Positions 1-64,000 of a stretch of 64,000 bases of DNA are shown here, in pieces. The translations under genes and the position numbers were made by a program. Origin of the DNA: Candidatus Woesearchaeota archaeon (GTDB taxonomy: Archaea > Nanobdellota > Nanobdellia > Woesearchaeales > ARS49); the NCBI GenBank assembly GCA_003599055.1, contig QZIM01000002.1, positions 70,097 to 134,096 on the forward strand, in the 5' to 3' direction. Within the stretch, counting starts at the first letter, position 1, and every line of letters begins with the position of its first letter. The notes below the pieces were generated by a model. It was not told where the DNA came from, made no database searches, and worked only from the letters and a program-made list of their open reading frames with translations.

Positions 1-2
1 CG

Positions 3-764
3 ATGGCTGCGCGATTGCCGGACAAGTCAATTAAGGTCGTGCGGAAAAAGCACGTGGGTCTTGCGCAGCGTTACCGCATTTTAGGTCTTCCGTTGATGCG
101 CGGCGTGATTTCGCTTTTTGAGATGATGGTGATTGGTGTTCGCGCGCTTACGTGGAGCGCGAACCAGCAGGGTGAAGAGGAAGAGCTTGGGCCAATTGAA
201 TGGGTGATTACGTTTGGCCTTGCGCTTGCGCTGACAATTGGCCTTTTTGTCCTTCTGCCGTATTATGGTGCAAAATGGTCATTTGGCGAGGAGTCGCTTT
301 GGTTTGGTTTTGCCGAAGGCATCATTCGCCTTCTTATTTTTCTCTTGTACCTCGTGCTTATCGGCCGTATGGCGGATGTGAGGCGGATGTTTGAGTATCA
401 CGGCGCGGAGCATATGGCGGTGCACTGCTATGAGCACAAGCTTCCTTTGACGGTAAAGAACGTGGCAAAGTTTCCGCCGGAGCATCCAAGGTGTGGGACG
501 AACCTCTTGTTTTTGGTCATCGTGGTGAGCATTCTTTTGTTCTCGCTGGTGAAGGTTGACGGCTGGCATTGGAATATTGTTGCAAGAATCCTCTTGATTC
601 CGGTTGTTGCGGGGATTGCGTACGAGATTCTTAAGCTGAGCGCAAGGGTCAAATGGCTGTCTTGGATGGCAATGCCGGGCATTTGGGTGCAAAAGCTCAC
701 GACAAGAAAGCCAAAGGCGGACCAAATTGAGGTCGCGATTGCCGCGGTGGAGAAGGCAAAGTGA
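3..764 (+). CDS. DUF1385 (YqhQ-like) membrane protein, 5'-truncated at window edge
   Basis: Long ORF with several predicted TM helices and a conserved YHGAEH motif typical of the DUF1385 family. The ORF runs to the window start, so the N-terminus is incomplete. Confidence 0.55.
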   Translation: MAARLPDKSIKVVRKKHVGLAQRYRILGLPLMRGVISLFEMMVIGVRALTWSANQQGEEEELGPIEWVITFGLALALTIGLFVLLPYYGAKWSFGEESLWFGFAEGIIRLLIFLLYLVLIGRMADVRRMFEYHGAEHMAVHCYEHKLPLTVKNVAKFPPEHPRCGTNLLFLVIVVSILLFSLVKVDGWHWNIVARILLIPVVAGIAYEILKLSARVKWLSWMAMPGIWVQKLTTRKPKADQIEVAIAAVEKAK

Positions 765-916
765 TAAAGAAAATCGTGAGCGGTGTTGCGGCGGTTGCGT
801 GTTTTGTCTGGCTCACTGCGGCGGCGGCCGGCTTCATCACGTGGGGCTCGTTTTGGATTGGGATGATTTTGTTTGCGGGCCTTGCGTATGTGGTATTGCC
901 GCAGGTCAAAGAATAA
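761..916 (+). CDS. small two-TM membrane protein (51 aa), GTG start overlapping upstream stop
   Basis: GTG at 761 overlaps the TGA of the DUF1385 gene (GTGA). The hydrophobic 51-aa product (VIKKIVSGVAAVACFVWLTAAAAGFITWGSFWIGMILFAGLAYVVLPQVKE) is too short for the ORF table. Confidence 0.3.
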   Translation: MIKKIVSGVAAVACFVWLTAAAAGFITWGSFWIGMILFAGLAYVVLPQVKE

Positions 917-1267
917 TCACTGCACAACTATTTTTCCTTTCATATTCGGGTGGGGGGTGCAGATATAGTCGTACGTTCCGGGGGTGTCAAAGGTGATTTC
1001 TTTGCTTTCTCCGCTGGCAAGGGGTCCGGTGTCAAAGGAGTCGCCGGTCGCGGTATGGGTGACGCGGTCGAGGTTTTTGAACCGTACGCTTTCGCCCGCC
1101 CGAATGGTTACAACAGGAGGATTGAACGCGAATCCTTCAATGGTGACTTCAGTGAGTTGTCCGGTTTGGACGGGTGTTGTTTCTCCGGGTGCGGGCGGGC
1201 TTGGGGGTAATTCTTCTGCGCAGGACGCCAAAAACAAGAGTGCAAGGAGTATCGCTGCTTTTTTCAT
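917..1267 (-). CDS. cupredoxin (plastocyanin/amicyanin-like blue copper) lipoprotein
   Basis: N-terminal signal with lipobox LASC followed by ELPPSPPAPGETT. The C-terminus carries the type-1 copper ligand pattern ...H...YICTPHPNMKG (His, Cys, His, Met). Confidence 0.75.
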   Translation of the reverse strand: MKKAAILLALLFLASCAEELPPSPPAPGETTPVQTGQLTEVTIEGFAFNPPVVTIRAGESVRFKNLDRVTHTATGDSFDTGPLASGESKEITFDTPGTYDYICTPHPNMKGKIVVQ

Positions 1268-1437
1268 TTTCCAATGGCGTGTTTTGCGGGTTTATATGTT
1301 TTTGCTCTCCTGATGACGGGTAACCGAACACTGGCGCCTGATAACTGAGAACCGATAACTGACAACCAACCACCAACTGCCAACCACAAACCGCCAGTTC
1401 CGCAGTCTTTTTATTGTGCGGTCATTTCCAACGCGGT

Positions 1438-2130
1438 ATGAACGTGTCATCGGTTTTGCAATTTGTCGGCCTTCTTGTTGTTATTGGGGCAGGGGTTTTG
1501 CTGGTGCAGTATGCAGAGGAGCAGGGAGTCTCTCCTATTGAGGTTCGTGATTTCGTTGCAGGTTTTGGGGTGTGGTCGGCAATAATTTTTCTTATGTTCA
1601 ACGCGCTTTGCGGCATTTTGTTTGTTCCCGGGCTGGTGACGCTTGCAATCGGCGCGGTTTTGTTTGGCGCAGGAGCGGGATTTATTCTCAACCTTTTCGG
1701 AACAATGCTTGCGGCAATTGCGGGTTTTGCGCTCGCCCGCCTGCTGGGGAAGCGTTTTGTGCAGGATTTGCTCGGACGGCGTTTTGAGCCTTTGCAAACG
1801 CGTATTGCGGGGAATGGGCGACGGGTGATGTTTTGGCTGCGGCTGGTTCCGGTTGTTCCGTTTTTCGGGTTGAATTATGTTGCGGGGGTGAGCAGGATTT
1901 CTTTTATGGACTATGTGGAGGGTTCTTTTCTTGGGATGATTCCGCCGGTTTTTATGTACACGTATTTGTTTGCGGCAATCGGGGAGTCAGTGTTAACGGA
2001 TGGTTTTTCACGTGCATTGCTCGCATCGCCGCACGTTGTTGTGCCGGTTGTTGTATTGGCGCTTTTGGTTGTTCTTCCGGTGGTGTTCAGAAAGAGGCTT
2101 GCGCGATTTGAGCAGAAGTTGGAGCGTTAA
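1438..2130 (+). CDS. DedA / SNARE-associated (TVP38/TMEM64) family membrane protein
   Basis: Polytopic membrane ORF with a characteristic DedA core (LRLVPVVPFFGLNYVAGVSRISFMDYVEGSFLGMIP). Start placed at the internal ATG (MNVSS). Confidence 0.65.
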   Translation: MNVSSVLQFVGLLVVIGAGVLLVQYAEEQGVSPIEVRDFVAGFGVWSAIIFLMFNALCGILFVPGLVTLAIGAVLFGAGAGFILNLFGTMLAAIAGFALARLLGKRFVQDLLGRRFEPLQTRIAGNGRRVMFWLRLVPVVPFFGLNYVAGVSRISFMDYVEGSFLGMIPPVFMYTYLFAAIGESVLTDGFSRALLASPHVVVPVVVLALLVVLPVVFRKRLARFEQKLER

Positions 2131-2534
2131 AGGCGTTCTCTGAGTTCTTGTTTGAGCGCGTAGGTGAATGCGCGAAGGTCCGGGCTGCTTGGGCGGGCGT
2201 ATGGCTGTTCTTTTTGTTCTGAGCGCGGGATGGTGTTGCTGATGGTAAAGTCGCTGATGGTCTCCCGTGCAAGGATTTTGGCAAGGCTGCGCGCTGCGTC
2301 GTGGTAGATGCGCGGGTGTCCTGATGCGTTCTGCGCGGTGATTCGGTAAAGGGTATTTCCGATGGAGTAAAGGACGCGAAGCTCTTTTCCGCCGTCAAGA
2401 ATTCGATCTCCGAGCGCAATGTCTGTTGTGCGGGAGGTTGGCGCAGCGTCAAGGAGCGCGTCAAGGTCATCGCCAACAGTTGGAAGCGCGCTTTGGGTGA
2501 GCGCTTGTGCAACTGCTCTTTCTTCGGGAGTCAT
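2127..2534 (-). CDS. hypothetical protein
   Basis: ORF overlaps the DedA stop by 4 nt (convergent). An AT-rich TATA-like element lies about 27 nt upstream of its ATG, suggesting a leaderless mRNA. No recognisable motif. Confidence 0.4.
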   Translation of the reverse strand: MTPEERAVAQALTQSALPTVGDDLDALLDAAPTSRTTDIALGDRILDGGKELRVLYSIGNTLYRITAQNASGHPRIYHDAARSLAKILARETISDFTISNTIPRSEQKEQPYARPSSPDLRAFTYALKQELRERL

Positions 2535-2554
2535 ACGGCACGCCCTCAGGCAGT

Positions 2555-2590
2555 GATTTATTAAGCTTTGGATTTTATATAAATTATATG
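2555..2590. promoter_or_regulatory. divergent AT-rich promoter region with TATA-like boxes
   Basis: ttaataaat on the minus strand sits about 27 nt upstream of the ATG at 2534, and ttttatataaattatat on the plus strand sits upstream of the 2632 gene. The only AT-rich stretch in a GC-rich neighbourhood. Confidence 0.4.
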
Positions 2591-2631
2591 ATATCGCTCA
2601 TAATAATTATTCACTCTCGAGTGGTTATTTT

Positions 2632-4092
2632 TTGGAAAACTTTATAAATTGCCGTTCCGGGCAGCGTCCTATGGAAGAGAGCAGGCTCGAGGCGCTTATC
2701 AGGAGCGCATTTGAGGAAGGTGCAAGGGTTCTTGAGGCACGGGATGTGCCGTATGAGCTGCCTGCAGTGCAGATTGCAAAAGGGCTCACGAACAAGAACA
2801 TAAAGGCGGATGTTGAATCGCTCGTTCGACTTGAGCAATTGATTGCGGGCGCAGTTCCGTCTTCTGCAACAGGTCCGTTTGCAGGGTTCGCGACCGCGGT
2901 TTTCGCAGGACAGGCAGCGTACAAATTTTGGGACGGCGCAGCGTGTGCGCCATATCACGTGTTTTTGCCGGCGGTTTCTGCCTGTTTTTACGCAGTGCCA
3001 AAGAGGTATCGTTTTGATGAGGTCTTCTTTGGGCTTCTCAGTGCGGGAATTATTCTCACTTCATTAGGCAATCACAACGAGCCTGCGCTGAAGTATGCGC
3101 TGCCGGCAACGTTGGGTCTTGCTGCGCTTTCGGCAATCACGCGTTACGTTAAGGGCGGTTATTCTTCTGAGAGCAGAGCTGCGGTAGGGCAGGCAATCGA
3201 ATCTGCAAAAATGCATTTGCGGGAGCTAAAGCGAGCATCCGCTGAGCAAAGGGATGGGTATGCGCAGACGCTGACCGTTCCTCCTGCAGGCGGGCAGGCC
3301 AAAGGAAGCGGGGAGTGTAATGGGTTGTATTTGGACAGGCGCCAGCGCAGGGCGCAATTCAAGCGGCAAAGTTCTGATGAGCAGCCCGTGGTGGACCATA
3401 TTCCAAAGCACGGGTTTAAAAAGCGAAATGAGGAATCTTCAGTTGATTCTGTTGTGAGTGACTGCAGTGATGTTGAGGAAATTGGAGAGGGTGTGCCTGA
3501 GTATGACCGCTACGTGATGCATTTGAATCGCAAGTATGGTGTTTCACTTGAAACCGCATCAGCGCTTGCGGAAGAATATGGCGTAAAACGGTTCAAGCGC
3601 AATATGCAAAGGCTCAAGCGTGAGTATGATACGCGTGAGATAAAAAGAAAACTGGCGCAAGACCCTTCGCTTCTTGGGAACGGCCCGAAGAAAGAACACG
3701 CGTCCCAAGAAGGAGAGGTGGCGGACCGTGAGCTTGAATTGTACTGGCGCCTGATGCGCGCGCAAAAAATGGACCCGGAAGTTGTGCACGCGGTTCTTGT
3801 GGTCGGCTTTGGCCTTGACGGTGCGGACCCGCGCATTGCTGAGCGCTACATCAACTATGATGATTTTATGAATCGCGTAAACCGGGTCATTCCTGCGAAA
3901 ATGTCTGATGCGCAGGCTTATTTCAGGTCTTTGGTTGCTGCGGGCGTTATTTCGGAAAAGAAGCGCGGTGAAGTGGTGCGGCTTGATGCGCGCTGGCACG
4001 AGCGTGCAGGAGGCATTGAGCGGGAGTATATCAGTTACGCGCTTGAGCGGCGGAATCGGAGCGGACGGCTGCCTCGTCCGAATTCAGTTTAG
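2632..4092 (+). CDS. hypothetical protein with hydrophobic N-terminal half and charged helical C-terminal half
   Basis: Long ORF with several hydrophobic segments in the N-terminal 180 aa and K/R/E-rich helical repeats in the C-terminal part. Alternative start at 2671 (MEESR). Confidence 0.5.
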   Translation: MENFINCRSGQRPMEESRLEALIRSAFEEGARVLEARDVPYELPAVQIAKGLTNKNIKADVESLVRLEQLIAGAVPSSATGPFAGFATAVFAGQAAYKFWDGAACAPYHVFLPAVSACFYAVPKRYRFDEVFFGLLSAGIILTSLGNHNEPALKYALPATLGLAALSAITRYVKGGYSSESRAAVGQAIESAKMHLRELKRASAEQRDGYAQTLTVPPAGGQAKGSGECNGLYLDRRQRRAQFKRQSSDEQPVVDHIPKHGFKKRNEESSVDSVVSDCSDVEEIGEGVPEYDRYVMHLNRKYGVSLETASALAEEYGVKRFKRNMQRLKREYDTREIKRKLAQDPSLLGNGPKKEHASQEGEVADRELELYWRLMRAQKMDPEVVHAVLVVGFGLDGADPRIAERYINYDDFMNRVNRVIPAKMSDAQAYFRSLVAAGVISEKKRGEVVRLDARWHERAGGIEREYISYALERRNRSGRLPRPNSV

Positions 4093-5023
4093 TTGCCTGC
4101 GGTAAAAATCCTCTGATTTCTTCAACGCTTTTCGCCCTGCTCAGTTTGTCCCGCATTTCGGCTCCGCCGCGTATTCCTTTGGTGAAGCTCATCGCGTGGG
4201 TTAAAATGAGGGGGTATTTCAGGTTATATTTCTCTGCAAGTTCCAGAAATTCGAAAAAGTGCGCGATGCGGTCTGTTTCAGGATATTTTCCGTTTTTCAG
4301 ATAATCGTTTATCTGCGTGAACAAGTACGGGTTTCCGATTGCTCCGCGTGCAACAAGTATTGCATCAACGCCGCTTTGGTCAAGCCGTTTTTTAAAATCT
4401 TCAGGGGTGAACACATCGCCGTTTCCGATGACGGGAATGTTGACTTTTTCTTTCACGGTGCGAATAATGTCCCAGTTCGCAATCCCTGAGTAGCCTTGTT
4501 TTTGTGTCCTGCCGTGAATTGCAATCGCGGCAGCTCCCGCATCTTCCGCAAGCCGCGCAATTTCAAGTGCATTAATGTTTTGCTCATCAATTCCGATTCG
4601 TATCTTCAAGGTTACCGGTTTTGAAACAGCGCTTGCAAGTTTGTTGATGAATGTGGCAATGCCTTCAGGTTTTTTGAGCATTTCCGAGCCGGCGCCGGTC
4701 TTGATGACTTTCCACGCAGGGCAGCCGCAGTTAACGTCAATGAGGTCAAAGTCGTTTTCAACCAGCCGTGCTGCAGAGACAACGTCATCAACTGAGCTTC
4801 CGAATAGCTGGACGGCAACAGGAGTTTCAATCGGGTCGGTTTTGAGCATATCGAGCGTGTGCAGGTTGCCGCGAACAATCGCGGTCCCGCTCAAAAATTC
4901 AGTGCAGGTAAGTCCTGCGCCGTATTTCTTGCACAAAGCGCGAAACGCAACGTCCGTGACGCCTGCCATTGGCGAAAGTATTGCGGGCGATGCGAGTTTT
5001 GGGAATGCTGCTTTGTGCTTCAT
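4031..5023 (-). CDS. dus: tRNA-dihydrouridine synthase
   Basis: TIM-barrel flavoenzyme signature: PMAGVTD near the N-terminus, catalytic Cys in DVNCGCP, a FMN-binding K..IRIG block, and GNGD. Length 330 aa is typical of Dus. Confidence 0.85.
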   Translation of the reverse strand: MKHKAAFPKLASPAILSPMAGVTDVAFRALCKKYGAGLTCTEFLSGTAIVRGNLHTLDMLKTDPIETPVAVQLFGSSVDDVVSAARLVENDFDLIDVNCGCPAWKVIKTGAGSEMLKKPEGIATFINKLASAVSKPVTLKIRIGIDEQNINALEIARLAEDAGAAAIAIHGRTQKQGYSGIANWDIIRTVKEKVNIPVIGNGDVFTPEDFKKRLDQSGVDAILVARGAIGNPYLFTQINDYLKNGKYPETDRIAHFFEFLELAEKYNLKYPLILTHAMSFTKGIRGGAEMRDKLSRAKSVEEIRGFLPQATKLNSDEAAVRSDSAAQARN

Positions 5024-5370
5024 TTTTTCGGGCAGAACGGGCAGTCTCCGAATGGCAATGTGATGTGTCCGTTTGGGCAGAAGGGTGATTCTGGCCTGAG
5101 TTTTTGGCGTTCAACGTCTTGTCCGCTTGCGAGTTTTGCAAGGATGCTCGCAAGCCGAAAAAAGTCACTCAGAGGAGTCACGCTTCCTTGCCCCGAATAA
5201 GTGTCAATCACTTGTTTTTGTCCTGCGGTGTAGCCGAATTCAAGGGCTGCCTGGGCAAGCTTGTATGCGTCAGGGGGAAGTTCAGGGTTGTTTCGCAAGA
5301 CCGTGTAAGGAAGAGCACGTTGCGTGTGGTAGGTTTCTTCAAGTTCGCGTTTTACCTGTTCAGGGTCCAT
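5020..5370 (-). CDS. hypothetical protein with C-terminal zinc ribbon
   Basis: ATGA overlap with dus indicates translational coupling. C-terminal CPNGH...CPFCP forms a four-Cys zinc-ribbon pattern. Confidence 0.5.
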   Translation of the reverse strand: MDPEQVKRELEETYHTQRALPYTVLRNNPELPPDAYKLAQAALEFGYTAGQKQVIDTYSGQGSVTPLSDFFRLASILAKLASGQDVERQKLRPESPFCPNGHITLPFGDCPFCPKK

Positions 5371-5460
5371 ATCGTGGATTTTCTTGCAGTCTGTTTATAA
5401 AGAGTTCGGAAGATTTCCGGCAACAGGCAGAAGCATTCCGTGTTCTTCCCGCAAACGCAT

Positions 5461-5632
5461 TTTAAGAGAAAAATGAAAGAAAAAGTGCCAGTCAAAAGCT
5501 GGCAAAGACGGCGGCGCTGGGCGATGCTGGTTCGCCCGCCAAGCTGAGAACTTGGTGTCAGAAATGACCACGGGGTTCAAAAGCTTTGCGGTTTGGGCCG
5601 GGAGCGTGAAACTCCCCGCGCCGTCGTTCTTT
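5461..5632 (+). ncRNA. conserved structured element, copy 1 (candidate small RNA, T-tract end)
   Basis: About 170 nt that are roughly 80% identical to 6160-6330. Both copies begin tttaagagaaaaa, share an identical 53-nt core (cggggttcaaaagctttgcggtttgggccgggagcgtgaaactccccgcgccg), have complementary 5' (acggcggcg) and 3' (cgccgccgt) ends, and finish in a T-run. The shared ORF peptide does not extend beyond the core. Confidence 0.45.
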
Positions 5633-6069
5633 TACTTGTACTTTTCCTGCAGTGCATTCAAAAAGTGCGCAAAGTCCGGCGCGAGCGGATATTCCTGTAA
5701 TCGCGCAATCTGCAAATATTCAAGTTTGCTGAACCGTTCAGGCTCCTGAATTGCGGGTGTCCCGCGCTCAAGTCGCATCAAAAACTTGTACGCGACTGCT
5801 TCTTTTCCGCTTGGTATTTTGAACGGCACTTTTGCAAAGAGTTTAGGCGAAGAAAATGCAACGTCTCCCAGTTCTTCTTTTCCCTCGCGCACGGCTGCGC
5901 GTGCAAAGTCATCAATTGTTGGCGATGACGCGTCCTCGCAATCAGTTTCCTCAACTCTTCCGCCGGGTGTTTCCCAATGCGCGTGTTCCGGCCGGTACAA
6001 GAGCAGAAGCTCTTTTCGCTCGTTCACGATAAGGCAGCTGGCGAGCAGGAGTTTGCCGTTGTGTATCAT
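5632..6069 (-). CDS. NUDIX hydrolase
   Basis: Nudix box GGRVEETDCEDASSPTIDDFARAAVREGKEELG (Gx5Ex7REUxEExGU-like). Confidence 0.8.
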   Translation of the reverse strand: MIHNGKLLLASCLIVNERKELLLLYRPEHAHWETPGGRVEETDCEDASSPTIDDFARAAVREGKEELGDVAFSSPKLFAKVPFKIPSGKEAVAYKFLMRLERGTPAIQEPERFSKLEYLQIARLQEYPLAPDFAHFLNALQEKYK

Positions 6070-6159
6070 ATTGTGAATTTTCTTCCGGTCGGTTTATTAA
6101 TATGCCTGAAAAATTTTCAACAAGGTCTGAAAACTCTCCTTATTTTTAATGCGAACTCA

Positions 6160-6330
6160 CTTTAAGAGAAAAAGAAGAAAGAAAGCCGCCGACGCACGTC
6201 GGCAACGGCGGCGTTGAGCAATCTGGTTGCTCGCCAAGCTGAAACCTTGGTTTCCGAAAGGATATCGGGGTTCAAAAGCTTTGCGGTTTGGGCCGGGAGC
6301 GTGAAACTCCCCGCGCCGCCGTTCTTTTTT
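6160..6330 (+). ncRNA. conserved structured element, copy 2
   Basis: Second copy of the element at 5461-5632. It lies between the NUDIX gene start and the stop of the nucleotidyltransferase gene and ends in ttcttttttt. Confidence 0.45.
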
Positions 6331-8244
6331 TCACATCAGCACTTCATATTCCTTCCCAAACCAGCGTTTCAAACTCTCAAAGAGCGGTTCGCGAAGGCGA
6401 ATGGGCAAAGGAACGAGTTTTGCGAGCGCGTGTTCAAATTCTTCGAGCGTGCAGGCAGAGCTGTTCCCAAGTGAGCCGTCTTGTTCTACCGGTGCTTTTT
6501 CCATTGGTCGGTTTTTGTCGTCAAGGTCAACGACAATGAATGCCGTGTTGCCAAGGATGGTGACTTCGCCGTGTTTGTTGCCGTGTTTTACGCGAAGTTT
6601 TGCGCGGTCGAGTTCTCGTGCGCGCTTGCGGTGCATGTGGTCAACTAAGAACTTGAGCAGTTCGCCGGTTTCTTTGCGTACTTTTTCAAGGTCGTTTTTG
6701 CCAAGTTTTCCCGCATCAAAGAGTCCTTTGCTTTTGACTAAGTCGTGCAGGGTTCGCAAATACTTTGCAGGCACTTTGCCGGTTGCGATGAGTTTCTCTT
6801 CAAAAACAATCGGAAGTTCTGCTTCGCGCGCGGCTTCTACGCCTTCAATTTTTAAGACGTCGCGAAGGACGGTTTGCAACGTGTCATACATTGTGACCAT
6901 GTTTTCGTCGTCTTTTTGTTTCTCAATCTGCGTGAACAGCCGTTTGAGTCGTTTCATATACTTCTCGCAGTCGGCCATCAGCTTGTCCACGTCTTTTCCG
7001 GTGAAGTCCGGGATTTTTCCGTGCTCCATGTCTTTGTAGATGCCGATGACTCTCTCCAGGATTTCGACGTATTCTTCTTCAAGCAGTCCTTCTTTTTTGA
7101 CAAAAATTTCCCGGACAACGCCTGCGGTTTCTTTTGGCGCGGGCGGGGGAACGCCGTACAGCATAAGGGCGGCTTGTGTCGGGCTGTGGATTCCCCAGTA
7201 GAAGTCTTCGGTGGCAATGGTTTTGAGTTTTGCCTTGATGCGGTCAAGCGTTTGCTCTCCGCCTGAGAGGAACATATCGATTGCTTCGGCGGATGGTTTA
7301 ATCTTGCCCATCTTGAGCAGTTGTTTCCAAGGCATAAAGATGCCGCGGTCATACAAGGGCACGCCGTCGCGAAGGAACGTGAAGCAAACAGGGTTTGATT
7401 CGCGCATCATATCCCAGAAGTCAGTCAGGATGTAGACTTGGATGGACAGTTTGTTGCGGATGCCGGTTATTTCGCCTGCTTCAAAGGTCATTTGCTGGAT
7501 GATGCCGCGCAGCTTGTCGCGCAGTTCCGCGCGCGTCATTTTCTTGACGTCAGTATCGTCAATAATGACAACAACGTCAATGTCTGATGTCGGCTTTGCC
7601 TGGCCTTTGACCATTGAGCCTGCCAAGACGTACGCGACAATGTATTTCTCAAATTTCTTAAGGACCATTGAGCGGTGGAGTTCCGCAATGCGAATCGCGC
7701 CGAGCATTCCGGTGTCGTAGACGGGTGCGCTCATGCCGATTAATTGCAACAGGTCGTATTTTGCGTCGTAGCAGTTCTGCCACAGTTCCGAGATGAGGAG
7801 TGTTTGCGGGACGATTGCCGGGTCGATTTCTTTGGCCGTTTGCGCCATTATTGCGGAGAGCTTGTCGCGCAGTTCGAACTTGCTCATTTTGGTCGGCTCG
7901 CTGTCGTCAATCAAAACAAGCGTGTGGTATTTGTCCTTGTCCTGCTCGAATCTTTTTTGTTCTTCGGCGAAAATGTCAGGAGGAAGGTTTGGTGAGGGTG
8001 GGCGCGGTGGGGGCAAAAGTGCCATTCCGACAATGTACTTGTCAAACTTTTCAAGGGTTAATTTTTGGAATTTTTCGAGCTTTTCCTTGATTGCCTTCAT
8101 TTTTTCGGCGACTTCAGGGGGAAGGTTGGGAGGTAATTGCATTCCTTTGGGCGCGTCTTTCGATTCGTCTTTCTTTTCTGTTTTCTTGTCGTACTTTTCA
8201 GTGGGCTGCTCGGTTTTTGTTTCCTTTGTTGTTTTCTTTACCAT
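6331..8244 (-). CDS. tandem nucleotidyltransferase-domain protein (Pol-beta superfamily), Lys/Glu-rich
   Basis: Two repeated modules begin KFDKYIVGMALL... and KFEKYIVAYVLAGSMVKGQAKPTSDIDVVVIIDD. The second keeps the GS-x10-DxD nucleotidyltransferase signature, while the first lacks GS and is probably inactive. The N-terminal 35 aa are low-complexity K/E/T-rich. Confidence 0.6.
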   Translation of the reverse strand: MVKKTTKETKTEQPTEKYDKKTEKKDESKDAPKGMQLPPNLPPEVAEKMKAIKEKLEKFQKLTLEKFDKYIVGMALLPPPRPPSPNLPPDIFAEEQKRFEQDKDKYHTLVLIDDSEPTKMSKFELRDKLSAIMAQTAKEIDPAIVPQTLLISELWQNCYDAKYDLLQLIGMSAPVYDTGMLGAIRIAELHRSMVLKKFEKYIVAYVLAGSMVKGQAKPTSDIDVVVIIDDTDVKKMTRAELRDKLRGIIQQMTFEAGEITGIRNKLSIQVYILTDFWDMMRESNPVCFTFLRDGVPLYDRGIFMPWKQLLKMGKIKPSAEAIDMFLSGGEQTLDRIKAKLKTIATEDFYWGIHSPTQAALMLYGVPPPAPKETAGVVREIFVKKEGLLEEEYVEILERVIGIYKDMEHGKIPDFTGKDVDKLMADCEKYMKRLKRLFTQIEKQKDDENMVTMYDTLQTVLRDVLKIEGVEAAREAELPIVFEEKLIATGKVPAKYLRTLHDLVKSKGLFDAGKLGKNDLEKVRKETGELLKFLVDHMHRKRARELDRAKLRVKHGNKHGEVTILGNTAFIVVDLDDKNRPMEKAPVEQDGSLGNSSACTLEEFEHALAKLVPLPIRLREPLFESLKRWFGKEYEVLM

Positions 8245-9002
8245 GAGGTTCCTCCGTGCGTGATGCTGGTCGCGCCGTTTGCGATTGTTTTGAATATGTC
8301 AAGTGCTGAGTTGCCTGTCCATCGAAGTGTGTTGACGAAGTCAAGTGCGACGTCGTGAAGCCCGTTGCGGGCAGGGTTGAGACGGATGTTTGGCGCAAGT
8401 CCTGCGATGTTTTCGTTTCGTATTGTTTCCATCCACGCAATGCTGAATGCGTGCGCTTTTGCCTCTTCGTCGCGCTTGTCGGGAAGCGTTGGGGACAGGA
8501 CGTGGCCGATTTCGTGCCCAAGAGTTAAGAGCATTGCATCCAGATGGTCTTGCTTGACAACAATAGTGCTCACTCCTTTGCCGAAGTTGTTGATGCTGTA
8601 GCCGACGACTTGTCCGCGCGCGGTGATAGGGTGTCTTTTTTCAAAATCGGCTGCGTTCTGGATGGTGATGGTGATGTGTTCGCGGGGAAATGGTTGTCCC
8701 GTGATTTTTTCAAATGCTTGTTCAAGAACGCTCTGGATTTCTCCAAGTTCGGTAACGATTGGTGTCCACGGTCGGTTGTCTTCAAGGTATGTGTCAACAA
8801 TGCTTTCGTGCGGTCCGCCGTATTGTGCGGGGGGGCGGGCTTGGTATTCGTTTCCCGAGTACGCGTGTTGCTCGCTTCGTGCGGGTGAGCTTCCATAAGC
8901 GCTTCCTGAGGAATAGCTGCTGCTGCTGCCGTATGCAGCGCGCGAATTATTTCCGCCATAGGACGTTCCGCCTCCGTAGCTTGAACCGCTGAAATAACTC
9001 AT
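8238..9002 (-). CDS. putative zinc metallopeptidase (HExxH) with Ser/Gly/Tyr-rich N-terminus
   Basis: HEIGH motif in LTLGHEIGHVLSP. The first 60 aa are a prion-like low-complexity tract (SYGGGTSYGGNNSRAAYGSSSSYSSGSAYGSS). ATGA-type overlaps with both neighbouring genes. Confidence 0.55.
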   Translation of the reverse strand: MSYFSGSSYGGGTSYGGNNSRAAYGSSSSYSSGSAYGSSPARSEQHAYSGNEYQARPPAQYGGPHESIVDTYLEDNRPWTPIVTELGEIQSVLEQAFEKITGQPFPREHITITIQNAADFEKRHPITARGQVVGYSINNFGKGVSTIVVKQDHLDAMLLTLGHEIGHVLSPTLPDKRDEEAKAHAFSIAWMETIRNENIAGLAPNIRLNPARNGLHDVALDFVNTLRWTGNSALDIFKTIANGATSITHGGTSW

Positions 9003-9199
9003 TTCTTGACTGCCTCTTCAAGGTTGGGCGCTTCCTTTTTGGCTTCTGCTTCAAGGTCTACGCCGAGGTCTTTGAGCCCTTTGAGGTGCGCCTGCATCAG
9101 TTGTTCAACAATCTGAACTATGCGCAAAAGTTCCTGTCTTTCCTTTGCAAGCGTGGTGAGCGCTCCTTTGTGGAATCCGATTTGTTCTTCGTTTGCCAT
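8999..9199 (-). CDS. small coiled-coil protein (66 aa), first gene of nucleotidyltransferase-peptidase operon
   Basis: Short charged helical ORF. Its stop overlaps the start of the HExxH gene. Confidence 0.4.
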   Translation of the reverse strand: MANEEQIGFHKGALTTLAKERQELLRIVQIVEQLMQAHLKGLKDLGVDLEAEAKKEAPNLEEAVKK

Positions 9200-9280
9200 T
9201 TTGTGTTCTCCGGCGAATAGTCCTAAGGGACTATTTTGTCATACTGGTGTTTATAAAGACGTTTTGCGATAAAAAGCTAA

Positions 9281-9296
9281 GTGACAAAAAAGTCAC
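9281..9296. promoter_or_regulatory. perfect palindrome gtgac-aaaaaa-gtcac in divergent intergenic region
   Basis: 5-bp arms around an A6 spacer, located between the divergent genes 8999..9199(-) and 9334..9873(+). A second hairpin, tagtcc-taag-ggacta, lies at about 9214-9229. Confidence 0.3.
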
Positions 9297-9333
9297 ATTT
9301 TTTTGAATAAGGTATTTATAGTTTTAATACTAC

Positions 9334-9873
9334 TTGAGTGTGATGAAGTATAAAAGTAGAAAGCAACCTTGCCGCGCGCTTGATTTGCCTGACTGGAACA
9401 AGAAAAAAGAGGCAGATAAAGACATCAGGGCTGAATTGGTGAGTTATTGTGCAGAGACCGGAAGAGCGCGGCCGATTGAACGGTTTGCTGCAGTAACCGG
9501 TTTATCTAAACGTACTGCGTCGATATACGTTGGAGGTATTTTTAGGCATGAGATTGTGAGGGGTAGCTCGACAGATTATAGGCGTGACCTTGCTCGATTT
9601 GCAATTCTGCTCGAATGCCTTGATGTTCCGCCGGAGCACGCACTCATACGGTTAATTCGGGAAAAGTATGATGCGAACTTTCCGTATCCTGTTTCTTCAC
9701 GGGCTGCTCGGTCTCAAGAAACAGTGAGTGCTCATACGAATACAATCGATGGTTTGGTAGAAACAGAAAATGAATATGAGGTTATGCTCAAATTATTGCC
9801 CGCATCCGATCAACAGCTCGTCTACCAACTCATTCAGCGTCTCTACGATGCAAGTCAAAAGAAGTCTGAGTGA
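9334..9873 (+). CDS. hypothetical protein
   Basis: Clean ORF with a helical, possibly HTH-like, N-terminal region. No firm motif. Confidence 0.45.
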   Translation: MSVMKYKSRKQPCRALDLPDWNKKKEADKDIRAELVSYCAETGRARPIERFAAVTGLSKRTASIYVGGIFRHEIVRGSSTDYRRDLARFAILLECLDVPPEHALIRLIREKYDANFPYPVSSRAARSQETVSAHTNTIDGLVETENEYEVMLKLLPASDQQLVYQLIQRLYDASQKKSE

Positions 9874-9884
9874 CTGTTCGTCTT

Positions 9885-10274
9885 TCAAATCCCGTCCTTG
9901 ATGATTTCAACACCGGGCAGTGAGTGGAAGTCAAAGTCACGGGTGATGAGCGTGCTCGATTCTTGTTGCGCGCTTGTATAGATGAGTGCGTCAATCGCTC
10001 CAAGGGAGTAGGTGTGGCCTATCTCTGCGGCATTGTTCGTGAGTGTGTGGTCGACATCAATGAATGTGCTGCGGGCTTTGATGAAATCGATAATCTGTCT
10101 GATTTTGTCATCGTTGATTTTATCACGCAGGAGTTTCCGTCGAATCTCGTAGAGCGAAAGACAGGAGGTCAGGATGATGTGCGGTCCTGTGACGAGCGCG
10201 AGCACGCGTTCGCTCTTCTCGAAGAAGTAGCCAAGCCAGGCAGAGGTGTCAAAGAAGTAACTAGAACCGGTCAT
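9885..10274 (-). CDS. vapC: PIN-domain ribonuclease (VapC toxin)
   Basis: N-terminal FFDTSAW with the first catalytic Asp, about 129 aa, conserved acidic residues later in the sequence. It overlaps the upstream small antitoxin gene. Confidence 0.75.
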   Translation of the reverse strand: MTGSSYFFDTSAWLGYFFEKSERVLALVTGPHIILTSCLSLYEIRRKLLRDKINDDKIRQIIDFIKARSTFIDVDHTLTNNAAEIGHTYSLGAIDALIYTSAQQESSTLITRDFDFHSLPGVEIIKDGI

Positions 10275-10461
10275 CCTTGTCTCGGAGGTCTCTCATAATC
10301 TCTTTCCATGATGCTTTGCCAAGCGCGCCATACATCGACTTCCGTGGCGCAGCGTTTCTCATCAGGTCCAATATCACTTCGTCGTACGATTTTGCACCCT
10401 TGGATTTGCGCATCTGCTGGAGAAGATGCAACGTTCGCTCCTGCACTTGAATCGTCGTCAT
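10261..10461 (-). CDS. vapB: VapB-type antitoxin (COG1753-like)
   Basis: 66-aa ORF (MTTIQVQERTLHLLQQMRKSKGAKSYDEVILDLM) matching the small archaeal antitoxins paired with PIN toxins. It has a 14-nt overlap with vapC. Confidence 0.55.
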   Translation of the reverse strand: MTTIQVQERTLHLLQQMRKSKGAKSYDEVILDLMRNAAPRKSMYGALGKASWKEIMRDLRDKDDRF

Positions 10462-10612
10462 AAACGCTATAGGGCTATAGCGCTATAATAATCTTTCGGA
10501 GATTGCTGCCAACTATCAATTCAGTCCTCACAATTCATCTGACGCCTGACAACCGATAACTAACAACCAACCACCAACAACCTTTAAATACTCCGTTCCG
10601 TTGACATTATAT

Positions 10613-11392
10613 ATGAAAAAGAGTGTGGCGGTAGTTGCAATACTTTTACTTCTGTGTGTTCCCGCATTTGCAAAGCAGGTGAGTTTCGCAAAAGCGCCGG
10701 GTGGCTCGTGGATTACGGGTGCGCAGATTCTTGACCTTCCTCCTCCGCCTCCTGTTCCGGGTTCGGAAACAACGCAGCCGACAACTCCTGCGCCAACGCC
10801 GTCTCAGGACACGCCTCCTCCCCCTCCTGTTCCTCCGTCTACAAGTGAAGCAGAAGATTTGCTTGCGGGGATTCCGGAAAATGTTGAGGCGCTCGATGAG
10901 CGCGTGGTTGCGCTTGAGCAAAAAGTGCAGGTGGTCGAGCTTATTCCGCGTTTTGAGGACCGTCTGAATAAGGCGGAGCAGCAGGCAGCGTCGGCGGCGA
11001 ATGTGGTTGAGCGTCTTGATGCGATGCAAAGCCAGCTTGATGCCGTGCGTGTTGATGTGAATAATGTGCGGGATGTCGCGTCCCGGCCGTATGTGGATTC
11101 GCCGACATTTTTTGCATCCATTGATTCGCTTGAGGGCAATGTGAAGACAAAGGCAATCCTGAGCATTTCTCTTGCGTCGGTTGCACTCATTATGGTCATC
11201 ACGCTTTTGGTGATGGGTATCCTCCAGCACCAGCGTGTGCAGCAGCAAAACCGGTTTATCGTTGTTCAGTTCCTGAAGAATTACCAAAAGCAGGGCTATC
11301 CGCTTGACACGCTGCGAATGCATCTTGCGGCGTGCGGGTGGTCAAAAGAATTCATCGAGTCTGCGGTGAAAGAGGCAGGGCAAGGTTTATAA
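10613..11392 (+). CDS. secreted, membrane-anchored coiled-coil protein with Pro-rich linker
   Basis: Signal peptide (MKKSVAVVAILLLLCVPAFA) and a Pro-rich tract (LDLPPPPPVPGSETT) that resembles the ELPPSPPxPG motif of neighbouring lipoproteins. It also has a coiled-coil heptad region, one C-terminal TM helix and a short cytoplasmic tail. Confidence 0.55.
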   Translation: MKKSVAVVAILLLLCVPAFAKQVSFAKAPGGSWITGAQILDLPPPPPVPGSETTQPTTPAPTPSQDTPPPPPVPPSTSEAEDLLAGIPENVEALDERVVALEQKVQVVELIPRFEDRLNKAEQQAASAANVVERLDAMQSQLDAVRVDVNNVRDVASRPYVDSPTFFASIDSLEGNVKTKAILSISLASVALIMVITLLVMGILQHQRVQQQNRFIVVQFLKNYQKQGYPLDTLRMHLAACGWSKEFIESAVKEAGQGL

Positions 11393-11410
11393 AAGACAAA
11401 AAGGTGTTCA

Positions 11411-12340
11411 ATGCAAAAGAGGTTGATGATGAAACGATTTGCAATTCTTATGCTGTTTGCACTGCTGGTTGCGTGCAGTGATGAGCTTCCTCCGTCTCCG
11501 CCCCCGCCCGGTCAGGTTGGGGTTGGCGCGGCAATTGCCGGCCTTGCGGGTGCAATGCCGTCGTGGGCTGCAGAGGCAAGGAACACGGCAATCACGCCAA
11601 GCCAGGCATACTATAATGATGGCGTCATTCTCTCAATTTCAAACTTTGACTATATTTACTCAAATGGGTATTTTTTCAACGCCAAGTCGCGTGTGTGGGA
11701 GCGTTTTAACCTGCAGGGTGAGATGAATAAGGATTGGGTGAAGGGCCAGGCGGTTGCAAGTATTCCGGTAAGCCCGGACAAGTTTGCCGAAGGGGATAAT
11801 TATCTGGTCGTCTATGGCTGCACAAAAGTGGGCGGGCAGTGGGATTGTAACAATCGCAGATGGATGCTGGTCGCGTTTAAGGTGCTTGGCTTTGCCGGTG
11901 GCCAGATTCCTGAGAGTGCAAACATTGACCAATTTGTGGTGAACCGCGGCATTCCTCCTTTTGCGGTCATAAAGACTGGCGCGGAGTATGATGTGTTTGA
12001 GGAGACCACGGGTTTTGATGAAATTAAGGTTGTTCGCTATGATGCGCAGTACCGTGAGCCAAACGGCTTGGTTGTGCTCGTGCACGTTTTTGATTTTGCC
12101 TCGCGCCAGGATGTTGATGACACGGTTTTTGCGCATTTTGCCGAAATCATCAGGCAGGGCTGGAAGGTGCATCAGGGCCATAATGTCGCATTGTTCCTTG
12201 GTGAGAATGACCATCGCGTGGCAACGTGGACGTCAGGAAAGGAAATCATTTACGTTGAGACGTTTAAGGCGGAAAGTGCAAGCAAGGAAATTATTGATGA
12301 GTACTTGCGCAAATACCCGTCTGACTTGAAGAAGGTTTGA
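11411..12340 (+). CDS. lipoprotein, paralog of 12340..13980 N-terminal domain
   Basis: Lipobox LLVACSDELPPSPPPPGQ. The block NAKSRVWERFNLQ...YLVVYGCTKVGGQWDCNNRRW aligns with NKKSRVWERLTVD...YVLTYWCIDTD...FDCNTNKW in the next gene. Confidence 0.6.
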   Translation: MQKRLMMKRFAILMLFALLVACSDELPPSPPPPGQVGVGAAIAGLAGAMPSWAAEARNTAITPSQAYYNDGVILSISNFDYIYSNGYFFNAKSRVWERFNLQGEMNKDWVKGQAVASIPVSPDKFAEGDNYLVVYGCTKVGGQWDCNNRRWMLVAFKVLGFAGGQIPESANIDQFVVNRGIPPFAVIKTGAEYDVFEETTGFDEIKVVRYDAQYREPNGLVVLVHVFDFASRQDVDDTVFAHFAEIIRQGWKVHQGHNVALFLGENDHRVATWTSGKEIIYVETFKAESASKEIIDEYLRKYPSDLKKV

Positions 12341-13980
12341 TGATGTGGAAGGCAGCGTTACTCCTCGTATTGTTGGTTGCGTGTCAGGGTGAGTTACCTC
12401 AAGCGCCGCCCGCGCCGGGTCCTGTTTCTCCGTATGGGCGGGCAATCGGCGGGCTTCCTATCAGTGAAGCGCAGCGCCCTTCTTGGGCTGCGGAAATTCG
12501 GTATACGGATGTTGAGCCGGTTCAGGTAAAGGACGGCGAGAGTGTTCGGGTGGTTGTGGAAAAGCCGGCAAGTGTCTCGACAAAGTTCTACATTCACGGG
12601 GCAATGTATGTTTTTAACAAGAAATCAAGAGTGTGGGAGCGCCTCACGGTTGACCCGTCGCAAAGCGGGAAGATTGTGCAGGAGTGGGTTGAGGATAAGG
12701 CGACGTTTTCTTTTGCGGCAAACAAGAATCGCTTCGAGCAGGGGCAAAATTATGTGTTGACGTATTGGTGTATTGATACGGATACGAGGGATGCGAACGG
12801 GCGCAAGGTGTTTGACTGTAACACGAACAAGTGGGGCTTGGGCGCGTTTGAGTTTCGTGTGGGGTTTGCGGACATTCTTGTTGAGACCAACCTGCCGACG
12901 TATACGTATGTGCGTTCAAATGAGACGTTGCTTGCGGAAGGGACGGAATATGAGGCAAGCTATCTTGGCCCGTCAGGGACGGTTCCGGTAAAAGTGCTTC
13001 GGTTGTTCAATGCATCTGCGCACAAGCGGCTTTTGGCGCAGAACCTGCAATTGCTTGAGCCGATTTGGAGCAGGCTTTCGGGCGTGTGCGGCTTTGTGCA
13101 GCAGGATAGGGTGCTTGGGACAACGATTACGTGGCTGAGCAATAATTCTCGGGTGACGGTGCAAACAGTGCTTGGCGATGACCCGCGCATCTCTGCGTAC
13201 GCGCAGCGGTATCCGTCTGATTGTCGTCTTATTGATGAATTGCGCAGGCTTGCGGCGGGGCAGACGGGCTTTTGCGGCAACGGCATTATTGAGCAAGGGG
13301 TTGAGCAGTGTGACGGGCAGCTTGATTCTGCCTGTCCTGGTGCGTGCCGTCCTGACTGCAGTTGTACGCAAAAGGGCGACCCGCAAACAGGGATGTGCGG
13401 TGATGGTGCAATCCAGCAGCCGAACCGCAATGGGGTTGTTGAGACGTGCGAGCCGCCGCTCAAGCGCGACATTGTGACGGGCCAGATAATTTCAGGCAGT
13501 TTGTGTTTTGTGCGCAATCCTGTTTCCGGTGCAATGCAGGAGGGCAATTGTAACGGTGAGTGCGTGTGTGTTGCGGGCTCAATTTCCCTGCCGAAGTGCG
13601 GGAACGGCGTGTGCGATGCGGGCGAGTCGCGCGAGACTTGTCCTGCGGACTGTTTCCGTGATGTTTCTGTTCCGAACGTGACCGCGGTTGTTCCGCAGGC
13701 GGGAAGCACGATACAGGCGCGTCCGATGGTGTTCGCAATTGATGCGCGGGATGATTTTGGTGTTTCTGCCTGTACTCTTTCGCTTAATGCAGGTGCGGCA
13801 GAGCCAATGCAAAGGGACGCGACTTCCTGGACGTTGGCAAAGTCTGTTCCGAATGGCGTGCAAAGTGCGGTGTTCCGCTGTGCGGATGGCGCGGGGAATG
13901 AGGCAGGGGTAACGGTTGAATTTACCGTAGATGCGGTTGATGCGGCGAATCAGACGAACGCAACGAACGGTTCGCAGTAA
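12340..13980 (+). CDS. lipoprotein with Myxococcus-type Cys-rich repeats and C-terminal Ig-like domain
   Basis: Lipobox LLVACQGELPQAPPAPG. Three CGNG/CGDG-x-E-x-CD Cys-rich repeats (CGNGIIEQGVEQCDGQ, CGDGAIQQPNRNGVVETCEPP, CGNGVCDAGESRETCPADC). The ATG overlaps the upstream TGA (TGATG). Confidence 0.6.
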   Translation: MMWKAALLLVLLVACQGELPQAPPAPGPVSPYGRAIGGLPISEAQRPSWAAEIRYTDVEPVQVKDGESVRVVVEKPASVSTKFYIHGAMYVFNKKSRVWERLTVDPSQSGKIVQEWVEDKATFSFAANKNRFEQGQNYVLTYWCIDTDTRDANGRKVFDCNTNKWGLGAFEFRVGFADILVETNLPTYTYVRSNETLLAEGTEYEASYLGPSGTVPVKVLRLFNASAHKRLLAQNLQLLEPIWSRLSGVCGFVQQDRVLGTTITWLSNNSRVTVQTVLGDDPRISAYAQRYPSDCRLIDELRRLAAGQTGFCGNGIIEQGVEQCDGQLDSACPGACRPDCSCTQKGDPQTGMCGDGAIQQPNRNGVVETCEPPLKRDIVTGQIISGSLCFVRNPVSGAMQEGNCNGECVCVAGSISLPKCGNGVCDAGESRETCPADCFRDVSVPNVTAVVPQAGSTIQARPMVFAIDARDDFGVSACTLSLNAGAAEPMQRDATSWTLAKSVPNGVQSAVFRCADGAGNEAGVTVEFTVDAVDAANQTNATNGSQ

Positions 13981-14026
13981 GTTTATATATCAGGAAGGCT
14001 CATTATAGTCAGAAAAGAGGTCAGAA

Positions 14027-14395
14027 ATGAAATACGCGTTGCTTACATTGTTTGCAGTCATAGCGGTTTCTTCGCTTGCGCTTGGCATCTTGTTTGTCGA
14101 GCCGACCGGGAACGCAGTGCTGACAGAGTATGGTGCGATGGTGTATGACGGGCAGTATGCTCCTGCACAATATGGCTATTTTACCGTGCCAAAGCGGTGT
14201 ATGTATCAGGTGCCGTGCAGGATGCGTGATGATTCGTGCCCGTCGGGTGATGCGGTTTTTGCGGACGGGTATCGCGTGGGCTGCTCGCTTGGCTTGTCAA
14301 CGCCGCGGTGCGGCCATTACCTGATTGGGTGGAACGGAGGTCAGGACTGCAGTTATTTTGACCCGAATGTGCAAACGCAGTGTGTGTGCCCATGA
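14027..14395 (+). CDS. small secreted Cys-rich protein
   Basis: N-terminal signal or anchor followed by 10 Cys in about 90 aa. Confidence 0.45.
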   Translation: MKYALLTLFAVIAVSSLALGILFVEPTGNAVLTEYGAMVYDGQYAPAQYGYFTVPKRCMYQVPCRMRDDSCPSGDAVFADGYRVGCSLGLSTPRCGHYLIGWNGGQDCSYFDPNVQTQCVCP

Positions 14396-14613
14396 ACAAG
14401 GGAGTGTTGGTTTTTGGTGCCGTGACGGCGGGGCTGGTTGCGGTTCTTGCGCTTTCAGGAAGTTTAGGCGGGATTACGGGGCTTTTGTCTGAGTCTTCGC
14501 AGCCGTTTGATTTTGCGCGCTCGATTCAGGTGGGGGTTGTTTTGCTCGCATCGCTTGGCATTCTTGTTATCACGTTGTTGAATGTAACGCATCAGGAAGA
14601 GGTGAACAAATGA
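14392..14613 (+). CDS. small two-TM membrane protein
   Basis: ATGA overlap with the upstream gene. Two hydrophobic helices. Confidence 0.4.
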   Translation: MNKGVLVFGAVTAGLVAVLALSGSLGGITGLLSESSQPFDFARSIQVGVVLLASLGILVITLLNVTHQEEVNK

Positions 14614-15023
14614 TGGGTGTGATGGTGAATTATTTGGCGGTTCTTGCAGCGGCGGTTGCATCTATTGCGCTGGGTATGGTGTGGTATGGTCCTTTGTTTG
14701 GCAAAGTGTGGATGAGATTGTCCGGCTTTACTCCAAAGTCAATGAAGCAGATGCGCTTAACGGCAGGGCAGGCGATGGGCTTGGGAACGCTGGTGACGCT
14801 GGTGATGGCGTATGTGGTTGCGGTCCTGCTGAATTTGCTTTCTGTTGTCTCTTTTGCCGGCGCGGCAAAGCTTGCCGTCCTCTTGTGGCTTGGCCTTTCG
14901 CTTCCGCTCGTCCTTGGCGGGTTCTTGTGGGAGAACAAGCCGTTTGCCTTGGTCGCGCTCAACGCTGCGTACCGCTTGGTTGAACTGCTCGTGATTGCTG
15001 CCGTGATTGTGGCGATGGGGTAG
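14610..15023 (+). CDS. DUF1761 family membrane protein
   Basis: The WYGPLFGKVW motif and four TM segments are typical of DUF1761. Confidence 0.55.
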   Translation: MMGVMVNYLAVLAAAVASIALGMVWYGPLFGKVWMRLSGFTPKSMKQMRLTAGQAMGLGTLVTLVMAYVVAVLLNLLSVVSFAGAAKLAVLLWLGLSLPLVLGGFLWENKPFALVALNAAYRLVELLVIAAVIVAMG

Positions 15024-15067
15024 TTTTGCCGCAATCTTTATAACTATCCCCTTGGCGCTTCGCGCGT

Positions 15068-15340
15068 ATGGCAGAAGCAGTGTGGGGTGCATTTTTTATT
15101 GTCTTCATAATCGGGCTCTCGCTTGCGGGAGCTTCAACGGTTCTGAAGTACATTGACGCAAACAAGGAGTGTGCGAAAAACACGGATTGCGCGCAGTCAC
15201 AGTATTGCGGGAGCGATTTTAAGTGTCACGAGTACCCGAGTGTCGCGATTACGAACGTGGAGTCTGATTGGACGCGTCCCGCGACAATTCTTGGGCTGTC
15301 AATCGTGCTGGGCGCGTTGATTTTGAGACGGCGCCGTTAG
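15068..15340 (+). CDS. small membrane protein with Cys-rich ectodomain
   Basis: An N-terminal TM helix, a CxxxxCxxxxxCxxxxxxC block, a C-terminal TM helix and an RRRR tail. Confidence 0.4.
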   Translation: MAEAVWGAFFIVFIIGLSLAGASTVLKYIDANKECAKNTDCAQSQYCGSDFKCHEYPSVAITNVESDWTRPATILGLSIVLGALILRRRR

Positions 15341-16596
15341 AACTCGCCAAGTCCTTTCTGTGCGCTTTTCTTCGGCGCAGACTTTGGCAGTATCTGCTTC
15401 GCGTGCGGCGCCCCTTCAAATAATGGAACTCCGTATGCGCCGTCGTAGCCGGGTTTCCATTGGACGTGTGCGGTTTCTGCAATTGCGCGCGCGATGCGCA
15501 AATCAACGTGTTTGGCAACTTCTGCTTCTGGCGCTGACAAGGCTGCAATTTCGTTTCCAAATGCAGCGATGAGTTTCATATATTCTGCCCACACTTTTTT
15601 GCTTGCGACGGGCGAGCCAATCAGGTGTGCGATGATTTCAGACAACGGAATCAGATTTCGGTACGGTTTTGCGTTTGGCCGTTTTGCGCCTTCGGGACGG
15701 TCGGCGAGCGCTTCAACTCTGCTTGCAACGCCGACAGTGACCGGTGTTTTGCAGGATGGGCAAATCTTCTTGAGCGCCAAACTCTCGCGCGGGGACAGGC
15801 AGGTTCCGCACGCGCGGTGCCCGTCAAAGTGGTATTTTCCTTCTTCAGGGTAAAACTCGAGCGTTTCAACAACGTTATTCTCTCGAATTGACCTGATGAG
15901 TTCTTTGTAACTCATATCGTTCATATCAAAAACAGTTGCTTCGCGCCCGATTCTCCACGGCCAGTGCGAGTGCGCATCAGAACTTGAAATCAGGGTGATG
16001 TTATCAAGTTGTGATAATCTCCAGTTCATTCCGGGGTCAGAAGATAATCCGGTTTCGATTGCGTGGATGTGTTTGGTTTGGTCTAAGAATGCTGCCTGAA
16101 GGGAGTCAAATCCGCTCATGCTGCCAAAGACGGAGAACCACGGGGTCCACGCGTGCGCGGGAATGATTTCAATGTCGGGGCTTATTTGCCGGAGGTCTTC
16201 GGTGAGCGCGGCGCAGCTGATGTTGAAGATAGGTCTTCCGTCGTAGTCGAGCCGTCCTTTTTTGCCAAGATACTCCTGGATTTGGTCGGCAACGTCAAAT
16301 GAGGGTGCAAGAATGACGACGTGGACCCGTCTTCCCTTGCCGTCCTGAGAATAAATGAGTGATATTTCGGTCTGGAGGACAAACGGGTATCCTGTTTTGG
16401 TGCGAAGAACGCCCGTTCCGTCATCGGTCAGTTGTGCCTTGAGTTCCGTGAGCCATTTTGGGTGTTGAAAGTCTCCTGTTCCCAAAAGCGAGATTCCTTT
16501 CATCCGCGCGTATTTTTCAAGGTTCGGGATAACGAGGTCTTTGCTGCACGCACGCGAATATTTGGAATGCAGGTGGAGGTCGCAGATGACGTTCAT
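15337..16596 (-). CDS. PHP-domain protein (archaeal TIGR00375-like)
   Basis: N-terminal DLHLHS metal-binding motif of the PHP (polymerase/histidinol-phosphatase) fold, additional His/Asp clusters (SSSDAHSHWPW), and a length of about 420 aa typical of the archaeal family. Confidence 0.7.
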   Translation of the reverse strand: MNVICDLHLHSKYSRACSKDLVIPNLEKYARMKGISLLGTGDFQHPKWLTELKAQLTDDGTGVLRTKTGYPFVLQTEISLIYSQDGKGRRVHVVILAPSFDVADQIQEYLGKKGRLDYDGRPIFNISCAALTEDLRQISPDIEIIPAHAWTPWFSVFGSMSGFDSLQAAFLDQTKHIHAIETGLSSDPGMNWRLSQLDNITLISSSDAHSHWPWRIGREATVFDMNDMSYKELIRSIRENNVVETLEFYPEEGKYHFDGHRACGTCLSPRESLALKKICPSCKTPVTVGVASRVEALADRPEGAKRPNAKPYRNLIPLSEIIAHLIGSPVASKKVWAEYMKLIAAFGNEIAALSAPEAEVAKHVDLRIARAIAETAHVQWKPGYDGAYGVPLFEGAPHAKQILPKSAPKKSAQKGLGEF

Positions 16597-16628
16597 ACGG
16601 CAGGGGTCTGTACTGCCCTATTTATGCA

Positions 16629-17000
16629 TTACGCGCGTGCAACGGAGGGTTCGGGTGTTATCTTGTAGCCGGCATACAGCAGAATCGCGGCAATGCCAAG
16701 GTGCAAAAGGTGGTCGTAAAAGTTTGCGTTCAAAAGTTCTGCCGTGATGCGCGGAAGGACAATGCCGATGACGCCGACAGCAAGGTATACAACACCAAAC
16801 GCTTTGTTGTAGAGTCGTGCGTGGATTCCGTGAAAGAGGAGGGCAGCAAGTATGCCAATGGTGCCGCTCACAAGATGAACGTGGTTGTGCAGCTGGTTTA
16901 CGGTAAACAAAAGGAGCGTGGTGCCGTCAAGGTAGCCAAACACTCCTCCTGCGGTAAGGGCAAGTCCGGTGCCGAGTGCAGTGTATTGTTGCGCGTCCAT
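16629..17000 (-). CDS. DUF4383 family membrane protein
   Basis: NQLHNHVHL motif and four TM helices. Start placed at the internal ATG (MDAQQY). Confidence 0.5.
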   Translation of the reverse strand: MDAQQYTALGTGLALTAGGVFGYLDGTTLLLFTVNQLHNHVHLVSGTIGILAALLFHGIHARLYNKAFGVVYLAVGVIGIVLPRITAELLNANFYDHLLHLGIAAILLYAGYKITPEPSVARA

Positions 17001-17076
17001 ACGTCCTCTTTTGACTGTGTGAAGGCAGGGGTGCTTATTATATTTTTGCACCAGGTTTTTAAAGTGCTGCTGCCTT

Positions 17077-17538
17077 TTGGCAGGTATGGTGAAAGTGCAA
17101 AAGCGGGTGGTGAAGTTTGTGGAGTATCGTGCGGTGGTTTTTGTCGCAAGGCTGCTCTATATTGCGGGGCTTACGGCGCTTATTCCGCTCTTGCCTCTCG
17201 TCTTTGTCCCTGACCGTTTGATTGAGGCAAAGCTTGCGCTTGGCTTTTCGATAGGGCTTATCACGGTCAGCTTTTTCACCATTTTTTGGTTTACGCATTC
17301 AAAGAAAGAGTCGCTCAGGGCGCTTGGGCTTATGACGCTTGTTCCGGGAGGGCTCGCGCTTCTTTTTGCGTATGGCGGTGAGCGTGCGCTGGTGAATATT
17401 ATTGCAAATTTAGGCCCGATTACTCCGCTTGTTGAGGATTGGTTGAGGAATTATGTGCCGAAAAGCTGGCTTTTGGCAGGCGTCTATATTATGCTGGGTT
17501 CTGCGCTGATGTATGTTGGCGAGCGAGTGCGGAAGTGA
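17077..17538 (+). CDS. hypothetical membrane protein
   Basis: ORF with four or five TM segments and no recognised motif. Confidence 0.4.
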   Translation: MAGMVKVQKRVVKFVEYRAVVFVARLLYIAGLTALIPLLPLVFVPDRLIEAKLALGFSIGLITVSFFTIFWFTHSKKESLRALGLMTLVPGGLALLFAYGGERALVNIIANLGPITPLVEDWLRNYVPKSWLLAGVYIMLGSALMYVGERVRK

Positions 17539-18478
17539 TTGCTGCGCGCACCGCATCAATTCCTTTTCCGGTTTTTGCGCTTGCGGCAATTGATTCAGGG
17601 TACGGTTTTGAAAGGTCAGTTTTGTTGCTGACAATGATGACGGGGACGGCAAATTGTTTTTTGATGTCCGCAAGGAGTTTCTCTTGGTCGCCAATCGGGT
17701 AGCCGCAGCTTTCCGTGGGGTCAATAATGAATACGACGAGGTTTGCGACGTGCTTGAGTGCAAGGATTGCCTGGCGTTCGATGGGGTTTCGTTTTGCGAT
17801 GGGGCGGTCAAGGAGTCCTGGCGTGTCAATGTATTGGTTTTCTTCCGCATCGTACCCTAAATTGAGTTTTTGCGTGGTGAACGGGTAGCTTGCAACGTGG
17901 GGTTTTGCGCCGGTGATTGCGGCAAGGAGGGTTGATTTGCCGACGTTGGGCATTCCTGCGATGACGATGGTGGGGACGGATGTTTTGAGCGCGGGGTAGC
18001 TTTTCATTATTTTGCGCGCGCCTTCAAGGAATTCGAGGTTTTTCTTGATTTGTTTCATAACGGAGCTTGCCCTGCCGGAAAATGAGGTGCGGACAACGTT
18101 GAAGTGGTGGAGGCGCTTGTTTCTGCGCAGTTCGATGATGGTTTGGTCAAGGAGGTTTTGGAGCTGTTTTTTTGCCCAGTTAAGCGCGCCAAGGCTTTTT
18201 TTCAGCAGTTCATAATCGATGGTGCAGTGGACAAGTTCATTGTAAAACGGCGGAAGATGGTCGATGCTGGGGAATCGTTTGATGATGCCGTCAAGGTTGC
18301 TGATAAGTGATTTTGCGACGGTCATCACGCGTGCGCTTTCAACTCTGCGGCTTTTGACGATGCGGTCCTGGCTTTTGGTGTCTGAGCGGATGCTTTCCGC
18401 TACTTTCATGCTGTCCTTGAACGCCATATCAAGGTATTGCTCGTAGGTTTCAATTTTGCCAAGCCCTTGGAAGTTCAT
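17489..18478 (-). CDS. NOG1/Obg-family GTPase (nucleolar GTP-binding protein 1 homolog)
   Basis: G1 GMPNVGKST, G3 DTPG and G4 NKTD motifs, preceded by an N-terminal helical NOG1-like domain of about 170 aa. Start placed at the internal ATG (MNFQGLG). Confidence 0.7.
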   Translation of the reverse strand: MNFQGLGKIETYEQYLDMAFKDSMKVAESIRSDTKSQDRIVKSRRVESARVMTVAKSLISNLDGIIKRFPSIDHLPPFYNELVHCTIDYELLKKSLGALNWAKKQLQNLLDQTIIELRRNKRLHHFNVVRTSFSGRASSVMKQIKKNLEFLEGARKIMKSYPALKTSVPTIVIAGMPNVGKSTLLAAITGAKPHVASYPFTTQKLNLGYDAEENQYIDTPGLLDRPIAKRNPIERQAILALKHVANLVVFIIDPTESCGYPIGDQEKLLADIKKQFAVPVIIVSNKTDLSKPYPESIAASAKTGKGIDAVRAAITSALARQHTSAQNPA

Positions 18479-18711
18479 AGCGTGCAAATCAGGCAGTCGC
18501 TTTTTAAATGTATGTGTTGAAGAAGATAAAAAGCGACTTGCCCAAGTCCTGCGTTGCGAGCCATTTTGCAGGATGGGCAAGTCAAAGCGATTGCAGCTTT
18601 ATTGTTTTAGAAGCGTATCGGTCAAAAACCGGGAAGGTTTTCAAGCGAAGCAGCAATAGTTCCCAACTTTTGAACAGCACACTCTTTAATCGCAGATTTC
18701 TTGTGTGTTGG

Positions 18712-18996
18712 ATGGAGTTGGATGAAGTAAAAAACAGGCTCAAGGAAGTCAAGAAATTTATTTTTGGCCCTCACGCGGAAGAGCAGCGGGGTGCTCGGGG
18801 CGGACCGCTCAAAGAAGTCATCCGTCATTTAACTGACCCTTCCTCTCTTCGCGAATGTTCGCTTCAAGTCGGAGCATACGGGGACACGATTTATCGCCTG
18901 GTGTTTGAATTGTCTGATGGGTTATTTATCATTCCAGTAATATTCAGGGGTGAAAAGTTATTTATAGTTACATTCATAAGGAGGTACCGAAAATGA
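18712..18996 (+). CDS. DUF4258 domain protein (toxin-like partner of DUF2283)
   Basis: GPHAEEQRGARGG...EVIRHL resembles the DUF4258 H..R..ERGI core. Its stop overlaps the start of the downstream DUF2283 gene (ATGA). Confidence 0.5.
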   Translation: MELDEVKNRLKEVKKFIFGPHAEEQRGARGGPLKEVIRHLTDPSSLRECSLQVGAYGDTIYRLVFELSDGLFIIPVIFRGEKLFIVTFIRRYRK

Positions 18997-19325
18997 AGCT
19001 ATTGCCGTATAGGGAAGACGTGGATGTTTTTTTTGTCTCAAAGGGGTATCGGAAGGGCGAGCGTTTTCTGACGAATGAACTGTTCGGTGATATCGTCCTT
19101 GATGTGTCAGACCGAAAAGAGGTGCGCGGTGTGGAGATTCTTTGCGCATCGGCGTTTTTCAATCGCGTTGGAATTGAACTTGATTTCTTGCGTCGCGTGC
19201 GTTCTGCTGAATTTGTTTTTACTAATGCGGAAGGTAATTTATCTATTTTGATCCGAATGATTGATTCAGTGGGAGTTCAAAAGTCGTGCGCTTTTCCTTT
19301 GCTTGAATTGGCTGCTTTGGCTTAG
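18993..19325 (+). CDS. DUF2283 domain protein
   Basis: The N-terminus MKLLPYREDVDVFFVS matches the DUF2283 consensus start (MKI.YD.E.D.L.I). A GGAGG RBS lies 6 nt upstream. Confidence 0.55.
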   Translation: MKLLPYREDVDVFFVSKGYRKGERFLTNELFGDIVLDVSDRKEVRGVEILCASAFFNRVGIELDFLRRVRSAEFVFTNAEGNLSILIRMIDSVGVQKSCAFPLLELAALA

Positions 19326-19945
19326 CTCGCCCGCACGGTTCTCACTGCGCCGCGGTTGCTTTGCGCAACTTTGGTATCGCCGACATAGACGATGTAATAG
19401 GCGTAGTAGTCTTTTGCGGCGGTTCCGCCGATGTACTCGTCAAAGACGTATCCTTTGGCAAAGCTGACGTAGCGGTCGCCAAAGTTGAGGGGGACGATTT
19501 CGCAGCTGATTGCGCCAATGCCGCGGCTGAGTTCTGAGCAGAGTTCGACGCGCAAATGGTCCCGTGGGTCGTCAAAGTAGGGGCCAAATGACCCGGCGAA
19601 GGTCTTGATGTCGTCATCCTCGACGCGGATGAACCGTCCTGAGTCGTAGTCTTGGTTGGAGGGGACAAGGATGTTGTTGACCCAGAAGTTGACTTCTTGG
19701 GGGAAGACTTCGCTTGCGGGGATTCCGGGCTGTTTGGGCTCGATTTCGGGCGCGCGCGGTGTTGGCGTTCCTGTCTCAGGTGATACGTCAATGCGAGGGG
19801 ATGGTTGTTCTGTTTGTTGTCCGTCATAGGTTGGCGGGGGTGGAATTGGGATGGTTCGGTATTCTGGCTGCTTTTGCGCGGCTAAGATGACCAGTACAAC
19901 AAGTGCGATTGCGAGCAAAATTCCAACGATTACTTTTTTGACCAT
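19322..19945 (-). CDS. signal-anchored Pro-rich extracellular protein
   Basis: N-terminal TM anchor (MVKKVIVGILLAIALVVLVILAA), a Pro-rich linker (IPIPPPPTYD...PRAPEIEPKQPGIP) and then a globular domain. Confidence 0.5.
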   Translation of the reverse strand: MVKKVIVGILLAIALVVLVILAAQKQPEYRTIPIPPPPTYDGQQTEQPSPRIDVSPETGTPTPRAPEIEPKQPGIPASEVFPQEVNFWVNNILVPSNQDYDSGRFIRVEDDDIKTFAGSFGPYFDDPRDHLRVELCSELSRGIGAISCEIVPLNFGDRYVSFAKGYVFDEYIGGTAAKDYYAYYIVYVGDTKVAQSNRGAVRTVRAS

Positions 19946-20724
19946 GGGACGATGAGGTTGATTCGGGCAAAATGCAGGAGGGGCACGCTGATGGCTGCGT
20001 AGACGGCAAGCGCAATTGGCGGCCGGAGCATCCAGTTGAGGGGCAAGGTGAGCGCGACAAAGGTGATGAGTGCGCTCACAAGCCACGCGGGACCTGCTTT
20101 TTTTGCCTGTTTGAATGCAAAGAGAAACGTGTTTTTAAACGTTTGGTCGTGCGAAAGAAGTGCGTAGCTTGTTTGGGCAAGATAGGCAATGATGGCTGTT
20201 GCGATGATGAAGAGCGCGCTTGCCGTTCCTGAGCTGACAACAGGGAGGATGGTGGTCGTGCTGCCTTCAAGGATGCTGTACGCAATCAGGGTTGCGAGAA
20301 GGAAGGCGAACCAAAGAAGTGTGAGCCCGATGAATTTGAGCCAAGTGCGCTTCAGTGATACGGGGTGTACGAGCGAGTGGCTAAGGTACCATATCGGCCC
20401 GCGCACAAGGAGCGTGATGCCAAGGATACCAAGGAAGAAGTAGGCAATGTTTTCCAAAAGGCGCAAATACGCGGTCATAAACGCGTCGTTTTCCGAGAGG
20501 GTTTGGTCAAGCGTGTACAGTTCCGCATCGGTTTTCTGCTGGATTTCTTCCTGCATCACTTCGCCTGCGCGAAGCGCGGCGTCTGCCGACGGGATAAAGA
20601 AGTGGTAATGCAGGTACAGGACAGAAATAAAGAAGATTGCTTCAAGCAGCAAAATGACGGGAAGCATCTTCTTGTTTTTCCAAAAGACATTCCACGATTT
20701 TGGCAGGGTTTGGGAGAGGGTCAT
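19930..20724 (-). CDS. polytopic membrane protein, hypothetical
   Basis: Six predicted TM helices. Its first 100 nt are duplicated at 21443-21543. Confidence 0.5.
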   Translation of the reverse strand: MTLSQTLPKSWNVFWKNKKMLPVILLLEAIFFISVLYLHYHFFIPSADAALRAGEVMQEEIQQKTDAELYTLDQTLSENDAFMTAYLRLLENIAYFFLGILGITLLVRGPIWYLSHSLVHPVSLKRTWLKFIGLTLLWFAFLLATLIAYSILEGSTTTILPVVSSGTASALFIIATAIIAYLAQTSYALLSHDQTFKNTFLFAFKQAKKAGPAWLVSALITFVALTLPLNWMLRPPIALAVYAAISVPLLHFARINLIVPWSKK

Positions 20725-20726
20725 GG
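20626..20726. repeat. 101-bp direct repeat, copy 1 (spans start codon of 19930..20724)
   Basis: 99 of 101 nt are identical to 21443-21543, which contains the ATG of the membrane gene overlapping the TGA of the PIN gene. Confidence 0.7.
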
Positions 20727-21119
20727 GGTAATGCGCGTTATGTTCTTGATTTGGTCAAAGTCATCATCGTAGCTTGCAATGGTGGTGATGCCATTTACTC
20801 GCATGGTTGCGAGGTGGATTGCGTCGCGGGGATTGAGATTATCATGAGTGTAAGCGTGGAGTGCTTCTTCGATGATTTGTTGTGTCGTATCAAGGAAGGC
20901 AAGGTTGCGGATATCGAGGAGGTTTCTCGCCACGTTTGCTGCGAAGGGCTTGCCTTTTTCCCGTTGCAGGGCCCACAGTGCTTCGTCGATAGTGAGAACG
21001 GACGTGGCTGCTTCTTGGTTTCCCTTGATGATGTGCATAAGGAGGCGTCTGCTCTTTTTTCCGGGTTCAGCATCATTTGCTGCTGAATTGATGAGGATAT
21101 TTGAGTCGATGTAAATCAT
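20721..21119 (-). CDS. vapC: PIN-domain ribonuclease (VapC toxin)
   Basis: MIYIDSNILIN with the first Asp, about 133 aa, acidic residues later. Start placed at the internal ATG so that it overlaps the antitoxin stop (ATGA). Confidence 0.7.
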   Translation of the reverse strand: MIYIDSNILINSAANDAEPGKKSRRLLMHIIKGNQEAATSVLTIDEALWALQREKGKPFAANVARNLLDIRNLAFLDTTQQIIEEALHAYTHDNLNPRDAIHLATMRVNGITTIASYDDDFDQIKNITRITP

Positions 21120-21358
21120 TGTTTTGCCAGGTGTTCTTCGTATTCTTTGGAAGTGTATGCTTTTTTTTGTCCGATTTCTTTTGCGCATCGTTCAAGAAAC
21201 GCAATCGGGTCCTCTGTGCGTGGCCTTGTGATGAGGATACCGTCAGGTGTTTCTTTAATGACGACGTCCTTTCCAGGGTAGAACTTGTACTCGTCTCGCA
21301 GTAGTTTTGGAATGAGCACTTGCCCTTTCGGCCCAAGTTTTACCGTGAGTTGTACCAT
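21116..21358 (-). CDS. vapB: AbrB/SpoVT-type antitoxin (VapB/MazE-like)
   Basis: LTVKLGPKGQVLIPKLLRDEY is a swapped-hairpin AbrB motif in an 80-aa protein, translationally coupled to the PIN gene. Confidence 0.65.
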   Translation of the reverse strand: MVQLTVKLGPKGQVLIPKLLRDEYKFYPGKDVVIKETPDGILITRPRTEDPIAFLERCAKEIGQKKAYTSKEYEEHLAKQ

Positions 21359-21442
21359 TTCTTACCTTGAGTTCTACTTTGTGTATTTAAATGTTTCTGT
21401 CTCCCGGGACAAAAAAGCAGAACAGGACAGGACGAGCACGGC

Positions 21443-21543
21443 AATAAAGAAGATTGCTTCAAGCAGCAAAATGACGGGAAGCATCTTCTTGTTTTTCCAA
21501 AAGACATTCCCCGATTTTGGCAGGGTTTGGGAGAGGGTTATGG
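21443..21543. repeat. 101-bp direct repeat, copy 2 (carries stop codon of giant gene)
   Basis: Second copy of 20626-20726. Here ATGA has become ATAA, which supplies the TAA stop of the 2419-aa gene. Confidence 0.7.
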
Positions 21544-24500
21544 TTGGCTCGCTTGTGCGCGCAGGTTTGTTATTGCTTCGTCAATTTCCCTGATTCTGTT
21601 TGTGATTACTATCGAAACGTGTGAAAAGACTGATCTTAGTTGTTGTTCCGTTTGCGCATCGCGTAATTGTTGGGCGACATCAGCGGTGTTTCCTGCGAAC
21701 GGTCGACTTTGTGATATGACAAGGCCTATTGTTGTTCTGAAGTTTGGTTCGGTCTGTCCGCTTGCAACAGGAGTAGTGCTGATTTCATCCAGTTGATTAA
21801 TGTGTGTGGTAAAAGTAGCCCCAACGCTGTTTATCTGCTGAATTGCTTCTGTTCGTGCAGGGTCTGCGGCGTACGCGAGTATGTTGGGGTAGGAGGGGTC
21901 TCGCCGTTGTTCGAAGTATGTTTTTTGGGCAGTAAGTTGTTGTTTGTAGTTGTCAAGTATGGTGATTGCTCTTTGTATTTTCTCAAGGCGAGATATGGTT
22001 TGAATTGATGGAGGAGGGGTGGGAGGTCTGCCGGCAGCGGCAAGTTCAAGAGATGCTTTTGCATGAGTGAGGTCTTCCATCACGAAATTCGTTGCGATGT
22101 TGTAAGATCCGACTGATTCTCGGATAATATCAATCGTTCCTGCTGTTGAGAACTCATTCTTTCGTTGGGGAAGGTTGCCTGGGTTCAACCAAACAGTAAT
22201 GGTGTCGCGTATTATGCGTGTACGTCTTGTGCTCTCGGCAACACTCGGCGCGGTCTGGTTTAATGCTTCAAGTCGGGATATGTGCTGTTCGATTACGGAC
22301 TTTTGGCGTTGGAGGACAGAAATGTATTCATCCATCTGGGTGATGGTTGTTGAGAGCAAGGGTGGACGGGTATATGCGAGAAGTTCGGTGTCACTTTTGC
22401 TCATAATCTCACTAAATCTTGCTCTGTGTATTTGTTGTTCTGCATTGAATTGGTCAATAGTGCTGATTACTCCGCTCAGTGTCTGAAGGGAGGTCGTTTG
22501 TGGTATCTGCGGCGCACTTGTCACCGGTGCTCTCTGTGCAGGACCAAGGATGCTGGTGATGAATTGTTGTGTTTTTGCTTGGAGGTCGGTTGCGAATGCT
22601 GCGGCATCAGGTGGTGCAGGGGTTATTTCGGTTCCGTTGTTTGCGCGCAAGATGACCCCGAATAGCTGGTTATTACGGTAGATGATGACTGCGTTGCGGT
22701 TAAACTCAAGGAGGGCGACGCGGTATTCGTTGTTTTCAGGGGTGCTTGCATAGATTCCTCTGCCGGCGTCGTACCTGAATTCAGTAATTTGTCCGGTGAA
22801 GTCGCGCAGGGTGATGGTGTTTGTTTGTCCGTTGTATTGCCACGCATTTGTTCCGTAAATTTGGTACACTTGTCCTGCCCGTTGTACTTGTCCTCCGAGT
22901 TGTTCGATTTGCCGTGCAGTATCAATCGTGTTGATGAGGGTTACTAATTCGCCGGTCTTTTCGCTGACTTCATCTGCGGTCGGCGCTTCGCTAAGTCCCG
23001 CTATTTGTGTGCGGATGGTGGTAAGTCTTGTTTTTGCCGTGTTTAATCGCGTTTTGTAATTGGTGAGTGTGGTGTTTGTTGTAAGCGCATTTGTCTTGTC
23101 ATTCGCATTCTGAATGTTTGGAATTGCGGTGCTGAATGCAGTGTGTGCTGTTTCAAACGGTTGTGTTTGTAATTGGTATGTTTCAAGCAGGTCATCAACA
23201 GTGCGTAGGAGCCGCAGTCGTATTTGCCTGCGTGCCGCGTCGTCTGCGGTGTCTGCGCGTGCGGCAGTGCCAAGTTCAGTGAAGGTCGTGCGCGCCTCTG
23301 CTTCTTTGCTGGCGATTGGCTGCAGGGTGTCAATGATGCGGCGAATCAGTTCGGCAACATTAGATGTTTGTGATGATTGGACTTGGCTTTGGATGCGGGG
23401 GTCTTGTTTGGTTGTGCAAATCGCGTTAAACGTGATGCTTTTGGTTACGGGTTCGTCAGTAATGGGGTCTATGCTGGTTTGTTCGGTTCTGATGCCGAAG
23501 CGGTCGGAATCTTTTGCGGTGTATGTGATGGTGAACGGTTGCGGCTGTAATTGTGCGGTTGGGTTCTCGCACGGGTTAAGGTCAGGGGTGAGTCCCCAGG
23601 AGATGAGGTATTGGCGTGTTTCTCCGGGTGCAAGGCCGATGGGTGCTTGGGGGAATTCAAGGACGATGCGGGGGATACCGACGCGTTGGTCTGTGGTTCC
23701 GGATATGGTTCCTGCGCCTGCGTACGTTATTTGTCTTTGCATAATTCCTTCGCTTGCGCCGGGGAGTTTTTGCCGTTTGCCGTTAAAGCCGTTTTCACCA
23801 ACGCCGCGCTCAGGGCTTGCATCGTAGAGTACGTAGGTTTCCCTGCGGTCGCTGTCTGCTTTGACTTCGATGATGAAGTTGAATGGTTCAGTGTGTTGTG
23901 TTCCGTCAGGTTTGAGAATGTTAACAAGGGCGATTGCGGACGCGGCGGGTTGTGCGGTTTGCGGGTTGTTCACTGAACTCCACTGGTTGATTTCTCGGTT
24001 TTGTGTTCTTCCGCTGCCGAACCAGTTTTGTGCAACGATTGGCCGCGCGCCGAAGTCTTCAAAGGACATGGTGTAATCGCCGTTTTTGAGGGTGCGAACT
24101 TCGTCTGATGAGCGCGCAACTTCCCTTCCTTGGCTGTTTTTGATGCTGTAGGAGAGGTATTTTGCTTCGGAGGGTTCTGTTTCGCTGAAGATGGTTTGGC
24201 GGACGCGTAACGTGGCAGCGACTGGTTCGTTGAGGGTGAAAACGGGTGTTGGGATATTCACGGTTGGCTGGACGGTTGCGTCAAGGAATTGGATGTTTCC
24301 TGTTTCGTCGCCAAGGACGCAGCGGAACGCAAGCGATAAGGGGTCAAAACGGCACATTGAGGGCGCGCTGCCGGGGCCGTCTGTGCTGATGGTGCACTCG
24401 TCGGTTTTTGACGTGCGGGTTTGCTTGCCGTCGTTCCACGACCAGCGAAGGTATGCCTTGTCGTAGCGGATTTGCCTATCACCGGGGGTTCCGTCCATTG

Positions 24501-27500
24501 TGATGAAGAGTTCTTTGTTTTCGATTTGCCCGTTTGCAACGTTTGTTGACAGTCCTTCCGGGTTCACCACGAGTTCTTTTGGCGTGTCGCAGTCGCATTT
24601 GCCGCGGGCAAACCCGTCGCTTTCGCGGCACTTAAAGCCGCCGCTGCATTTGAGGACGAGTTCGACGTTTTCAAGGGCTGCGCCTGCGGCGATTCCTGCG
24701 CCGAATTGGTATTGCCAGGTGACCAGGCCTGATGGTCGTGTTGCGGGGTTAAAGCCGATGAACCTGCGCGAGCAGGGGAAGAGAAGGCCGTAGCTTTCGG
24801 TGGGTACTTCTTGGATTGCAGCATCGAATGCTGCGTCAAGGTCAAGGTTCCACGTGCCGGTGAATGCGAAAAGGCAGATGGAGTGGACGAGTTTTTTCTC
24901 AACGAAGACTTGTTTGTACATACTGGTTTCGCCGTAGCGTGATTGGACTGAGCGTGAGAGTTCCGCGCCGGTTGAGGTAAGGGCGCCCATAACGTTGCCA
25001 ACGCCGCTGTATTCGAGGCGTTTGCCGCTTGGTGAGCTGAATTTTTGGGTAAAGCACGCGATTGCGTCATAGAGTAAGTCGCAGGCGTGTTGTGATACGA
25101 CTGCTTGGCAAACGCCTGATGAGCCGTCGCCCGTAAGGAGGATGGTGTTCATACAGTCTCTCACTGCGCCTAAGATGTTGCGCCAGCGTTGGAGGAATGC
25201 GATGAGTGTGGGGATGCAAATGCAGCGAAGGGAGTTGACAAGGCCGTCGCCCGGGCGGATGATGTATTCTTGGTCGGGTGTTCCGATGATTGCCATTGCC
25301 TGGTCGTAGATGTCTTGCCCGACGACCGGGCAGGTTTGGTCTGTGCCGTATCCTGCGGCGACGCAAAGGGCGTTGCGGAATCCCTGCATATCGGTGATGG
25401 TCTGTTTTTGGTAGTATTCCTCGATTTTTTCCTGGGTGAAGTAGGGTTGGATGCTGGTGCTGTCAACTTCGATTGCGTTAAGGTTTGCGTTGATGCGGTG
25501 CTGGTTGCTTGCAGGGGTGGTTCCTGCTTGGGGTGAGCGGTCGAATTCGATGGTTTCGGCGACGTAGCCCAAACGGATGTTGTATTCGCCGGTGGTCGCG
25601 GTTCCTCCTTGCGCGCTTTGCGGAATGAGGAGGAGGTAGAGTTGCTGTTCTTTTGGTGCTGCAAGGCCTGCAAGGACGCCGGTGGCTCCGCTGCCGGTAT
25701 CGCAGCACGCTTTGGCAACAGGGATGGTGTGCGGGGTTTCTTTGCCGTCGTTGTCGCAGAACCCGCCGACGGAGTTAAGGATGTTGCCGCATTCAACGCT
25801 GCCTTTGTTGGGGCCAAGGCTGATGCCTCCGGGCACGTTTGCTTTCTCTGCAGACAAACACGTGCTTTCTTCGATTTCGTTGAACGTGTCAAGTCCGAAT
25901 GCGGAAACGCCGCACGCAGAGCTCCATTCTTTCATATAGGCAAACCCGCAGCATTCAGGTGCGGCGGGGTGGAGGTCGTCGCAGTTGACTTTGCCTGAGG
26001 ATTGTGCGGAGCTTTCAAAGGGGTATGGTGCGCTGTCTGTTTGGTGGTCGCGCCATTTGAGGTAGATGTCTCGTACTTGGTTGTAGGTGAAGAAGAGTCT
26101 TGGCGGCTGTCGCAGGCGTGTTTGCTGCTGTTGTGCTGCTTGTGTTTGTCCTGCTTTTTTGATGAGTGCTGCGCAGTCAGAGCCTATCATCACTGACTCT
26201 CCTTCCTTGTAATACGTATCGCCGGTGTATTTTGCTTTTGCCGCATCGCTTGTGAGCGTGACCGGCGTGAGTCTTTGCGGTGCGTGTTGTCTCAGATAGT
26301 ATTGCAGTGATGGCGCGGAGGGGCACATGACGCGGTCGCATACCTGTCGATAGGTTTGGTCAACGAATGCGCGCCTGCGTTTTGCATCGGAACATTCATT
26401 GCAGTTTCCTTTTGCTTCGTCTTGGTCTGTTCCGCTGTATTCTTCGTTGCACGCGCCGATTGCGGCAACGTTCGGGTCGAATTTGCCTTCATCGTCAAGC
26501 GATGAGAGTACGGAATCAAACTCGCACTGGTATTTTTCGATAAAGATGGGGATGAGCGAGACTCCTTGTCCTGCAAGGCAGGTGTAGAACAAATACTTCC
26601 CGATGGTTTGGATGGGCTTAAGGACAGTGTCGATTCCTTCGATGATGCTGGTGAGAAGTTCAGAGGTGGTTTGAAGCAGTCCTTTTGGGATGTAGCGGGG
26701 AGGTATTGGGATGTCGATAGGCAGTTCAATGGAAACACACGTTCGTTGGAACTGTGTTGTTGTCTGTTCTGTTTCCTGTGTGCGGCGAACGAGCGGGTCG
26801 GTGCTGAGCGGTCCGACGGTTTCTTGGAACGGTATTTCAAGTTCGAAGAAGAGTTTCATGCAGCCAAAGCCGGGGACAAGGCAGTCTTTGAGGCGGTGTT
26901 TTGCGATTACTTCGCGCTTGGCGAACGTGGTGGCGTTGCTTGGCTCTTTTTCTTCCGCAAGTTCGGGCAGTTGTTGCCAGGGGTTGTCAATTGGCCTGAA
27001 GGTGAATTGCAGATAGCCGGTTCCTTCAGGGGTGCTTCCCCGTCCTGTTGACCGGACGCCGAGCGGGCGTTGGTTGTATGCGACAAGAGTATTATCATAA
27101 TCCTTTCGCGCTTCAGGGCCAAGTTCAAGCGGCAGTATTTTGATTTGGTTGCGGTTGATGGTCGCGCTTTGCCCGCCTTGGTATTTGTAGGTGAACGAGA
27201 GTCCGACTTGTTGGGCGCCTTGAATGAGTAATTGCGGGTTGAGGATTTCAGGGGTTGGCTTGCTGAGTTCGACCGCGATTTTTGTGCCGCTGCCGCAGAG
27301 CTGGTAGTCTATTTCTTCTTCCGAAGTTTGCGTGGTGAATCCGACGGCGTCGCTTGCGTCAAGGCGGATTTTGTTGCCCCAAACGATTTGTCCGACTGCG
27401 CGGGTTGCGTTCTTTTGGAGGGAGGTGCTGCGTTCAAGTTTGATGGGAATGCTGAACGTTCCGTCGTCTGCGGTAAGGACGGTCTTTTGCGGTTTTCCGT

Positions 27501-28797
27501 TCACGATTGCGGTGACGCTTCCTTTTTCGCTGAGTTTGCCGCGGGCAACAACGTCTGATTGGTAGGTGGGGCCGAGGTTGCGCAGGTTGGTTTCAACAAA
27601 GCGCGGCGCGCCCGTGTCGTGAATGACGCGAGATTCGACGAGCGTGACGTATCCTGCCTTGTCAACTGCCTTTACTTCGACAAGGTTTTCGCCTTGTTGG
27701 AGGGGTACGGGGACGCTGCTGCGCCCGGTCGTGAGGGTGAGGTGTTGCGGTTCTTGGCCGCAGCTGAGGCGCGCGGAAGTGACGTTGTCATTGCGCGCAG
27801 TGCCTGCAGGTATGGTGGCGGTTTCAACGTCGCTGCGGTCTCCTTCAATGCAGCCCAAGCTGACCGCGCTGACTTGGTATTGGTATGACTTTCCGGGGCT
27901 GATTGAAGTGTCAACGTACTCGTTTTTGCCGGGGACTGCGATGCGAACGCCGTCGCGATAGACGGCGTATTCAAGGATGCCGGTTATCTCGTTCCACGTG
28001 AGCGTGACTTGGCCGGTTTCGATTTTGGTTGCCTGCAGGTTGCCCGGGCGAAGAGGGGGTTCTCCTTGGGGTCGTGACGTGATGGTGATGTTGACGGGTT
28101 CGCTGACCGTGATGTTTGCAATGACGGGTTGTTGTGTTGCGGTTGGCGGGATGCTGACGTTCATGCTTGCGGGAGCAGTATCAACTTCGATTACTTGCGT
28201 TTGTGTTGCGGTTTCGTTGCCAAGGGTTGCGATGAGCGTGACGTTTTGCGGCTGCGCGCGCAGTTCTATTTCGCGAAAGAGGAAGTCTCCGCGGTCGCTC
28301 ACGGTTCTGCGCAGTTCATTGCCGTTAAGGAGCAGTTGGACGGTGGCGCCGGGCCGTGTTTTGCCGCTAACTTCAAGCCGTGGTGTTTTGCTGTAGCGAG
28401 GGAGGTTCGCGCTAACGAAGAGTTTTCCTGCGTAGAACTGTTGGGTTGGGCTGTTTTTGCAGTTTCCTGATTCATCGCAGGACGTGATGCGGTAATAATA
28501 CGGTGTTCCCTGTACGGTGGGGATGGTGATGTTGTGCGCGGTGACAAGGGCGTTGTCTGTTGTGGTGTTGTCAAGCGCGAGTGTTCGCCCAAAGGCAACT
28601 CCTCCGGTTGCGGGAATGTTGGTGGTCCACGTGATGGTGGTGCTCTCTTGGTTGAAGGTAAGGGTGATGTCGCGCAGCTCAGGGGGTGTTGCAGTGCTTG
28701 TTGTTGTCGCATTGCTTGCGTTTACGTCTTGTGCGAAGGCAAAGGGGAAACTACAGAGGAGCCAAATGAGTGCGATTGTGAGGGGTTGTTTTCTCAT
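21538..28797 (-). CDS. giant secreted surface protein (2419 aa) with fibronectin type III and beta-rich repeats
   Basis: Signal peptide MRKQPLTIALIWLLCSFPFAFAQ and an uninterrupted 7.3-kb ORF. An FN3-like segment is present (LQATKIETGQVTLTWNEITGILEYAVYRDGVRIA...YQYQVSAVSLG). The C-terminal 600 aa are Q/T/A-rich and helical. Confidence 0.8.
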   Translation of the reverse strand: MRKQPLTIALIWLLCSFPFAFAQDVNASNATTTSTATPPELRDITLTFNQESTTITWTTNIPATGGVAFGRTLALDNTTTDNALVTAHNITIPTVQGTPYYYRITSCDESGNCKNSPTQQFYAGKLFVSANLPRYSKTPRLEVSGKTRPGATVQLLLNGNELRRTVSDRGDFLFREIELRAQPQNVTLIATLGNETATQTQVIEVDTAPASMNVSIPPTATQQPVIANITVSEPVNITITSRPQGEPPLRPGNLQATKIETGQVTLTWNEITGILEYAVYRDGVRIAVPGKNEYVDTSISPGKSYQYQVSAVSLGCIEGDRSDVETATIPAGTARNDNVTSARLSCGQEPQHLTLTTGRSSVPVPLQQGENLVEVKAVDKAGYVTLVESRVIHDTGAPRFVETNLRNLGPTYQSDVVARGKLSEKGSVTAIVNGKPQKTVLTADDGTFSIPIKLERSTSLQKNATRAVGQIVWGNKIRLDASDAVGFTTQTSEEEIDYQLCGSGTKIAVELSKPTPEILNPQLLIQGAQQVGLSFTYKYQGGQSATINRNQIKILPLELGPEARKDYDNTLVAYNQRPLGVRSTGRGSTPEGTGYLQFTFRPIDNPWQQLPELAEEKEPSNATTFAKREVIAKHRLKDCLVPGFGCMKLFFELEIPFQETVGPLSTDPLVRRTQETEQTTTQFQRTCVSIELPIDIPIPPRYIPKGLLQTTSELLTSIIEGIDTVLKPIQTIGKYLFYTCLAGQGVSLIPIFIEKYQCEFDSVLSSLDDEGKFDPNVAAIGACNEEYSGTDQDEAKGNCNECSDAKRRRAFVDQTYRQVCDRVMCPSAPSLQYYLRQHAPQRLTPVTLTSDAAKAKYTGDTYYKEGESVMIGSDCAALIKKAGQTQAAQQQQTRLRQPPRLFFTYNQVRDIYLKWRDHQTDSAPYPFESSAQSSGKVNCDDLHPAAPECCGFAYMKEWSSACGVSAFGLDTFNEIEESTCLSAEKANVPGGISLGPNKGSVECGNILNSVGGFCDNDGKETPHTIPVAKACCDTGSGATGVLAGLAAPKEQQLYLLLIPQSAQGGTATTGEYNIRLGYVAETIEFDRSPQAGTTPASNQHRINANLNAIEVDSTSIQPYFTQEKIEEYYQKQTITDMQGFRNALCVAAGYGTDQTCPVVGQDIYDQAMAIIGTPDQEYIIRPGDGLVNSLRCICIPTLIAFLQRWRNILGAVRDCMNTILLTGDGSSGVCQAVVSQHACDLLYDAIACFTQKFSSPSGKRLEYSGVGNVMGALTSTGAELSRSVQSRYGETSMYKQVFVEKKLVHSICLFAFTGTWNLDLDAAFDAAIQEVPTESYGLLFPCSRRFIGFNPATRPSGLVTWQYQFGAGIAAGAALENVELVLKCSGGFKCRESDGFARGKCDCDTPKELVVNPEGLSTNVANGQIENKELFITMDGTPGDRQIRYDKAYLRWSWNDGKQTRTSKTDECTISTDGPGSAPSMCRFDPLSLAFRCVLGDETGNIQFLDATVQPTVNIPTPVFTLNEPVAATLRVRQTIFSETEPSEAKYLSYSIKNSQGREVARSSDEVRTLKNGDYTMSFEDFGARPIVAQNWFGSGRTQNREINQWSSVNNPQTAQPAASAIALVNILKPDGTQHTEPFNFIIEVKADSDRRETYVLYDASPERGVGENGFNGKRQKLPGASEGIMQRQITYAGAGTISGTTDQRVGIPRIVLEFPQAPIGLAPGETRQYLISWGLTPDLNPCENPTAQLQPQPFTITYTAKDSDRFGIRTEQTSIDPITDEPVTKSITFNAICTTKQDPRIQSQVQSSQTSNVAELIRRIIDTLQPIASKEAEARTTFTELGTAARADTADDAARRQIRLRLLRTVDDLLETYQLQTQPFETAHTAFSTAIPNIQNANDKTNALTTNTTLTNYKTRLNTAKTRLTTIRTQIAGLSEAPTADEVSEKTGELVTLINTIDTARQIEQLGGQVQRAGQVYQIYGTNAWQYNGQTNTITLRDFTGQITEFRYDAGRGIYASTPENNEYRVALLEFNRNAVIIYRNNQLFGVILRANNGTEITPAPPDAAAFATDLQAKTQQFITSILGPAQRAPVTSAPQIPQTTSLQTLSGVISTIDQFNAEQQIHRARFSEIMSKSDTELLAYTRPPLLSTTITQMDEYISVLQRQKSVIEQHISRLEALNQTAPSVAESTRRTRIIRDTITVWLNPGNLPQRKNEFSTAGTIDIIRESVGSYNIATNFVMEDLTHAKASLELAAAGRPPTPPPSIQTISRLEKIQRAITILDNYKQQLTAQKTYFEQRRDPSYPNILAYAADPARTEAIQQINSVGATFTTHINQLDEISTTPVASGQTEPNFRTTIGLVISQSRPFAGNTADVAQQLRDAQTEQQLRSVFSHVSIVITNRIREIDEAITNLRAQASQP

Positions 28798-30878
28798 ATG
28801 AATGTGGGCCTCAGTGCGGTTGCGTAGGGTGTTCCTTCATATTGTCCGCGTTCGTGGAGGAACAGGAAGAGTCCTGCCTGCTGGTGGGGTTTTTCGGGGA
28901 GCGGCCGGTATTCCATAACGTGAAAGACGATGTTGTCTGCGGTTGCCAAGTCTTCGTATTTGAGCGTGATGTTTTCCGCGTGGTAGCCGCCGACGGGAGT
29001 GTCGCCTTTGAAGAGGAGGATGTCAAGGTCGTATTGCGCGTCGTCGTGGACGAGCCAAAGTTCGTTGCGTGCAATGCCTTCTGCTTCGGAAACAAGCCCG
29101 CTTTCTTCTGAGCTGAACTGGGTGAGGTTTGCGGGGTAGAGGAGGTATTGGTCGAATTCCTTGCCGCGAAGGGAAAGCGAGACGGTTGCGTGCATGGTTT
29201 TGGGAAGTCTTGTGTATATTTGTGAGTCGAGCCAGCGTTGTGCGCGGGCGTTCATGGGGTCGGTTGTGCTGACTTCTTCGTAGTAGGGGTGCACTTGGAT
29301 GGAATAGTTGAGTTTTTTGAGCTTGGTGAGGGAGAGGTCAACGCGGTTCTCGGTTGCCTGCTGTTCGGATGAGAGGTATCCTTCTTTTTGCCCGATGATG
29401 AGGGGGGCGTTGCATCCTTCGGGCAGGTAGCTAAAGAGGCGAATGGCGCCTGACCCGTCGCTGTACGTTTGGCCAAGGAGGCATTCTTGGTTAAGGCAGC
29501 GGTAGGTGACATTGACTCCGTCAAGTTCTTCTGCGATGGGGCTTCCTTCAACGAATCCGCGTGCGCGAACGTCAATCGTGCGGTCTCCGAAGCTTGTGCA
29601 GAATTCGGTTGTGAGCGGCGGCGCGCGGAACTCGCGCAGTCCAAAGAATATGCGGCTCGGTTCGTTGTCTTTGATGATAACGGGGAATGCGTAGTTGAAC
29701 ACGTATCCTTCGCCGTTGAATGCGTCATCGTCGCGAATGGAGACTTTGATGGGGTAGATGAGGTCATAGGTGAAATGCCATTGGTTGAGGCAGACAAAGC
29801 GCAGGTATTTGCGCGGGCCTTTCATATTTTCTGTGGAGAGGATGCCGCCGCGTGCGGGGTCTGCGTTAAGGAAGAGTTGGCCGTTGAGGGGATAGGTGAA
29901 TGCTGCTTTAAGGGTGGTGTCGCGAACGCCGGCATCAAGGGTCATGCGGTTGATTTCGTAGACGTCATCAGGGACATTGCGCGGCCAGTTGGGCGTTGCT
30001 CCCGCTTCGAGTTGTGCGCGAATCGTTTCCGCTTGGTCTTTGAGCCGTTCATAGGTGCGCTCGCTTGCGATGGGTTCGGTGTTTTGCGTGTTTGCAACGC
30101 GAACCGTGGGCAGGTTATACGCAAGGAGGTTGCGCAGTTCGTTTCGGACTTCGGGAAGGTACCATTTTTTGGTTCCGCAACTGAACTCCATTCCGCTCAA
30201 GGGTATGCGGCTGTTTGCGCTCATAAGGTCAAGGGTGAGATTTTCAAACCATTCCTGCTCGTTTTCTGCTTTCATAATTGCAGAGGCAAGTTCGTGGATG
30301 GGCTTGAGGCGCACGGTGTGGCTGGTGACAAAGTCAGTCATTTGTGTCCTGCGTTCGGTTGTTTGAATGTCAAGGGGCCAGTTGACGTTGACAATGACGC
30401 GGTCATCGGTGATGCTGATGACGGGGAGGATATTTCCGGTTGGGGTGACTTCAAAGACAGGGGCAAACGCGCGAAACTCATCAACGCATTCAGCGAGGTT
30501 GTTTTTGATGTGATGTTGAAGTTCGCGCGTGATGGTTTCAAGCGATGGCGTGCGGTCTTCTCCTTCAAAGTACCAGTACGGGGTTTTGAGGGTGCCGAAT
30601 TCGTCAAGCGCGACATAGCTTGAGGGGGTTCGCGCGATGATTTGGGGAATTTCAATGTATCCGCTTTGTTGCCCTAAGATTTCAAGGCCTTCGCGGGTAA
30701 GGTCGCGCGTGCACGTGACGACGGCATCGTAGATTTGCTGCACGTCTTCGGGGACGGTGATTGCGCGCTCAAGCGGTGCGCGCGCTTCGCGGGAGGTAAA
30801 ATAGATGACAAGTCCGATAGAGAGGAGAATGATAAGTCCTAATATGATAAATATGGTGAGCTGTGCTCGATTATTCAT
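28794..30878 (-). CDS. large type-IV-pilin-like protein (class III signal peptide), 694 aa
   Basis: The N-terminus MNNRAQLTIFIILGLIILLSIGLVIYFTSRE is a basic residue plus Gln followed by a single hydrophobic helix. It is a paralog of 31504..32409 and 43594..45735, sharing the post-TM block V..C.....G...G.QGGY. ATGA overlap with the giant gene downstream. Confidence 0.65.
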   Translation of the reverse strand: MNNRAQLTIFIILGLIILLSIGLVIYFTSREARAPLERAITVPEDVQQIYDAVVTCTRDLTREGLEILGQQSGYIEIPQIIARTPSSYVALDEFGTLKTPYWYFEGEDRTPSLETITRELQHHIKNNLAECVDEFRAFAPVFEVTPTGNILPVISITDDRVIVNVNWPLDIQTTERRTQMTDFVTSHTVRLKPIHELASAIMKAENEQEWFENLTLDLMSANSRIPLSGMEFSCGTKKWYLPEVRNELRNLLAYNLPTVRVANTQNTEPIASERTYERLKDQAETIRAQLEAGATPNWPRNVPDDVYEINRMTLDAGVRDTTLKAAFTYPLNGQLFLNADPARGGILSTENMKGPRKYLRFVCLNQWHFTYDLIYPIKVSIRDDDAFNGEGYVFNYAFPVIIKDNEPSRIFFGLREFRAPPLTTEFCTSFGDRTIDVRARGFVEGSPIAEELDGVNVTYRCLNQECLLGQTYSDGSGAIRLFSYLPEGCNAPLIIGQKEGYLSSEQQATENRVDLSLTKLKKLNYSIQVHPYYEEVSTTDPMNARAQRWLDSQIYTRLPKTMHATVSLSLRGKEFDQYLLYPANLTQFSSEESGLVSEAEGIARNELWLVHDDAQYDLDILLFKGDTPVGGYHAENITLKYEDLATADNIVFHVMEYRPLPEKPHQQAGLFLFLHERGQYEGTPYATALRPTFI

Positions 30879-30976
30879 TGTACCCCTTTTTTTAACCCTG
30901 TTTGACCGATTGGTCTTGTTGTATTTAAAGGTTTATATTTGAGAACGGGCTGCAGAAATGGAAAAAATCGTTGTGT

Positions 30977-31366
30977 TTAGCGGCACACGCACTGCCAGCG
31001 GTTCGGGCCAAAGGGGTCGCAGGGCTTAAGCGCAAGGGTTTTTCCGCAGTAGGGGATTTTTTGTGATGCTGCCTTGTACGCATCGATGCACTGGCCGGGC
31101 TGTCCGTTCACCATAAGTTGGTCAACGTTAAAGCCGCAGGCACTCCATTTTCGGCACTGGCCGCTGCATTGTGTTTGCGTCCATTGTTGCGGTGTTGCAG
31201 GAGTGTAGGTGCGCGGAACTGTTACCGTGCGGGTTGGGACTTGGGTTCGTTGTTGGACAATCAGTTCTCCACTTGTCGCGGACGGGCTTTCGGTGTAAAC
31301 AAGGCCGAACGCGGCGGTGAGGGCGACGATGGCAATAAGCGCGATGAGTGGAGTCTTTTCGTTCAT
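30977..31366 (-). CDS. small signal-anchored Cys-rich protein
   Basis: TM anchor (MNEKTPLIALIAIVALTAAFGLVY) and a C-terminal domain with 8 Cys. Confidence 0.45.
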   Translation of the reverse strand: MNEKTPLIALIAIVALTAAFGLVYTESPSATSGELIVQQRTQVPTRTVTVPRTYTPATPQQWTQTQCSGQCRKWSACGFNVDQLMVNGQPGQCIDAYKAASQKIPYCGKTLALKPCDPFGPNRWQCVCR

Positions 31367-31472
31367 TTTTCCTCTTTTTTCGTTCACAGAATCACTGATT
31401 ATTTTTAATTGTTGCGGGTTTTTCGCGTTTCCAAGTTGTCGTACATTTTTCTCTTTGGTCGTACAATTATCT

Positions 31473-31480
31473 TTATAAAC
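31473..31480 (+). promoter_or_regulatory. TATA-like box about 27 nt upstream of ATG (probable leaderless transcript)
   Basis: The tttataaa box is centred about 28 nt upstream of the 31504 ATG and lies in an AT-rich spacer. Confidence 0.35.
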
Positions 31481-31503
31481 AAAAACAACTGCGTCACGCA
31501 CAG

Positions 31504-32409
31504 ATGAAAAGAGGTCAGGTTACTGTTTTTATCATATTGGGTATTTTGCTTCTTGCAGGGGTTGGTTTCTATCTTTACTTGTCCGGTCGTGAGGCAGAGG
31601 TTCCGCTTGAGGCGGGCGTGATGAAGCCGACAACAGACCCGCGGGTTTTTCAGGAGTTTGTTGAGGCGTGTCTTGCGGAGACCGTGACGCAGGGAGTTTA
31701 TACGATTGCGGCGCAAGGCGGCTATTCTGCGCCAAAGGGTGATTGGTCGCTTGGCGATTCCGGAGACGGTCTTCCGATTCACTATTATGTGCCTGAGGGG
31801 GTCGTGCCGTTTGTTTTGAACAGGAACGATTCGGCAGTGCGTCCTCTTGCTGATGTTGAGCTGGTTCTTGCGCGGTATGTTGCGGCGAATTTTGATGAGT
31901 GTTTGGACTTTTCTGATTTGGAAGCAAGAGGGTACGAGGTAAAAAAGCCAACTGTTGACTTTGAGGCGATAAACTGGGATTTTGCAAGGGCAAAAGTTGA
32001 GTTTGCGCAGGAGACCGTGCGAATAGATGCAGAGCTTCGGCCTGAGGGCGATATTTTTGTTCGCGCAAGATACCCGATTGCGGTAAGCGGCCTTGATGCG
32101 TCGTTTACGATTCCGGAAACTGCAGTGGTTGTGCCGCTTCGGCTGGCGTTGCTCCATAAGATTGCCGTGCGTCTTGCTGACCAGATAGGGAAGGCGGCAA
32201 GGCAGGGAAGTGCCTATAAGGTTGATGAGCATTGTCAGGAATATGCTCCGGCGGATATGCAGGTAAATGTGTATGCGTTCAAGAGCGGCGCCGTGCGTGA
32301 GGCGCTCATCACCGTAGTTGACGCAAGCCCGCGTCGTCTTGGCTTAGCCCCGCTTCGGTTCAATATTGCCGTGCGAAATGCGGATGCAGAAGGAGTGTGT
32401 CTTGGATGA
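31504..32409 (+). CDS. type-IV-pilin-like protein (class III signal peptide), 301 aa
   Basis: MKRGQVTVFIILGILLLAGVGFYLYLSGRE is a classic KRGQ prepilin-like start. Its conserved block (EFVEACLAETVTQGVYTIAAQGGY) is shared with the 694- and 713-aa paralogs. The 13-nt overlap with the downstream giant gene indicates co-transcription. Confidence 0.7.
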   Translation: MKRGQVTVFIILGILLLAGVGFYLYLSGREAEVPLEAGVMKPTTDPRVFQEFVEACLAETVTQGVYTIAAQGGYSAPKGDWSLGDSGDGLPIHYYVPEGVVPFVLNRNDSAVRPLADVELVLARYVAANFDECLDFSDLEARGYEVKKPTVDFEAINWDFARAKVEFAQETVRIDAELRPEGDIFVRARYPIAVSGLDASFTIPETAVVVPLRLALLHKIAVRLADQIGKAARQGSAYKVDEHCQEYAPADMQVNVYAFKSGAVREALITVVDASPRRLGLAPLRFNIAVRNADAEGVCLG

Positions 32410-35400
32410 AATCATTTGCGTTGTTTGCAATTATGTTGTTCTTGCTCTATCCGGTGGATGTTTCTGCGCAGCTTGACGGTGCGGACGGGGGTGAGGGTTT
32501 TGACTCATTTATTCCGGTGTTGGGAAATGTAACGGTGTCCATTGATGTCGCTTCTGTTGTCATTCCCGCATCTTTTAGTGGCGAGGATGTTTCTGCGCAA
32601 GTGAGTGTGCGGTTGGATGGGCCAAACCGGCAGGTAGGGGTTTTGGGAATCAAGATGACGCTCAAGAATTACACGGGCGGCGAGGCAGTTCTGTCAGGTG
32701 ACCAGTCGTTGACTGTTTCGCTGCAGCCGGATGCAGTGTCGAATGCGGTTGTTCTTGAAAATCTGAACTGGCGCATCTTTAGCTATTATGGGCAGTTGCA
32801 GCAGGGGCAAACCGGCTTTGGTCGCGAATTATTTTTTGATGTTCTGAAGGGCGGGAAGAATTATGGCCGTTTGGCGCTGAGTTTTGAATTGATTGACCCG
32901 CTTGCGGATGAGAGCGAGGTGACGATTTCAAAGGACGGCAGTAAGGTTGGTTCGGGTACGGTGTTTTCTGATGATGAGCCGCTTATCGACCAGTTCACGC
33001 AGGTGACGAATTTGTTTGCGGGTTTTGTGACGACGAGAAACGGCAATCCGGTGCAGACAGGGGAGATTCGGGCAGCAGTGGGAGGAGGGGTAATTGGCGG
33101 AGGGGCATTTGTTTCGGAAATCTCTGCGGTTGGCGAGCGCGGGGGGTATGGGTTCCACGGGCGCCCGATGGTTGTTTCAGGAGTGGTCGGCACTCCGGTT
33201 GATTTTTATTTTGGGGATTACAAATTGGAGACGGCGTATTTGACAAGTGAGGGGCAGGTGCGCAGGCTTGATTTCCAGCTTCCTATTGTGACGAGCGCAG
33301 TGAACTTCCCTGATTGGGATTTGGATGGGGTTCCTGATACGGAAGATGTCTGTCCGAGTTCTGATTCAAATTTGGTTGATGCGAACGGTTGCACCTGCGC
33401 GCAGCTGGTGGCGCTCAAGGGCGGAAGTTGCGTATATGTTCCCGGAAAAGGGCCGAAGTGGAGTCCTCCTGCGCCTCCGCCTCCGCAGTGTAAGACGCCA
33501 AATAAGTGCATAAGCGGCCAAGGCCCGAAGTTTTGCACGGAGAACTCAACAATTATCAATAATTGCGAAGAGTGCGGCTGTACGCCCGGGTTCACGTGTA
33601 ATCCCTGCCCTGAAGGGATGGAGTGCATTACGGATGGGAATTGTTACAAGGTAATTGAGCGGGTTGGGCTTAAGTGTTTGACAAATAAGTACGTGAACGG
33701 GCCCGGGCTGAATTGCTCGACATTGGGCAACACGTGGGTTGACGTTTTTGCAGAAGACCCGCTGAAGCGTGACTTGAGCAATTTCATTACGGTTGAGGTG
33801 GAGACGGGAACATTTGGGGGGAAGCGCAGGGATATTCGCCAGCAGATGGTGAACAATTTGAAGATGCAGAAGGTGTGCATTGATTCGGTTGACATTGGTT
33901 GTGTTCCGGAAGGGACAAAGTGTGCGGGTGAAGTGCTTTTGCAGCGGGACTTTGGTGAAGTGACCTCGGTACTTTCACAGTTCGTTCGGACAAAGACAAC
34001 GCGTGACCTTGCGGGAGCGCTTGCTTCGCCGCTGAATATCGGATTGTCGACAGGAGGCGCGCTTGCGGGTGCGCTGATTGGCGCGTCAATGGCAGGGCCG
34101 CTTCTTGCCGCAGGGCCGCTTGCCATTATCGGCTTGCTTGTCGGCGCAGTGATTGGCTTGCTTGGCGCGTTCTTTGCAAAGGTGCGCATTAAGTTTGGCC
34201 TGAACGTCCAGGCAATCAAGGATAGTTCTACAAAGGTGGCGTACGTTTGTGACCCTCTGTTGGTTCTTGGCAATATGACGTGTTCGCCGTTGATGCAAAA
34301 CACGGATTCTGATGGCGGAATTGATATTTTGTTTATGGCTGATGGGTATTCTGATGATGAGTTCCAAGCACTTGTTGAACAGCTTATCGACCGCAATAGT
34401 ACTGCGTCGGGTACGCGCAGGGAAGGTTTGTTCTCAAGAGAGCCGTTCCGCGGAAACAAGGGGCTGTTTAACGTGTGGATTATGACGGCAAACCAGTCGA
34501 TTGGCCACGTTGCGGATGAGTTCAGGCCATCGCTGGGAAGGCGTCCGAACATTACGGATGTTCGTCAGATTGCGGCGTACTGTCCGCAGCAGGACTTCAC
34601 GTTTGTTGTGACAAAGGGTGAGCGGTATTTCAGTGATTGCAGCTTTGAGGGAACGCAGCCGTGTTATTTGAGTATGGAAGATGAGGGTGTGCCGGGGCGG
34701 CAGGTGCTCCGTATGATGGGGAAGGCCTTGGGCGGTCTTGCAGATGAGTGGACTTTTGAGCGGGATGCGGTTCCAAGCAAGTATCGCGTGATGGGTCTTG
34801 AGTTTGTCGCAAGCGACAATCGTCCGAACTGTCAGACTGATGTGAATGAGGCGCGTGCGAAGTGGGGTGATAAGATTGCGGAGGCAGGGGTCGGCATTTT
34901 TGATGGGTGCGGCGGTGAATGTACGAATTGTGCGCGGTTCCAGCGCCCAACGTATAACAGCGCGATGCGGAATTGGACGCAACGGTGCACATCTGAAGGC
35001 AACTGTCGTGACGGCCCGCCGTACGACCCGTTCTATATTGTGAATGAGGAGGCGCTCATTGATGCAATGCAAAAATGGGGTGATGCAGAGGCAAGTGAGG
35101 AGGCGCCAAGCGCGCCGGTGTCGATGGAAGATGAGCAGGGTGGTAAAGAGGAGGTTTCAGAGGGGGAAGGGACGACCGAGTCTGATGTGAGTCAGGTTGA
35201 CATTAGCGTGTTTTCATTCAATCCGGGTTCAATTACGATTGCACGCGGAGAAAAAGTCCGATGGACAAACAAGGACGCAACCGAACACACGGTGACGGGA
35301 ACCGGGTTTGATTCGCGCCTCGCGCCGCAGCAGAGTTTTACAAGGACGTTTGACACTGCGGGGACGTTCACATACCAGTGCAGTATTCACCCGGAAATGC

Positions 35401-35423
35401 AGGGTGTTGTGATTGTCGAGTAG
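32397..35423 (+). CDS. giant mosaic surface protein (1008 aa): TSP3-like repeat, Cys-rich module, internal Gly-zipper TM, degenerate M64-peptidase-like domain, C-terminal cupredoxin
   Basis: Signal peptide MSWMKSFALFAIMLFLLYPVDVSAQ. DWDLDGVPDTEDVCP is a thrombospondin-3-type Ca-binding repeat. A Gly-zipper TM helix lies mid-protein (GALAGALIGASMAGPLLAAGPLAIIGLLVGAVIGLL). IDILFMADGYSDDEF...GGLADEW resembles the IgA-peptidase M64 fold but has no HExxH. The C-terminal cupredoxin carries H...CSIHPEMQG. Confidence 0.75.
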   Translation: MSWMKSFALFAIMLFLLYPVDVSAQLDGADGGEGFDSFIPVLGNVTVSIDVASVVIPASFSGEDVSAQVSVRLDGPNRQVGVLGIKMTLKNYTGGEAVLSGDQSLTVSLQPDAVSNAVVLENLNWRIFSYYGQLQQGQTGFGRELFFDVLKGGKNYGRLALSFELIDPLADESEVTISKDGSKVGSGTVFSDDEPLIDQFTQVTNLFAGFVTTRNGNPVQTGEIRAAVGGGVIGGGAFVSEISAVGERGGYGFHGRPMVVSGVVGTPVDFYFGDYKLETAYLTSEGQVRRLDFQLPIVTSAVNFPDWDLDGVPDTEDVCPSSDSNLVDANGCTCAQLVALKGGSCVYVPGKGPKWSPPAPPPPQCKTPNKCISGQGPKFCTENSTIINNCEECGCTPGFTCNPCPEGMECITDGNCYKVIERVGLKCLTNKYVNGPGLNCSTLGNTWVDVFAEDPLKRDLSNFITVEVETGTFGGKRRDIRQQMVNNLKMQKVCIDSVDIGCVPEGTKCAGEVLLQRDFGEVTSVLSQFVRTKTTRDLAGALASPLNIGLSTGGALAGALIGASMAGPLLAAGPLAIIGLLVGAVIGLLGAFFAKVRIKFGLNVQAIKDSSTKVAYVCDPLLVLGNMTCSPLMQNTDSDGGIDILFMADGYSDDEFQALVEQLIDRNSTASGTRREGLFSREPFRGNKGLFNVWIMTANQSIGHVADEFRPSLGRRPNITDVRQIAAYCPQQDFTFVVTKGERYFSDCSFEGTQPCYLSMEDEGVPGRQVLRMMGKALGGLADEWTFERDAVPSKYRVMGLEFVASDNRPNCQTDVNEARAKWGDKIAEAGVGIFDGCGGECTNCARFQRPTYNSAMRNWTQRCTSEGNCRDGPPYDPFYIVNEEALIDAMQKWGDAEASEEAPSAPVSMEDEQGGKEEVSEGEGTTESDVSQVDISVFSFNPGSITIARGEKVRWTNKDATEHTVTGTGFDSRLAPQQSFTRTFDTAGTFTYQCSIHPEMQGVVIVE

Positions 35424-35553
35424 GTTTTTTACGGAACTGAATTCCAACATTCATCTTCTTTATTGAGCCAGTCCTTTTTAAGAACTTGTTCTGATGCGAG
35501 CATAGTGCTGGCTGATTCTTGACTCATCTCTTGGTTTTCTATTTTCTTATCAT

Positions 35554-36471
35554 TCATTCTTCTGAAACATCCCTTACTATCGGCCCCAAATACAATCGCA
35601 GCCAGCTCAGGAACAGTATCACAAAAAGAATGTTGATTGCGGAGCCGAATTGTCCGGGTATAAGTCGAAATACGTTTTCTGCAATGACTGAGATGAGGAG
35701 GGCAAGGCTTGCGGGAACAAGGAGGAGGTAAAATTTGGAAAGCCCGTTTGCGATGCCGAGCGTGATGCTTTTTCCGATTTTTTGTTTTTCAATGAAAATG
35801 ACGTGGACCCAAAGGGAAAAGTACATTGCAACAACGCCAAGGGCGATGATGCTGAAGGTGAGGACTTCCGGGTTTTTTGAGAGTGCGGCGGCAAGGATGC
35901 CAAAGGGGATGAGCCAAAGGGCCCACCAGGCGAGGGTAAGTTTGAGGAAGGAGCGCGCAAATTTTTTGTTGTATGTTTTGCGGAAAATGACGGGCCAAAT
36001 GTATCCGCGGCTGATGCCGTTTGCGGTAACGCAAATGAGCCAGAATGCGAGAAGCCCGCCTCCGATGGACCAAAGGAGGGTTTGTGCGCCGGCAAGGTTT
36101 TGCGCGGCAAGCTCGGGGCTGAGCATTGCCTGCTGGGTGATGCTTGTTCCTGCGATGACGTTTTGTGAGACTTTGTTGAGTGCGAAAAGAATGCCGTATC
36201 CGCTGATGAGAAATGCTGCCCAGTAGGCAGCGTCTGCAAGTGCGGTGATGATGAGGTCTTTTCCGCGTGATGCGGCGTGAATTGCAGAGTCAAGTGTGCG
36301 TTTTCCGTATGCGCTTGGCGCGGATAGGAGGAGAATGCCTGCGGCAAGGAGGAGTTTTGATTCTGCTCCTGCAATGATGGAGAGTATTGCAATAACGAGC
36401 GTAACTGCTCCAATACCGCGCGTTGCAGTGAGATGCTGCTGCCAACCCCTCTTTTTCATGGAGTGTAACAC
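35554..36471 (-). CDS. polytopic membrane protein, hypothetical
   Basis: Eight or nine TM segments and no recognisable motif. Confidence 0.5.
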   Translation of the reverse strand: MLHSMKKRGWQQHLTATRGIGAVTLVIAILSIIAGAESKLLLAAGILLLSAPSAYGKRTLDSAIHAASRGKDLIITALADAAYWAAFLISGYGILFALNKVSQNVIAGTSITQQAMLSPELAAQNLAGAQTLLWSIGGGLLAFWLICVTANGISRGYIWPVIFRKTYNKKFARSFLKLTLAWWALWLIPFGILAAALSKNPEVLTFSIIALGVVAMYFSLWVHVIFIEKQKIGKSITLGIANGLSKFYLLLVPASLALLISVIAENVFRLIPGQFGSAINILFVILFLSWLRLYLGPIVRDVSEE

Positions 36472-36502
36472 TCAGAGGAGGTATAAGAAGGTTGCGCTAT
36501 GT

Positions 36503-36808
36503 TCAGTGTGCGGGAATTATTTTGAGCCCGTCTTTTTCTTCGATGAGGATGATTTCACTTTCTTTGGTGAGGCGGTATTTTGCCGCAAGAGCCTTTGGAA
36601 TGCGAAGGCCAAGGCTCGCGCCCCAAGATGACAATTTAACGTGATATTTCTTGAGCACGCGATATTTTTCTGCAAGCGCGTGGAGTTGGGTCATATTCAG
36701 GATTTCATTGCGGCAATTCTTGCAGCGGTAGTACGTATAGGGTATGCCGTCGGGCATAGTTCCTTCGGCAGGAGTCATTTCCTCTCCGCATTCCGTGCAT
36801 TTTTTCAT
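36503..36808 (-). CDS. zinc-ribbon plus AbrB/SpoVT-domain protein (antitoxin-like)
   Basis: N-terminal CTECGEEM...CKNC zinc ribbon fused to a swapped-hairpin AbrB segment (KLSSWGASLGLRIPKALAAKYRL...IILIEEKDGLKIIP). It lies 4 nt downstream of the DUF4258 gene. Confidence 0.55.
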   Translation of the reverse strand: MKKCTECGEEMTPAEGTMPDGIPYTYYRCKNCRNEILNMTQLHALAEKYRVLKKYHVKLSSWGASLGLRIPKALAAKYRLTKESEIILIEEKDGLKIIPAH

Positions 36809-36811
36809 CGT

Positions 36812-37042
36812 TTAGTTTTCTTCTTCGATTGTTACAATCGTGAGCGTTTCTCCTTTGATTCTGCCGACGCAAATTATTGTTCTTTTTGAGCCCTTCGCAA
36901 TGAATCTAACCACTTCTTTCCCTTGATGTTCAATGCGTCCTTTGTGGATGGTTTGTTCAATGAGGTCAGGGTCTATTCCGCGCGCAAATGCCTGCAGGAT
37001 GGCGTGCCGCGTTATCTCAATTTGATATCTTTTAATATTCAT
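36812..37042 (-). CDS. DUF4258 domain protein (toxin-like)
   Basis: MNIKRYQIEITRHAILQAFARGI fits the DUF4258 N-terminal consensus. It is paired with a small DNA-binding-type partner. Confidence 0.5.
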   Translation of the reverse strand: MNIKRYQIEITRHAILQAFARGIDPDLIEQTIHKGRIEHQGKEVVRFIAKGSKRTIICVGRIKGETLTIVTIEEEN

Positions 37043-37264
37043 ACATATCACGGAGTATATAATGATTTGCTTTTATTCGCTTTAAGAACTTGTCGTCGGA
37101 GAATCGGGAATTTTTCTGGTTTTTGTTGCTGAAGTATGTGTTCTGATTAATTAATAATTTCCATATTACAAATATATAATTTATACATTTTATAAGTTAT
37201 TTTCTTTACTCTCCCGTGGTGAAAATCATAACACTTATATAGTCCAAACTACATATAACGGGGT

Positions 37265-37591
37265 ATGAGCTTAGCAGACCTTATCAAAAAGACAATGCTC
37301 GCAGCAGGACTTGTTGCAGCAATGAGCGGGTGCTACTCTGCAGCAGACCATCAAAGAAGGTTAGATGAAATGAACGCCGCTCGAAGAAACGGCTACACGC
37401 TCAGCTCTGGCCGTGCCGCAGGCACTTCAACTTCTTACGCTGATGCAAACACGACTGGTGCTCAGACGCGCCAGAATGGCTTGCACTTTACCGGTTCTCA
37501 GGGCTATATGCCGCGTGAGGATGAGGATTTTTCTGAGCAGATGTCGACGACGGATTATCGCCGGTATGGCGGTCATCGTTTGGAAAAGTAG
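37265..37591 (+). CDS. small lipoprotein
   Basis: The signal peptide ends in the lipobox LVAAMSGC, and the mature part is polar and T/S/G-rich. Confidence 0.5.
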   Translation: MSLADLIKKTMLAAGLVAAMSGCYSAADHQRRLDEMNAARRNGYTLSSGRAAGTSTSYADANTTGAQTRQNGLHFTGSQGYMPREDEDFSEQMSTTDYRRYGGHRLEK

Positions 37592-37667
37592 TTTTTTCCT
37601 CTGAATTTCTTCACTGAGAACCACGAACTACAAAATACTAATTACTAACTACCAAAAACCAACCCGT

Positions 37668-40379
37668 TTATCCTGTTTGGTTTTGTGGTATGACGAGTGT
37701 TGTTGGCCCGCCGGTGTAGTCTGAGAATGGCACGCAGAGTTCTCGAACGGTCCCTGAATAGAACGCGTCTCCTGAGGGGAGTCCCGGATTAAACGTTAGG
37801 CAGGCAGTATCATATTCGTTGGTGCTTTGGTTGTAGAAGTGGTTGAAGTCCGTGTCTCCTGGGTCTAACAGTCTGTCTTGCGGGTACAGCCGTACGCTTG
37901 AAAGGGCGGGAAGCCCGTTGACGCGGGTGCGTACGGGCCGAACGTAGCGTCCGATTGCAGTGCTTTGGTTGAGGTCTTCGAGTGTTAACGGTCCAAGGGA
38001 TGTTCTGTTCATTTGCGCTTGGACGCTTGCTGCGGTTGCCGCCGCAAGCGCAAGTTGGGCGCTCGCGGAGGTTCTGCGTAGTTCAACGTTGAATCTCAGC
38101 TTGTCTGACTCTAAATTGTTCGTAATGCTGTACTGCACGTGGTACAATCGGAGCGTGAGCGGTCCGAGTATTGTAGGGTCGAATGTCGGGTCGGTTAAGT
38201 CTACTCTTCGTCCGCCGACAACGCTTTGGTTTCCGAGGATGTCAATGAGTTGTTGTGCGCTGAGTCCTGCAAGAAGGATTGGTTCTGACCGTTCTGCGTT
38301 GATAACTGCGCTGTTTTTGTATTCTGCTCTGCCGGTCCTGCCGATAAGCACGTTGTCTGCTTCAAATTTGTGGATTTGTCCGCAAATGGCAGAGACAAGG
38401 CAGTTGTCTATGCCGGCAAACCCGCAGAAGCTTTGCGCAAGCCGCGCCCTGTTTTCTTCAATGAAGTCTCCGATGAATAGTGAACTGAGTTGTGCAAACC
38501 CGCTGAACTGGTCGTAGTTTCGGAAGAAGTCCCCAACGAGCCGGTCCCAGCTTGCAAGGTCGTAGTATCCTCCCCAGCTCGCACGGCGGGTGTTCAGTTG
38601 GGTTGCGTCTGCTTGTTCTTTCAAGAGCGCGGCTTCCTCTTCGCTGATTCCCTGTCGCCGAAGGTATGCTTCTGCTTCAGCATCGCCGCCTACGATTACT
38701 TTCTCTCCATCCTCATTCACTCTAAAATAATCTCCGGCCTCATCAACACCCAAAACTATTTCTCCATTTCTCCTAATCTCCGTCGTTCTTGCCAGTTCGG
38801 TATACGTTGCGGGTTTGTTTTCAAGCGCTTTGATTTCGTCTTCTTTTTCTTTGATTGCTTCTCGGTCGGGAGGTCTTGCATTTCTGAGTCGGGTTAATTC
38901 TCCTTGTTCTCGTTCAACGACTTCATTGCGGGTGACGTGGTCGACGCTGATTTCTCCGATTGCGCGGGATTGGCCGGAGGGCAATTGCCTGCCTTGTGAA
39001 TCAGTGTCCGTGAAAATCGTGGTGCTTTCCCGCCGTGGGATTTGAACCGTGACTGCATTTGTACCTGTGCCTATTCTGCGCTCTTCATTGTAGGTGGTTC
39101 TTTCCTGATAAATGGTTTCTCCGCCGGGTCCTCCTTCTTCTATAACTGTGCGCTCCCTTCGTGCATAGACGTAGCCTGCATCGGACAAGATATCATCTGG
39201 AACCACGGGATAATCTATTGTTTTTTTAACGGTGTCGGTGAAGAAAAATCCTTTCTGCTGTCTTGTAAATTCTATACGGTAATGTTCATCGCCAACTTTA
39301 GAAAATCTTGCACCGTCAGGATCTGCTGCGAGGGCTGTTGCAAGGTCGTTCATAAATGAACGGGGCAGAGCATCTCCGATAAGGTCGCCTTTTTCAACAG
39401 ATTCGGAGGTTCCGTGGAAGTCAGTTATCTCTAAATCAGCAGTCTTATCAATGTGCAGGTTTCCCTCGTCGTCCACCCACGCAGTGAGGTCTTTTAGTTC
39501 TGTATCTCTTAGCAGAGTCTGTTCTGCTTCAGTGAGTGTGCGGCCAGGGGTACGTGCTTCTGTTGAAGAGGCAGCGCCTGATCCAGAATCTGCTTCAGGT
39601 CGGCCGGTCGCCACTTCGGATGGTGTTGCGGCGGGTTCAATTTCACCTCGAAGTGCTGTGCGTATATCTTCCTGATTGGCACTGCTATCTTGGCGTCTCT
39701 GTCCTCCAACATCTCTCCACGCGGTGATTATTCGGTTATTGCTGTCTATTCTGTACTCAGTAACGGTCCCGTCATCTTCAATATACAAGACGTTTCGATT
39801 TCCACTTGAGTCAGGAGGAGTCATAAAGACTTGTTTGTCTGCAAAAGACGATTGCTGATAGGTCGAGCCTTGATAGGTGACTCTGTCGTTTTGCGCAGTC
39901 GCTCCAGGTATTCGCTCACGGTATGTTCCGGCAATATCTCGTGAAGGAGGAGAGGGGTTTACGTTTGCAGGTATGTTTGTTGTTCCTATGCTGCTGATTC
40001 CTCCTGGGCTGAGCGTGTATGGTACTGTCACTGCTATGGACGGTCCAATTCTGCTTACTTTTTGAACAATATTAATTCCTTCTGGTGGGATTTGCTGTCC
40101 AACAAAAACTCCATTTGGGTCATAAACTCTTCCGTTGGACGCTACCCGGTAATCGGTCGTTGTTCCGTATCGGATTTCGGGATTGGCTGAGGAGGATATA
40201 AATAAGATTCTGTTGCGCTCAGCGATGTGCGTATTTTGATTGTAATTGTCAATTGCCTCTCGAGAGTGTATCAGTTGGTCTCCCTCCAGTCGCAAATCTA
40301 TTTGTTGGCCTGATACTCCTAGAATACAAATGCACAGTGAAAGAATGATTGCGCTCGTGCGTGATGTTTTCAAGGTCAT
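37668..40379 (-). CDS. giant secreted protein (903 aa)
   Basis: Start placed at the internal ATG (MTLKTSRTSAIILSLCICILGVSGQQ, a signal peptide), which overlaps the stop of the upstream 1073-aa gene (ATGA). Beta-rich with no catalytic motifs. Confidence 0.65.
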   Translation of the reverse strand: MTLKTSRTSAIILSLCICILGVSGQQIDLRLEGDQLIHSREAIDNYNQNTHIAERNRILFISSSANPEIRYGTTTDYRVASNGRVYDPNGVFVGQQIPPEGINIVQKVSRIGPSIAVTVPYTLSPGGISSIGTTNIPANVNPSPPSRDIAGTYRERIPGATAQNDRVTYQGSTYQQSSFADKQVFMTPPDSSGNRNVLYIEDDGTVTEYRIDSNNRIITAWRDVGGQRRQDSSANQEDIRTALRGEIEPAATPSEVATGRPEADSGSGAASSTEARTPGRTLTEAEQTLLRDTELKDLTAWVDDEGNLHIDKTADLEITDFHGTSESVEKGDLIGDALPRSFMNDLATALAADPDGARFSKVGDEHYRIEFTRQQKGFFFTDTVKKTIDYPVVPDDILSDAGYVYARRERTVIEEGGPGGETIYQERTTYNEERRIGTGTNAVTVQIPRRESTTIFTDTDSQGRQLPSGQSRAIGEISVDHVTRNEVVEREQGELTRLRNARPPDREAIKEKEDEIKALENKPATYTELARTTEIRRNGEIVLGVDEAGDYFRVNEDGEKVIVGGDAEAEAYLRRQGISEEEAALLKEQADATQLNTRRASWGGYYDLASWDRLVGDFFRNYDQFSGFAQLSSLFIGDFIEENRARLAQSFCGFAGIDNCLVSAICGQIHKFEADNVLIGRTGRAEYKNSAVINAERSEPILLAGLSAQQLIDILGNQSVVGGRRVDLTDPTFDPTILGPLTLRLYHVQYSITNNLESDKLRFNVELRRTSASAQLALAAATAASVQAQMNRTSLGPLTLEDLNQSTAIGRYVRPVRTRVNGLPALSSVRLYPQDRLLDPGDTDFNHFYNQSTNEYDTACLTFNPGLPSGDAFYSGTVRELCVPFSDYTGGPTTLVIPQNQTG

Positions 40380-43300
40380 CCTCCCTCTCCTCCTTCTGCC
40401 GCTTTTCGTTCTTTTTCTTGTTCTTCCATATCTTCTTGGATGTCTTCCATTCGTTTGCAGTATTGTCCGGGGACGGACTTGAATAAATTCTTGGTTCTTG
40501 CCATGCTGACGGTGCTGGTGACTGCTTCGGCAACAAGGGAGATTGTCCTGAAGACTGCGCAGGCGGTGAATGCAGGGCTGGTCTCGTAGATGCTGCACAT
40601 GGGCATGCAAAGGAGGGTGAGCCCGACTGTTACGACGGCGACGGGGTTTGACAATAGTTCAGTGAGCATTCCTGCAACTCTGTTTGCGAATTGTGCAAAG
40701 GGTATTGCGGCAAAGACTTGTCCGATGACGTATTGGCAGAGGTTGTATTGGTACATTTCTTGGCAATAACTGATGGGGTATCCGCGTTCTTTAACTTCGT
40801 CGTGCAGGCAGACTGCCTTAAAGCAGTTCACCTGGCGTAATTTTTCAACGTTATACACAATGCCGGGCAGGCACAGGCAGAACACGCTCCAAACGAGTGA
40901 GTCTTTGATGCTGGGCATTCCAAGGCCGAGGACTTCTGATGCTTTGGAGCAAAGGGGGTTTATTCCTCCGCTAAAGTAGGAGGTGAATGCTTGTCCGGAG
41001 GTTTGTTCTTGTTTTCCTGTTTCCGGGTCTATTTTGGCAACTTCTTGAGGGGTCGTGATGGGCTTTCCGTCATCACCAACTTTTCCGGTCGGGGTTTGCT
41101 GTTCTTCTGTAACACTTCCTTTAACCTCTCCTCCGCAGTTGATGAAGAAGCAGAAGAGTGAGAGTGCTTCTCCGATGGATTGGAATGTTCCTTGGGTTGC
41201 GGTGTTGGTTCCGCACAGTGCTGCGTTGACGCCTGCGACGCCTGCGGCGGCGGGGGCGCCGATGCCGGTGTTGAGAAGCCCGTCGCGCATCGTGCCAAGG
41301 GCGGCGTTAATGACGGTGAGGACATTGATGAGTGAGCTGACAATGCTTTTTACCCTGCACAGCAATTCAAAATAGTACAGTGCTTTGCGCAGTGTTCCGA
41401 GCCAGTCCGCGTTGGCAAGGGCGTCGCCCATTGCGCGCTCGATTTGCTTGTCAACTTCCGCGTACATATCTTCTTGGGGTTGGTTGTAGAATTCGGCAAG
41501 GTAGGGGACTTTGATGACTTGGGGTTGTGGTGAGATGACCCCGCCGCCGGGTATTGCCCGTTTGGTGAGGATGGTCATTGGGCAGGTGACATTTACGGAG
41601 TTGAGATAGTAGTTTTTGGCCTCAAGCTTGAAAACAACAAGCGGATTGCGGCTTCCTTCCTGCACGTTCGAGGTGTAGACGTCGCTCACAACGTTTTCAA
41701 GGTCGCCGATGCATTCGGATGGGTTTTCCGGCCCGCGGATGCGGTAGGGTTCGACGTCTCTGCGTGTGCTGGTTAATTCAACTGAGCAGCTCGCGTATGG
41801 CGGAATGAGGCTTGCGGTTGCGCGGTTAATGAGTTTGGGCGTGCACGTGACGCGCGGTATCCAGTATTGCCCGCGTGTTTCGTTGTCAAGCCCAAAGACT
41901 TCAAGCGCGGCTGAAGTGTTGGCGACATTGCCTGCATCATCAGTAAACACGAATGGTATTGTTGCAAGGTAGGGTCCTGACAGTTCGATTTTGCTTTCAA
42001 ACGTGCACTCAATTGCGGAAGTGTCATTCTCAGGGACGCCGCAAATGCCGGGGACGGTTTTGCCGCCGATTTCGCTAAAGTTCGCGTACGCGTCGGTGAA
42101 GTTTGCGCTCGAGACAACGTATTGTGCGAAGTTTCCGCGAACAGCTCCGGTAATGTTTGGGTTATCTTCGCCTTTGATAATGCGTGAGCTGATGATTCGC
42201 GGAGGCGCAGGCGGCGAGTCATCGTAAACAATCGGAACTGCAGTTTCTTTTCCTGCAGTGTTGTCAAGGTCGTCTGCGGAGCCGGAAAGGACGGTGACAG
42301 TGTACCCTCCTTCAGGGGTTCCTTTGGGCGGATTAAGGGTCCACGTGCAGCGCCAAATGCTTCCTTCAGAGGGCGCGCAGTATCCTGCCTGTACAAAGTT
42401 TGGAAGGCCAAGTTCGCTTAAGTCAAGTGCGGCAAGCCTGCGGTTGATGCCGATTCCTGCGCCGCCTGAATTATCTTTTTCGTCAAACTCAAGGGTCAGC
42501 GCGGTTCCTCTGCCAAGGAGCGGTATGTTGCTGCGGAACCGTTCGGAAACAACGCGGACAAACTGCGGGCCGACGTTGTCGCTTTTGACAGAACACGAGT
42601 AGTCTTTTGCCGCGGCATTCCCAAGCTTGTCTTTTGCCGTGACGGTGATTTTGCAGATGCTTGGCTCGACAACGGGGACGTTTTGCCAGATGGCAATGTT
42701 TCCTGCAACCCGGTCGGGTGTTCGAAGCCCGCTAAGGGACGGGGCAATGGAGGACAGGTCTGCTTTTATCTCTTTGGAATCAACGCCGATTTCATCGATA
42801 ATTTCAACGGTGACGGTGGCAATGGTATCCTGTCCTTTGCGGATGTGGGTGAGCCGAACGCCCTTGCTATCAACAATGCTTGGCTCGCGGATGTCAGGAG
42901 GGGTGGAATCAATGATGATTTGTTGGCAGGAGGGCAAGCTTTCCTGGTTGACAAAGTCAGTGGCGTATGCGCAAAGGCCGCCGCTTTCCGTGAGGCGTAC
43001 GGGAATTTGGCGGTCTTTTGAGCAGATGCCGGGCTGTCCTGTTTCTTCAAGGACGGGTTTTCCATTGAGGGTGAGCGTGATTTTTTTGATTCCGCTGCAG
43101 TCTTGGGGTTGCCCGTGTGTTAAGCCGTAATCGTGTGCGGAGAGGCGGACCGCAACTTCGCCCGTGCTGTGGATGGGTGTGACATTGTAGGCGACGATTT
43201 GCGGGGGCAGCCCGTCGATGCGCAGGTTTTTGGTTTCGGACTTGACGATTTTGTCATCGTCGTTTCGCAGTTCGAGGCGGAACGTGAGCGGCTCGTACGC

Positions 43301-43597
43301 TTCAAAGCTGTCATCGGTAAATGTGCAGCGGTAATTGTTGGCATCGCCCGCCATTCGCGTGCAGTTGTCAAAGAAGGCAAAGGCGTCGCCGTAGTAAATG
43401 CGCACTTGTTCGGGTGAGATGATTGTTTCGCCGGGGATTGCGGCGATTCCTTCGGCGATGAGGGTGTCTTTGACGCGCGCGTTGCCTGATGAGCGGTCGC
43501 GTCCGGAAACGGTAATGCTGAGTTCCTGTGCAAAGGCAACCGGCATTGTCATAAGGAGGGCTGCCAAAAACACTGCGACGAATTGCAATTTTTTCAT
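40376..43597 (-). CDS. giant surface protein (1073 aa) with C-terminal Cys-rich membrane-embedded domain and acidic tail
   Basis: Signal peptide MKKLQFVAVFLAALLMTMPVAFAQE. The C-terminal 330 aa have several hydrophobic segments and more than 20 Cys, then a cytoplasmic EDMEEQEKERK tail. The start overlaps the stop of the upstream pilin-like gene. Confidence 0.75.
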   Translation of the reverse strand: MKKLQFVAVFLAALLMTMPVAFAQELSITVSGRDRSSGNARVKDTLIAEGIAAIPGETIISPEQVRIYYGDAFAFFDNCTRMAGDANNYRCTFTDDSFEAYEPLTFRLELRNDDDKIVKSETKNLRIDGLPPQIVAYNVTPIHSTGEVAVRLSAHDYGLTHGQPQDCSGIKKITLTLNGKPVLEETGQPGICSKDRQIPVRLTESGGLCAYATDFVNQESLPSCQQIIIDSTPPDIREPSIVDSKGVRLTHIRKGQDTIATVTVEIIDEIGVDSKEIKADLSSIAPSLSGLRTPDRVAGNIAIWQNVPVVEPSICKITVTAKDKLGNAAAKDYSCSVKSDNVGPQFVRVVSERFRSNIPLLGRGTALTLEFDEKDNSGGAGIGINRRLAALDLSELGLPNFVQAGYCAPSEGSIWRCTWTLNPPKGTPEGGYTVTVLSGSADDLDNTAGKETAVPIVYDDSPPAPPRIISSRIIKGEDNPNITGAVRGNFAQYVVSSANFTDAYANFSEIGGKTVPGICGVPENDTSAIECTFESKIELSGPYLATIPFVFTDDAGNVANTSAALEVFGLDNETRGQYWIPRVTCTPKLINRATASLIPPYASCSVELTSTRRDVEPYRIRGPENPSECIGDLENVVSDVYTSNVQEGSRNPLVVFKLEAKNYYLNSVNVTCPMTILTKRAIPGGGVISPQPQVIKVPYLAEFYNQPQEDMYAEVDKQIERAMGDALANADWLGTLRKALYYFELLCRVKSIVSSLINVLTVINAALGTMRDGLLNTGIGAPAAAGVAGVNAALCGTNTATQGTFQSIGEALSLFCFFINCGGEVKGSVTEEQQTPTGKVGDDGKPITTPQEVAKIDPETGKQEQTSGQAFTSYFSGGINPLCSKASEVLGLGMPSIKDSLVWSVFCLCLPGIVYNVEKLRQVNCFKAVCLHDEVKERGYPISYCQEMYQYNLCQYVIGQVFAAIPFAQFANRVAGMLTELLSNPVAVVTVGLTLLCMPMCSIYETSPAFTACAVFRTISLVAEAVTSTVSMARTKNLFKSVPGQYCKRMEDIQEDMEEQEKERKAAEGGEGG

Positions 43598-45735
43598 TTG
43601 CGTATCACCGGCCAGATGAGTGCGGGGTTGCTTTCCACGTAAAGCTGCGGCACTTTGAGCTGTTCTAAATCTTCAATGACGCGTTCTTTTTCTTCTACTT
43701 TGTCAATTGCGATGGTGAATTGCCGAAACTCTATTCCCTGTGCGCCGTGGAGTGATTCTGGGCTGAACGTGTATTCATACGTGGTTGTCCCGTAGGGGAA
43801 GGGTGTTGATTCGTTAAAGACGAGCGGTTCTTCGGGAACCTTGAAGCATTTTTCCTTGCTGCTGACCAGTTTTTTGACGGTAAAGCAGCGCTCGTCAGGG
43901 GGGATGGTGATGTCGTCGCGAAGGAGGCTCGTGATTTGGACTTCGTATCTGCCGGGAACGAGCTTGATTTCTGCGGGCTTTCCGCCCAGGATTTCTGCGA
44001 CGGCGACAAAGGGTTCTGCGCCGGGCTCTTCCTTGCGCTTGAGGAGGATGACGGTTTGTTGTTTGCTGTGAGGTCTTGAAAGGCCTGCGGCAGCTTCGTA
44101 TTTCCACGGGCTGCGCTTGTCGATTTTGGTTATTTGGTAGTTGCGGACGCTGACGTTGACCCATCGTTCGGGTTCCAGAAGTGCCTGCAGGCGCAGCGGC
44201 TCTTCACGGTGGGTGTCAAGCGCGCGGGTGGTGCTGCTGAAGTCTTTTCTTGAAAGGAGCAGTGTTCCGCCAACGCAGCGCGGGAATCGGGAGAGGAACG
44301 TGCCGTCGCGTGTTTTTCCGAGGTTGCAGACTTGGTCGCCGCAAAGGTAGGTGACGGATACGTCATCAAGCGGCCGGCGGTTTTCGCCGTTAAGGACGGT
44401 TAGCGTGATTTCGCCGGAGGTTCGTTGGTCGATGTTGCAGAAGATGCTCGGAGGGGTGTTTGCGGGTGGGGGCAGGGTGATGTTGGTGTCTGATGCGAAT
44501 CGTTTTGAGCTGCGCATATTGTGCTCGAGCATAATGTTAAAGGTGTACCCTTCGCCGCCAAGGGCGTCGGGGTCGCGGATTTCAAAGAGGACAGGGTAGC
44601 TCAAGTCGTATGCGAACTCGTAGCGGTTGAGCGTCATGGGGAGCATCGTGAAGCTCGTTGCGCTGTCTGCCGTGCACAGTTGTCCTTTGCAGTTGAGGTC
44701 AAAGTAGGGTTCCCACCAGTCAAGGTAGGCAAAGCGTGCTTCAAGGAATCTGCGGCTGTTGTTTGTCGGTATCAAAAATTGCCGGTTATACACGAGTTCG
44801 TACAGTTCAGGGTCGCGAACGTCGGGTGATTCGATGTATTCGTAATTTTTGGTGCCGAACACCTGGATGAGGGGAATATACGATGTGAGCAGTCCTTTTA
44901 ATTGTTGGAGGACTTCGTATTCGACCCAGAACACGCCTGCGTCGGGTCCGCCGAATTTGAGCCCGCGTGAGGGCGGCAAGAGGTCTTCTTCGATGCCGCT
45001 GAACGTTCCGATGACGGTGTTGGTTGCCTGTTCGAGAATTCCTGTTTGGCTTTGGTGCGTGGTGATTTCGCTTGCGAGCTCGTACATTTCGCGAAGCGGT
45101 ACAATGGTTTCGATGGCATAATCGTTCACGGAGAAGGTTTGGTCTTCGCACTGGAGTTGTAATGGGTAATTGGCGGTGGTGATGACGCTGATGTCGGCAA
45201 CACTGACGCTTGCCTCCGGCTCGTCGATTGCGCGAAGCGTGCATCCTTGGATTTCTGATGTTCCGATGAGGCATTCGCTGAGTTGTTCTTGGACGTATCG
45301 TTCGAGTTGTTCTTCAATGCTGTTTCTGCCGTCTGCTTTGCGAAGCGGGGGGCGTTTGCTTGCAAATTCACAGTCCGCAGTGCACGCATTTGGCGATTTC
45401 ATATGCCACCAGTAGGCCACGTTCGGTCCTGCGTCGGGTGCCAGTTGGACCGCGTCGCCTTCTGTTGTATAGAACGGATTGGCGCTGAGCTGGTTTTGGT
45501 CAATATAGCCGCCGGATGCGCCGAGTCTGCGAAGCCCGTCTTCTGTCGCATCAAGAAGGCAGCTGTGGATGAGGTCGCGAACGGGCTGTGCGCGCTCGGG
45601 AACTTCTGAGAGTGAGATTTGGGCAAGCTCAAGCGCCTGTTCTTGTGTCCTGCCGGTGAGGTAGAGTGCTGCGCCGATAATGAAGAGAAGACTGATTCCT
45701 ATTATTATGAAGACGGTTATCTGCCCCTTTTTCAT
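43594..45735 (-). CDS. large type-IV-pilin-like protein (class III signal peptide), 713 aa
   Basis: MKKGQITVFIIIGISLLFIIGAALYLTGRT with the conserved DLIHSCLLDATEDGLRRLGASGGY block. Paralog of the 694- and 301-aa proteins and first gene of a three-gene minus-strand operon. Confidence 0.7.
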   Translation of the reverse strand: MKKGQITVFIIIGISLLFIIGAALYLTGRTQEQALELAQISLSEVPERAQPVRDLIHSCLLDATEDGLRRLGASGGYIDQNQLSANPFYTTEGDAVQLAPDAGPNVAYWWHMKSPNACTADCEFASKRPPLRKADGRNSIEEQLERYVQEQLSECLIGTSEIQGCTLRAIDEPEASVSVADISVITTANYPLQLQCEDQTFSVNDYAIETIVPLREMYELASEITTHQSQTGILEQATNTVIGTFSGIEEDLLPPSRGLKFGGPDAGVFWVEYEVLQQLKGLLTSYIPLIQVFGTKNYEYIESPDVRDPELYELVYNRQFLIPTNNSRRFLEARFAYLDWWEPYFDLNCKGQLCTADSATSFTMLPMTLNRYEFAYDLSYPVLFEIRDPDALGGEGYTFNIMLEHNMRSSKRFASDTNITLPPPANTPPSIFCNIDQRTSGEITLTVLNGENRRPLDDVSVTYLCGDQVCNLGKTRDGTFLSRFPRCVGGTLLLSRKDFSSTTRALDTHREEPLRLQALLEPERWVNVSVRNYQITKIDKRSPWKYEAAAGLSRPHSKQQTVILLKRKEEPGAEPFVAVAEILGGKPAEIKLVPGRYEVQITSLLRDDITIPPDERCFTVKKLVSSKEKCFKVPEEPLVFNESTPFPYGTTTYEYTFSPESLHGAQGIEFRQFTIAIDKVEEKERVIEDLEQLKVPQLYVESNPALIWPVIRK

Positions 45736-45785
45736 GGATGAACCCTTTTTGAGGAATGCTGATTCGATGATTTATAAATATTGTG

Positions 45786-46679
45786 CTATGCGACATCGAC
45801 GCTTACGGAGACGCGTGTGACGTCTTCAAGGTCGCTTGCAACAAAGACGATGCTTTTGGTTCCTGCGGTCTTGCCGGTGAGCGTTACAACGGAATTGCGC
45901 ACATCAACGTCAAGGCCTTCGGCGGCTGAGCTCGCAAAAGTAAGTGCGTCATTTTCCGCGTCGGTGAAATAGTCCGAGAGGTCGATGGTGAGCGGTTTTC
46001 CGAGCGGTGCCTTGAATGTTCTGCTGCTGCCTTTCCACGCAGGGGCAGTATTTGGTTTTCGTTCTGTTTTGTACGTGAGGGCGTCAAGGGTGAGGCTGCT
46101 GTTTGGCGCAATGTCAATGAACAGCTCAATACTGTTTGATTCTGCGATGATGCTGCACGTTTCCTGGCAAAAGTCAGTGAACGTGCCGCCTGTTGCGTTG
46201 TCTGAACTCATAATGAGGCGGAGCTGGTTTCCCTGTTTGAGGAAAATTTTTGCCCTGCCCTCGTATGTTCCGCTTGCGGCAAGGGAGAGGGGCCTGTCTG
46301 CGAGGGTGAACGTGCGAAGGCCGCTTTCGGTGAAGGTCTGGTTGATGGGAAGGACAAGCGTGTTTTCAAGGCTTGCAAGGCCGACAATGCTTGGGTTAAA
46401 GACGACAAGGATGCTGAATGCGATGATGAGGACTGCTGCTGCGATGAGGTTGTACGGCACGTTGAGGCGTTCTTTGGCGGAATTGAGGTCTTTGAAGAGC
46501 GATGTGACGTGGTCGTGGGCGATTTGCTTGTGGAGGGGGTCAAGGTTGCCGTGCTCAATAGATTGGTATGCGGACAGGACGTCAAGGTATTTTTTCTTCG
46601 CATCGCTGATTTGTTCTGACGCAATGAGCGCTCTTGTTTGGTCGTGCAATTCAACGAAGCGTTTAATCAGGTCATCCAT
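45786..46679 (-). CDS. bitopic membrane protein with cytoplasmic coiled coil and extracellular beta domain
   Basis: N-terminal helical region, one TM helix (LIAAAVLIIAFSILVVF), and a C-terminal T/S-rich beta domain. Confidence 0.5.
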   Translation of the reverse strand: MDDLIKRFVELHDQTRALIASEQISDAKKKYLDVLSAYQSIEHGNLDPLHKQIAHDHVTSLFKDLNSAKERLNVPYNLIAAAVLIIAFSILVVFNPSIVGLASLENTLVLPINQTFTESGLRTFTLADRPLSLAASGTYEGRAKIFLKQGNQLRLIMSSDNATGGTFTDFCQETCSIIAESNSIELFIDIAPNSSLTLDALTYKTERKPNTAPAWKGSSRTFKAPLGKPLTIDLSDYFTDAENDALTFASSAAEGLDVDVRNSVVTLTGKTAGTKSIVFVASDLEDVTRVSVSVDVA

Positions 46680-46765
46680 CTTTTTTCAGGGTTTCTCTTC
46701 GGGGAATTTATATATAATGGTTTCTGCCGAAGGCTTTTTAAAGGGATTCATTACTTTTCAATGGT

Positions 46766-47221
46766 ATGGGTGAAGAATCAGGGCTGCATAATCTGGTGGA
46801 GTCCCTTGCAGGTCTTGTGATGAAATATGGCGAGCGGACCGGCGGGGAGAATGAAACGGGAAGTGAGAACGGGATATCACGGTCCCGGTCCTGGGAGTCG
46901 TATGTTCTTGAGTGCGAGGGATTTGTTCTTTCCTATACTGAGCGAAAGCGCAGCGGGATGAAGGCGGATGAGCTTAAGTTGTATCGTGTGGTGCGGCGGG
47001 AATTGGATTGTGTGCGTGACGAGTCGCAGGTTATTGCTCTTTTTGAAACCGCGGAGGGCAATTGGTATCCGAATCCTGATATTCAGGAAGACTCGCTCTC
47101 ATCGTTTGGGCGCGTGAAATTCGGAACGTCGCCGCAGTGGACGATTGGGGAAGAGGACAATCCTGCAATTCTTGCGCAAGCGCACGGCGAGCTGCAAAAG
47201 AAGTACGGCCCGTTGCAGTGA
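46766..47221 (+). CDS. hypothetical protein
   Basis: Clean ORF with acceptable codon usage and no motif. Confidence 0.4.
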   Translation: MGEESGLHNLVESLAGLVMKYGERTGGENETGSENGISRSRSWESYVLECEGFVLSYTERKRSGMKADELKLYRVVRRELDCVRDESQVIALFETAEGNWYPNPDIQEDSLSSFGRVKFGTSPQWTIGEEDNPAILAQAHGELQKKYGPLQ

Positions 47222-47251
47222 CTTTTTATACTGAATGAGAAAAGATGGATT

Positions 47252-48397
47252 ATGAAACTCCGCCAAATTCCCGATGATTTCATTGTTGAGGAGGTTCCGG
47301 ATAAGGAGTGGAAGCCGGAAGGAAAATTTGCCGTCTATAAGGTGGCAAAGGTGGGGCTCACGACGTTTGCTGCGGAAAAGATTCTGGCAAGGAATTTAGG
47401 CGTTAAGTTTAACAAAATCGGGTTTGCCGGGCTCAAGGACGCGCACGCAAGAACAGTGCAATACTTCTCGGCGGAGACAGGCGAGCCGCAAAAGGGCGTC
47501 TTTCGGGAAAAGAACGTCACTTCAGAGCTCGTCGGATTCGCGGATGAGCAAATTCGGACCGGTGACCTTGTCGGAAACAAGTTCATTATTACGGTGCGGG
47601 AGCTTGAAAAAGAGCAAATTGAGACGGCAAAGAGGAATGTTGAGTCGGTGAATCAGGGCATCCCGAATTATTTTGACAGCCAGCGTTTCGGAAGCCTGAA
47701 AGGAACAACGGGGTTTATTGCAAAGGATGTCTTGCGGGGTGATGTTGAGTCTGCGCTCAAAAAAGTGCTGACGGCAACGACCAAGCATCAAAAGGGGGTT
47801 GTGCGCAAGGCGCGAAAGATGATTGCGCGGGAGTGGGGCAGGTGGGCTGAATTGCTTGTTGAAGTGGAGAAAATGGGGCTTGAGCGTGCATCAGAAGCGG
47901 CAATGCTTCGTCATTTGGTGCAAAACCCTATCGACTTTAAGGGTGCATTTCAAAAAACGTTTGCGGGTGTGCGCCAGTTGTTCTTCTCGGCGTACCAGTC
48001 GTATATTTGGAATGAATGCGTGAAGCGTCTTGTCAGGAAGACAAGTAAAGAGGTCTTCTCAGTTCCGTATGAGGCGGGAAAACTGGTGTTTCCAAGAGGG
48101 TGGAGCTTGGCGGACCGAACGTTTCCGCTGGTTGCGGGAGATATGAATGTTCAGGGAGATGATAGGGCAATCGTGCAGGAGGTTTTAAAGCAGGAAGGGA
48201 TGCAGCTGATTGACTTTTTCAGCGATGCGCATATGTTTATTGCGCGCGAGCGGCACGTGAAGCTGTATCCGTCAGGACTTGCGCTTGAGGATGCGGATGA
48301 TGAGCGCTGTCCCGGGAAAAAGAAGCTGACGCTGACATTTGCGCTTCCGAAAGGAAGCTATGCGACGATTGTGACAAAGGCGCTCTTTGAGCAATAG
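47252..48397 (+). CDS. truD: tRNA pseudouridine(13) synthase TruD
   Basis: Catalytic motif FAGLKDAHARTVQY (GxKD with the catalytic Asp), a second conserved NYFDSQRFG block, and a length of about 380 aa typical of archaeal TruD. Confidence 0.8.
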   Translation: MKLRQIPDDFIVEEVPDKEWKPEGKFAVYKVAKVGLTTFAAEKILARNLGVKFNKIGFAGLKDAHARTVQYFSAETGEPQKGVFREKNVTSELVGFADEQIRTGDLVGNKFIITVRELEKEQIETAKRNVESVNQGIPNYFDSQRFGSLKGTTGFIAKDVLRGDVESALKKVLTATTKHQKGVVRKARKMIAREWGRWAELLVEVEKMGLERASEAAMLRHLVQNPIDFKGAFQKTFAGVRQLFFSAYQSYIWNECVKRLVRKTSKEVFSVPYEAGKLVFPRGWSLADRTFPLVAGDMNVQGDDRAIVQEVLKQEGMQLIDFFSDAHMFIARERHVKLYPSGLALEDADDERCPGKKKLTLTFALPKGSYATIVTKALFEQ

Positions 48398-48427
48398 GTT
48401 TTTAAGTGCCCGTACAAGCCTGAATGT

Positions 48428-48820
48428 ATGCGCGCGCGTCGTTCCCGGTATGCCTATTGGTGGCAGTATGCGGTAGTAATCATATTGGCGTTCTTGTGGA
48501 TGTACGCGCACGACCGCGCATTTGATGCAGTCTCATTCGCTGCGGGAGTTTTCTCGTTGTGCGGAATCGTCATTTTGGAAGTGCTTATTCGAAGAAATGC
48601 AGTGGTGCTCGTAAAAGGCGGGCTTGATATTCATATCGTTCCCGCAAAATTCATCCCGTTTGGCGAAATTCGTGCAGTGCACGTGCACCAGCGCGGGCTT
48701 GCAAAATGGCTTCGCTTTGGAAGTCTTGAGGTTGTGACAGGGAACGGTGCGCTTTTCTTTCCCTTTGTGCACGAGCCTGCCTCGTTTGCCAAAGAGGTCC
48801 GAAAGTATGTTCGTGCGTGA
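48428..48820 (+). CDS. membrane-anchored bacterial-PH-like (DUF304/YdbS-type) domain protein
   Basis: Two N-terminal TM helices followed by about 70 aa with the bPH_2 pattern (VVLVKGGLDIHIV...FGEIRAVHV...GSLEVVTG). Confidence 0.5.
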   Translation: MRARRSRYAYWWQYAVVIILAFLWMYAHDRAFDAVSFAAGVFSLCGIVILEVLIRRNAVVLVKGGLDIHIVPAKFIPFGEIRAVHVHQRGLAKWLRFGSLEVVTGNGALFFPFVHEPASFAKEVRKYVRA

Positions 48821-49109
48821 AAAGTTCGGCCCAAAGGCGCACGTTTTTGTGTGCGTAAATGTGCGTGATGACCGAACGCGCAGCTGTTGCCTGCGTGTTG
48901 GCGGCGAAGAAGTCGCATCTGCGCTCAAGGAGTGGGTTATTGCTGAGAATTTGCGGGATAAGGTTTGGGTTTCCCGGTCAAAATGTCTTGGGTTTTGTAA
49001 TTCTGTCGGTGCAACAGTGGTCGTGTACCCGCAGCAAAAGTGGTTTTTGCAGGTGACGCGGGAAAGCGTGCCTGTGCTAAAAGAGCAGATAGTTGCGCTG
49101 ATTCGGTAG
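48807..49109 (+). CDS. thioredoxin-like [2Fe-2S] ferredoxin family protein
   Basis: HVFVCVNVRDDRTRSCC...KCLGFCN Cys spacing on a thioredoxin-like fold. Start placed at the internal ATG (MFVREKF). Confidence 0.45.
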   Translation: MFVREKFGPKAHVFVCVNVRDDRTRSCCLRVGGEEVASALKEWVIAENLRDKVWVSRSKCLGFCNSVGATVVVYPQQKWFLQVTRESVPVLKEQIVALIR

Positions 49110-49284
49110 GTTTTTATTAGGGTTGAACAAGGGAGGAAGGAATGCATCATCGGGGAAAAAAGCAGGTGTTGGTTGTTGCGGGGGTTCCGGTGCACGTTGT
49201 GGGTTCTGATGAGGCGGTATCTGCGGCACTTCTTGAGAAGTTGGTGCGTGAAACAAAGCGCAAACTGCAGTCCTATAAGGCGGG

Positions 49285-50229
49285 TTAGCCAAACAAGCTA
49301 AGGCGGATTCCAAGATAAGCAACGTAGAGCGAAATGAGTCCTATGCTTGCGGTTTTTGACAGCGTTTTTTGGTATTTGCAGAGAAGAAGAACTGTGAGGG
49401 TGATAACGGTCAGTGCGGGCAGGTCGTAAATGAGCAGGTTGCGCGGGACGGAAAATCCTGCAATCGCAGTGCCAAGACCGAGTGCGAGGAGAAGGTCGCA
49501 AAGGTTGCTTCCGATAAGGTTGGAGAGGGATAAGTCGTGCTGTCTTTTGCGCAGGGCGACAAGGGATACGGCAACTTCCGGAAGGCCTGTTCCAAGGCCG
49601 ACAACAAAGATGCCGACGAATGTTTGGGTGACGCCCCAGGCAGCAGCAAGCATAATGCCGTTTTGTACAACAAGTTCAGAGGTGAATCCGATGAGCATAA
49701 GGCCGCCGATGAGGTTCACGAGGTCTTTTCCGAGGTGTAACTGGGGTTTGCGTCCGGTGAACTTTTCGTGCAGGTTTTCTTCCCTGCTGAGTTGGGCAAG
49801 GTAGAGCGTGTAGAGGATGATGAGAGTGTATCCTTCAAATACGGTGAGCCGTCCGTCAAAGAACATAACGGCGAGCACAAGAAGTGCCCCGATGAGCGTG
49901 ACTGCTTCCCGCGCAAAATTTTTGCGCTTGAGCTGAAGGGTTCCGAAAAGCCCGACGAGTCCAAGGAGGATGGTGAAGAGGTTTGCGGCAGAGCCGATGA
50001 CGTTTCCGACAACGATGCCGCTCGTTTCAAGTCCTGCTGCGCGGTCAATTCCTCCTGTGACGGCAAGGGCGATTTCCGGAATTGATGTTCCGATGCTGAG
50101 AATGGTAAGGCCGATGAATGTTTGGCTGATGCGAAAGTGTGCGGCAATGTTTTTTGCGCCGCGAATGCCCAAGTCTGCTCCGAGCCAAAGGCCGACCAAT
50201 CCGAACAGGAGGAAAAACAGTTCTTTCAT
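49285..50229 (-). CDS. Na+/Ca2+ exchanger (CaCA family, YrbG-like)
   Basis: Two internal alpha-repeats (GNVIGSAANLF and GIFVVGLGTGLPE) in a membrane protein of about 10 TM helices. Confidence 0.8.
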   Translation of the reverse strand: MKELFFLLFGLVGLWLGADLGIRGAKNIAAHFRISQTFIGLTILSIGTSIPEIALAVTGGIDRAAGLETSGIVVGNVIGSAANLFTILLGLVGLFGTLQLKRKNFAREAVTLIGALLVLAVMFFDGRLTVFEGYTLIILYTLYLAQLSREENLHEKFTGRKPQLHLGKDLVNLIGGLMLIGFTSELVVQNGIMLAAAWGVTQTFVGIFVVGLGTGLPEVAVSLVALRKRQHDLSLSNLIGSNLCDLLLALGLGTAIAGFSVPRNLLIYDLPALTVITLTVLLLCKYQKTLSKTASIGLISLYVAYLGIRLSLFG

Positions 50230-50296
50230 TCTGCCTCTTTTTGTTTGGGAAATGCAACAATCTTTATAAAGGGTTGTTTTAGAAAGAAGGTATCCC

Positions 50297-50367
50297 GGGG
50301 CTATGATCTAGGGGTATGATGCGAGGTTTGGGACCTCGTCGCCGCGGTTCAATTCCGCGTAGCCCCA
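50297..50367 (+). tRNA. tRNA-Pro (anticodon UGG), no encoded CCA
   Basis: Hand-folded cloverleaf: acceptor GGGGCTA/TAGCCCC, U8, anticodon stem CGAGG/CCTCG, loop TTTGGGA (U33, anticodon TGG, G37), 4-nt variable loop, T-stem CGCGG/CCGCG with loop TTCAATT, discriminator A. The D-stem has one mismatch. Confidence 0.7.
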
Positions 50368-50770
50368 TAGAGTTTCAAACGCGTAGCGTATTTACATTTC
50401 TATACTGGGCGCGGATTGAACTTCCGAAACGAGCGCCAAGCGAAGTGTCGAGAGTTCAATTCCGCGTAGCCCCATAGAGTTGGAAACACGAAGTGTTGTT
50501 ATGTTCTATAGTCAGCAAGGAATTGAACTCCAGACGACGCAGTCGTTTTGAGTTAAATTCCGCGTAGCCCCATAGAGTTGGTAGCGCGAAGCGCAATTGT
50601 GTTGATAGCATAGCAAGGAATTGAACTCCGGCCGTGAAACGGATTGAGTTCAATTCCGCGTAGCCCCATAAAACTGCTTCTGCGAAGAATAGTGTTCGAG
50701 TTGTTTGTCACGCGTAATTGAACTTCGCCAAGCCCGAAGGGTTGGAGTGAGTTCATCTTCGAAGTCGAAG
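50347..50770 (+). repeat. tandem array of tRNA-Pro 3'-end copies (28 nt) within about 100-bp hairpin-containing units
   Basis: GTTCAATTCCGCGTAGCCCCATAGAGTT occurs at 50347, 50454, 50552 and 50648. The intervening about 75-nt segments are themselves homologous (gcgaag...atag...ggaattgaactcc-[small hairpin]-gagttcaattcc), forming 12-bp inverted repeats. A degenerate fifth unit lies near 50690-50770. Confidence 0.7.
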
Positions 50771-50851
50771 ACGAGAAGAACTCGGCAGCGCGCCTGTTAT
50801 TCTGTTTTTGCGCGGTGCCGTGTATTCCGGTAGCAATATAACTTGCCTGTT

Positions 50852-51271
50852 TCAAAACGGCCGTGCAGTCCGTCCCGTTGGCGTGGGGTCAACAAATGAG
50901 GAGCGGGGGAGCCTGCGGGTGACTGGGCGTTGTGAATTTCGTATCGCGCCCAAGTATTCATCGTACACTTTTTTGACGCTTGGGTCTTCAAGAAGGGCTG
51001 AAAGTGCATCGAGCTCTTCAGTGTATCCTCCTTTGTGTGCGTGGTTCAGCGCGGAACTGAGCGGCCAGTTGCTGGTGCTTTCTGCTTGTGATTGGAGGAA
51101 GAATATCAGTTGGGAGAGGTATGCGTGCCCGTTTTGGGCGCTTCCGATTGCTGCGCGGTAGTGCTTTGCGGCAATGTCTTGTTCGTGGTTTGCGTGTGCG
51201 CGGACTGCTTCAGTGAGGCTCATTTTGAATGTGTGGCGGCGATACGTTCCGCTGTCAGTGGTATAGGTCAT
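50852..51271 (-). CDS. hypothetical helical protein
   Basis: ORF of 139 aa with no motif. It lies immediately downstream of the tRNA-associated repeat array. Confidence 0.35.
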   Translation of the reverse strand: MTYTTDSGTYRRHTFKMSLTEAVRAHANHEQDIAAKHYRAAIGSAQNGHAYLSQLIFFLQSQAESTSNWPLSSALNHAHKGGYTEELDALSALLEDPSVKKVYDEYLGAIRNSQRPVTRRLPRSSFVDPTPTGRTARPF

Positions 51272-51341
51272 ATGCTTCGCTCGCGGGCGGTCCTATAAAA
51301 GAATTTCTATAATTTATAAGTTTCCATTTATAAATGGCTGC

Positions 51342-52094
51342 TCAGATGCCGTGTATGCTGCGGGCGAGTGCGTGCGCGCCTGCAATGATTCGGGGTCCCG
51401 GGCGGTTAAGGAGGGTATCGTCAAGAACGAAAACCTGTCTGTTCTTGACTGCGCGAAGGTTGCGAAATCCGGTGCGTTCCGTGATTTTTTGAAGGGGAAC
51501 CCGCGTGCCAAATCCGCACCAGCTCACAACAATTGCATCAGGGTCAAATGCGGCAACGTCTTGCGGCGTGACGCGAAAGCTGAGCTGTCCGCTTTTTCCG
51601 ATGCCGGTTGCGCCCGCGATTTCAAGAAGGTCAGGAACCCAATTTCCGCTAACAGTGAGCGGCCATTCTTCAACATACAATTTCTTTTTCGGAAGGTGTT
51701 CAGTCTTTTTGCGCAGGTTGTCCGCATCATCGCAAATCTCTCTGACTAATTCTTCTGCACGGTGTGTTCTCCCAACCGCGTTCCCTGTCTGAAGGATGCT
51801 TTCAAGAATTTCAGGCAGTGACCGGGGGTCTGTATGCAAGACTTCAAGCCCGAGTTCTCGCGCGCGTTCTGCAACGTTCTGCTGGACAATGGTGCTGGTG
51901 AAGACCAAATCCGGTTTTTGTGCAAGTACTCGTGAAAAATCAATGTCCATCCAGCCGCCCATTTTCGGGATGAGTTCTGCAGCCAAAGGATAGTCGCAAT
52001 ATTTCGTGACGCCGACAATTTCGGAGCGCAATCCCAGTGTGAAGAGTATTTCGGTGCAGCTTGGGGCAAGGGAAACAATGCGCATAATGGTCAA
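51342..52094 (-). CDS. BtuF/FecB-like binding protein (Peripla_BP_2 family, cobalamin/siderophore-type)
   Basis: N-terminal RIVSLAPSCTEILFTLGL...VGVTKYCDYP, characteristic of class III substrate-binding proteins. No obvious signal peptide. Confidence 0.6.
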   Translation of the reverse strand: MTIMRIVSLAPSCTEILFTLGLRSEIVGVTKYCDYPLAAELIPKMGGWMDIDFSRVLAQKPDLVFTSTIVQQNVAERARELGLEVLHTDPRSLPEILESILQTGNAVGRTHRAEELVREICDDADNLRKKTEHLPKKKLYVEEWPLTVSGNWVPDLLEIAGATGIGKSGQLSFRVTPQDVAAFDPDAIVVSWCGFGTRVPLQKITERTGFRNLRAVKNRQVFVLDDTLLNRPGPRIIAGAHALARSIHGI

Positions 52095-52136
52095 AAGGGG
52101 GCAAACAATTTAAAGGGTTTTCGTCATAATTCGTGT

Positions 52137-52859
52137 ATGATTGAGCTTGCGCCCGGTGTTTTTGCCTTTGGCCTTTGCACGTATCTTCCTGAGGTGAAAA
52201 CGCTCATCGTGTGCGACTTGCACCTTGGCTTTGAGGAATCGCTTTCAAAAAAAGGCGTTCTTGTCCCACGGTTTCAGTTTCGTGATATTGTTGCGCGGCT
52301 TGAGCTCATTCTCAGCCAAGTTCCGGTAAGGCGTGTGATACTCAACGGCGATGTGAAGCACGAGTTTGGCACGGTGTCGCGGCAGGAATGGCGCGAGGTA
52401 AGGCGGCTTGTGGATTTTTTTGGGAAAAAAGGAATAGGGGTTGTTGCGGTAAAGGGCAATCACGACACTATTTTCGGTCCGCTGGCAAAGGAGCTTGCTA
52501 TTCGCGAAGTTCCTGAATTTCGCCACAAGGATGTCTTGATTGTGCACGGGGATGAGATTCCAACGCGCTTGGCAAAAGTAATCGTTATGGGGCACGAGCA
52601 TCCTGCGGTGGTGATACGGGAGGGTGCAAAGAAGGAAAAGTTCAAGTGTTTTGTGAGGACAAAATTCAGGTCCGCGACGGTCATTGTGCAGCCTGCGTTC
52701 AACCCGTTAACGTACGGGACTGATATTGCGCAGGGTGAGCTCCTGAGCCCGCTTTTGGTGAATCTTCGGAATGCAGATGTGTTTGTGGTCGATGAGGAGT
52801 CCCTAAGGGTGCTTCCGTTTGGGAAATTAAGCTTGCTTGTTGAAGGGGCGGGCAGGTGA
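52137..52859 (+). CDS. calcineurin-like metallophosphoesterase (archaeal SbcD/Mre11-related, TIGR00024-like)
   Basis: Motifs CDLHLG, GDVKHE, GNHD and GHEH in the canonical order, within about 240 aa. Confidence 0.7.
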   Translation: MIELAPGVFAFGLCTYLPEVKTLIVCDLHLGFEESLSKKGVLVPRFQFRDIVARLELILSQVPVRRVILNGDVKHEFGTVSRQEWREVRRLVDFFGKKGIGVVAVKGNHDTIFGPLAKELAIREVPEFRHKDVLIVHGDEIPTRLAKVIVMGHEHPAVVIREGAKKEKFKCFVRTKFRSATVIVQPAFNPLTYGTDIAQGELLSPLLVNLRNADVFVVDEESLRVLPFGKLSLLVEGAGR

Positions 52860-52884
52860 ACGGGTGGTAAGGACGAGCCGGATA

Positions 52885-53544
52885 ATGTATGGGGTTGAGG
52901 TAGTGAGCGCGCTTCTTTTTTGGCCGATGGTGGGGTATCTTGCGTGGGGTGTTTCAGGGGTTTCGACGGGTACATTTTTTCTCGCACTTCTCATCGGGCT
53001 TGTCTTTGCTGACTTTGCATCGGGTTTTGTGCACTGGGCGGCAGACACGTGGGGGTCTCAGGATTGGCCGGTTGTCGGGCAATCGCTTCTCAAGAGTTTT
53101 CGTGACCATCATCGTGACCCGATGGGAATCACGCGGCACGATTATTTTGAGACGAACGGTGATTCATTTTTGGTGAGTTTGCCGGTGCTTTTCCCGTCGG
53201 TTTTGTACCTTTTCGGATTTTGGCGTCTTGTTGCGGTTGTTTTCTTTGTCGGAATTGCGTTTACGAATCAGTTTCACAAGTGGGCGCACGAGGTGCGTCC
53301 GGCAGGGTTTGTGCGGGTGCTGCAAAAGTCAGGGCTGATTTTGTCAAAGAAGGGCCACCGTGGCCATCATCGCAGGCCGTTCAGCAGGAATTATTGCATT
53401 ACGACGGGCTGGCTGAATCCGCTCTTGAATAAGGTTTGTTTTTGGAGAATTCTTGAAAAAGTCATTACAAAAATGACCGGTGCGGTTCCGCGAAAAGAAG
53501 AACAAGGCCCGGCGATCCGGAGGAACCGCCGGGCTTTGTCGTGA
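52885..53544 (+). CDS. CarF/TMEM189-like membrane lipid desaturase-domain protein
   Basis: Four His clusters in TM context (FVHWAAD, FRDHHRDP, FHKWAHE, KGHRGHHRRP) give the 8-His di-iron pattern of the Kua/TMEM189 family. Start placed at the internal ATG (MYGVEVV). Confidence 0.45.
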   Translation: MYGVEVVSALLFWPMVGYLAWGVSGVSTGTFFLALLIGLVFADFASGFVHWAADTWGSQDWPVVGQSLLKSFRDHHRDPMGITRHDYFETNGDSFLVSLPVLFPSVLYLFGFWRLVAVVFFVGIAFTNQFHKWAHEVRPAGFVRVLQKSGLILSKKGHRGHHRRPFSRNYCITTGWLNPLLNKVCFWRILEKVITKMTGAVPRKEEQGPAIRRNRRALS

Positions 53545-53555
53545 GTGAAGACAAT

Positions 53556-53729
53556 TACAGGTCTTCGAGGTCGTCGTCCCAAGGGTCTAAGTCAAATTCC
53601 GCGTTTGCCGCCTCAGCGCCTATCTCAAATGCGCGTTCCCAGTCGTGCTTTGCATCCCAGCCGTCAACTTCTTCTTCCTCTTCCTCAAGGAGGAGGTCAT
53701 TGCTCCACATTCTCGCTTCGTCCCGCATG
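53556..53729 (-). CDS. small highly acidic protein (57 aa), not in ORF table
   Basis: The minus-strand ORF encodes MRDEARMWSNDLLLEEEEEEVDGWDAKHDWERAFEIGAEAANAEFDLDPWDDDLEDL. It is below the ORF-table cutoff and its coding potential is uncertain. Confidence 0.25.
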
Positions 53730-53865
53730 GTTTTTCACCCCCAAGTGAACTTCTGATGGTGGCAATTGTGCATTTTTGATATATATTTTCCCCTAAAAAA
53801 TTATAAGACCTATAAAGTTATCAGGCATATTAATAACTTTTACACTTTTATGAATTTGCAAAAGA

Positions 53866-53875
53866 TTTATATATT
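53866..53875 (+). promoter_or_regulatory. TATA box (tttatatatt) with upstream purine-rich BRE-like aaag
   Basis: Lies in a 150-bp AT-rich island about 30 nt upstream of an inferred TSS. A ggaggg RBS sits 5 nt before the 53906 ATG. Confidence 0.45.
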
Positions 53876-53905
53876 TTAAGTCGTTTTGGTGCCCCGGAGG
53901 GTGTT

Positions 53906-54865
53906 ATGAAACGAAAAGTCATTCAAATCGCTGATTCAACGCAATTGATTTCTCTGCCGCGCAAGTGGTGCTTGGCAAATAATGTCAAGAAGGGGGACGA
54001 GCTGAATGTGGAAACTGAAGGGCAGCTCATTACGGTAAGCTGCAAGCAGGAAATGCGCATAGAACGGGCGGAATTGCGGATGAAGGATTACGGCCCGCTC
54101 GCTCCGCGTGTTATTTATTCACTGTATCGCAAGGGAATTGATGAGTTGAAAGTGTATTACGATGACCCTGAGGAAGTTCAGGCGATTCAGAAAAATCTGC
54201 GGGATGCAACCGGGTATGAGATTGTGGAGCAGGACAGCAAGAGCATTCTTATCAAGAACATCAGCAGCAATATTATGGGGTTTGACTCGATGCTGCGAAG
54301 GACGTTTCTTCTCCTCATCAGCCAGGCAGAGGAGTGCGCAAAGGCGTTTTCGGAAAAAAACGTTTCCGCGCTTAAGAATCTGGTCAGTCTCGAGGAGAGC
54401 AACAATCATTTTACGACGGTTTGCAGAAGATACCTGAACAAGTATGAGGCGCCAAAGAGTATGAAAACAGGCCCCTTGTATTCGATTGTTCAGGAAATTG
54501 AAAAGATTGCGGACGAGTACAAGTATTTGGTTCAGGCAATCGAGCAGCACCGGTCTGATTTCGCAAAGACTGCGGGCAGTCTTGCAGGATTGTATAAGGG
54601 TGTATCAGCAATGATGCGGGAAGTGTATGAGGTGTTCTATAAGTTTGACCCGCACAAGTTTTCCGCAATTGCCGAGGCAAGGCAGAAAATTGTGGAGCAG
54701 GCAACGGAGAAAATGAAGGCGGCAAAAAGCCCGATTGAGTTTTTGATGGTGCATCATCTGATAGTCATAACGCAAAAAGCATTCAATATGCTCGGCTCAA
54801 TGATTATTCTGACTGCTCCAGTTGCTGAATCACTTGCTTCAGTGAGTAAACATCAGGACATCTGA
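53906..54865 (+). CDS. PhoU-like regulator with N-terminal AbrB/SpoVT DNA-binding domain
   Basis: The N-terminal VIQIADSTQLISLPRKW swapped-hairpin motif and about 250 aa of paired helical PhoU-like repeats match the common archaeal phosphate-uptake-regulator architecture. Confidence 0.65.
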   Translation: MKRKVIQIADSTQLISLPRKWCLANNVKKGDELNVETEGQLITVSCKQEMRIERAELRMKDYGPLAPRVIYSLYRKGIDELKVYYDDPEEVQAIQKNLRDATGYEIVEQDSKSILIKNISSNIMGFDSMLRRTFLLLISQAEECAKAFSEKNVSALKNLVSLEESNNHFTTVCRRYLNKYEAPKSMKTGPLYSIVQEIEKIADEYKYLVQAIEQHRSDFAKTAGSLAGLYKGVSAMMREVYEVFYKFDPHKFSAIAEARQKIVEQATEKMKAAKSPIEFLMVHHLIVITQKAFNMLGSMIILTAPVAESLASVSKHQDI

Positions 54866-55559
54866 AGTGCCGGCAGGGGCGGGTGCAGGGAATTTCTTCC
54901 ACGTGGTTAAGCCGTGTTCCGTTCCGTGAATATTTTTGCCAGACAAGCGCGGTGCTCATTCCTGCCCGTCTTGCAGGGCGGGTGTCCATATCGGGGCGGT
55001 CGCCGACGTAGATGATTTTGTGTGCGTCTTCCCGTGCAATCCCGCTCAGCTTAATCATCATTGCGTGCTCGAGTTTTCCCTCGTATGCGCGTCCTTGCTC
55101 GCCGTGCATGCGAAACGTGAATTGGAAGGGCGGGTTTCGGTCAAGCCCGAGGCGGTCAAGGGTGTGGCGGGTCTCGTTGGAGAGGCTGCTCGTGTAATAG
55201 GAGAAGGGGATTGTTCTGTCTCTAAGGAAGAGGAACAGCTCGAAAAGTTTCGGGTCGGGCGCAAGTGTTTCTGCAATGTTTGCCCGTCTTTGCGCTTCGC
55301 GTGCAAGGTCAGGGTCAAGCCCGTACGCGTTTTGAAAGATGAGCTTGTGTGAGCGCTTGTTCACGCGGTCTTCAAGGTGTTCTTGGTATTCCCGTTGAAG
55401 CTCTCTGCGCCAAAGCCCTCCTTTTTTTCTTCGTTCCTGCCAGTATGGTGAGTGGTCTGCGATTGCCTCGTACATCTGGGTAAGGAGGCGTTCGGTGCGG
55501 TCTTCGGTCATCTCATAGAGTGAGCCGTTCACGTCAAACCAGGCGTGTTCAATTTTCAT
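54804..55559 (-). CDS. HAD-superfamily hydrolase-like protein
   Basis: An N-terminal FDVNGSL motif-I-like segment and a YVGDRPDMD motif-IV-like segment. The second motif-I Asp is replaced by Asn, so it is a variant. Confidence 0.5.
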   Translation of the reverse strand: MKIEHAWFDVNGSLYEMTEDRTERLLTQMYEAIADHSPYWQERRKKGGLWRRELQREYQEHLEDRVNKRSHKLIFQNAYGLDPDLAREAQRRANIAETLAPDPKLFELFLFLRDRTIPFSYYTSSLSNETRHTLDRLGLDRNPPFQFTFRMHGEQGRAYEGKLEHAMMIKLSGIAREDAHKIIYVGDRPDMDTRPARRAGMSTALVWQKYSRNGTRLNHVEEIPCTRPCRHFRCPDVYSLKQVIQQLEQSE

Positions 55560-57646
55560 GAGTGTGATGGGCAGTATTTGAGGGGTTCTTTTTCTTGGTC
55601 AAAGTGATGGGCGATGCGGCGGACCATTGAGCGAAGCGCGGACACGCGGGCAATGTTTTGTATGGGTTCGGGAAGTGCAGGGTCATTCATAATTGCAAGG
55701 TATCGTGAGCTGAGCTGTTCGCCCTCTTGGGAGGTTTGGGCTTGTTTTGCGGAGAGCCGCTGGATTTCTTCAAGGACGGGGCGTACTGCCGCAGCGTCTT
55801 CTGCGCTTGCTGCCTTCAGGTAGTCCTTGCGTTCAAACCGCGCAACTTCTGTGCAGATTATGGGTGCAAAAAAGCAGTAGTGCTTGATGTTTCTGGTGAA
55901 TCGTTCCCGCCGGTCTTCGTATTCTGTTTTTGAGATTTGCTGGGCGCCGTACTGGTCGCAGGTTCTTTGCCAGTATCCGGTAAACAGGTTAAGGTCGCGA
56001 AGGGTTCGGAAGAGCAGCATGGATGAGAGGGTGAGCTTGTCATCAACAAGGTCCTCTTGTCCGATTGCGCGAACATACGCGTGTGCGAGGTCGTAGACTC
56101 TTTGGCGGGCGGCTTTTGCGCGGATGGTGCTTTTTGGCTTGTTTGCATCCGATGTGTCGTAGAGAAGGAAGTTGGTCCCGTACTGGACGACGAGGCGGGC
56201 GACGTCTTCAAGTGAGTGTGCCCACCGGCATTCTTTGAGGTCAATGTTGTGGAGGTGTGTCCGGACTTTCTCCGGGTCAATATGCGCGCCGGTTTCATCG
56301 CTGAACTGGCTGAGCAGTTGGGTGACGGTCGGCTTTTCATTTGGGCCGATAAGGATGTTTCCGTGTGAGAGGTCGCGGTTGCGCACGACGTGGGAATCCT
56401 CGGTCCTGATTCGGTAGACAAATCTGGTGGCCTCCTGCCAAAGCGTGGCGCTTTGCGGGTCAAGGAAGTTTAATCCTGCACGGCGTTCAAAGTTTTCCGG
56501 GGTTCCTTTCAGTTTCCGGTAATAGTAGTCCTGCACTTGTTTGGGGGATGGTTTGGCATTTGCAATTGCAGGGACGAGGGGGCGTTTGTTGTGAACCCAT
56601 ACGCGTCCCATTGCGAGTGCCTGATGGATAAGCGTGTTTCGAAGCTCATCAACGAGTTCTTTGCGCACGCTTCGGGAGTGCGCAGAATTGAGTTCGTCAA
56701 GGACGCGCCAAAGGGGTTCGCCTTCAATATATTCCATAAGGACAAATGCTTTTTCTCCGTTGTATTTTTTTGGGACAAAGGGTGCGGTGATGTATGCGGT
56801 GGAAAAGCCAAGTTGGGGGTGGGTGCTGAAGAAGGCAGCGTCAAGATGCCGTTGTTCTGCGAGTTGTTCTGCGGTAAATCCTGCGCGGGGTTCAACAATG
56901 CGGAAAATCCAGTTTTTGCCGCGCGGCGTTCCTTCGACTTTTCCGACCGTGGCTTCGCCGCTTTCCCCTTCTCCGAGGACGCGGACCATATAGTTAAGGC
57001 TGGCATTGCCGTATGTTTCCATCAGTGTTTCAATGTGAGGGTCAAGTGTTCGGGCGATTTCCTCGCGTTTTGCAGGGTCTTTTTCTTGGTCGTATTTGAG
57101 CATTCCGGGGACGATGATGTCGTGGTACAGCCTGCGGTAGTCTTCTTCGATGTTTGTTCGTACTCTGCGTGAGAGTGCGACAAATTCTTCTGCGATGACA
57201 AGTGCTTTCCTGAATTTTGGCGGGTCTTGCCGGCTGAGTATTTCTTTTCCGCGGGGGTGTTGTTCAAGGTAGGAGCGGATGATTGCGCGGGCGCTGAGCG
57301 CGTCAAGGAGCGCCTGGTCTATTTCGTCTTCGTCTGCCACTTTGAACAGGTTGTACGTGCTGACAAGGTCGTGTGCATCTGCTGAGCTGATGGGTTTCTC
57401 GTGTGCAAAAAGGACAGGGACGCAGACGTTTGACTGGTTGGTTGTGCAGAATTCTTCAAGCTTGCTTTGCCCTTCGATAATGATTGCCTCATAACGGGGG
57501 AGGATGTCAAGTGCGGGAGGGCAATGTCCGGTGTCAACCTCGATGTGGCGGGGAACGTCGCAAAGCTCTGCAGCGTGCCGATTGGGCTTATCTGTAAGGA
57601 GAAATATTCTTTTCTCAAGTGATATGGATTCCCCCATTGTAACCAC
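55556..57646 (-). CDS. protein-kinase-like domain protein (696 aa)
   Basis: Gly-rich loop GEGESGEATVGK and a catalytic-loop-like VVRNRDLSHGNILIG (HRDxxxxN analogue). Large flanking helical regions. Confidence 0.5.
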   Translation of the reverse strand: MVTMGESISLEKRIFLLTDKPNRHAAELCDVPRHIEVDTGHCPPALDILPRYEAIIIEGQSKLEEFCTTNQSNVCVPVLFAHEKPISSADAHDLVSTYNLFKVADEDEIDQALLDALSARAIIRSYLEQHPRGKEILSRQDPPKFRKALVIAEEFVALSRRVRTNIEEDYRRLYHDIIVPGMLKYDQEKDPAKREEIARTLDPHIETLMETYGNASLNYMVRVLGEGESGEATVGKVEGTPRGKNWIFRIVEPRAGFTAEQLAEQRHLDAAFFSTHPQLGFSTAYITAPFVPKKYNGEKAFVLMEYIEGEPLWRVLDELNSAHSRSVRKELVDELRNTLIHQALAMGRVWVHNKRPLVPAIANAKPSPKQVQDYYYRKLKGTPENFERRAGLNFLDPQSATLWQEATRFVYRIRTEDSHVVRNRDLSHGNILIGPNEKPTVTQLLSQFSDETGAHIDPEKVRTHLHNIDLKECRWAHSLEDVARLVVQYGTNFLLYDTSDANKPKSTIRAKAARQRVYDLAHAYVRAIGQEDLVDDKLTLSSMLLFRTLRDLNLFTGYWQRTCDQYGAQQISKTEYEDRRERFTRNIKHYCFFAPIICTEVARFERKDYLKAASAEDAAAVRPVLEEIQRLSAKQAQTSQEGEQLSSRYLAIMNDPALPEPIQNIARVSALRSMVRRIAHHFDQEKEPLKYCPSHS

Positions 57647-57805
57647 ACAGTAATGGTTTCAAGTCCATTTATAAAGCTTTCGCTGAATGATGCACGATAA
57701 TTACGGATATGCGTTACTGATGAGTCAAAAATAAATCGTTATTTTTATATAGTCTGAACTTTATATGTTGCCAAGGCAAGACCTGACCAGGTGACAGTAT
57801 AAACA

Positions 57806-58222
57806 ATGGAAACAGCAAATGCAAACGGAAACGGTTTGAACGGGACAAATCTTTATGCAAATCCTCTTTTACCGATGTTAGGGACCCCTGACTTTAAGCG
57901 GCTTGTGCGCGTGTGCAGGCGCGAGTTTCAAAGCAACTATGAGCAAATGCTTGCGGCATATGTTGCCCGCCTTCCGACTGAGCCGAATGCGCCAAAGCCG
58001 GAAACGCTTGCAACGGAGATTCGGATGCTGTATATGCTTGCATACGTCGATAGTGAGGTAAAGGCAGGCCATTGTGTTCGTCCTGATGGCTCATCCGTAT
58101 CCTCGGTGGATGAGTTGTGCAGGGAGTTTCCGTCGGTTGACTTAGAGACTGTGCAGGGAGATACGCCGTCAAACGGGAATCCGTTGGCGAGGTTCTTCTA
58201 TGGAAAATCAAAGAGCGCATAG
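57806..58222 (+). CDS. hypothetical protein
   Basis: ORF preceded by an AT-rich promoter island. No motif. Confidence 0.4.
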   Translation: METANANGNGLNGTNLYANPLLPMLGTPDFKRLVRVCRREFQSNYEQMLAAYVARLPTEPNAPKPETLATEIRMLYMLAYVDSEVKAGHCVRPDGSSVSSVDELCREFPSVDLETVQGDTPSNGNPLARFFYGKSKSA

Positions 58223-59045
58223 TCCTGTGCCTTCCCGGTTTCTTGATGTTGCGCTGGATGCTGCGGTTCTTGCGGGAAAAGAAATCCTTGGCCTGCACGG
58301 TGATTCTGCTGCGGAAAAAAAGCCGGACGAGAGTCTTATCACGTGGGCGGATATGGCAAGCGATGAGGTGATAAGTGAGAGGATTAAAAGGAGTTTTCCT
58401 GAGCACGCGCTGGTAAGTGAAGAGCGGTATGAGGATTCGCGCAGGTTTTGTGCTGAATACACCTGGATTGTTGACCCGCTTGACGGGACAAGGGATTTTG
58501 TAAAACAAACAGGGCAATTCGCCGTGCATATTGGGCTGGTGTGCGGAACAGAGCCGGTTTTGGGTGTGGTGTATGTGCCGATGACTGATTCTCTGTATCA
58601 CGCGGCGCCCGGCCTGTTTGCGGGAGCGCGCAAGATTTGTCAGGGAAAATCAAGCGAGATTCACGTCAATGATTGCGCGCTTGAGGATGCGGTTCTCATC
58701 CTCAGTTCCAACAAGTTTTCGAAGGAAGATGCAGACCGTGCGGCGCAAAATTTTGGAATGCGGCGGGCGTGGCGAAGCGGCGGCCTTGGGTGCAAGATGA
58801 TGGCAGTAGCAGAGGGCACTGCGGATGTGTACATTTATGAGCGGCAAAAGGCCCACGAGTGGGATACGCTTGCGCCGGATGTGATTTTGCGGGCTGCGTG
58901 CGGGAGATTGACTGACTACTTTGGAAATTCATTGGCGTATAATGTTCCGCGAACAGGAGTATTTACACGAGGGCTGGTGTGTGCGCCCGAGCAGCTGCAC
59001 GGGGAAGTTCTGAAAAAGGTGCAGTCGGTGATTCCGTTAAAATGA
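58200..59045 (+). CDS. inositol monophosphatase / FBPase / CysQ family phosphatase
   Basis: WIVDPLDGT metal-binding motif and a downstream WDTLA block. Confidence 0.75.
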   Translation: MENQRAHSPVPSRFLDVALDAAVLAGKEILGLHGDSAAEKKPDESLITWADMASDEVISERIKRSFPEHALVSEERYEDSRRFCAEYTWIVDPLDGTRDFVKQTGQFAVHIGLVCGTEPVLGVVYVPMTDSLYHAAPGLFAGARKICQGKSSEIHVNDCALEDAVLILSSNKFSKEDADRAAQNFGMRRAWRSGGLGCKMMAVAEGTADVYIYERQKAHEWDTLAPDVILRAACGRLTDYFGNSLAYNVPRTGVFTRGLVCAPEQLHGEVLKKVQSVIPLK

Positions 59046-59632
59046 GTGCAGAAAAGCGCGTGTATCTTCTTCGTCACGGGGAAACGTGGGACAATGTGAA
59101 CGGGATTCATCAGGGCTGGTCTCCTTCTGCATTGACGCAGAAGGGAGTTGAGCAGGCGTATGCCGCAGGCGTCCTGCTAAGGGATGCGGGAATTGAGCGG
59201 ATTTTTTGCAGTGATTTGGTTCGGGCAAAAGAAACTGCAGAGGAGGTTCGAAAGCAGGTTTCCGCACCGATAGTCTATGCGTCCTGGTTGCGTGAGCTTG
59301 GCAAGGGAGTTTTTGAGGGGTTGCCTTCTGGCACGTTGAAGAGGCACATCCGGAGCAACAATCTTGACTCGTACACATACGCTCCAAAAGGAGGAGAGTC
59401 TTTGCAGGGCTTTGAGGAGCGTGTCATTTCCGGGTTTAATGAGTGTATTGCGTGCGCGCCAAACGTCTCATTATTCATCACGCACGGAGGGGTCATCGCA
59501 GCGCTCAGATATTATGTGGAAGGGAAGAGGGTTGGAAAGCTCTTTGCATATGCGCCAAACAACGGTGAAATTATGGTGTTGGAGAACAGGGAGTCGCTAA
59601 GGATTCGCCCGTTCGCCCCCCACAACCTTTAA
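59042..59632 (+). CDS. histidine phosphatase (phosphoglycerate-mutase-like) family protein
   Basis: YLLRHGETWDN catalytic RHG motif and a C-terminal ITHGG. ATGA overlap with the upstream gene. Start placed at the internal ATG. Confidence 0.7.
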   Translation: MSAEKRVYLLRHGETWDNVNGIHQGWSPSALTQKGVEQAYAAGVLLRDAGIERIFCSDLVRAKETAEEVRKQVSAPIVYASWLRELGKGVFEGLPSGTLKRHIRSNNLDSYTYAPKGGESLQGFEERVISGFNECIACAPNVSLFITHGGVIAALRYYVEGKRVGKLFAYAPNNGEIMVLENRESLRIRPFAPHNL

Positions 59633-59657
59633 AAACTCACTTCTGCTTTTTTGTCGT

Positions 59658-61130
59658 ATGCCGACTGAAGAGGAATTAATTGCAGAGCGCAAAAGAAAGC
59701 GTGATGATTTTTTGAAGGCGGGAATCAACCCGTATCCGTATTCGTACGACCCGTCGCATAAGAGTGTTGAATTGCAGAAAAAGTATGAAAAGCTCGCGCT
59801 CGAGGAGCGAACGAATGATTCGGTGAAGGTTGCGGGCAGAATCGTCGGTTTGCGGCGAATGGGAAAAGCAACGTTCCTGCATTTGCTTGATGGCGCAGGA
59901 AAGGTTCAGTGTTATTTCAAGTTTGATGACTTGCCGGAAACATACGACCTACTCAAGCTTGCGGACGTGGGTGACTGGCTGGGGGTTGAAGGGACGATTT
60001 TCAAGACGAAAACCGGTGAAGTCACCGTGTGGGCAAAGAATTTCACGATGCTATGCAAGAGCCTGCGTCCGCTTCCGGAAAAATGGCACGGCTTGCAGGA
60101 TATCGAGCAGCGGTATCGCAAGAGGTATGTTGACCTGATTGTGAACCCCAACGTTCGTGAGACGTTTGTGCAGCGCTCAAAGATTATCAATGCAGTGCGG
60201 GGCGAACTGGACAGGCGCGGCTATCTTGAGGTTGACACGCCGATTATTCACTCGATTTACGGCGGGGCGAATGCAAAGCCGTTTAAGACGCATCTTAATT
60301 CGCTCAAGATGGACTGTTATTTGCGCGTTGCAACCGAGCTGCACCTCAAGCGCCTTTTGGTCGGTGGGTTTGAGAAAGTGTATGAGGTTGGCCGCCTGTT
60401 TCGAAATGAGGATATTGACCGGACGCATAATCCTGAATTCACGAGCGTTGAGGCGTATTCGGCGTACGGCGACTATATGACGATGAAAGAGCTCATTGAG
60501 GACATTTATGTTGCCGCGGCAAAGGCAATTCACGGCTCAACCAAATTTGAATATCAGGGCCACGAGATTGACGTGAAAAAGCCGTGGGCGAGTTATACGA
60601 TGGTTGAGGTATTGCAAAAGTTTGCGGGAATCGATGCGGAAAAAATTAGTGTTGATGATATGAAAAAGCTCTGTGCGCAGCACAGGATTCAGGTTGAAGA
60701 AAATTTGACCAGAGGTCAACTGATTCAGGCACTCTTTGAGGACTTGGTTGAGCCAAAGCTCATTCAGCCGACGTTCATCACGCATCACCCGCTTGAGTCA
60801 ACGCCGCTGTGCAAGCAGTGCCGTGAGCCGCACTTAAATGAGCATTTCATTGAGCGCTTTGAGCCGTATATTGCGGGGATGGAAATTGCGAACGCGTATT
60901 CTGAGCTCAACGACCCGGTAATTCAGCGAAAGCTGCTTGAGGAGCAGGCGGCGCAATTGCGCGCAGGAGCAGAAGAGGCGCACCCGATGGATGAGGACTT
61001 TGTTGAGGCAATCGAGTTTGGAATGCCTCCTGCGGGCGGGATTGGTTTTGGGATTGACCGGATGATTATGCTTTTGACAAACAACGCAAGTATTCGGGAC
61101 GTCTTGCTGTTCCCGTTCATGAAGCAATGA
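59658..61130 (+). CDS. lysS: lysyl-tRNA synthetase, class II
   Basis: N-terminal OB anticodon-binding domain, then class II motifs 1-3, including FRNEDIDRTHNPEFTSVEAY and GIGFGIDRMIMLLT. Confidence 0.9.
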   Translation: MPTEEELIAERKRKRDDFLKAGINPYPYSYDPSHKSVELQKKYEKLALEERTNDSVKVAGRIVGLRRMGKATFLHLLDGAGKVQCYFKFDDLPETYDLLKLADVGDWLGVEGTIFKTKTGEVTVWAKNFTMLCKSLRPLPEKWHGLQDIEQRYRKRYVDLIVNPNVRETFVQRSKIINAVRGELDRRGYLEVDTPIIHSIYGGANAKPFKTHLNSLKMDCYLRVATELHLKRLLVGGFEKVYEVGRLFRNEDIDRTHNPEFTSVEAYSAYGDYMTMKELIEDIYVAAAKAIHGSTKFEYQGHEIDVKKPWASYTMVEVLQKFAGIDAEKISVDDMKKLCAQHRIQVEENLTRGQLIQALFEDLVEPKLIQPTFITHHPLESTPLCKQCREPHLNEHFIERFEPYIAGMEIANAYSELNDPVIQRKLLEEQAAQLRAGAEEAHPMDEDFVEAIEFGMPPAGGIGFGIDRMIMLLTNNASIRDVLLFPFMKQ

Positions 61131-61474
61131 AAGACCGAATTACAATTGGGCTCACTGCGCGCGTGGTCGTATTCGGAAAATCAGGAAAAAAGGAAGTGAT
61201 GGCGCGGGTTGATACAGGGGCGACCAAGAGCAGTATTGATGAGCGGCTTGCGGCGGAATTGGGTTTGGGAAAGGAGCTTCGCCGGGTTCTTATCAAGTCC
61301 GCGCACGGGAGCAAGCATCGGGGTGTGGTGATGGCGGATGTGAGTATTTCCGGTGAATTGTGCTCGGCAGAGTTCACGCTCGCGGACCGTTCGCATATGA
61401 AGTATCGCGTGCTTATCGGCCAGAACATTTTAAAAAAAGGGTTCTTGATTGACCCCTTAAAGGGTGGTTTATGA
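61127..61474 (+). CDS. RimK-associated retropepsin-like aspartic protease (PF05618-type, 'ATP-dependent zinc protease')
   Basis: The ARVDTGATKSSID D-T-G-A motif in about 115 aa. ATGA overlaps with both lysS upstream and rimK downstream. Confidence 0.55.
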   Translation: MKDRITIGLTARVVVFGKSGKKEVMARVDTGATKSSIDERLAAELGLGKELRRVLIKSAHGSKHRGVVMADVSISGELCSAEFTLADRSHMKYRVLIGQNILKKGFLIDPLKGGL

Positions 61475-62544
61475 AAGCAGCATTGATATCGCTTGGAAGC
61501 ATTTCATCGAAATGGCTTATTGAGGCGCTTGGGAAGCAGTTTGATTCTGTTGACCATATTGATGTTGCGGAGTTGGAAGTATCGCTTGGCGGAAAGGAGG
61601 GCAGGGTGTTATATCAGGGAAACCCGCTCCCAAAGTATGACTGCATTTATGCGCGCGGGAGTTTTCGGTACGCAGTGTTGCTTCGTGCGGTAACAACGCT
61701 GCTTCAGGAAAACACGTATATGCCGCTTCGTGCGGCGAGCTTTACGATTGGCCACGATAAGTTGCTCACGCATTTGAAATTCCAGGAAAACGGCGTTCCG
61801 CAGCCGACGACGTATCTTGCGGCAACTGCTGCAGCGGGAAAGAAAATTCTGCAAAAGGTCAAGTTTCCGGTGGTGTTTAAGCTTCCTGCGGGAACGCACG
61901 GCAAGGGCGTGATGATTGCGGACAGTCAGGAGAGCGCAAGTTCAATGGTTGATGCGCTCGCGCTCCTCAAGCAACCGTTTTTGATTCAGGAGTTTGTCGA
62001 GACGGGAGGGACTGATTATCGCTGTATCGTGGTGGGTGATGAGGTTGTTGCGGCAATGAAGCGTGTTGCGGGAAAGGGTGAGAGCAGGGCAAATATTCAC
62101 GCAGGAGGGCAGGGAATTCCAATTGATGTTGATGCAAGGACAAGGCAGGCAGCGCTGCTTGCTGCAAAGAGTTGCGGGCTTGAGGTGTGCGCGGTTGACA
62201 TTTTGCCAAGTGCAAAAGGCCCGCTTGTCCTTGAGGTGAACTTAAGCCCCGGCCTTCAGGGGATTACAAAGGTTACCGGTCTTAATATTGCGGAAAAGAT
62301 TGCAAAATTCCTGCGGGCAAAAACAGAAGAGCGCCAAAACGTGCGCAAAAAGGCGGTGTTGCAGGAGGTCGAGCCTGAGCAGGAGGTTCACGGCGAGCTC
62401 GATTTTCGCGGAGACCGTATTTTGCTCCCTGAGGTGGTGACGATGGCGTCAAAAATTAAGCAGGGGGACGAGGTTGTCATTCGGGCAAAGAAGGGGCAGG
62501 TCTATATTGTGAAACAGAAGGGAAAGGAAAAGAGTAAAGAATAA
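61471..62544 (+). CDS. RimK-family alpha-L-glutamate ligase (ATP-grasp)
   Basis: ATP-grasp blocks (VVFKLPAGTHGKGV, FLIQEFVE...DYRCIVVGDEV, VDILPS...LEVN) with a K/E-rich C-terminal extension of about 60 aa. Confidence 0.8.
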   Translation: MKAALISLGSISSKWLIEALGKQFDSVDHIDVAELEVSLGGKEGRVLYQGNPLPKYDCIYARGSFRYAVLLRAVTTLLQENTYMPLRAASFTIGHDKLLTHLKFQENGVPQPTTYLAATAAAGKKILQKVKFPVVFKLPAGTHGKGVMIADSQESASSMVDALALLKQPFLIQEFVETGGTDYRCIVVGDEVVAAMKRVAGKGESRANIHAGGQGIPIDVDARTRQAALLAAKSCGLEVCAVDILPSAKGPLVLEVNLSPGLQGITKVTGLNIAEKIAKFLRAKTEERQNVRKKAVLQEVEPEQEVHGELDFRGDRILLPEVVTMASKIKQGDEVVIRAKKGQVYIVKQKGKEKSKE

Positions 62545-62806
62545 TTTAGCACGGCTCAACCCGATAAGGTATGTCATCTTTTGAGCCAAAAAAGAGTTCA
62601 CAGTCATAGCAAATCATAAGTTCGTTCTCTGCTGTTTGTTTTGGTTCATTGGACACGCGATGCTATCCTTGGCGGGCGCATTGCGCCCGGTCTTGTTCAA
62701 TGAGCGTTGTCTTATCTTCAAGAGAGTCATAAACGCGTTTTTGCGCGTCTGATGATTTCTTTGAGTGTGTCTTCGGGAGAGGTCATTGTATGCGCGAATT
62801 GCAACA

Positions 62807-63175
62807 TTAGCGGCACGGGCCTGCTTGTTCCTGAACGATTCTTCCGCCGCAGTTGTCTGCGCAGACTTTTTCTGCGATTGCGCGGTCAATGGAGGTGATG
62901 CCGGATGAGATGCAGCTGCACGTGTAGCAGTTTTGAATGTCTGTTTCAATTGCGCGGCCGCCCGGGAATGCTCTGCTTCCTTCGATGGCGACGCCGCGAA
63001 TCGCTCCGCCGTATTCTCTTGGTGCGGGAACGGTGAATCCGCCGGATACGCTGGGCGGGGGGAGAAGGCTAGTCTGTTGGGAGGAGGGCTGCGGCTGGCT
63101 CAGCACCAGCGCTATTGACAGTAGTGCTACGGTCAGAACAATAAGGAGTGTTGCCGTTGTTTGTCCTCTTTTCAC
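62807..63175 (-). CDS. small type IV pilin-like protein (class III signal peptide)
   Basis: MKRGQTTATLLIVLTVALLSIALVL is a prepilin-like start. The 122-aa size is typical of archaeal pilins, and there are 6 Cys at the C-terminus. Confidence 0.55.
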   Translation of the reverse strand: MKRGQTTATLLIVLTVALLSIALVLSQPQPSSQQTSLLPPPSVSGGFTVPAPREYGGAIRGVAIEGSRAFPGGRAIETDIQNCYTCSCISSGITSIDRAIAEKVCADNCGGRIVQEQAGPCR

Positions 63176-63716
63176 GTTTTCCTCCGGTGGCTTTGCCCTT
63201 TTTAATTCTTTCTTCCTTTTTGGGGTCAGTTTGGAGTGCGTGTGCTTTGAGAAGTGAGTACGTGCTGTTCGGTTTTTGGGCGGTCAGTGTGCAGACGTAT
63301 TGGTCGTAACAGCGCCGCGTGACTTTTCCGTCGCCGCCGATGCGCACTGCTGCGGTGGTATCCTGAGTTCTGGTGAATCCTTTGCGAATGATGGCTCTTT
63401 TGAGGGGAGATTGCGGGAGGAGTCGGTCAAGGGCGTTCTTGTTTCTTCCTGCGGCAATGTCTGCAAGGTCGGCATCGTTAAATTCGGTCAGGAGGCAGTC
63501 TGAGGTGATGGTGTAGGTAATGTCGCAAAGGGAGGGGATGTCGTTGTTTGCGCGAACGTCAATGGTGCACGTTTCGCTGTCAAGGCGCAGTCCGTCAATC
63601 GTTCGTTCAAGGGTTGCTTTGCCGTCGAAGTAGTGGCGTTCTTTGCGGGTCGTTCCGGGGCAGTTTTTGGTAAGTTTGGAGTACAAGTCATCAAGTTGCG
63701 CTCTTCCGGAATACAT
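63069..63716 (-). CDS. hypothetical protein; 3' end overlaps pilin gene in another frame
   Basis: ORF of 215 aa whose last about 35 codons overlap the first about 35 codons of the pilin ORF. Possibly a frameshifted or degraded gene, or a real overlap. Confidence 0.3.
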   Translation of the reverse strand: MYSGRAQLDDLYSKLTKNCPGTTRKERHYFDGKATLERTIDGLRLDSETCTIDVRANNDIPSLCDITYTITSDCLLTEFNDADLADIAAGRNKNALDRLLPQSPLKRAIIRKGFTRTQDTTAAVRIGGDGKVTRRCYDQYVCTLTAQKPNSTYSLLKAHALQTDPKKEERIKKGKATGGKREKRTNNGNTPYCSDRSTTVNSAGAEPAAALLPTD

Positions 63717-63779
63717 GCGGGAGGGTGGCTCGGGAATAATTTAAAAAGCTATTGGCAAAAATCACTTCTTGGAAGTCAT

Positions 63780-64000
63780 ATGATGAAGCTCGGAATCCTT
63801 TTTTCAGGAGGAAAGGACAGCACGCTTGCCCTGCATCGGGCAGCGGAAAGCCACGAAATTGCCTGTTTGATTACGGTAGTTTCCGAAAACCCCGCAAGTT
63901 TTATGTTTCATACGCCAAATATTGACTTGACGGGGTTGCAGGCAGAGGCGCTTGGCGTGCCGCTTGTGCGCGTGACAACCAAGGGCGAGAAGGAAACTGA
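63780..64000 (+). CDS. Dph6-like PP-loop ATPase (diphthine-ammonia ligase / MJ0570 family), 3'-truncated at window edge
   Basis: MMKLGILFSGGKDSTLALH is the PP-loop SGGKDS motif at the N-terminus. The ORF continues past the window end. Confidence 0.6.
   Translation, partial: MMKLGILFSGGKDSTLALHRAAESHEIACLITVVSENPASFMFHTPNIDLTGLQAEALGVPLVRVTTKGEKET

Follow-up and report, generated by a model that had tools for sequence, protein, structure and literature searches.

The archaeal pilins solved so far carry a beta-sandwich. Modular pilins are an established precedent (PMC8179133; PMC7541494). In the minor pilin-PilY1 tip complex of bacterial type IVa pili, a Sec-secreted adhesin that is not itself a pilin and has at least about 1,000 aa acts jointly with pilin-like proteins (PMC7541494). 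[quoted passage not shown] A sequence-only reading of the 64-kb stretch of DNA analysed here, from a DPANN archaeon of the Woesearchaeota and hereafter called the window, had described a novel paralogous family of unusually large pilin-like proteins. The emphasis on an atypical size was overstated, since both large class III-signal proteins and modular pilins were already known (10.64898/2026.04.22.720090; PMC8179133).

Family members and their distribution

The homology of the proteins, the conservation of their leader, their predicted fold, the synteny and coupling of the genes, the features of the partners and the restriction to one lineage are computational findings. The window encodes three family members: A, a 694-aa protein representing the A-type paralogue (28794..30878, minus strand), C, a short C-type member of 301 aa (31504..32409, plus strand), and B, a 713-aa protein (43594..45735, minus strand) of the B-type, which is the most widespread subtype of the family. 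The open reading frames confirm the lengths given in the sequence-only reading, which had placed all three proteins at 28794-32409; A and C lie inside this region and B outside it.

A and B share 26 % identity over about 500 aligned residues (BLASTP, E 1e-36), and C matches B with an E-value of 3e-13 (BLASTP). A profile comparison of the C-family with the A/B-family using hhalign gave a probability of 99.9 % and an E-value of 2e-31, with C residues 1-225 corresponding to B residues 3-230, and a module of about 225 aa in C is common to A and B. Judged from these alignments, A, B and C are true paralogues whose homology reaches well past the hydrophobic helix, so the proposed paralogy is not a matter of a generic helix. 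The earlier statement that the proteins diverge in length after their first part did not hold, since A and B stay homologous through two domains past the N-module.

The family comprises 8,921 clusters at 50 % identity, 1,711 of them at E<=1e-30, and species-representative genomes contain no fewer than 454 loci. Record titles of its members mostly read Woesearchaeota, Nanoarchaeia or Nanoarchaeota; the family is restricted to one archaeal lineage, the Woesearchaeota/Nanoarchaeia, as the earlier reading had considered, and appears to be very widespread in it. The 75 close homologues of B are all labelled 'hypothetical', with no Pfam domain in any, and the cluster names of distant members are all 'hypothetical protein'. 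A, B and C had no match in Pfam or NCBIfam, and full-text literature searches did not bring up a description of the family. The family is therefore novel in the sense of being unannotated, but it is not unseen, as public databases already contain thousands of homologues labelled 'hypothetical protein'.

N-terminal leader and post-TM block

The N-termini of the three proteins are near-identical (MNNRAQLTIFIILG, MKKGQITVFIIIG and MKRGQVTVFIILG). Their leaders read MKKG/QITVFIIIG..., MNNRA/QLTIFIILG... and MKRG/QVTVFIILG..., where the slash marks the putative cleavage site, and the previously noted motif Y-[LF]-x-[GS]-R-[ET] is present in all of them (3/3). The leader is short and positively charged, has G or A at -1 and is followed by Q and about 22 hydrophobic residues. 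In B, the leader and hydrophobic helix, MKKG/QITVFIIIGISLLFIIGAALYL, constitute a putative class III signal peptide (45655..45735, minus strand), based on conservation in homologues. Among 56 homologues, G4 (-1) is conserved in 51/56, Q5 (+1) in 55/56, T7 (+3) in 54/56, F9 (+5) in 52/56 and G13 (+9) in 55/56, with [KR] at -2. The leader and TM helix of B form its best-conserved segment, in which the commonest residue of each column has an average frequency of 0.67, compared to 0.39-0.58 elsewhere; in pilins, alpha1N is also the best-conserved part. The N-terminus of A, B and C fits a class III/prepilin-type leader with a putative cleavage at G/Q, and the nearly invariant G(-1) and Q(+1) agree with the pilin-type leader that had been proposed. 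The exact motif was found on no protein outside the family and could therefore reflect a family-specific helix packing instead of a shared processing signal.

In Pfam, the N-terminus matched PF13400, a TadE/G-like family, below the threshold (E 0.016-0.07). When the 50-aa N-termini were scanned against Pfam at E<=10, all matches stayed below the threshold and neither PF04021 nor PF07790 was among them. The complete A, B and C proteins likewise did not match PF04021, PF07790, PF07963 or the NCBIfam pilin/leader models.

A conserved block after the TM helix, which had been given as V-x-x-C-x(5)-G-x(3)-G-x-QGGY, does exist, but with a different spacing: the pattern is [VI]-x-x-C-x(7)-G-x(4)-[GA]-x(2)-[GS]-G-Y, and it ends in exactly QGGY in C only, in QSGY in A and in SGGY in B. 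The 14 conserved cysteines indicate an extracellular location. A fourth protein (62807..63175, minus strand), which the sequence-only reading had credited with the same leader at conventional pilin size, shares only K-R-G-Q and a hydrophobic stretch, without detectable homology. It was rejected as a member and belongs to a different, unrelated family of small Cys-rich proteins.

Predicted fold

According to hydropathy, A, B and C have one TM segment each, located at the N-terminus. The layout predicted for B consists of the leader and TM helix (aa 1-27), a pilin-like alpha/beta module (about aa 47-245), a second alpha/beta module (about aa 250-410) and beta-sandwich domains (about aa 430-713). 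These three globular parts are present in the AlphaFold2 model of B (pLDDT 87.6), in which the pilin module, common to C, is fused to extra bulky domains and a long coiled coil is absent. The beta-sandwiches matched transthyretin-like, CnaB and carboxypeptidase-regulatory-like domains in a fold search. For C, the layout comprises the leader and TM helix (aa 1-29), a flexible linker (aa 30-45), the pilin-like module (about aa 46-233) and a small second module. The top PDB fold matches of the modelled N-module of C were type IV minor pilins and pseudopilins, which would fit the pilin-like character suggested for this protein.

Between the TM helix and the globular module, the models contain a linker of about 16 residues predicted with low confidence, whereas canonical pilins have a continuous alpha1 helix. 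Searches against PDB sequences returned no match for the A4 profile and, for the A2 profile, only the designed 'Anti-Parallel Protein 10', which was judged spurious. A substrate-binding or enzyme domain was not found in the family by Pfam, NCBIfam, PDB sequence or fold search.

Partner genes and genomic context

The A, B and C genes are each translationally coupled to one or two giant, Cys-rich Sec-secreted partners with Ig repeats, with ATGA overlaps at 4/4 junctions in the window. B is followed by pB (40376..43597, minus strand), a 1073-aa protein whose translation contains a Sec signal peptide and Ig-like repeats and is rich in cysteine in its C-terminal region (31 Cys), and whose start overlaps the B stop codon. 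The third gene of this module, p900 (37668..40379, minus strand), starts at 40379, overlapping the pB stop codon, and encodes a 903-aa protein with a Sec signal peptide and, by hydropathy, no TM segment; 17 of its homologues are located downstream of pB orthologues. B is preceded by up297 (45786..46679, minus strand), a 297-aa single-pass membrane protein with a weak Pfam match to the Ig-like Big_9, orthologues of which are directly upstream of B-type genes in other genomes. The partner of A, pA (21538..28797, minus strand), overlaps the A stop codon and has 2419 aa, a Sec signal peptide, Ig/fn3-like repeats based on weak Pfam matches, 45 Cys and no TM anchor according to hydropathy. C is coupled to pC (32406..35423, plus strand), which has about 1005 aa, a likely ATG start at 32406 overlapping the C stop codon and, by hydropathy, a Sec signal peptide and a central TM segment, as well as a region with weak similarity to M64 peptidases and, at the C-terminus, a cupredoxin domain (Pfam Cupredoxin_1/Copper-bind). 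At least two partners, pA and p900, have a signal peptide only and lack a membrane anchor by hydropathy.

This arrangement recurs in other genomes. In most of the 86 related loci, B-type genes are followed by a Sec-signal protein of about 1010-1180 aa, most of these with the 4-nt start/stop overlap. A-type orthologues are present in 37/86 loci, where most of them follow the B-type gene at a distance of about 5-8 kb downstream; the cluster order, B to A, is thus found repeatedly, pA orthologues follow A-type genes in other loci, and the C-pC pairing is found again in GCA_016203305.1. The sequence-only reading had missed both the translational coupling and the conservation of the modules across genomes. 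Among the giant partners, BLASTP revealed no significant homology and hhalign supported only the Ig-like 'DxxGN...D..PP' repeats shared by pA and pB (probability 94 %). A collinear Cys-rich match of pB 894-935 to pA 1179-1220 was insignificant, and pC had no detectable relationship to pA or pB.

Pilus machinery was searched in the window and in flanks of up to 10 kb around the 86 related loci. A pilus ATPase, platform or peptidase gene was not detected by Pfam among the 38 larger ORFs of the window, nor were type IV filament ATPase or platform genes in the precomputed Pfam annotation of loci L001-L006. Machinery near a family gene was found in 1/86 loci only, L063, which contains a T2SSE ATPase and two T2SSF platform genes, with MetRS and other housekeeping genes intervening before the family gene. 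For this reason, genomic linkage was rejected as evidence for a pilus role. A small pilin with a [KR]-A-Q leader (MVMKKKAQAAMEF...) lies beside these T2SSE/T2SSF genes and is the only small pilin found at a Woesearchaeota pilus locus; together with the machinery, it indicates that Woesearchaeota have such a system and a comparable cleavage-site pattern. ABC transporter genes were not found near the family in the window and related loci examined.

Discussion

The explanation put forward here, given about an even chance of being correct, is that A, B and C are paralogues in a large family of modular surface proteins that resemble type IV pilins, are specific to Woesearchaeota and display their coupled giant partners. 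The family would be a further form of minor or tip pilin-like protein with a modular build, for which a pilin function is plausible. Its predicted architecture starts with a class III/prepilin-type signal and a flexible linker, followed by a disulfide-stabilised alpha/beta module with a pilin-like fold, to which the long forms would add a second alpha/beta module and transthyretin/CnaB-like beta-sandwich domains. Such a protein would be inserted into the membrane via its N-terminal helix and may then be trimmed at G/Q by a class III signal peptidase. The helix could then either keep it in the membrane or fix it to an Epd-like type IV filament, at the tip or at the base. The extracellular modules may capture the giant partner produced along with it and present this partner as an adhesin in contacts with other cells or a host. 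Phe instead of Glu at +5 and bulky domains suit a tip-capping subunit, as in GspK, TcpB/CofB and the modular pilins of Streptococcus sanguinis, and not a filament-body subunit.

The same proteins could also be uncleaved stalks, in which the N-terminal helix is a permanent type II signal anchor and tethers the giant partner as a surface coat or S-layer-like canopy, functionally similar to SlaB and without pilus machinery. This is a serious possibility, though on balance a doubtful one. The missing genomic link to pilus machinery, the flexible linker after the TM helix, the strict coupling to anchorless partners and an apparently very widespread occurrence in the lineage, as expected of an envelope component, all agree with it. 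The missing linkage does not disqualify a class III-signal reading, as the genes of binding proteins with class III signals also lie outside pilus loci. Moreover, a simple anchor leaves the near-invariant G(-1), Q(+1) and T(+3), the particularly well conserved TM helix and the pilin-enriched fold matches of the N-module unexplained, and three different modules per genome would be unusual for a single lattice. The architecture of SlaB, the S-layer stalk of Sulfolobales, also differs: it has a C-terminal TM anchor and a coiled coil but neither a pilin-like module nor a class III-like leader, whereas hydropathy places the TM segment of the family at the N-terminus only and the B model contains no long coiled coil.

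Thousands of archaeal class III-signal binding proteins encoded away from pilus loci (10.64898/2026.04.22.720090) point to another, rather improbable explanation, namely that the family has an activity of its own, such as substrate binding or catalysis in a bindosome-like manner, and that the giant neighbours are only loosely related in function. Bindosome-type proteins resemble the family in their size of more than 300 aa, in a layout where the class III signal and TM helix precede a linker and then a functional domain, and in their location outside pilus loci (10.64898/2026.04.22.720090). However, the searches detected neither a substrate-binding or enzyme domain nor neighbouring ABC transporter genes, and the ATGA coupling to a giant partner recurs across most loci. 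Finally, a chance resemblance of generic hydrophobic N-termini without any real family has next to no probability. Only the low complexity of TM helices speaks for it, and the fourth protein does fit this description; for A, B and C it is refuted by the BLASTP E-value of 1e-36, the hhalign E-value of 2e-31 over 225 residues and the 1,711 clusters at E<=1e-30.

The modular pilin-like reading can be extended to a more specific, and unlikely, proposal. The B, A and C modules might form a Woesearchaeota-specific cell-contact apparatus of class III-processed, Glu5-less, GspK/CofB-like tip pilins on an Epd-like filament, each presenting its own giant Cys-rich secreted protein. They would then be the long-sought host-attachment device of this DPANN lineage, with an alpha/beta pilin fold of bacterial type in an archaeon.

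DPANN archaea, Woesearchaeota among them, are believed to live in attachment to other cells, and few of the molecules behind this contact are known. An extracellular family with a pilin-type N-terminus, which appears to be very widespread in the lineage and is translationally coupled to giant secreted proteins in conserved modules, provides good, testable candidates for the structures by which these tiny archaea hold other cells. The family has thousands of members and no entry in Pfam or NCBIfam, so its definition would also benefit the annotation of a whole archaeal order.

Compared with known systems, the family shows no sequence similarity to the bacterial modular minor pilins and pseudopilins (GspK; TcpB/CofB; S. 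sanguinis PilB/PilC). In contrast to these, it is archaeal, reaches 650-850 aa, has a linker after the TM helix, is located outside pilus loci and has giant partners (1,000-2,400 aa) in the same operon. It shares with the PilY1 complex the combination of a pilin-like protein and a large Sec-secreted protein, but no PilY1 similarity was detected in the partners, and here one pilin-like protein is paired with one or two giants in repeated, paralogous modules. With Epd-type pilins and class III signal proteins (Methanococcus EppA substrates; PF04021), it has in common a short basic leader, G or A at -1, Gln at +1, Ser or Thr at +3 and a hydrophobic helix, and a canonical Woesearchaeota pilin, KA/QAAMEF, adjoins the Epd/system-1-like locus in L063. 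The family differs from them in Phe instead of Glu at +5, in matching neither PF04021 nor PF07790 and in being 3 to 7 times larger. The globular fold predicted for it is similar to the alpha/beta fold of bacterial pilins and not to the beta-sandwich of the archaeal pilins solved to date. If the pilin-like fold is confirmed, the concept of the modular tip pilin would be extended from bacteria to archaea.

Results

The three pilin-like proteins A (28794..30878, minus strand), C (31504..32409, plus strand) and B (43594..45735, minus strand) are 694, 301 and 713 aa long, in agreement with the lengths given in the sequence-only reading. The range 28794-32409 in which that reading had placed the family contains A and C, but B lies outside it. 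The near-identical N-termini that had been noted (MNNRAQLTIFIILG, MKKGQITVFIIIG, MKRGQVTVFIILG) were recovered in all three proteins, as was the pattern Y-[LF]-x-[GS]-R-[ET] after the helix. The conserved post-helix block also exists, but its spacing had been misread, and the corrected pattern is [VI]-x-x-C-x(7)-G-x(4)-[GA]-x(2)-[GS]-G-Y. The likeness extends past the hydrophobic helix: the alignment of A with B spans ~500 residues at 26% identity (E 1e-36), C matches B at E 3e-13, and comparing the A/B family profile with one built from C and its orthologues gives a probability of 99.9% (E 2e-31), covering C residues 1-225 and B residues 3-230.

The window carries the archaeal housekeeping genes NOG1 and TruD, and the record 'hypothetical protein C4580_00630 [Candidatus Woesearchaeota archaeon]' has the same sequence as C. 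All 75 close homologues of B (~700-840 aa) are unnamed and lack a Pfam domain, and neither Pfam nor NCBIfam has a model for the family. When 1.84 billion representative proteins were searched with a family profile, 8,921 clusters matched at E<=1e-3, of which 1,711 reached E<=1e-30; among the best 150 of the 8,921, almost all matched full-length. At least 454 family loci were found in a scan with one genome per species. Among the 80 listed, most titles name Woesearchaeota, Nanoarchaeia or Nanoarchaeota, while ~25 read 'uncultured Methanosarcinales archaeon' with Woesearchaeota-type gene content and one (L022, DATILO010000078.1) reads 'Candidatus Binatia bacterium'. The latter two kinds of title are taken to be placeholders or mis-binned contigs, and since L022 carries the archaeal family, its contig is probably mis-binned. 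The homologue, cluster and locus counts and the locus titles thus indicate an old and abundant family; its restriction to a single archaeal lineage is supported by both the homologue search and the species-level scan. When the family members of 86 loci were scored against the three proteins, 91 proved to be B-type (median 718 aa) and 39 A-type (median 653 aa), and only close relatives of the source genome carry a C-type.

All four window junctions within these modules, A/pA, B/pB, pB/p900 and C/pC, are ATGA overlaps. Each partner has a Sec signal peptide. pA (21538..28797, minus strand; 2419 aa, 45 Cys) and p900 (37668..40379, minus strand; 903 aa) are without a TM anchor, pB (40376..43597, minus strand) has 1073 aa and 31 Cys, and in pC (32406-35423, plus strand; ~1005 aa) the TM segment is central and the C-terminus is formed by a cupredoxin/plastocyanin domain. 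The likeness supported between pA and pB is limited to shared Ig-like repeats (hhalign probability 94%). Across the 86 loci, a Sec-signal protein of ~1010-1180 aa follows the B-type gene in most cases, usually with a 4-nt overlap, and is often followed by a p900 orthologue; an A-type gene with a pA orthologue lies ~5-8 kb downstream. The divergent pair of A and C modules also occurs in GCA_016203305.1, with a B module on the same contig, and a 297-aa single-pass Ig-like protein is encoded upstream of B in the window and in other genomes.

Several further features were observed in the window. pC additionally has a thrombospondin-type-3-like motif and a weak IgA-peptidase-M64-like region, a domain combination unusual for a surface protein. 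The stretch separating the divergent A and C modules encodes, at 30977-31366 (minus strand), a small single-pass protein that contains 8 Cys and has 129 aa if read from the ATG at 31366; locus L005 has small genes of 76 and 97 aa at the corresponding site. Three paralogous predicted lipoprotein-like proteins (917-1267, minus; 11411-12340 and 12337-13980, plus) share the N-terminal pattern L-[LF]-x-[AS]-C-x-x-E-L-P-x-x-P-P-x-P-G, and the 917-1267 protein matches pC at E 2e-17. Toxin-antitoxin-like genes surround the modules (20721-21188 and 36503-37051, minus; 53906-54865, plus), comprising a PIN-domain protein, a zinc-ribbon/small-protein pair and a protein with MazE-like and PhoU-like domains; in L005, PIN, MazE and UPF0175 genes flank the orthologous cluster. 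GC skew is positive (0.02-0.29) in every 2-kb bin of the 64,000-nt window and AT skew negative in nearly all, despite genes on both strands, and the cumulative skew rises steadily without a turning point.

The leaders of 56 homologues have [KR] at -2, G at -1 (51/56), Q at +1 (55/56), [ILV] at +2 and +4, T at +3 (54/56), F at +5 (52/56) and G at +9 (55/56), with I I I between the latter two. The first 26 residues are the best-conserved segment (commonest-residue mean of 0.67 per column vs 0.39-0.58 elsewhere), and in 1.29 Mb of sampled DNA the exact motif GQ-x-T-x-F-I-I-x-G occurs only on this family. A, B and C each have a single TM segment, which is N-terminal, and 14 conserved Cys positions imply an extracellular, disulfide-bonded protein. 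In the confident AlphaFold2 models of B (pLDDT 87.6) and C (pLDDT 88.2, pTM 0.80), the TM helix is followed by a low-confidence linker (~residues 30-45) and an alpha/beta module opening with a long helix that bears the conserved Cys. In B, another alpha/beta module (~250-410) and beta-sandwich domains (~430-713) come next. Only these sandwiches gave PDB matches when full-length B was searched, namely to transthyretin-like, CnaB and carboxypeptidase-regulatory-like domains, Gram-positive pilin shafts and SlaB.

The fourth protein (62807..63175, minus strand), previously grouped with A, B and C by its leader, has only KRGQ and a hydrophobic run in common with them, and its homologues form a distinct family, whose small, Cys-rich members have class III-like leaders of their own. 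NCBI annotates it as 99 aa (C4580_00780), starting downstream of the hydrophobic helix. A GTG start at 63175 adds the KRGQ and TM leader, and the homologues P0226 (KKG/NAELLIF) and P0227 (KRG/HAEFVL) have comparable leaders; judged from these sequences, the deposited start is probably too short.

Discussion

The A/B/C proteins are best read as modular surface proteins of a pilin-like kind, anchored at the N-terminus, which may bind the giant partners co-translated with them and present these on the cell surface. The chief alternative is an uncleaved signal-anchor stalk, functionally SlaB-like, to which a surface coat would be tethered. A class III/pilin nature, with cleavage predicted between G(-1) and Q(+1), is favoured by the pattern of the leader and the extreme degree to which it is conserved, by a similar leader on a bona fide pilin of the lineage, by pilin-enriched fold matches of the modelled N-module of C, and by the co-occurrence of bulky domains with Phe at +5, a combination that recalls tip subunits such as GspK. 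However, the family has no match to a curated model, the TM helix is separated from the module by a linker, and genomic linkage to pilus machinery is missing, which argue against a pilin nature. Both readings share what the data establish, namely an extracellular, N-anchored protein with a giant secreted partner, organized in conserved paralogous modules.

As for that machinery, a Pfam scan of the 38 larger ORFs in the window gave no match to a pilus ATPase, platform protein or peptidase, and it was found in one of the 86 loci. This locus, L063, a contig of a Woesearchaeota-type MAG (CAYWLA010000006.1), has at 1-3710 a compact set of genes for an Epd/system-1-like type IV filament, encoding a T2SSE ATPase (487 aa), two T2SSF platform proteins (252 and 343 aa) and, as a small pilin, MVMKKKAQAAMEFLMTYGW. 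The lineage therefore possesses such a machine, along with pilins whose cleavage-site pattern is [KR]-[GA]-Q. The filament locus lies ~6 kb from a B-type gene on the opposite strand and does not support linkage to the family, since MetRS and other genes intervene.

Large proteins with class III signals were already known, and a 2026 preprint reports 4,364 binding proteins of archaea that carry them (10.64898/2026.04.22.720090). Other established precedents are modular pilins (PMC8179133) and the tip complexes of minor pilins with PilY1 (PMC7541494). Full-text literature searches turned up no description of the A/B/C family, and compared with these systems it is rated as an unannotated, lineage-specific and structurally distinctive family with a putative pilin-like function.

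Follow-up and report, generated by a model that had tools for sequence, protein, structure and literature searches.

The window analysed here, 64,000 nucleotides (64 kb) in all, comes from a tiny uncultured archaeon (Woesearchaeota). Its ORF list contains a forward-strand frame of 1008 aa at 32397..35423, just as the preliminary description had given it, and the mosaic of domains ascribed to the product is real. The start likely shifts to the ATG at 32406, because a GGAG at 32392-32395 sits 10 nt 5' of this ATG, against just 1 nt for the GTG (32397). MKSF opens the orthologs as well as the NCBI model (1005 aa, hypothetical protein C4580_00635, Candidatus Woesearchaeota). Residues are numbered throughout in the 1008-aa frame counted from GTG 32397. 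Our analysis places the gene in a known protease family, as an unusual variant with a putative function; its features and neighbours are collected in Table 1.

Table 1. Coordinates of the genes and features discussed in the text.
Feature	Position	Strand	Remarks and basis
Stand-alone cupredoxin	917..1267	-	lipobox-like signal LLFLASC; 46% identical to fused domain
Upstream partner gene	31504..32409	+	301-aa protein; stop overlaps target ATG by 4 bp (ATGA)
Target gene, putative pseudo-M64/cupredoxin envelope protein	32406..35423	+	1005 aa from ATG; 1008 aa from GTG 32397
Sec-type signal peptide, aa 4-24	32406..32468	+	...VDVSA/Q, putative cleavage site; hydropathy and ortholog conservation
N-terminal all-beta region, aa 35-295	32499..33281	+	AF2; alignment with P0009 and P0012
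Single calcium-loop-type motif DxDxDGxxDxxDxC	33306..33359	+	D306, D308, D310, G311, D314, D317, C319; motif search
Cys-rich module, common to active relatives	33351..33923	+	most Cys invariant
Gly/Ala/Leu-rich hydrophobic insertion, aa 540-598	34014..34190	+	two GxxxGxxxG zippers, central G-P turn; hydropathy, motifs
M64-fold pseudo-peptidase domain, aa 599-900	34191..35096	+	HMM, phmmer, homolog bridging, Foldseek
Degenerate active-site motif R772-M-M-G-K776-A-L-G-G-L-A-D783-E784-W785	34710..34751	+	replaces HEXXHXXXGXXD-E-Y; alignment
Cysteine cluster C838-G-G-E-C842-T-N-C845	34908..34931	+	Cys conserved in dead and active clades
Acidic, fast-evolving linker, aa 901-932	35097..35192	+	dN/dS; AF2 pLDDT <50
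Type-1 copper cupredoxin (amicyanin/plastocyanin-like)	35193..35420	+	HMM, ligand alignment
Convergent downstream gene	35554..36471	-	~300-aa protein; several long hydrophobic stretches

The N-terminus is hydrophobic (MKSFALFAIMLFLLYPVDVSA/Q) and kept in the orthologs, in agreement with the signal peptide noticed earlier, which appears to be of the Sec type. In the region of aa 35-295, AF2 places strands throughout at a pLDDT of mostly 80-95, and searches with it gave zero matches in Pfam or PDB sequences. The alignments with P0009 and P0012 show that this region gives way to the partner module in fused relatives (see below). The thrombospondin type-3 repeat of the preliminary description was upheld in part: the motif is present (D306-C319), with D306, D308, D310, D317 and C319 invariant across 26 aligned family members, but it is one conserved calcium-loop-type motif and not a significant TSP_3 domain match (14.7-16.9 vs 25 bits in Pfam). 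AF2 confidence is low at this motif. The Cys-rich stretch is borne out by the count, with 19 of the 31 Cys of the protein falling within residues 319-509.

The upstream partner carries an archaeal class-III (type-IV-pilin-like) signal, MKRG/QVTVFIILG, and a long N-terminal helix; Pfam, NCBIfam, PDB-sequence and PDB-fold searches with it gave nothing. Its homologs lie directly 5' of the M64-like gene in 8/8 distinct loci, HExxH-intact loci included, and the overlap is 4 bp wherever both ends are visible. In the active relative P0009 the partner module is fused N-terminally (BLASTP, E 1e-22), and its N-terminal signal and alignments suggest the same for P0012. The preliminary description had passed over this conserved, translationally coupled gene. 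The product of the convergent downstream gene, which had no family or PDB match, is likely a polytopic membrane protein. Homologs of it (30-96% identity) adjoin target homologs at loci L003, L002 and L004 and lie ~2 kb off at L001, and none was present at the locus of the active relative L005. The gene is thus conserved beside dead-clade genes only (see below), and its membership in the unit of the target is uncertain.

The M64-like domain and its active site

Although the target protein itself stayed below the gathering cutoff of Pfam Peptidase_M64 (PF09471; 19.9 vs 26 bits), the likeness to M64 peptidases that had been noticed earlier is one of true homology, as judged by sequence bridging and fold search. 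PF09471 was matched by four of four close homologs (best 1.8e-8), HExxH-bearing relatives were bridged to the target by sequence at E<=6e-52, and in a Foldseek comparison of the AF2 model with the PDB the top 17 matches were all M64 peptidases (E down to 6.8e-10). Two collinear blocks, IDILFMADGY...EGLFSREPF and ...GGLADE[YW], were shared with 3p1v/4df9 according to phmmer, which paired vvHEFGHSFGGLADEY of these structures with vlRMMGKALGGLADEW of the target.

The motif HEXXHXXXGXXD-E-Y and its residue roles have been defined from BF3526 structures, where H311, H315 and D322 are zinc ligands, E312 is the base and Y324 touches the scissile carbonyl (PMC12402451). At the corresponding positions, the active relatives conserve H772, E773, H776 and Y785 at 100% and R745 at 95%; all five are altered in the target. 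HExxH is absent anywhere in the target protein, which has only four His in total (254, 704, 964 and 998). As the catalytic H-E-H is replaced by RMMGK, in accordance with the loss reported previously, the sequence indeed rules out proteolysis through the canonical zinc mechanism.

An exhaustive homolog search yielded 135 cluster representatives, and the few named members of this multidomain M64-like family are all DPANN archaea. The eight representatives closest to the target, here termed the dead clade, all show [R/Q][L/M/V]xx[K/R] at the site and contain HExxH nowhere, with H replaced by R/Q, the base E by M/L/V, the second H by K/R and the carbonyl-binding Y by W/F. Beyond these eight, nearly all representatives covering the site keep HExxH...DEY (HE[FL]GH...DEY); the exception among them, P0034, has HEFGGH, a motif longer by one Gly. 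The dead-clade clusters, 34-86% identical to the target over the full length and 35-59% over the domain, retain all Cys as well as D783 and E784 of the M64-like domain. The Cys cluster at 838-845 and E784 probably make up the second zinc site known from M64 peptidases, a structural one: the 54 residues from E784 to the first Cys and the CxxC agree with E551/C606/C616/C619 of T. ramosa, a comparison of spacing rather than a residue-level alignment.

The dead M64-like domain is kept by purifying selection, with a dN/dS of 0.18 between the target and its ortholog at L003 (0.055 for the cupredoxin, 0.65 for the linker). That every canonical catalytic residue is lost would also fit a decaying relic of an M64 protease, a pseudogene in the making. 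The 1005-codon frame is intact, however, the operon context is conserved, and the substitutions shared by all eight divergent clusters together with a domain dN/dS of 0.06-0.18 effectively refute this reading. Alternatively, the domain could still be a hydrolase by a non-canonical mechanism, e.g., one in which D783/E784 act with a metal bound in another way, or one assisted by Arg/Lys. The two retained acidic residues, the conservation of the replaced positions as basic residues (R/Q and K/R), and the selection on the domain are in keeping with such a mechanism. We nevertheless regard it as very improbable, since the alterations extend to both zinc His, to the base Glu and to the Tyr that binds the carbonyl, the single His left in the domain (H704) is non-conserved, and no substitute set of metal ligands is conserved across the dead clade.

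The hydrophobic insertion and the fused cupredoxin

A mid-protein glycine-zipper transmembrane helix had been described for this protein. The hydrophobic segment is present, with a hydropathy peak of 2.65 and the only two GxxxGxxxG motifs of the protein (554-562 and 579-587), but it is very probably not a single pass. An internal segment is membrane-like in 8/8 dead-clade representatives, and the active relatives examined had no hydrophobic segment at the insertion position. On the active side, an isolated hydrophobic window was seen far upstream in P0011 and another in the fragment P0039. In the AF2 model, with low confidence, residues 545-563 and 573-588 each form a helix. On one side of the insertion is a helix, on the other a strand, with ~10 residues joining the two in active relatives, and because this loop joins contiguous elements of one exported fold, both of its ends should lie on the same side. 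We therefore infer a membrane hairpin or re-entrant anchor. The basic flanks RTKTTRD and KVRIK at the hairpin ends count against this topology, as they would ordinarily favour a cytoplasmic location; other clade members, however, do not conserve these charges.

A single-pass helix would leave the N-terminal half outside and put the half with the M64-like domain and the cupredoxin in the cytoplasm. In some clade members (P0005, P0008) just one ~20-residue hydrophobic stretch does score as transmembrane, and KVRIK follows the strongest helix of the target, which fits the positive-inside rule. This topology is improbable in our view, as both flanks of the inserted segment belong to one exported, disulfide-rich protein in active relatives and the C-terminal half retains 11 conserved Cys common to these secreted proteins. 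Moreover, cupredoxins are extracytoplasmic proteins, and the paralog at 917-1267 carries a lipobox besides its export signal.

The terminal cupredoxin of the preliminary description was confirmed, with Copper-bind and Cupredoxin_1 both exceeding the Pfam cutoff at aa 929-1008 and all four ligands (H964, C995, H998, M1001) present and lined up with those of amicyanin. The fold assignment rests on these HMMs because AF2 confidence is low for the fused domain. The stand-alone cupredoxin lipoprotein likewise exists, with its lipobox, and is likely the paralogous source of the fused domain. Within the dead clade, the cupredoxin was found in P0001-P0003 only and is a late addition. As the dead site and the hairpin occur in 8/8 representatives and the cupredoxin in 3/8, it was not as a partner of the copper domain that the pseudo-protease evolved, and redox chemistry can be at most an add-on function in the target's lineage. 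The 64-kb window contains no redox partner or respiratory gene, so that nothing visible in this neighbourhood gives electron transfer a context. Of the earlier proposal, redox chemistry rather than proteolysis at the cell surface, the exclusion of canonical proteolysis and the genuine, fully liganded cupredoxin stand, but the copper domain joined after the loss of catalysis.

The fused cupredoxin may instead serve in copper sequestration or homeostasis, or be a tethered passenger, rather than take part in electron transfer linked to the pseudo-protease. Its occurrence in just 3/8 representatives, on a fast-evolving acidic linker, the separately anchored paralog, the window without a redox enzyme and the precedent of orphan copper proteins without respiratory chains in DPANN (PMC10936187) speak for such a role. 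The full H/C/H/M type-1 set and the very strong purifying selection on the domain (dN/dS 0.055) are, on the other hand, typical of functional electron carriers, while still compatible with storage or tethering. We consider this alternative unlikely, if deserving of some weight.

Proposed role and comparison with known systems

Taken as a whole, we posit with some confidence that the protein is tethered to the membrane and serves, without catalysis, as a binding or scaffold module, which in the target's lineage also displays a blue-copper carrier. It would be a DPANN cell-envelope protein descended from secreted multidomain M64-type zinc metallopeptidases, one subclade of which dismantled its catalytic zinc site while the fold, every scaffold Cys, the Asp-Glu pair and what is probably the structural zinc site were retained under purifying selection. 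This combination of selective retention and catalytic loss suggests that the dead domain most likely binds protein or peptide without cleaving it, or scaffolds, through what was the substrate cleft. The genome may, beyond the fetched DNA, also encode an active paralog that this protein could regulate. The same subclade seems to have placed the glycine-zipper hairpin in a surface loop, which would tether the exported protein to the outer face of the membrane with both halves outside. The youngest branch, including the target, would then have gained, at the C-terminus, the flexible acidic linker followed by a copy of the amicyanin-like blue-copper protein of the same genome. If this is true, and the domain is loaded with copper, the complex would in this branch also keep a carrier of single electrons on the cell surface.

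The catalytic-domain fold is the same as in the M64 structures of BF3526 from Bacteroides fragilis (4df9/9qdi), BACOVA_00663 (3p1v) and the Thomasclavelia ramosa IgA protease (9qdh/9qa6), with top Foldseek E-values of 7e-10 to 6e-3, and the Asp-Glu pair and downstream Cys cluster are likewise shared. The target differs from them in RMMGK for HEXXH, in Trp for Tyr, in an identity of only ~17% and in its accessory parts (calcium-loop motif, Cys-rich module, hydrophobic hairpin and cupredoxin). Its host is an archaeon and theirs are gut bacteria, and IgA or another substrate is without support for the target.

Closer in architecture are the active DPANN relatives P0009 (MBT4651505.1, Woesearchaeota), P0010 and P0020 (MEA3430387.1, annotated as 'M64 family metallopeptidase', Nanoarchaeota), which share with the target a signal, a variable N-module, DxDxDG...C, the Cys-rich module and a C-terminal M64 domain (31-39% identical), as well as the same upstream partner, adjacent or fused. 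Unlike the target, they keep HE[FL]GH...DEY and R745 and lack the hydrophobic insertion and the cupredoxin.

Precedents for dead M64 or zincin folds are found in trypanosomatid PF09471 members (cluster CL-X), which persist despite loss of the catalytic motif (PMC12402451), and in CLCA-type zincins with substituted catalytic sites (PMC3650047). The comparison is drawn from their published descriptions; both are eukaryotic and of independent origin, and, unlike in the target, a hairpin or cupredoxin is unreported for them.

With blue copper proteins of the amicyanin/plastocyanin/halocyanin type, the target shares scores above the Pfam cutoffs, the H...C-x2-H-x2-M pattern and a short amicyanin-like loop. 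Orthology to amicyanin was ruled out by the NCBIfam score, which is far under the equivalog cutoffs (34.8 vs 110). Small blue copper proteins are free or lipid-anchored and of 10-15 kDa, whereas the cupredoxin of the target sits on the C-terminus of a ~900-aa pseudo-protease.

The M64-like domain and its active site

The M64-like/cupredoxin protein encoded in the window is an M64 peptidase in fold and ancestry. Its own score against the Pfam profile Peptidase_M64 (PF09471) is 19.9 bits (cutoff 26; E 4.6e-4), covering profile positions 4-63 only, and the profile is matched by four of four close homologs, the best at 1.8e-8. In a phmmer search of PDB sequences, 3p1v and 4df9, both M64 peptidases of Bacteroides, aligned with it in two collinear blocks, their vvHEFGHSFGGLADEY lying opposite vlRMMGKALGGLADEW. 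An AF2 model based on 26 aligned sequences reached a pLDDT of about 80-90 over residues 592-850, and the top 17 Foldseek matches of this model in the PDB were all M64 peptidases (probability 1.00, E down to 6.8e-10), namely BF3526, BACOVA_00663 and the T. ramosa IgA protease. Word-index searches, first using the whole sequence and later the 26-sequence alignment, returned only the same four proteins; the family came to light when residues 600-920 were compared exhaustively by phmmer with 1.84 billion cluster representatives, which yielded 135 relatives and bridged the domain to HExxH-bearing proteins at E 6e-52 and below. Based on the Pfam matches of the homologs, the phmmer blocks, the Foldseek result and the 135 relatives, the homology is secure despite the sub-threshold Pfam score, and the resemblance to IgA-peptidase M64 in the preliminary description can be read as common descent.

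In the M64 motif HEXXHXXXGXXD, the two His and the Asp are zinc ligands and the Glu is the general base, roles held in the structures of BF3526 by H311, H315, D322 and E312, respectively; Y324 forms a hydrogen bond with the scissile carbonyl, and a second, structural zinc is held by E323 together with three Cys (PMC12402451). The corresponding stretch of our protein reads R772-M-M-G-K776-A-L-G-G-L-A-D783, in which the Gly and Asp alone are left. No HExxH was found elsewhere across the whole protein, which contains four His in total, two of them copper ligands. The proposed loss of HExxH to RMMGK is thus borne out by the phmmer alignment and by comparison across the clade: the eight closest representatives (35-59% identity over the searched domain), here termed the dead clade, all lack HExxH, with the sequences LRMMGK, LRLMAK, LQLMGR, LRLAGK (twice), LRLAAK and LRVMGR at the site. 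Farther relatives covering the site (E 6e-52 and weaker) nearly all keep HE[FL]GHxxxxLxDEY, the one exception being P0034, in which a further Gly turns the motif into HEFGGH. In these active relatives H772, E773, H776 and Y785 are invariant (100%) and R745 nearly so (95%), and all five are changed in the dead clade, which retains D783, E784, C812, C838, C842, C845 and all other cysteines. The spacing of the conserved E784, C838, C842 and C845 resembles that of ThomasA E551/C606/C616/C619; this mapping of a structural zinc site is inferred from spacing, as the profile alignment to PDB sequences stopped short of the Cys cluster. By the canonical mechanism the protein is almost certainly catalytically dead, and because the catalytic motif is missing it belongs under M64-like pseudo-peptidase rather than peptidase. 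Hydrolysis by a non-canonical mechanism is quite improbable, there being no conserved replacement ligands.

The domain is not decaying, since its dN/dS against the 85%-identical ortholog at locus L003 is 0.18. In the same comparison the N-terminal beta region gave 0.084, the motif and Cys-rich part 0.13, the cupredoxin 0.055 and the acidic linker 0.65. A decaying pseudogene, which is contradicted by these ratios and by the conservation of the substitutions throughout the dead clade, was ruled out, and the probability that we leave to it is negligible. Lost catalytic residues, purifying selection and clade-wide conservation together identify the domain as a pseudoenzyme. No second M64-like gene was found in the window or in the related loci examined.

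According to a full-length alignment, the active relatives consist of a signal, a variable N-module, a DxDxDG...C motif, a Cys-rich module and a C-terminal M64 domain. About eight of the 135 representatives carry source names, all of which are Candidatus Woesearchaeota, Nanoarchaeia or Nanoarchaeota; the annotation of one reads 'M64 family metallopeptidase'. Our protein is a derived member of this DPANN M64-like family. Traits specific to the dead clade are a hydrophobic insertion (all eight representatives) and a cupredoxin (three of eight). The feature is rare, with dead-site genes in three GTDB species-representative genomes; a narrower alignment search of GTDB species genomes gave five loci, three of which duplicated known ones. 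One active relative (L009:1207-5742, + strand; ~1500 aa) contains a tandem pair of M64-like domains with HEFGH in both; HEMTH, its third HExxH, is located close to the N-terminus, and the partner gene lies upstream. The contigs of loci L001/L006 (CAYXXT010000029.1) and L009 (CAZIEE010000068.1) are titled 'uncultured Methanosarcinales archaeon', yet several genes of L001 are in synteny with this Woesearchaeota contig in the window, at 57-67% protein identity. These MAGs are likely mis-binned or mislabelled.

Modules flanking the dead domain

The open reading frame translates to 1008 residues, and its true start is likely the ATG at 32406, since a GGAG (32392-32395) lies 10 nt 5' of this ATG whereas the GTG is just 1 nt away from it, NCBI lists the identical protein with 1005 aa ('hypothetical protein C4580_00635, Candidatus Woesearchaeota archaeon'), and the orthologs begin with MKSF/MRRF. 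A signal peptide had been predicted, and the N-terminus MKSFALFAIMLFLLYPVDVSA/Q is indeed kept across orthologs. Residues 25-539 have no PDB sequence relative, and the Pfam search yields for them a sub-threshold TSP_3 (PF02412) alone, at 14.7-16.9 bits (cutoff 25), as a single copy without tandem repeats. Of the thrombospondin-type-3 repeat proposed earlier, the DxDxDGxxDxxDxC motif (DWDLDGVPDTEDVC, D306 to C319) therefore stands, but the family assignment stays under its cutoff. Because D306, D308, D310, D317 and C319 are invariant across 26 family members, the calcium-loop motif is real and looks functional. It leads into the Cys-rich stretch, with 19 Cys within residues 319-509 and 31 in the whole protein.

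Residues 540-598 are rich in Gly, Ala and Leu, with 19-residue Kyte-Doolittle means of up to 2.65. The only GxxxGxxxG motifs of the protein (554-562 and 579-587) fall inside this long hydrophobic stretch, as is expected of a glycine-zipper membrane segment, and AF2 predicts, with low confidence, two helices (545-563 and 573-588) with one zipper each. An internal hydrophobic segment is present in eight of eight dead-site representatives, and not at that position in the active relatives examined. It expands a linker of ~10 residues between a helix (519-542) and the strand VRIKFGLNV (592-602), which are contiguous in the active, secreted relatives; its length ranges between about 21 and 58 residues across the clade, with a central Gly-Pro. 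Since both flanks belong to one exported Cys-rich fold, the chain should exit and re-enter on the same side, and we infer a hairpin or re-entrant anchor. The glycine-zipper segment of the preliminary description was recovered, but its mid-protein transmembrane helix, as a single pass, was discarded on this loop-insertion argument. A single pass that would leave the C-terminal half in the cytoplasm is unlikely, as it conflicts with the insertion geometry, with the conserved cysteines and with the extracytoplasmic nature of cupredoxins. As a caveat for the hairpin, basic residues border both ends of the insertion in our protein and are not conserved across the clade. P0013, an 820-aa relative with HExxH intact, has a partial, weakly hydrophobic Gly/Ala-rich expansion at exactly this loop, which may represent an evolutionary intermediate.

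The C-terminus is, with high confidence from its sequence, a bona fide cupredoxin. It scores above cutoff for Copper-bind (PF00127; 29.7 against 21.2) and Cupredoxin_1 (PF13473; 30.3 bits against 27), in agreement with the terminal domain expected beforehand. Alignment with amicyanin and a nitrite-reductase cupredoxin domain identifies H964, C995, H998 and M1001 as the four type-1 copper ligands, all conserved in P0002 and P0003, which together with P0001 are the three of eight dead-clade representatives that carry the domain. As to the Greek-key beta-sandwich fold of cupredoxins, AF2 places strands in this region at a pLDDT below 50, because only three sequences cover it. Loop length and ligands are like those of amicyanin, but the amicyanin equivalog (NCBIfam TIGR02657) scores 34.8 bits, far under its cutoff of 110.2. 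The separate cupredoxin gene noticed at the beginning of the window was also recovered; its product has a lipobox-like LLFLASC signal and shares 46% identity with the fused domain. The 64-kb window contains neither a respiratory nor a copper enzyme.

The partner gene and its neighbourhood

The gene directly upstream encodes a protein with the N-terminus MKRG-QVTVFIILGILLLAGVGF (MKRG-QVTVFIILG...), of which M1-K2-G4-Q5-T7-F9-I10-I11-L12-G13 are invariant, and for which AF2 predicts a helix over residues 3-27. Archaeal class-III (type-IV-pilin-like) signals consist of a short basic N-terminus and [K/R]G, after which come Q and a hydrophobic helix. The partner is accordingly predicted to carry such a signal. 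Its fold was modelled at a pLDDT of 73.6; it had no Pfam, NCBIfam or PDB-sequence match and no significant PDB fold match (best E 0.015, probability 0.33). A homolog lies directly upstream on the same strand in eight of eight distinct loci (the window, L003, L001 (=L006), L002 (=L007), L004 (=L008), and L005, L009 and L010, the three with HExxH intact), with a 4-bp overlap where both ends were called. In the active relative P0009 (MBT4651505.1) partner module and protease form one polypeptide (BLASTP E 1e-22), the module standing at the N-terminus in place of the all-beta region, and P0012 appears to be fused likewise, judging by its N-terminal signal and alignment. This gene fusion indicates that partner and protease act together.

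Features of the window around the M64-like/cupredoxin gene
Feature	Position	Strand	Remark
M64-like/cupredoxin ORF	32397..35423	+	1008 aa; residue numbering follows this form
Upstream partner	31504..32409	+	301 aa; target ATG overlaps partner stop in ATGA arrangement
Convergent downstream gene	35554..36471	-	product of ~300 aa, several long hydrophobic stretches; homologs adjoin dead-clade genes
Stand-alone cupredoxin gene	917..1267	-
Two-gene cassette	31504-35423	+	class-III-signal protein 301 aa, Sec-signal protein 1005 aa
Two-gene cassette	30878-21538	-	class-III-signal protein 694 aa, Sec-signal protein 2419 aa
Two-gene cassette	45735-40376	-	class-III-signal protein 713 aa, Sec-signal protein 1073 aa
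Zinc-ribbon and MazE/AbrB-like protein	36503-36808	-	toxin-antitoxin-type
PIN-domain protein	20721-21188	-	toxin-antitoxin-type
MazE-like N-terminus	53906-54865	+	toxin-antitoxin-type
980-aa ORF	37668-40610	-	as listed, from an upstream TTG

The convergent downstream gene is conserved near dead-clade genes in L003, L002, L004 and L001 (30-96% identity), and a homolog was absent from the active locus L005; its membrane protein had no informative family or PDB match. Other genes of the window have housekeeping functions (TruD, LysRS, Dus, NOG1-type GTPase) or encode large unannotated secreted proteins. The partner and its neighbour form one of three paralogous cassettes, in each of which the gene for a class-III-signal protein overlaps by 4 bp that of a large Sec-signal protein. 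The partner profile matches the two paralogs at E 1e-19 to 3e-23, which suggests that this archaeon has a general anchor/adaptor system for its giant surface proteins. The toxin-antitoxin-type genes flank the surface-protein cluster. The 980-aa ORF follows the gene of the 1073-aa protein in the same orientation, its listed coordinates overlapping the end of that gene; the listed start gives an implausible Arg/His-rich leader, and the real start is probably at the internal MTLKTSRTSAIILSLCICILGVSG signal peptide. Almost throughout the window (1-64000), the GC skew is strong with little variation (about +0.1 to +0.29) and the + strand shows a negative AT skew, regardless of gene orientation.

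Proposed function and comparison with known systems

We favour, with moderate confidence, a surface protein in which the dead M64 fold is a binding or scaffold module, the hairpin a tether and the cupredoxin a linked electron carrier. The dead domain would bind or hold other molecules without cleaving them, and we speculate that the metal site is taken up, against D783, by the conserved Arg and Lys that replace the His ligands. The hairpin would anchor the exported protein at the outer membrane face, and the acidic linker would let the cupredoxin reach redox partners. That the cupredoxin instead stores copper or is a passenger is rather unlikely; this alternative fits the absence of a redox partner in the window, and orphan copper proteins have been reported in DPANN (PMC10936187). 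As a long shot, the partner, the dead protease with its hairpin and blue-copper domain, and the hydrophobic membrane-protein neighbour could make up a contact apparatus of an episymbiotic DPANN archaeon, the dead cleft clamping a host surface protein uncut, the glycine-zipper hairpin entering a membrane (possibly that of the host) and the cupredoxin exchanging electrons at the interface of the two cells.

With their tiny genomes, DPANN archaea rely on other cells, yet these genomes are full of large surface proteins that are almost wholly unannotated. Our analysis gives one of these a clear ancestry, in an M64-type family named so far in DPANN alone and accompanied by a conserved partner with a pilin-like signal. 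It also points to a stepwise change of function, with catalysis lost and the hairpin gained in the same clade and the blue-copper domain added later. This raises the questions of which ligand a conserved dead protease binds on an archaeal surface, and why type-1 copper proteins are kept and tethered with no respiratory chain visible in the window.

In the open-access literature we found no description of the archaeal dead clade, the hairpin insertion, the cupredoxin fusion or the cassette with the pilin-signal partner. A trypanosomatid cluster with lost catalytic residues has been noted within PF09471 (PMC12402451), and substituted sites are known from related zincins (PMC3650047). The protein from the window is a naturally occurring pseudo-M64 with which the IgA proteases, known from medical research, can be compared.

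Follow-up and report, generated by a model that had tools for sequence, protein, structure and literature searches.

What does it mean when an intact archaeal tRNA gene is followed by several copies of its own 3′ end? Such an arrangement is found at a tRNA-Pro(UGG) gene of a Woesearchaeota (DPANN) archaeon, in the window, i.e., the whole 64-kb stretch of DNA analyzed here, and the original prediction offered two answers: att-site fossils left by repeated integration and excision at the tRNA, or a tRNA-derived miniature repeat element. Our analysis revealed a feature that is real and statistically solid, namely, a conserved hairpin module that is located at tRNA-Pro, mimics the 3′ end of the tRNA and is amplified in this genome. 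Because a conserved version is present in a distant relative, we consider the module a probable small functional element rather than the debris of an integrated virus; of the two answers proposed, the second is nearer to the evidence.

The tRNA-Pro(UGG) is the single tRNA detected by ARAGORN across the window and is recognized by the Rfam model RF00005 with 58.3 bits (E=1.2e-11); in the segment 49800-51300, Rfam gives no other tRNA-like match and no match to any other family at E<=10. The gene has the T-arm CGCGG-TTCAATT-CCGCG, the acceptor stem GGGGCTA/TAGCCCC and the discriminator base A. Its terminal 21-mer, GTTCAATTCCGCGTAGCCCCA, which covers the T-loop, the 3′ strand of the T-stem, the 3′ acceptor strand and the discriminator, starts at 50347 and recurs three times, at 50454, 50552 and 50648, as originally predicted, with one mismatch, a C-to-A change in the T-loop copy, at 50552. 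The 4 matches compare with 0.01 expected from shuffled sequences. From start to start, the copies are 107, 98 and 96 nt apart, in line with the predicted steps of 96-107 bp, and TRF assigns the array a period of 98 nt. Together with the 7 trailing bases TAGAGTT, the 21-mer makes up a shared 28-mer block that extends from G53 to A73 plus 7 nt. None of the copies is a tRNA gene: ARAGORN and Rfam RF00005 both find one complete cloverleaf, at 50297-50367, which bears out the earlier claim to this effect and rules out a tandem array of tRNAs or tRNA pseudogenes.

With unit boundaries drawn such that each unit begins at the base after a discriminator, the region 3′ of tRNA-Pro resolves into 3-4 hairpin-forming modules of about 100 bases, and a repeat of the tRNA 3′ end closes each of them. 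The last of these, a degenerate fourth unit, is an addition to the earlier description. The tRNA and the modules are as follows (z-scores are relative to shuffled sequences).

50297-50367, plus strand: intact tRNA-Pro(UGG), 71 nt, without an encoded CCA (ARAGORN, Rfam RF00005)
50368-50474, plus strand: U1, 107 nt, fold of -36.0 kcal/mol, z -3.45; small hairpin ACGC-GTA-GCGT at 50379-50389, long hairpin at 50407-50472, pseudo 3′ end at 50454-50474
50475-50572, plus strand: U2, 98 nt, z -3.06; small hairpin AACAC-GAA-GTGTT at 50485-50497, arms at 50519-50530 and 50550-50561, top AGACGAC-GCA-GTCGTTT, pseudo 3′ end at 50552-50572 with the C-to-A change in the T-loop copy
50573-50668, plus strand: U3, 96 nt, z -4.43; small hairpin GCGC-GAA-GCGC at 50584-50594, perfect 12-bp arms at 50617-50628 and 50646-50657, top CCGT-GAA-ACGG, pseudo 3′ end at 50648-50668
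50669 to ~50775, plus strand: U4, degenerate terminal unit placed by manual alignment, fold not significant (z -0.54); small hairpin at ~50677-50690, 5′ arm ACGCGTAATTGAAC at 50710-50723, top CCAAGCCC-GAA-GGGTTGG at 50728-50745
50749-50761, plus strand: decayed tRNA-end copy of U4, GAGTTCATCTTCG

The units share one layout, in which a small hairpin with a C-GAA-G type loop (GTA in U1) is followed by a linker, a long hairpin and a repeat of the acceptor strand. Within the long hairpin, the T-loop and the 3′ T-stem strand are duplicated in the 3′ arm, and the 5′ arm is antisense to this duplicate. The original prediction assigned each unit a 12-bp inverted repeat; the repeat, GGAATTGAACTC/GAGTTCAATTCC, is indeed exact in U2 and U3 and is imperfect in U1, and in each case it surrounds a short hairpin with a three-base loop. 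In U1 and U4, the 5′ arms (GGGCGCGGATTGAAC and ACGCGTAATTGAAC, respectively) are inverted copies of the tRNA 3′ end that extend well past 12 nt. The tops of the hairpins vary in sequence and, as read from the letters, are all palindromic and all close on G-N-A triloops; internal loops differ as well, being 1x1 in U2 and 3x3 in U3.

Overall, the units are 64-76% identical to one another (69% for U2 versus U1, 76% for U2 versus U3), and the divergence is strikingly uneven: between U2 and U3, 49 of 50 positions are identical in the arms and tRNA-end blocks, compared to 26 of 49 elsewhere (Fisher p=5e-8, with the blocks picked after the data were seen). The 68-79 nt of DNA between the repeats are non-coding and mutually homologous, with collinear spacers that are 53-76% identical, and no cas genes or Cas domains were found, so that a CRISPR array is rejected, as the original prediction had argued. 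A coding role is equally rejected: the 100-aa open reading frame at 50553-50855 on the minus strand has no homologue in 5.8 billion clusters, shows 4 non-synonymous versus 2 synonymous differences in the L018 haplotype and is deleted in the related contig L005 (see below). The array is not a C/D-box or H/ACA guide RNA locus either, given that box motifs are lacking and Rfam returns nothing, and a replication origin is ruled out by the GC skew, which does not switch at this place. Nor is the array an artefact of assembly, given that the whole region has the same sequence in L001, an independent contig from JGI. Assemblies built on de Bruijn graphs break at repeats, and the Logan contig L002 stops precisely at the first repeated block.

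Searches for further copies had been proposed along with the original prediction. Apart from the L014 contig described next, neither the rest of the window nor ~90 kb of other loci yields another match to the unit HMM, and the exact 21-mer, sought in genome and metagenome contigs, has a sole match, by chance, in the coding region of a Nitrospirales metagenome-assembled genome. A second match to GGAATTGAACTC, at 19170 in the window, falls in a coding sequence and is likewise due to chance. Variation among strains, which the same proposal had asked about, is present, as detailed below for L005 and L018.

Altogether, the array can be compared across three lineages, those of the window, L005 and L014. 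L014 is a 3.8-kb ENA contig that was retrieved by way of a 57%-identical homologue of the 139-aa protein encoded next to the array and in which an nhmmer profile of U1-U3, run over every fetched locus, found a match. L014 comes from a different species, with its own tRNA-Pro(UGG) that is 80% identical to that of the window. The tRNA is followed by exactly one module and then by TTCTTATTTTTT, which contains a T6 run. With 79% identity, the L014 module is closer to U2 than either U1 (69%) or U3 (76%) is, and the top of its hairpin, AGACGAC(T)GCAGTCGTTT, is nearly the same as that of U2. When L014 and the window are compared by blastn, only three stretches align, namely, a coding stretch at 68% identity, the module at 80% identity along 125 nt and the tRNA at the same identity along 82 nt; thus, on this comparison, the module is conserved as well as the tRNA itself and better than the nearby coding DNA.

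The resemblance extends to the way in which the copy and the tRNA change together. The pseudo 3′ end reads TAGCCCCA in the window and TATCCCCA in L014, and each version fits a compensating change in the acceptor stem of its own tRNA. More specifically, the pseudo 3′ end of L014, GGGTATCCCCA, is the acceptor strand of L014 and not that of the window, GCGTAGCCCCA, and hence the copy tracks the compensated change in the tRNA acceptor stem. The match of copy to tRNA is incomplete in L014, with ATCTGG in place of TCCGGG and an 8-nt loop in the T-loop copy; the 5′ arm, CCAGGT, has changed to match the altered strand and includes a G·U pair.

Of the two strands, that of the tRNA gives the better folds. 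On the tRNA strand, the z-scores of U1-U3 listed above are accompanied by -4.22 for the L014 module, and the corresponding values on the antisense strand are -2.58, -1.77 and -4.43 for U1, U2 and U3 and -2.88 for L014. The L014 module folds with -35.3 kcal/mol on the tRNA strand versus -28.4 kcal/mol on the antisense strand, and several G·U pairs of the module would become A·C on the opposite strand. We further aligned U1, U2, U3, the L014 module and the L005 remnant under three drawn helices (alignment A4). Pairing is seen in 92.5% of the cells of these helices, a share that drops to 19-42% once the partners are shifted by 1-3 columns, and five pairs are altered on both sides. The covariation score amounts to 0.279; shuffles give 0.166, and none of them (0/500) reaches the former value. 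These covariation statistics are weak, given that the structure was drawn from the same sequences, three of the rows are paralogues, the small-hairpin cells of L005 are mis-homologous and only three lineages are represented. As a general point, changes in palindromes that look compensatory can also arise without selection, by template-switch correction of quasi-palindromes.

L005, a 135-kb Logan contig, is syntenic with the window, with ~96% identity in the flanks and no change in the tRNA or in the initial 80 nt of U1. What follows is a mosaic consisting, in order, of a 49-nt deletion, the middle of U2, a one-period deletion, a U3-like hairpin with three pair-breaking substitutions and a diverged pseudo 3′ end, immediately after which comes a T5/A9 stretch. 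The one-period deletion measures exactly 98 nt and has its junction inside a conserved 17-mer, GCAAGGAATTGAACTCC, within units. This mosaic folds no better than shuffled sequences (z -0.17). The loss of precisely one period in L005, together with the decayed state of what remains, means that the copy number of the array is unstable and that the module is dispensable. The L018 haplotype has an identical U3 and a U4 with six substitutions, five of which cluster in the small-hairpin part. The array is, thus, quickly altered by whole units and by clustered changes. Beyond these contigs, no tRNA-Pro was found near the antiporter homologues P0003, P0004, P0006, P0007, P0008 and P0012, L005 being the only syntenic locus, and neither tRNA-Pro nor the module was found beside more distant homologues of the neighboring genes.

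Such lability is what would be expected of a neutral minisatellite, that is, a chance duplication of the tRNA 3′ end that was expanded by slippage or unequal crossing-over and is functionless at both the RNA and the DNA level, with the hairpins being palindrome by-products maintained via template switching. Indeed, both copy number and sequence vary at ~96% identity, even among near-identical strains, the L005 remnant has decayed through pair-breaking substitutions, U4 is degenerate, and the module is confined to a narrow lineage, being absent beside the more distant homologues of the neighboring genes. Nevertheless, we consider this explanation quite improbable: neutral intergenic DNA should not retain 79-80% identity where coding DNA retains 68% and a neighboring protein 57%, conservation within the units is strongly mosaic, the acceptor-strand copy tracks the cognate tRNA, and the helices are maintained with strand-specific G·U pairs.

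The surroundings of the array contain the following features.

49285-50229, minus strand: Na+/Ca2+ antiporter gene, divergent from tRNA-Pro
50263-50270, no strand assigned: TATA-like palindromic box, TTTATAAA, identified by reading the sequence
50805-50809, plus strand: TTTTT, the first run of at least 5 T 3′ of the tRNA, identified by a regex scan
50852-51271, minus strand: 139-aa gene without assigned function, converging on the array

The palindromic box lies ~27-34 nt upstream of the start of tRNA-Pro on the plus strand and ~34-41 nt upstream of the ATG of the antiporter gene (50229, minus strand), and it is unchanged in L001, L002 and L005. Judging from this placement, TTTATAAA likely is an archaeal promoter element shared by the divergent tRNA-Pro and antiporter genes. 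At the other end, TTTTT at 50805-50809 is likely to serve as the archaeal oligo-T terminator of a transcript that would comprise the tRNA and its trailer; the only other T run 3′ of the tRNA is the T4 at 50546-50549, within the U2 hairpin. A scan for intrinsic terminators of the bacterial type found none, the archaeal oligo-T runs having been located by the regex scan. In all three lineages (window, L005 and L014), the stretch from the tRNA to the end of the last unit is free of T5 runs, and in both L005 and L014, the first T5 or T6 is located directly 3′ of the last pseudo 3′ end.

Our favored interpretation, to which we assign a probability of roughly 45%, is that the array is a structured 3′-trailer module that is co-transcribed with tRNA-Pro(UGG) and has been amplified by unequal recombination. 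The conservation across species accompanied by compensatory changes, together with the placement of the module between the tRNA and the first oligo-T run in all three lineages, argues against both att-site fossils and a purely neutral minisatellite. The ancestral arrangement probably resembled that of L014, with the tRNA followed by one module and an oligo-T terminator. Under this scenario, RNA polymerase would start at the TATA box and read through the tRNA and all modules until the first oligo-T, after which the tRNA would be freed by 3′ processing after A73. Folding of each module would lock the duplicated T-loop in a hairpin of its own, so that it would not compete with the real T-arm. The tRNA-like 3′ end would then mark the end of each module RNA, yielding discrete hairpin RNAs of ~100 nt, in the manner of RttR from the E. 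coli tyrT operon. We infer co-transcription and processing solely from the positions of the putative promoter and terminator, and any role of the released RNA is likewise putative. Within the same explanation, the modules may represent a new DPANN family of tRNA-trailer small RNAs with tRNA-mimicking 3′ ends.

The direct repeats of 21-30 nt that bound each module would offer a route for change, whereby unequal crossing-over or replication slippage between them adds or deletes entire modules; this would explain the 3-4 copies in the window, the single copy in L014 and the mosaic in L005. Several observations sit less comfortably with the trailer interpretation. The remnant in L005, with its deletions, broken pairs and lack of a stable fold, indicates that the module is dispensable. 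Furthermore, U2 is closer to the L014 module than it is to U1 or U3, which a simple recent amplification does not predict.

The closest precedent that we found, by analogy, is the tyrT-tyrV/rttR region (RttR/rtT, tpr) of E. coli. In the K-12 record, three 178-nt units adjoin tyrV, and the terminal 19 nt of tRNA-Tyr reappear downstream of this gene every 178 nt. Part of the tRNA end is also present in inverted orientation in each unit, and the annotated small RNA rttR corresponds to a single unit, its 3′ terminus coinciding exactly with the pseudo 3′ end. That rttR is encoded by one repeat unit was reported by Bosl and Kersten (1991), as cited in PMC3318445. Both loci thus consist of a tRNA followed by head-to-tail homologous units that end in a copy of the tRNA 3′ end, and in both an inverted partial copy is present in each unit (here, the antisense arm). 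In E. coli, the units belong to the transcription unit of the tRNA, as they would in the archaeal locus under the trailer interpretation. The likeness is restricted to architecture: there is no sequence homology and no Rfam match, and the organisms compared are a bacterium and a DPANN archaeon. Furthermore, the units of the window are ~100 nt long and 64-76% identical, whereas those of E. coli are 178 nt long and ~95% identical, the pseudo T-loop of the archaeal units is itself one arm of a long hairpin, and a small open reading frame resembling tpr is not conserved here. For archaea, our literature search turned up only general work on att sites, casposons and integrons. By analogy, the arrangement described here can be considered an archaeal variant of one that is known but little understood, and it had not been described in archaea in the literature that we found.

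How does the array compare with the traces of mobile elements, which the original prediction proposed? The shared block, from the T-loop to just past the 3′ end of the tRNA, has the usual extent of an integrase att site, and this part of the idea stands. As in the att repeats of tyrosine recombinase elements, including tycheposons and archaeal elements, several copies are present, with the most distal one being the most decayed; tRNA-Pro(UGG) is a known integration target in other organisms, and tandem partial tRNAs have been described for tycheposons (bioRxiv 10.1101/2020.12.28.424599). The reading of the copies as fossils of repeated integration and excision, on the other hand, is disfavored. 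The 68-79 nt between the repeats are structured and conserved, unlike what separates att repeats, and the entire unit is 79-80% conserved in L014 compared to 68% for the flanking coding DNA, with compensatory changes in the helices and copies that track the acceptor of each species. The exact one-period deletion in L005, with breakpoints inside the units, points to unequal recombination. As originally noted, no integrase is encoded in the window: Pfam scans of its ~48 open reading frames found no integrase, transposase or Cas protein, and none was found among the genes of L014. No element gene and no matching attP was found either, the latter being absent from the IMG/VR, phage and plasmid collections, an absence of limited weight given that these include few DPANN elements. 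Tandem casposons at tRNA-Leu likewise reuse the tRNA 3′ end, which is duplicated at each insertion (PMC4779613), a likeness to the repeated 3′ end seen here. By contrast, the array described here lacks Cas1, PolB and terminal inverted repeats, and it has repeats of 21-30 nt, as opposed to 14-15 nt, with inserts of ~70 nt.

Alternatively, the units could be mobile in their own right, as miniature cassettes inserted into the T-loop of tRNA-Pro by site-specific recombination, a possibility that we regard as real, albeit rather unlikely. In that case, the long hairpin would be a folded attachment site, the stem of which mimics the double-stranded T-loop region, comparable to integron attC or the attP of CTX phage; each unit would bring a replacement tRNA 3′ end and shift the previous end downstream, and the recombinase would be supplied in trans, from the genome or from a virus. 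In both the window and L014, the identity between tRNA and copy starts exactly at G53|T54 (G|TTCAATT), and the distal copies of L014 and L005, each with an oligo-T directly behind it, resemble the displaced end of an original tRNA gene. Cassettes would also account for hairpin tops that differ within one array while the U2 top is almost identical to that of a distant lineage, for arms that are conserved around a variable and yet palindromic center, and for loops that are all G-N-A triloops. Partial tRNA copies between tandem elements are, furthermore, a known signature of integration (bioRxiv 10.1101/2020.12.28.424599). However, no integrase, transposase or Cas1 was identified by Pfam among the ~48 window open reading frames or the L014 genes, the window and ~90 kb of other loci contain no further unit, and there is no match in IMG/VR, phages or plasmids. 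Moreover, a length of 96-107 bp is far below that of known integrative elements and too short for circularization as a duplex, and the deletion junction of L005 lies inside units and not at G|TT.

Similar to attC sites and to CALINs, i.e., attC clusters without an integrase, which have been reported in Nanoarchaeota (PMC9668308), the window contains an array of imperfect hairpins with conserved outer boxes and a variable, palindromic center. The 3′ box, GTTCAAT (GTTAAAT in U2), resembles GTTRRRY, and the identity starts after the G. Inspection of the hairpins, however, places the R′′-like and R′-like boxes 37 nt apart, compared to at least ~55 nt in a typical attC, and reveals no extrahelical bases, which is outside the usual description of attC; in addition, cassette open reading frames and IntI are missing, and the array is located at a tRNA. 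The units could conceivably be hairpin cassettes of a previously undescribed kind, in which an att site, folded or single-stranded, mimics the T-loop region and inserts at G|TTCAATT with its own tRNA 3′ end, the tRNA gene acting like an integron attI with polar accumulation of the cassettes; in this specific form, we view the proposal as doubtful.

DPANN archaea are known for split and multi-intron tRNA genes, which raises the possibility that tRNA-Pro is of this split or intron-containing kind and that the copies serve as its spare or alternative 3′ exons, to be joined by the archaeal splicing endonuclease. The copies do keep the register of T-loop, 3′ T-stem, acceptor and A73 and are complementary to the 5′ acceptor strand in both species. 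We give hardly any credence to this possibility: the proximal tRNA is complete and canonical (58 bits), so that splicing would produce the same molecule, a conserved bulge-helix-bulge is lacking, with hairpin internal loops of 1x1 in U2 versus 3x3 in U3, the U2 copy does not have the conserved C56, and the L014 copy has an 8-nt loop. Within the window, we found neither an orphan 5′ half of a tRNA nor a copy of a 5′ half.

The implications differ depending on the level at which the module acts. If it acts as RNA, as in the favored trailer interpretation, the locus would correspond, in archaea, to the E. coli tyrT/rttR arrangement, which has long been known and is still poorly understood, and it would encode a conserved structured trailer RNA whose 3′ end imitates that of a tRNA. 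The same design would then have emerged in two domains of life, suggesting a general use of tRNA-end mimicry in RNA processing or in the production of small RNAs. If it acts as DNA, it would represent a new, very small site-specific cassette that docks at the tRNA T-loop in DPANN archaea, the mobile elements of which are, to our knowledge, almost unknown. Either way, partial tRNA repeats beside tRNA genes are not always scars of integration, and alignment A4 provides a compact motif with which DPANN genomes can be scanned. The G-N-A triloop on which all the hairpins close is a motif best known from stable DNA mini-hairpins, and the presence of these triloops is equally compatible with a role at the DNA level.

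Features of the modules, those ~100-nt hairpin units that lie 3′ of tRNA-Pro and end in a copy of the tRNA 3′ end (pseudo tRNA end), and of the Escherichia coli K-12 locus set beside them (tyrT/tyrV, L015; NC_000913.3 1286000-1288500):
Window 50546-50549 (unit U2) and ~3627-3630 of L014, a contig from a distant relative: four-T run of the hairpin top GACGAC-GCA-GUCGUUUU, conserved in U2 and the L014 module
L015 816-829, 994-1007 and 1172-1185, opposite strand: antisense copies of the tRNA-Tyr end in the trailer units

The conserved hairpin top resembles a bacterial-type intrinsic terminator, that is, a stem-loop followed by a run of four U; in both U2 and the L014 module, it lies within the module, immediately 5′ of the pseudo tRNA end. 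Every 178-nt trailer unit of tyrT/tyrV repeats 19 nt from the 3′ end of tRNA-Tyr in direct orientation and also carries a 10-14-nt copy of the same region on the opposite strand, TCTCATCCTTCCCC, which at the transcript level is an antisense segment and, as such, parallels the antisense arm of the archaeal module.

The degenerate unit U4 varies between strains. A near-identical strain (L018) differs from the window by 5 substitutions that cluster within ~24 nt in this unit's small-hairpin part and by a sixth farther along (L018 3000-3100; window 50706-50729 and 50767), the two being otherwise identical. Two of these differences affect stem pairs, with one base pair restored and one C:G pair changed to U·G. 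The changes look like a conversion or template-switch event rather than independent point mutations. The exact 21-mer spanning the T-loop to the discriminator of tRNA-Pro also occurs in an uncultured Nitrospirales MAG (L003, 2058-2078) and a matching metagenome contig (L004, 2102-2122), where it sits in a protein-coding region, without tRNA context, and is a chance match.

Upstream, between the divergent genes for tRNA-Pro and a Na+/Ca2+ antiporter, lies one further element:
Window 50263-50270: perfect palindrome TTTATAAA

The palindrome is unchanged in two other contigs of this locus (L001 and L002) and in a syntenic relative (L005), and its position would suit a single archaeal TATA box placed to serve both genes, one in each direction. 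The L005 antiporter gene (4001-4819) has a called length of 272 aa versus 314 aa in the window, and may be truncated or frameshifted.

Across the window (1-64000, 2-kb bins), GC skew is positive in all bins (+0.02 to +0.29, mostly ~+0.1 to +0.25), and every bin except one has a negative AT skew, with signs independent of gene orientation and no skew switch.

Several tRNA-related protein genes share the window with its single tRNA gene, and two PIN-domain proteins are encoded as well:
4031-5023: dihydrouridine synthase (Dus)
47252-48397: pseudouridine synthase of the TruD/Pus7 type, at a distance of 1.9 kb from the gene for tRNA-Pro
59658-61130: class II aminoacyl-tRNA synthetase, Asp/Asn/Lys-type
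9885-10274 and 20721-21188: PIN-domain proteins, possibly VapC-type toxins

A series of very large ORFs (21538-45735; 2419, 694, 1008, 980, 1073 and 713 aa) gave almost no Pfam matches, the exception being a cupredoxin-like domain at the end of the 1008-aa ORF (32397-35423); these ORFs probably encode surface proteins of the kind typical for DPANN archaea.
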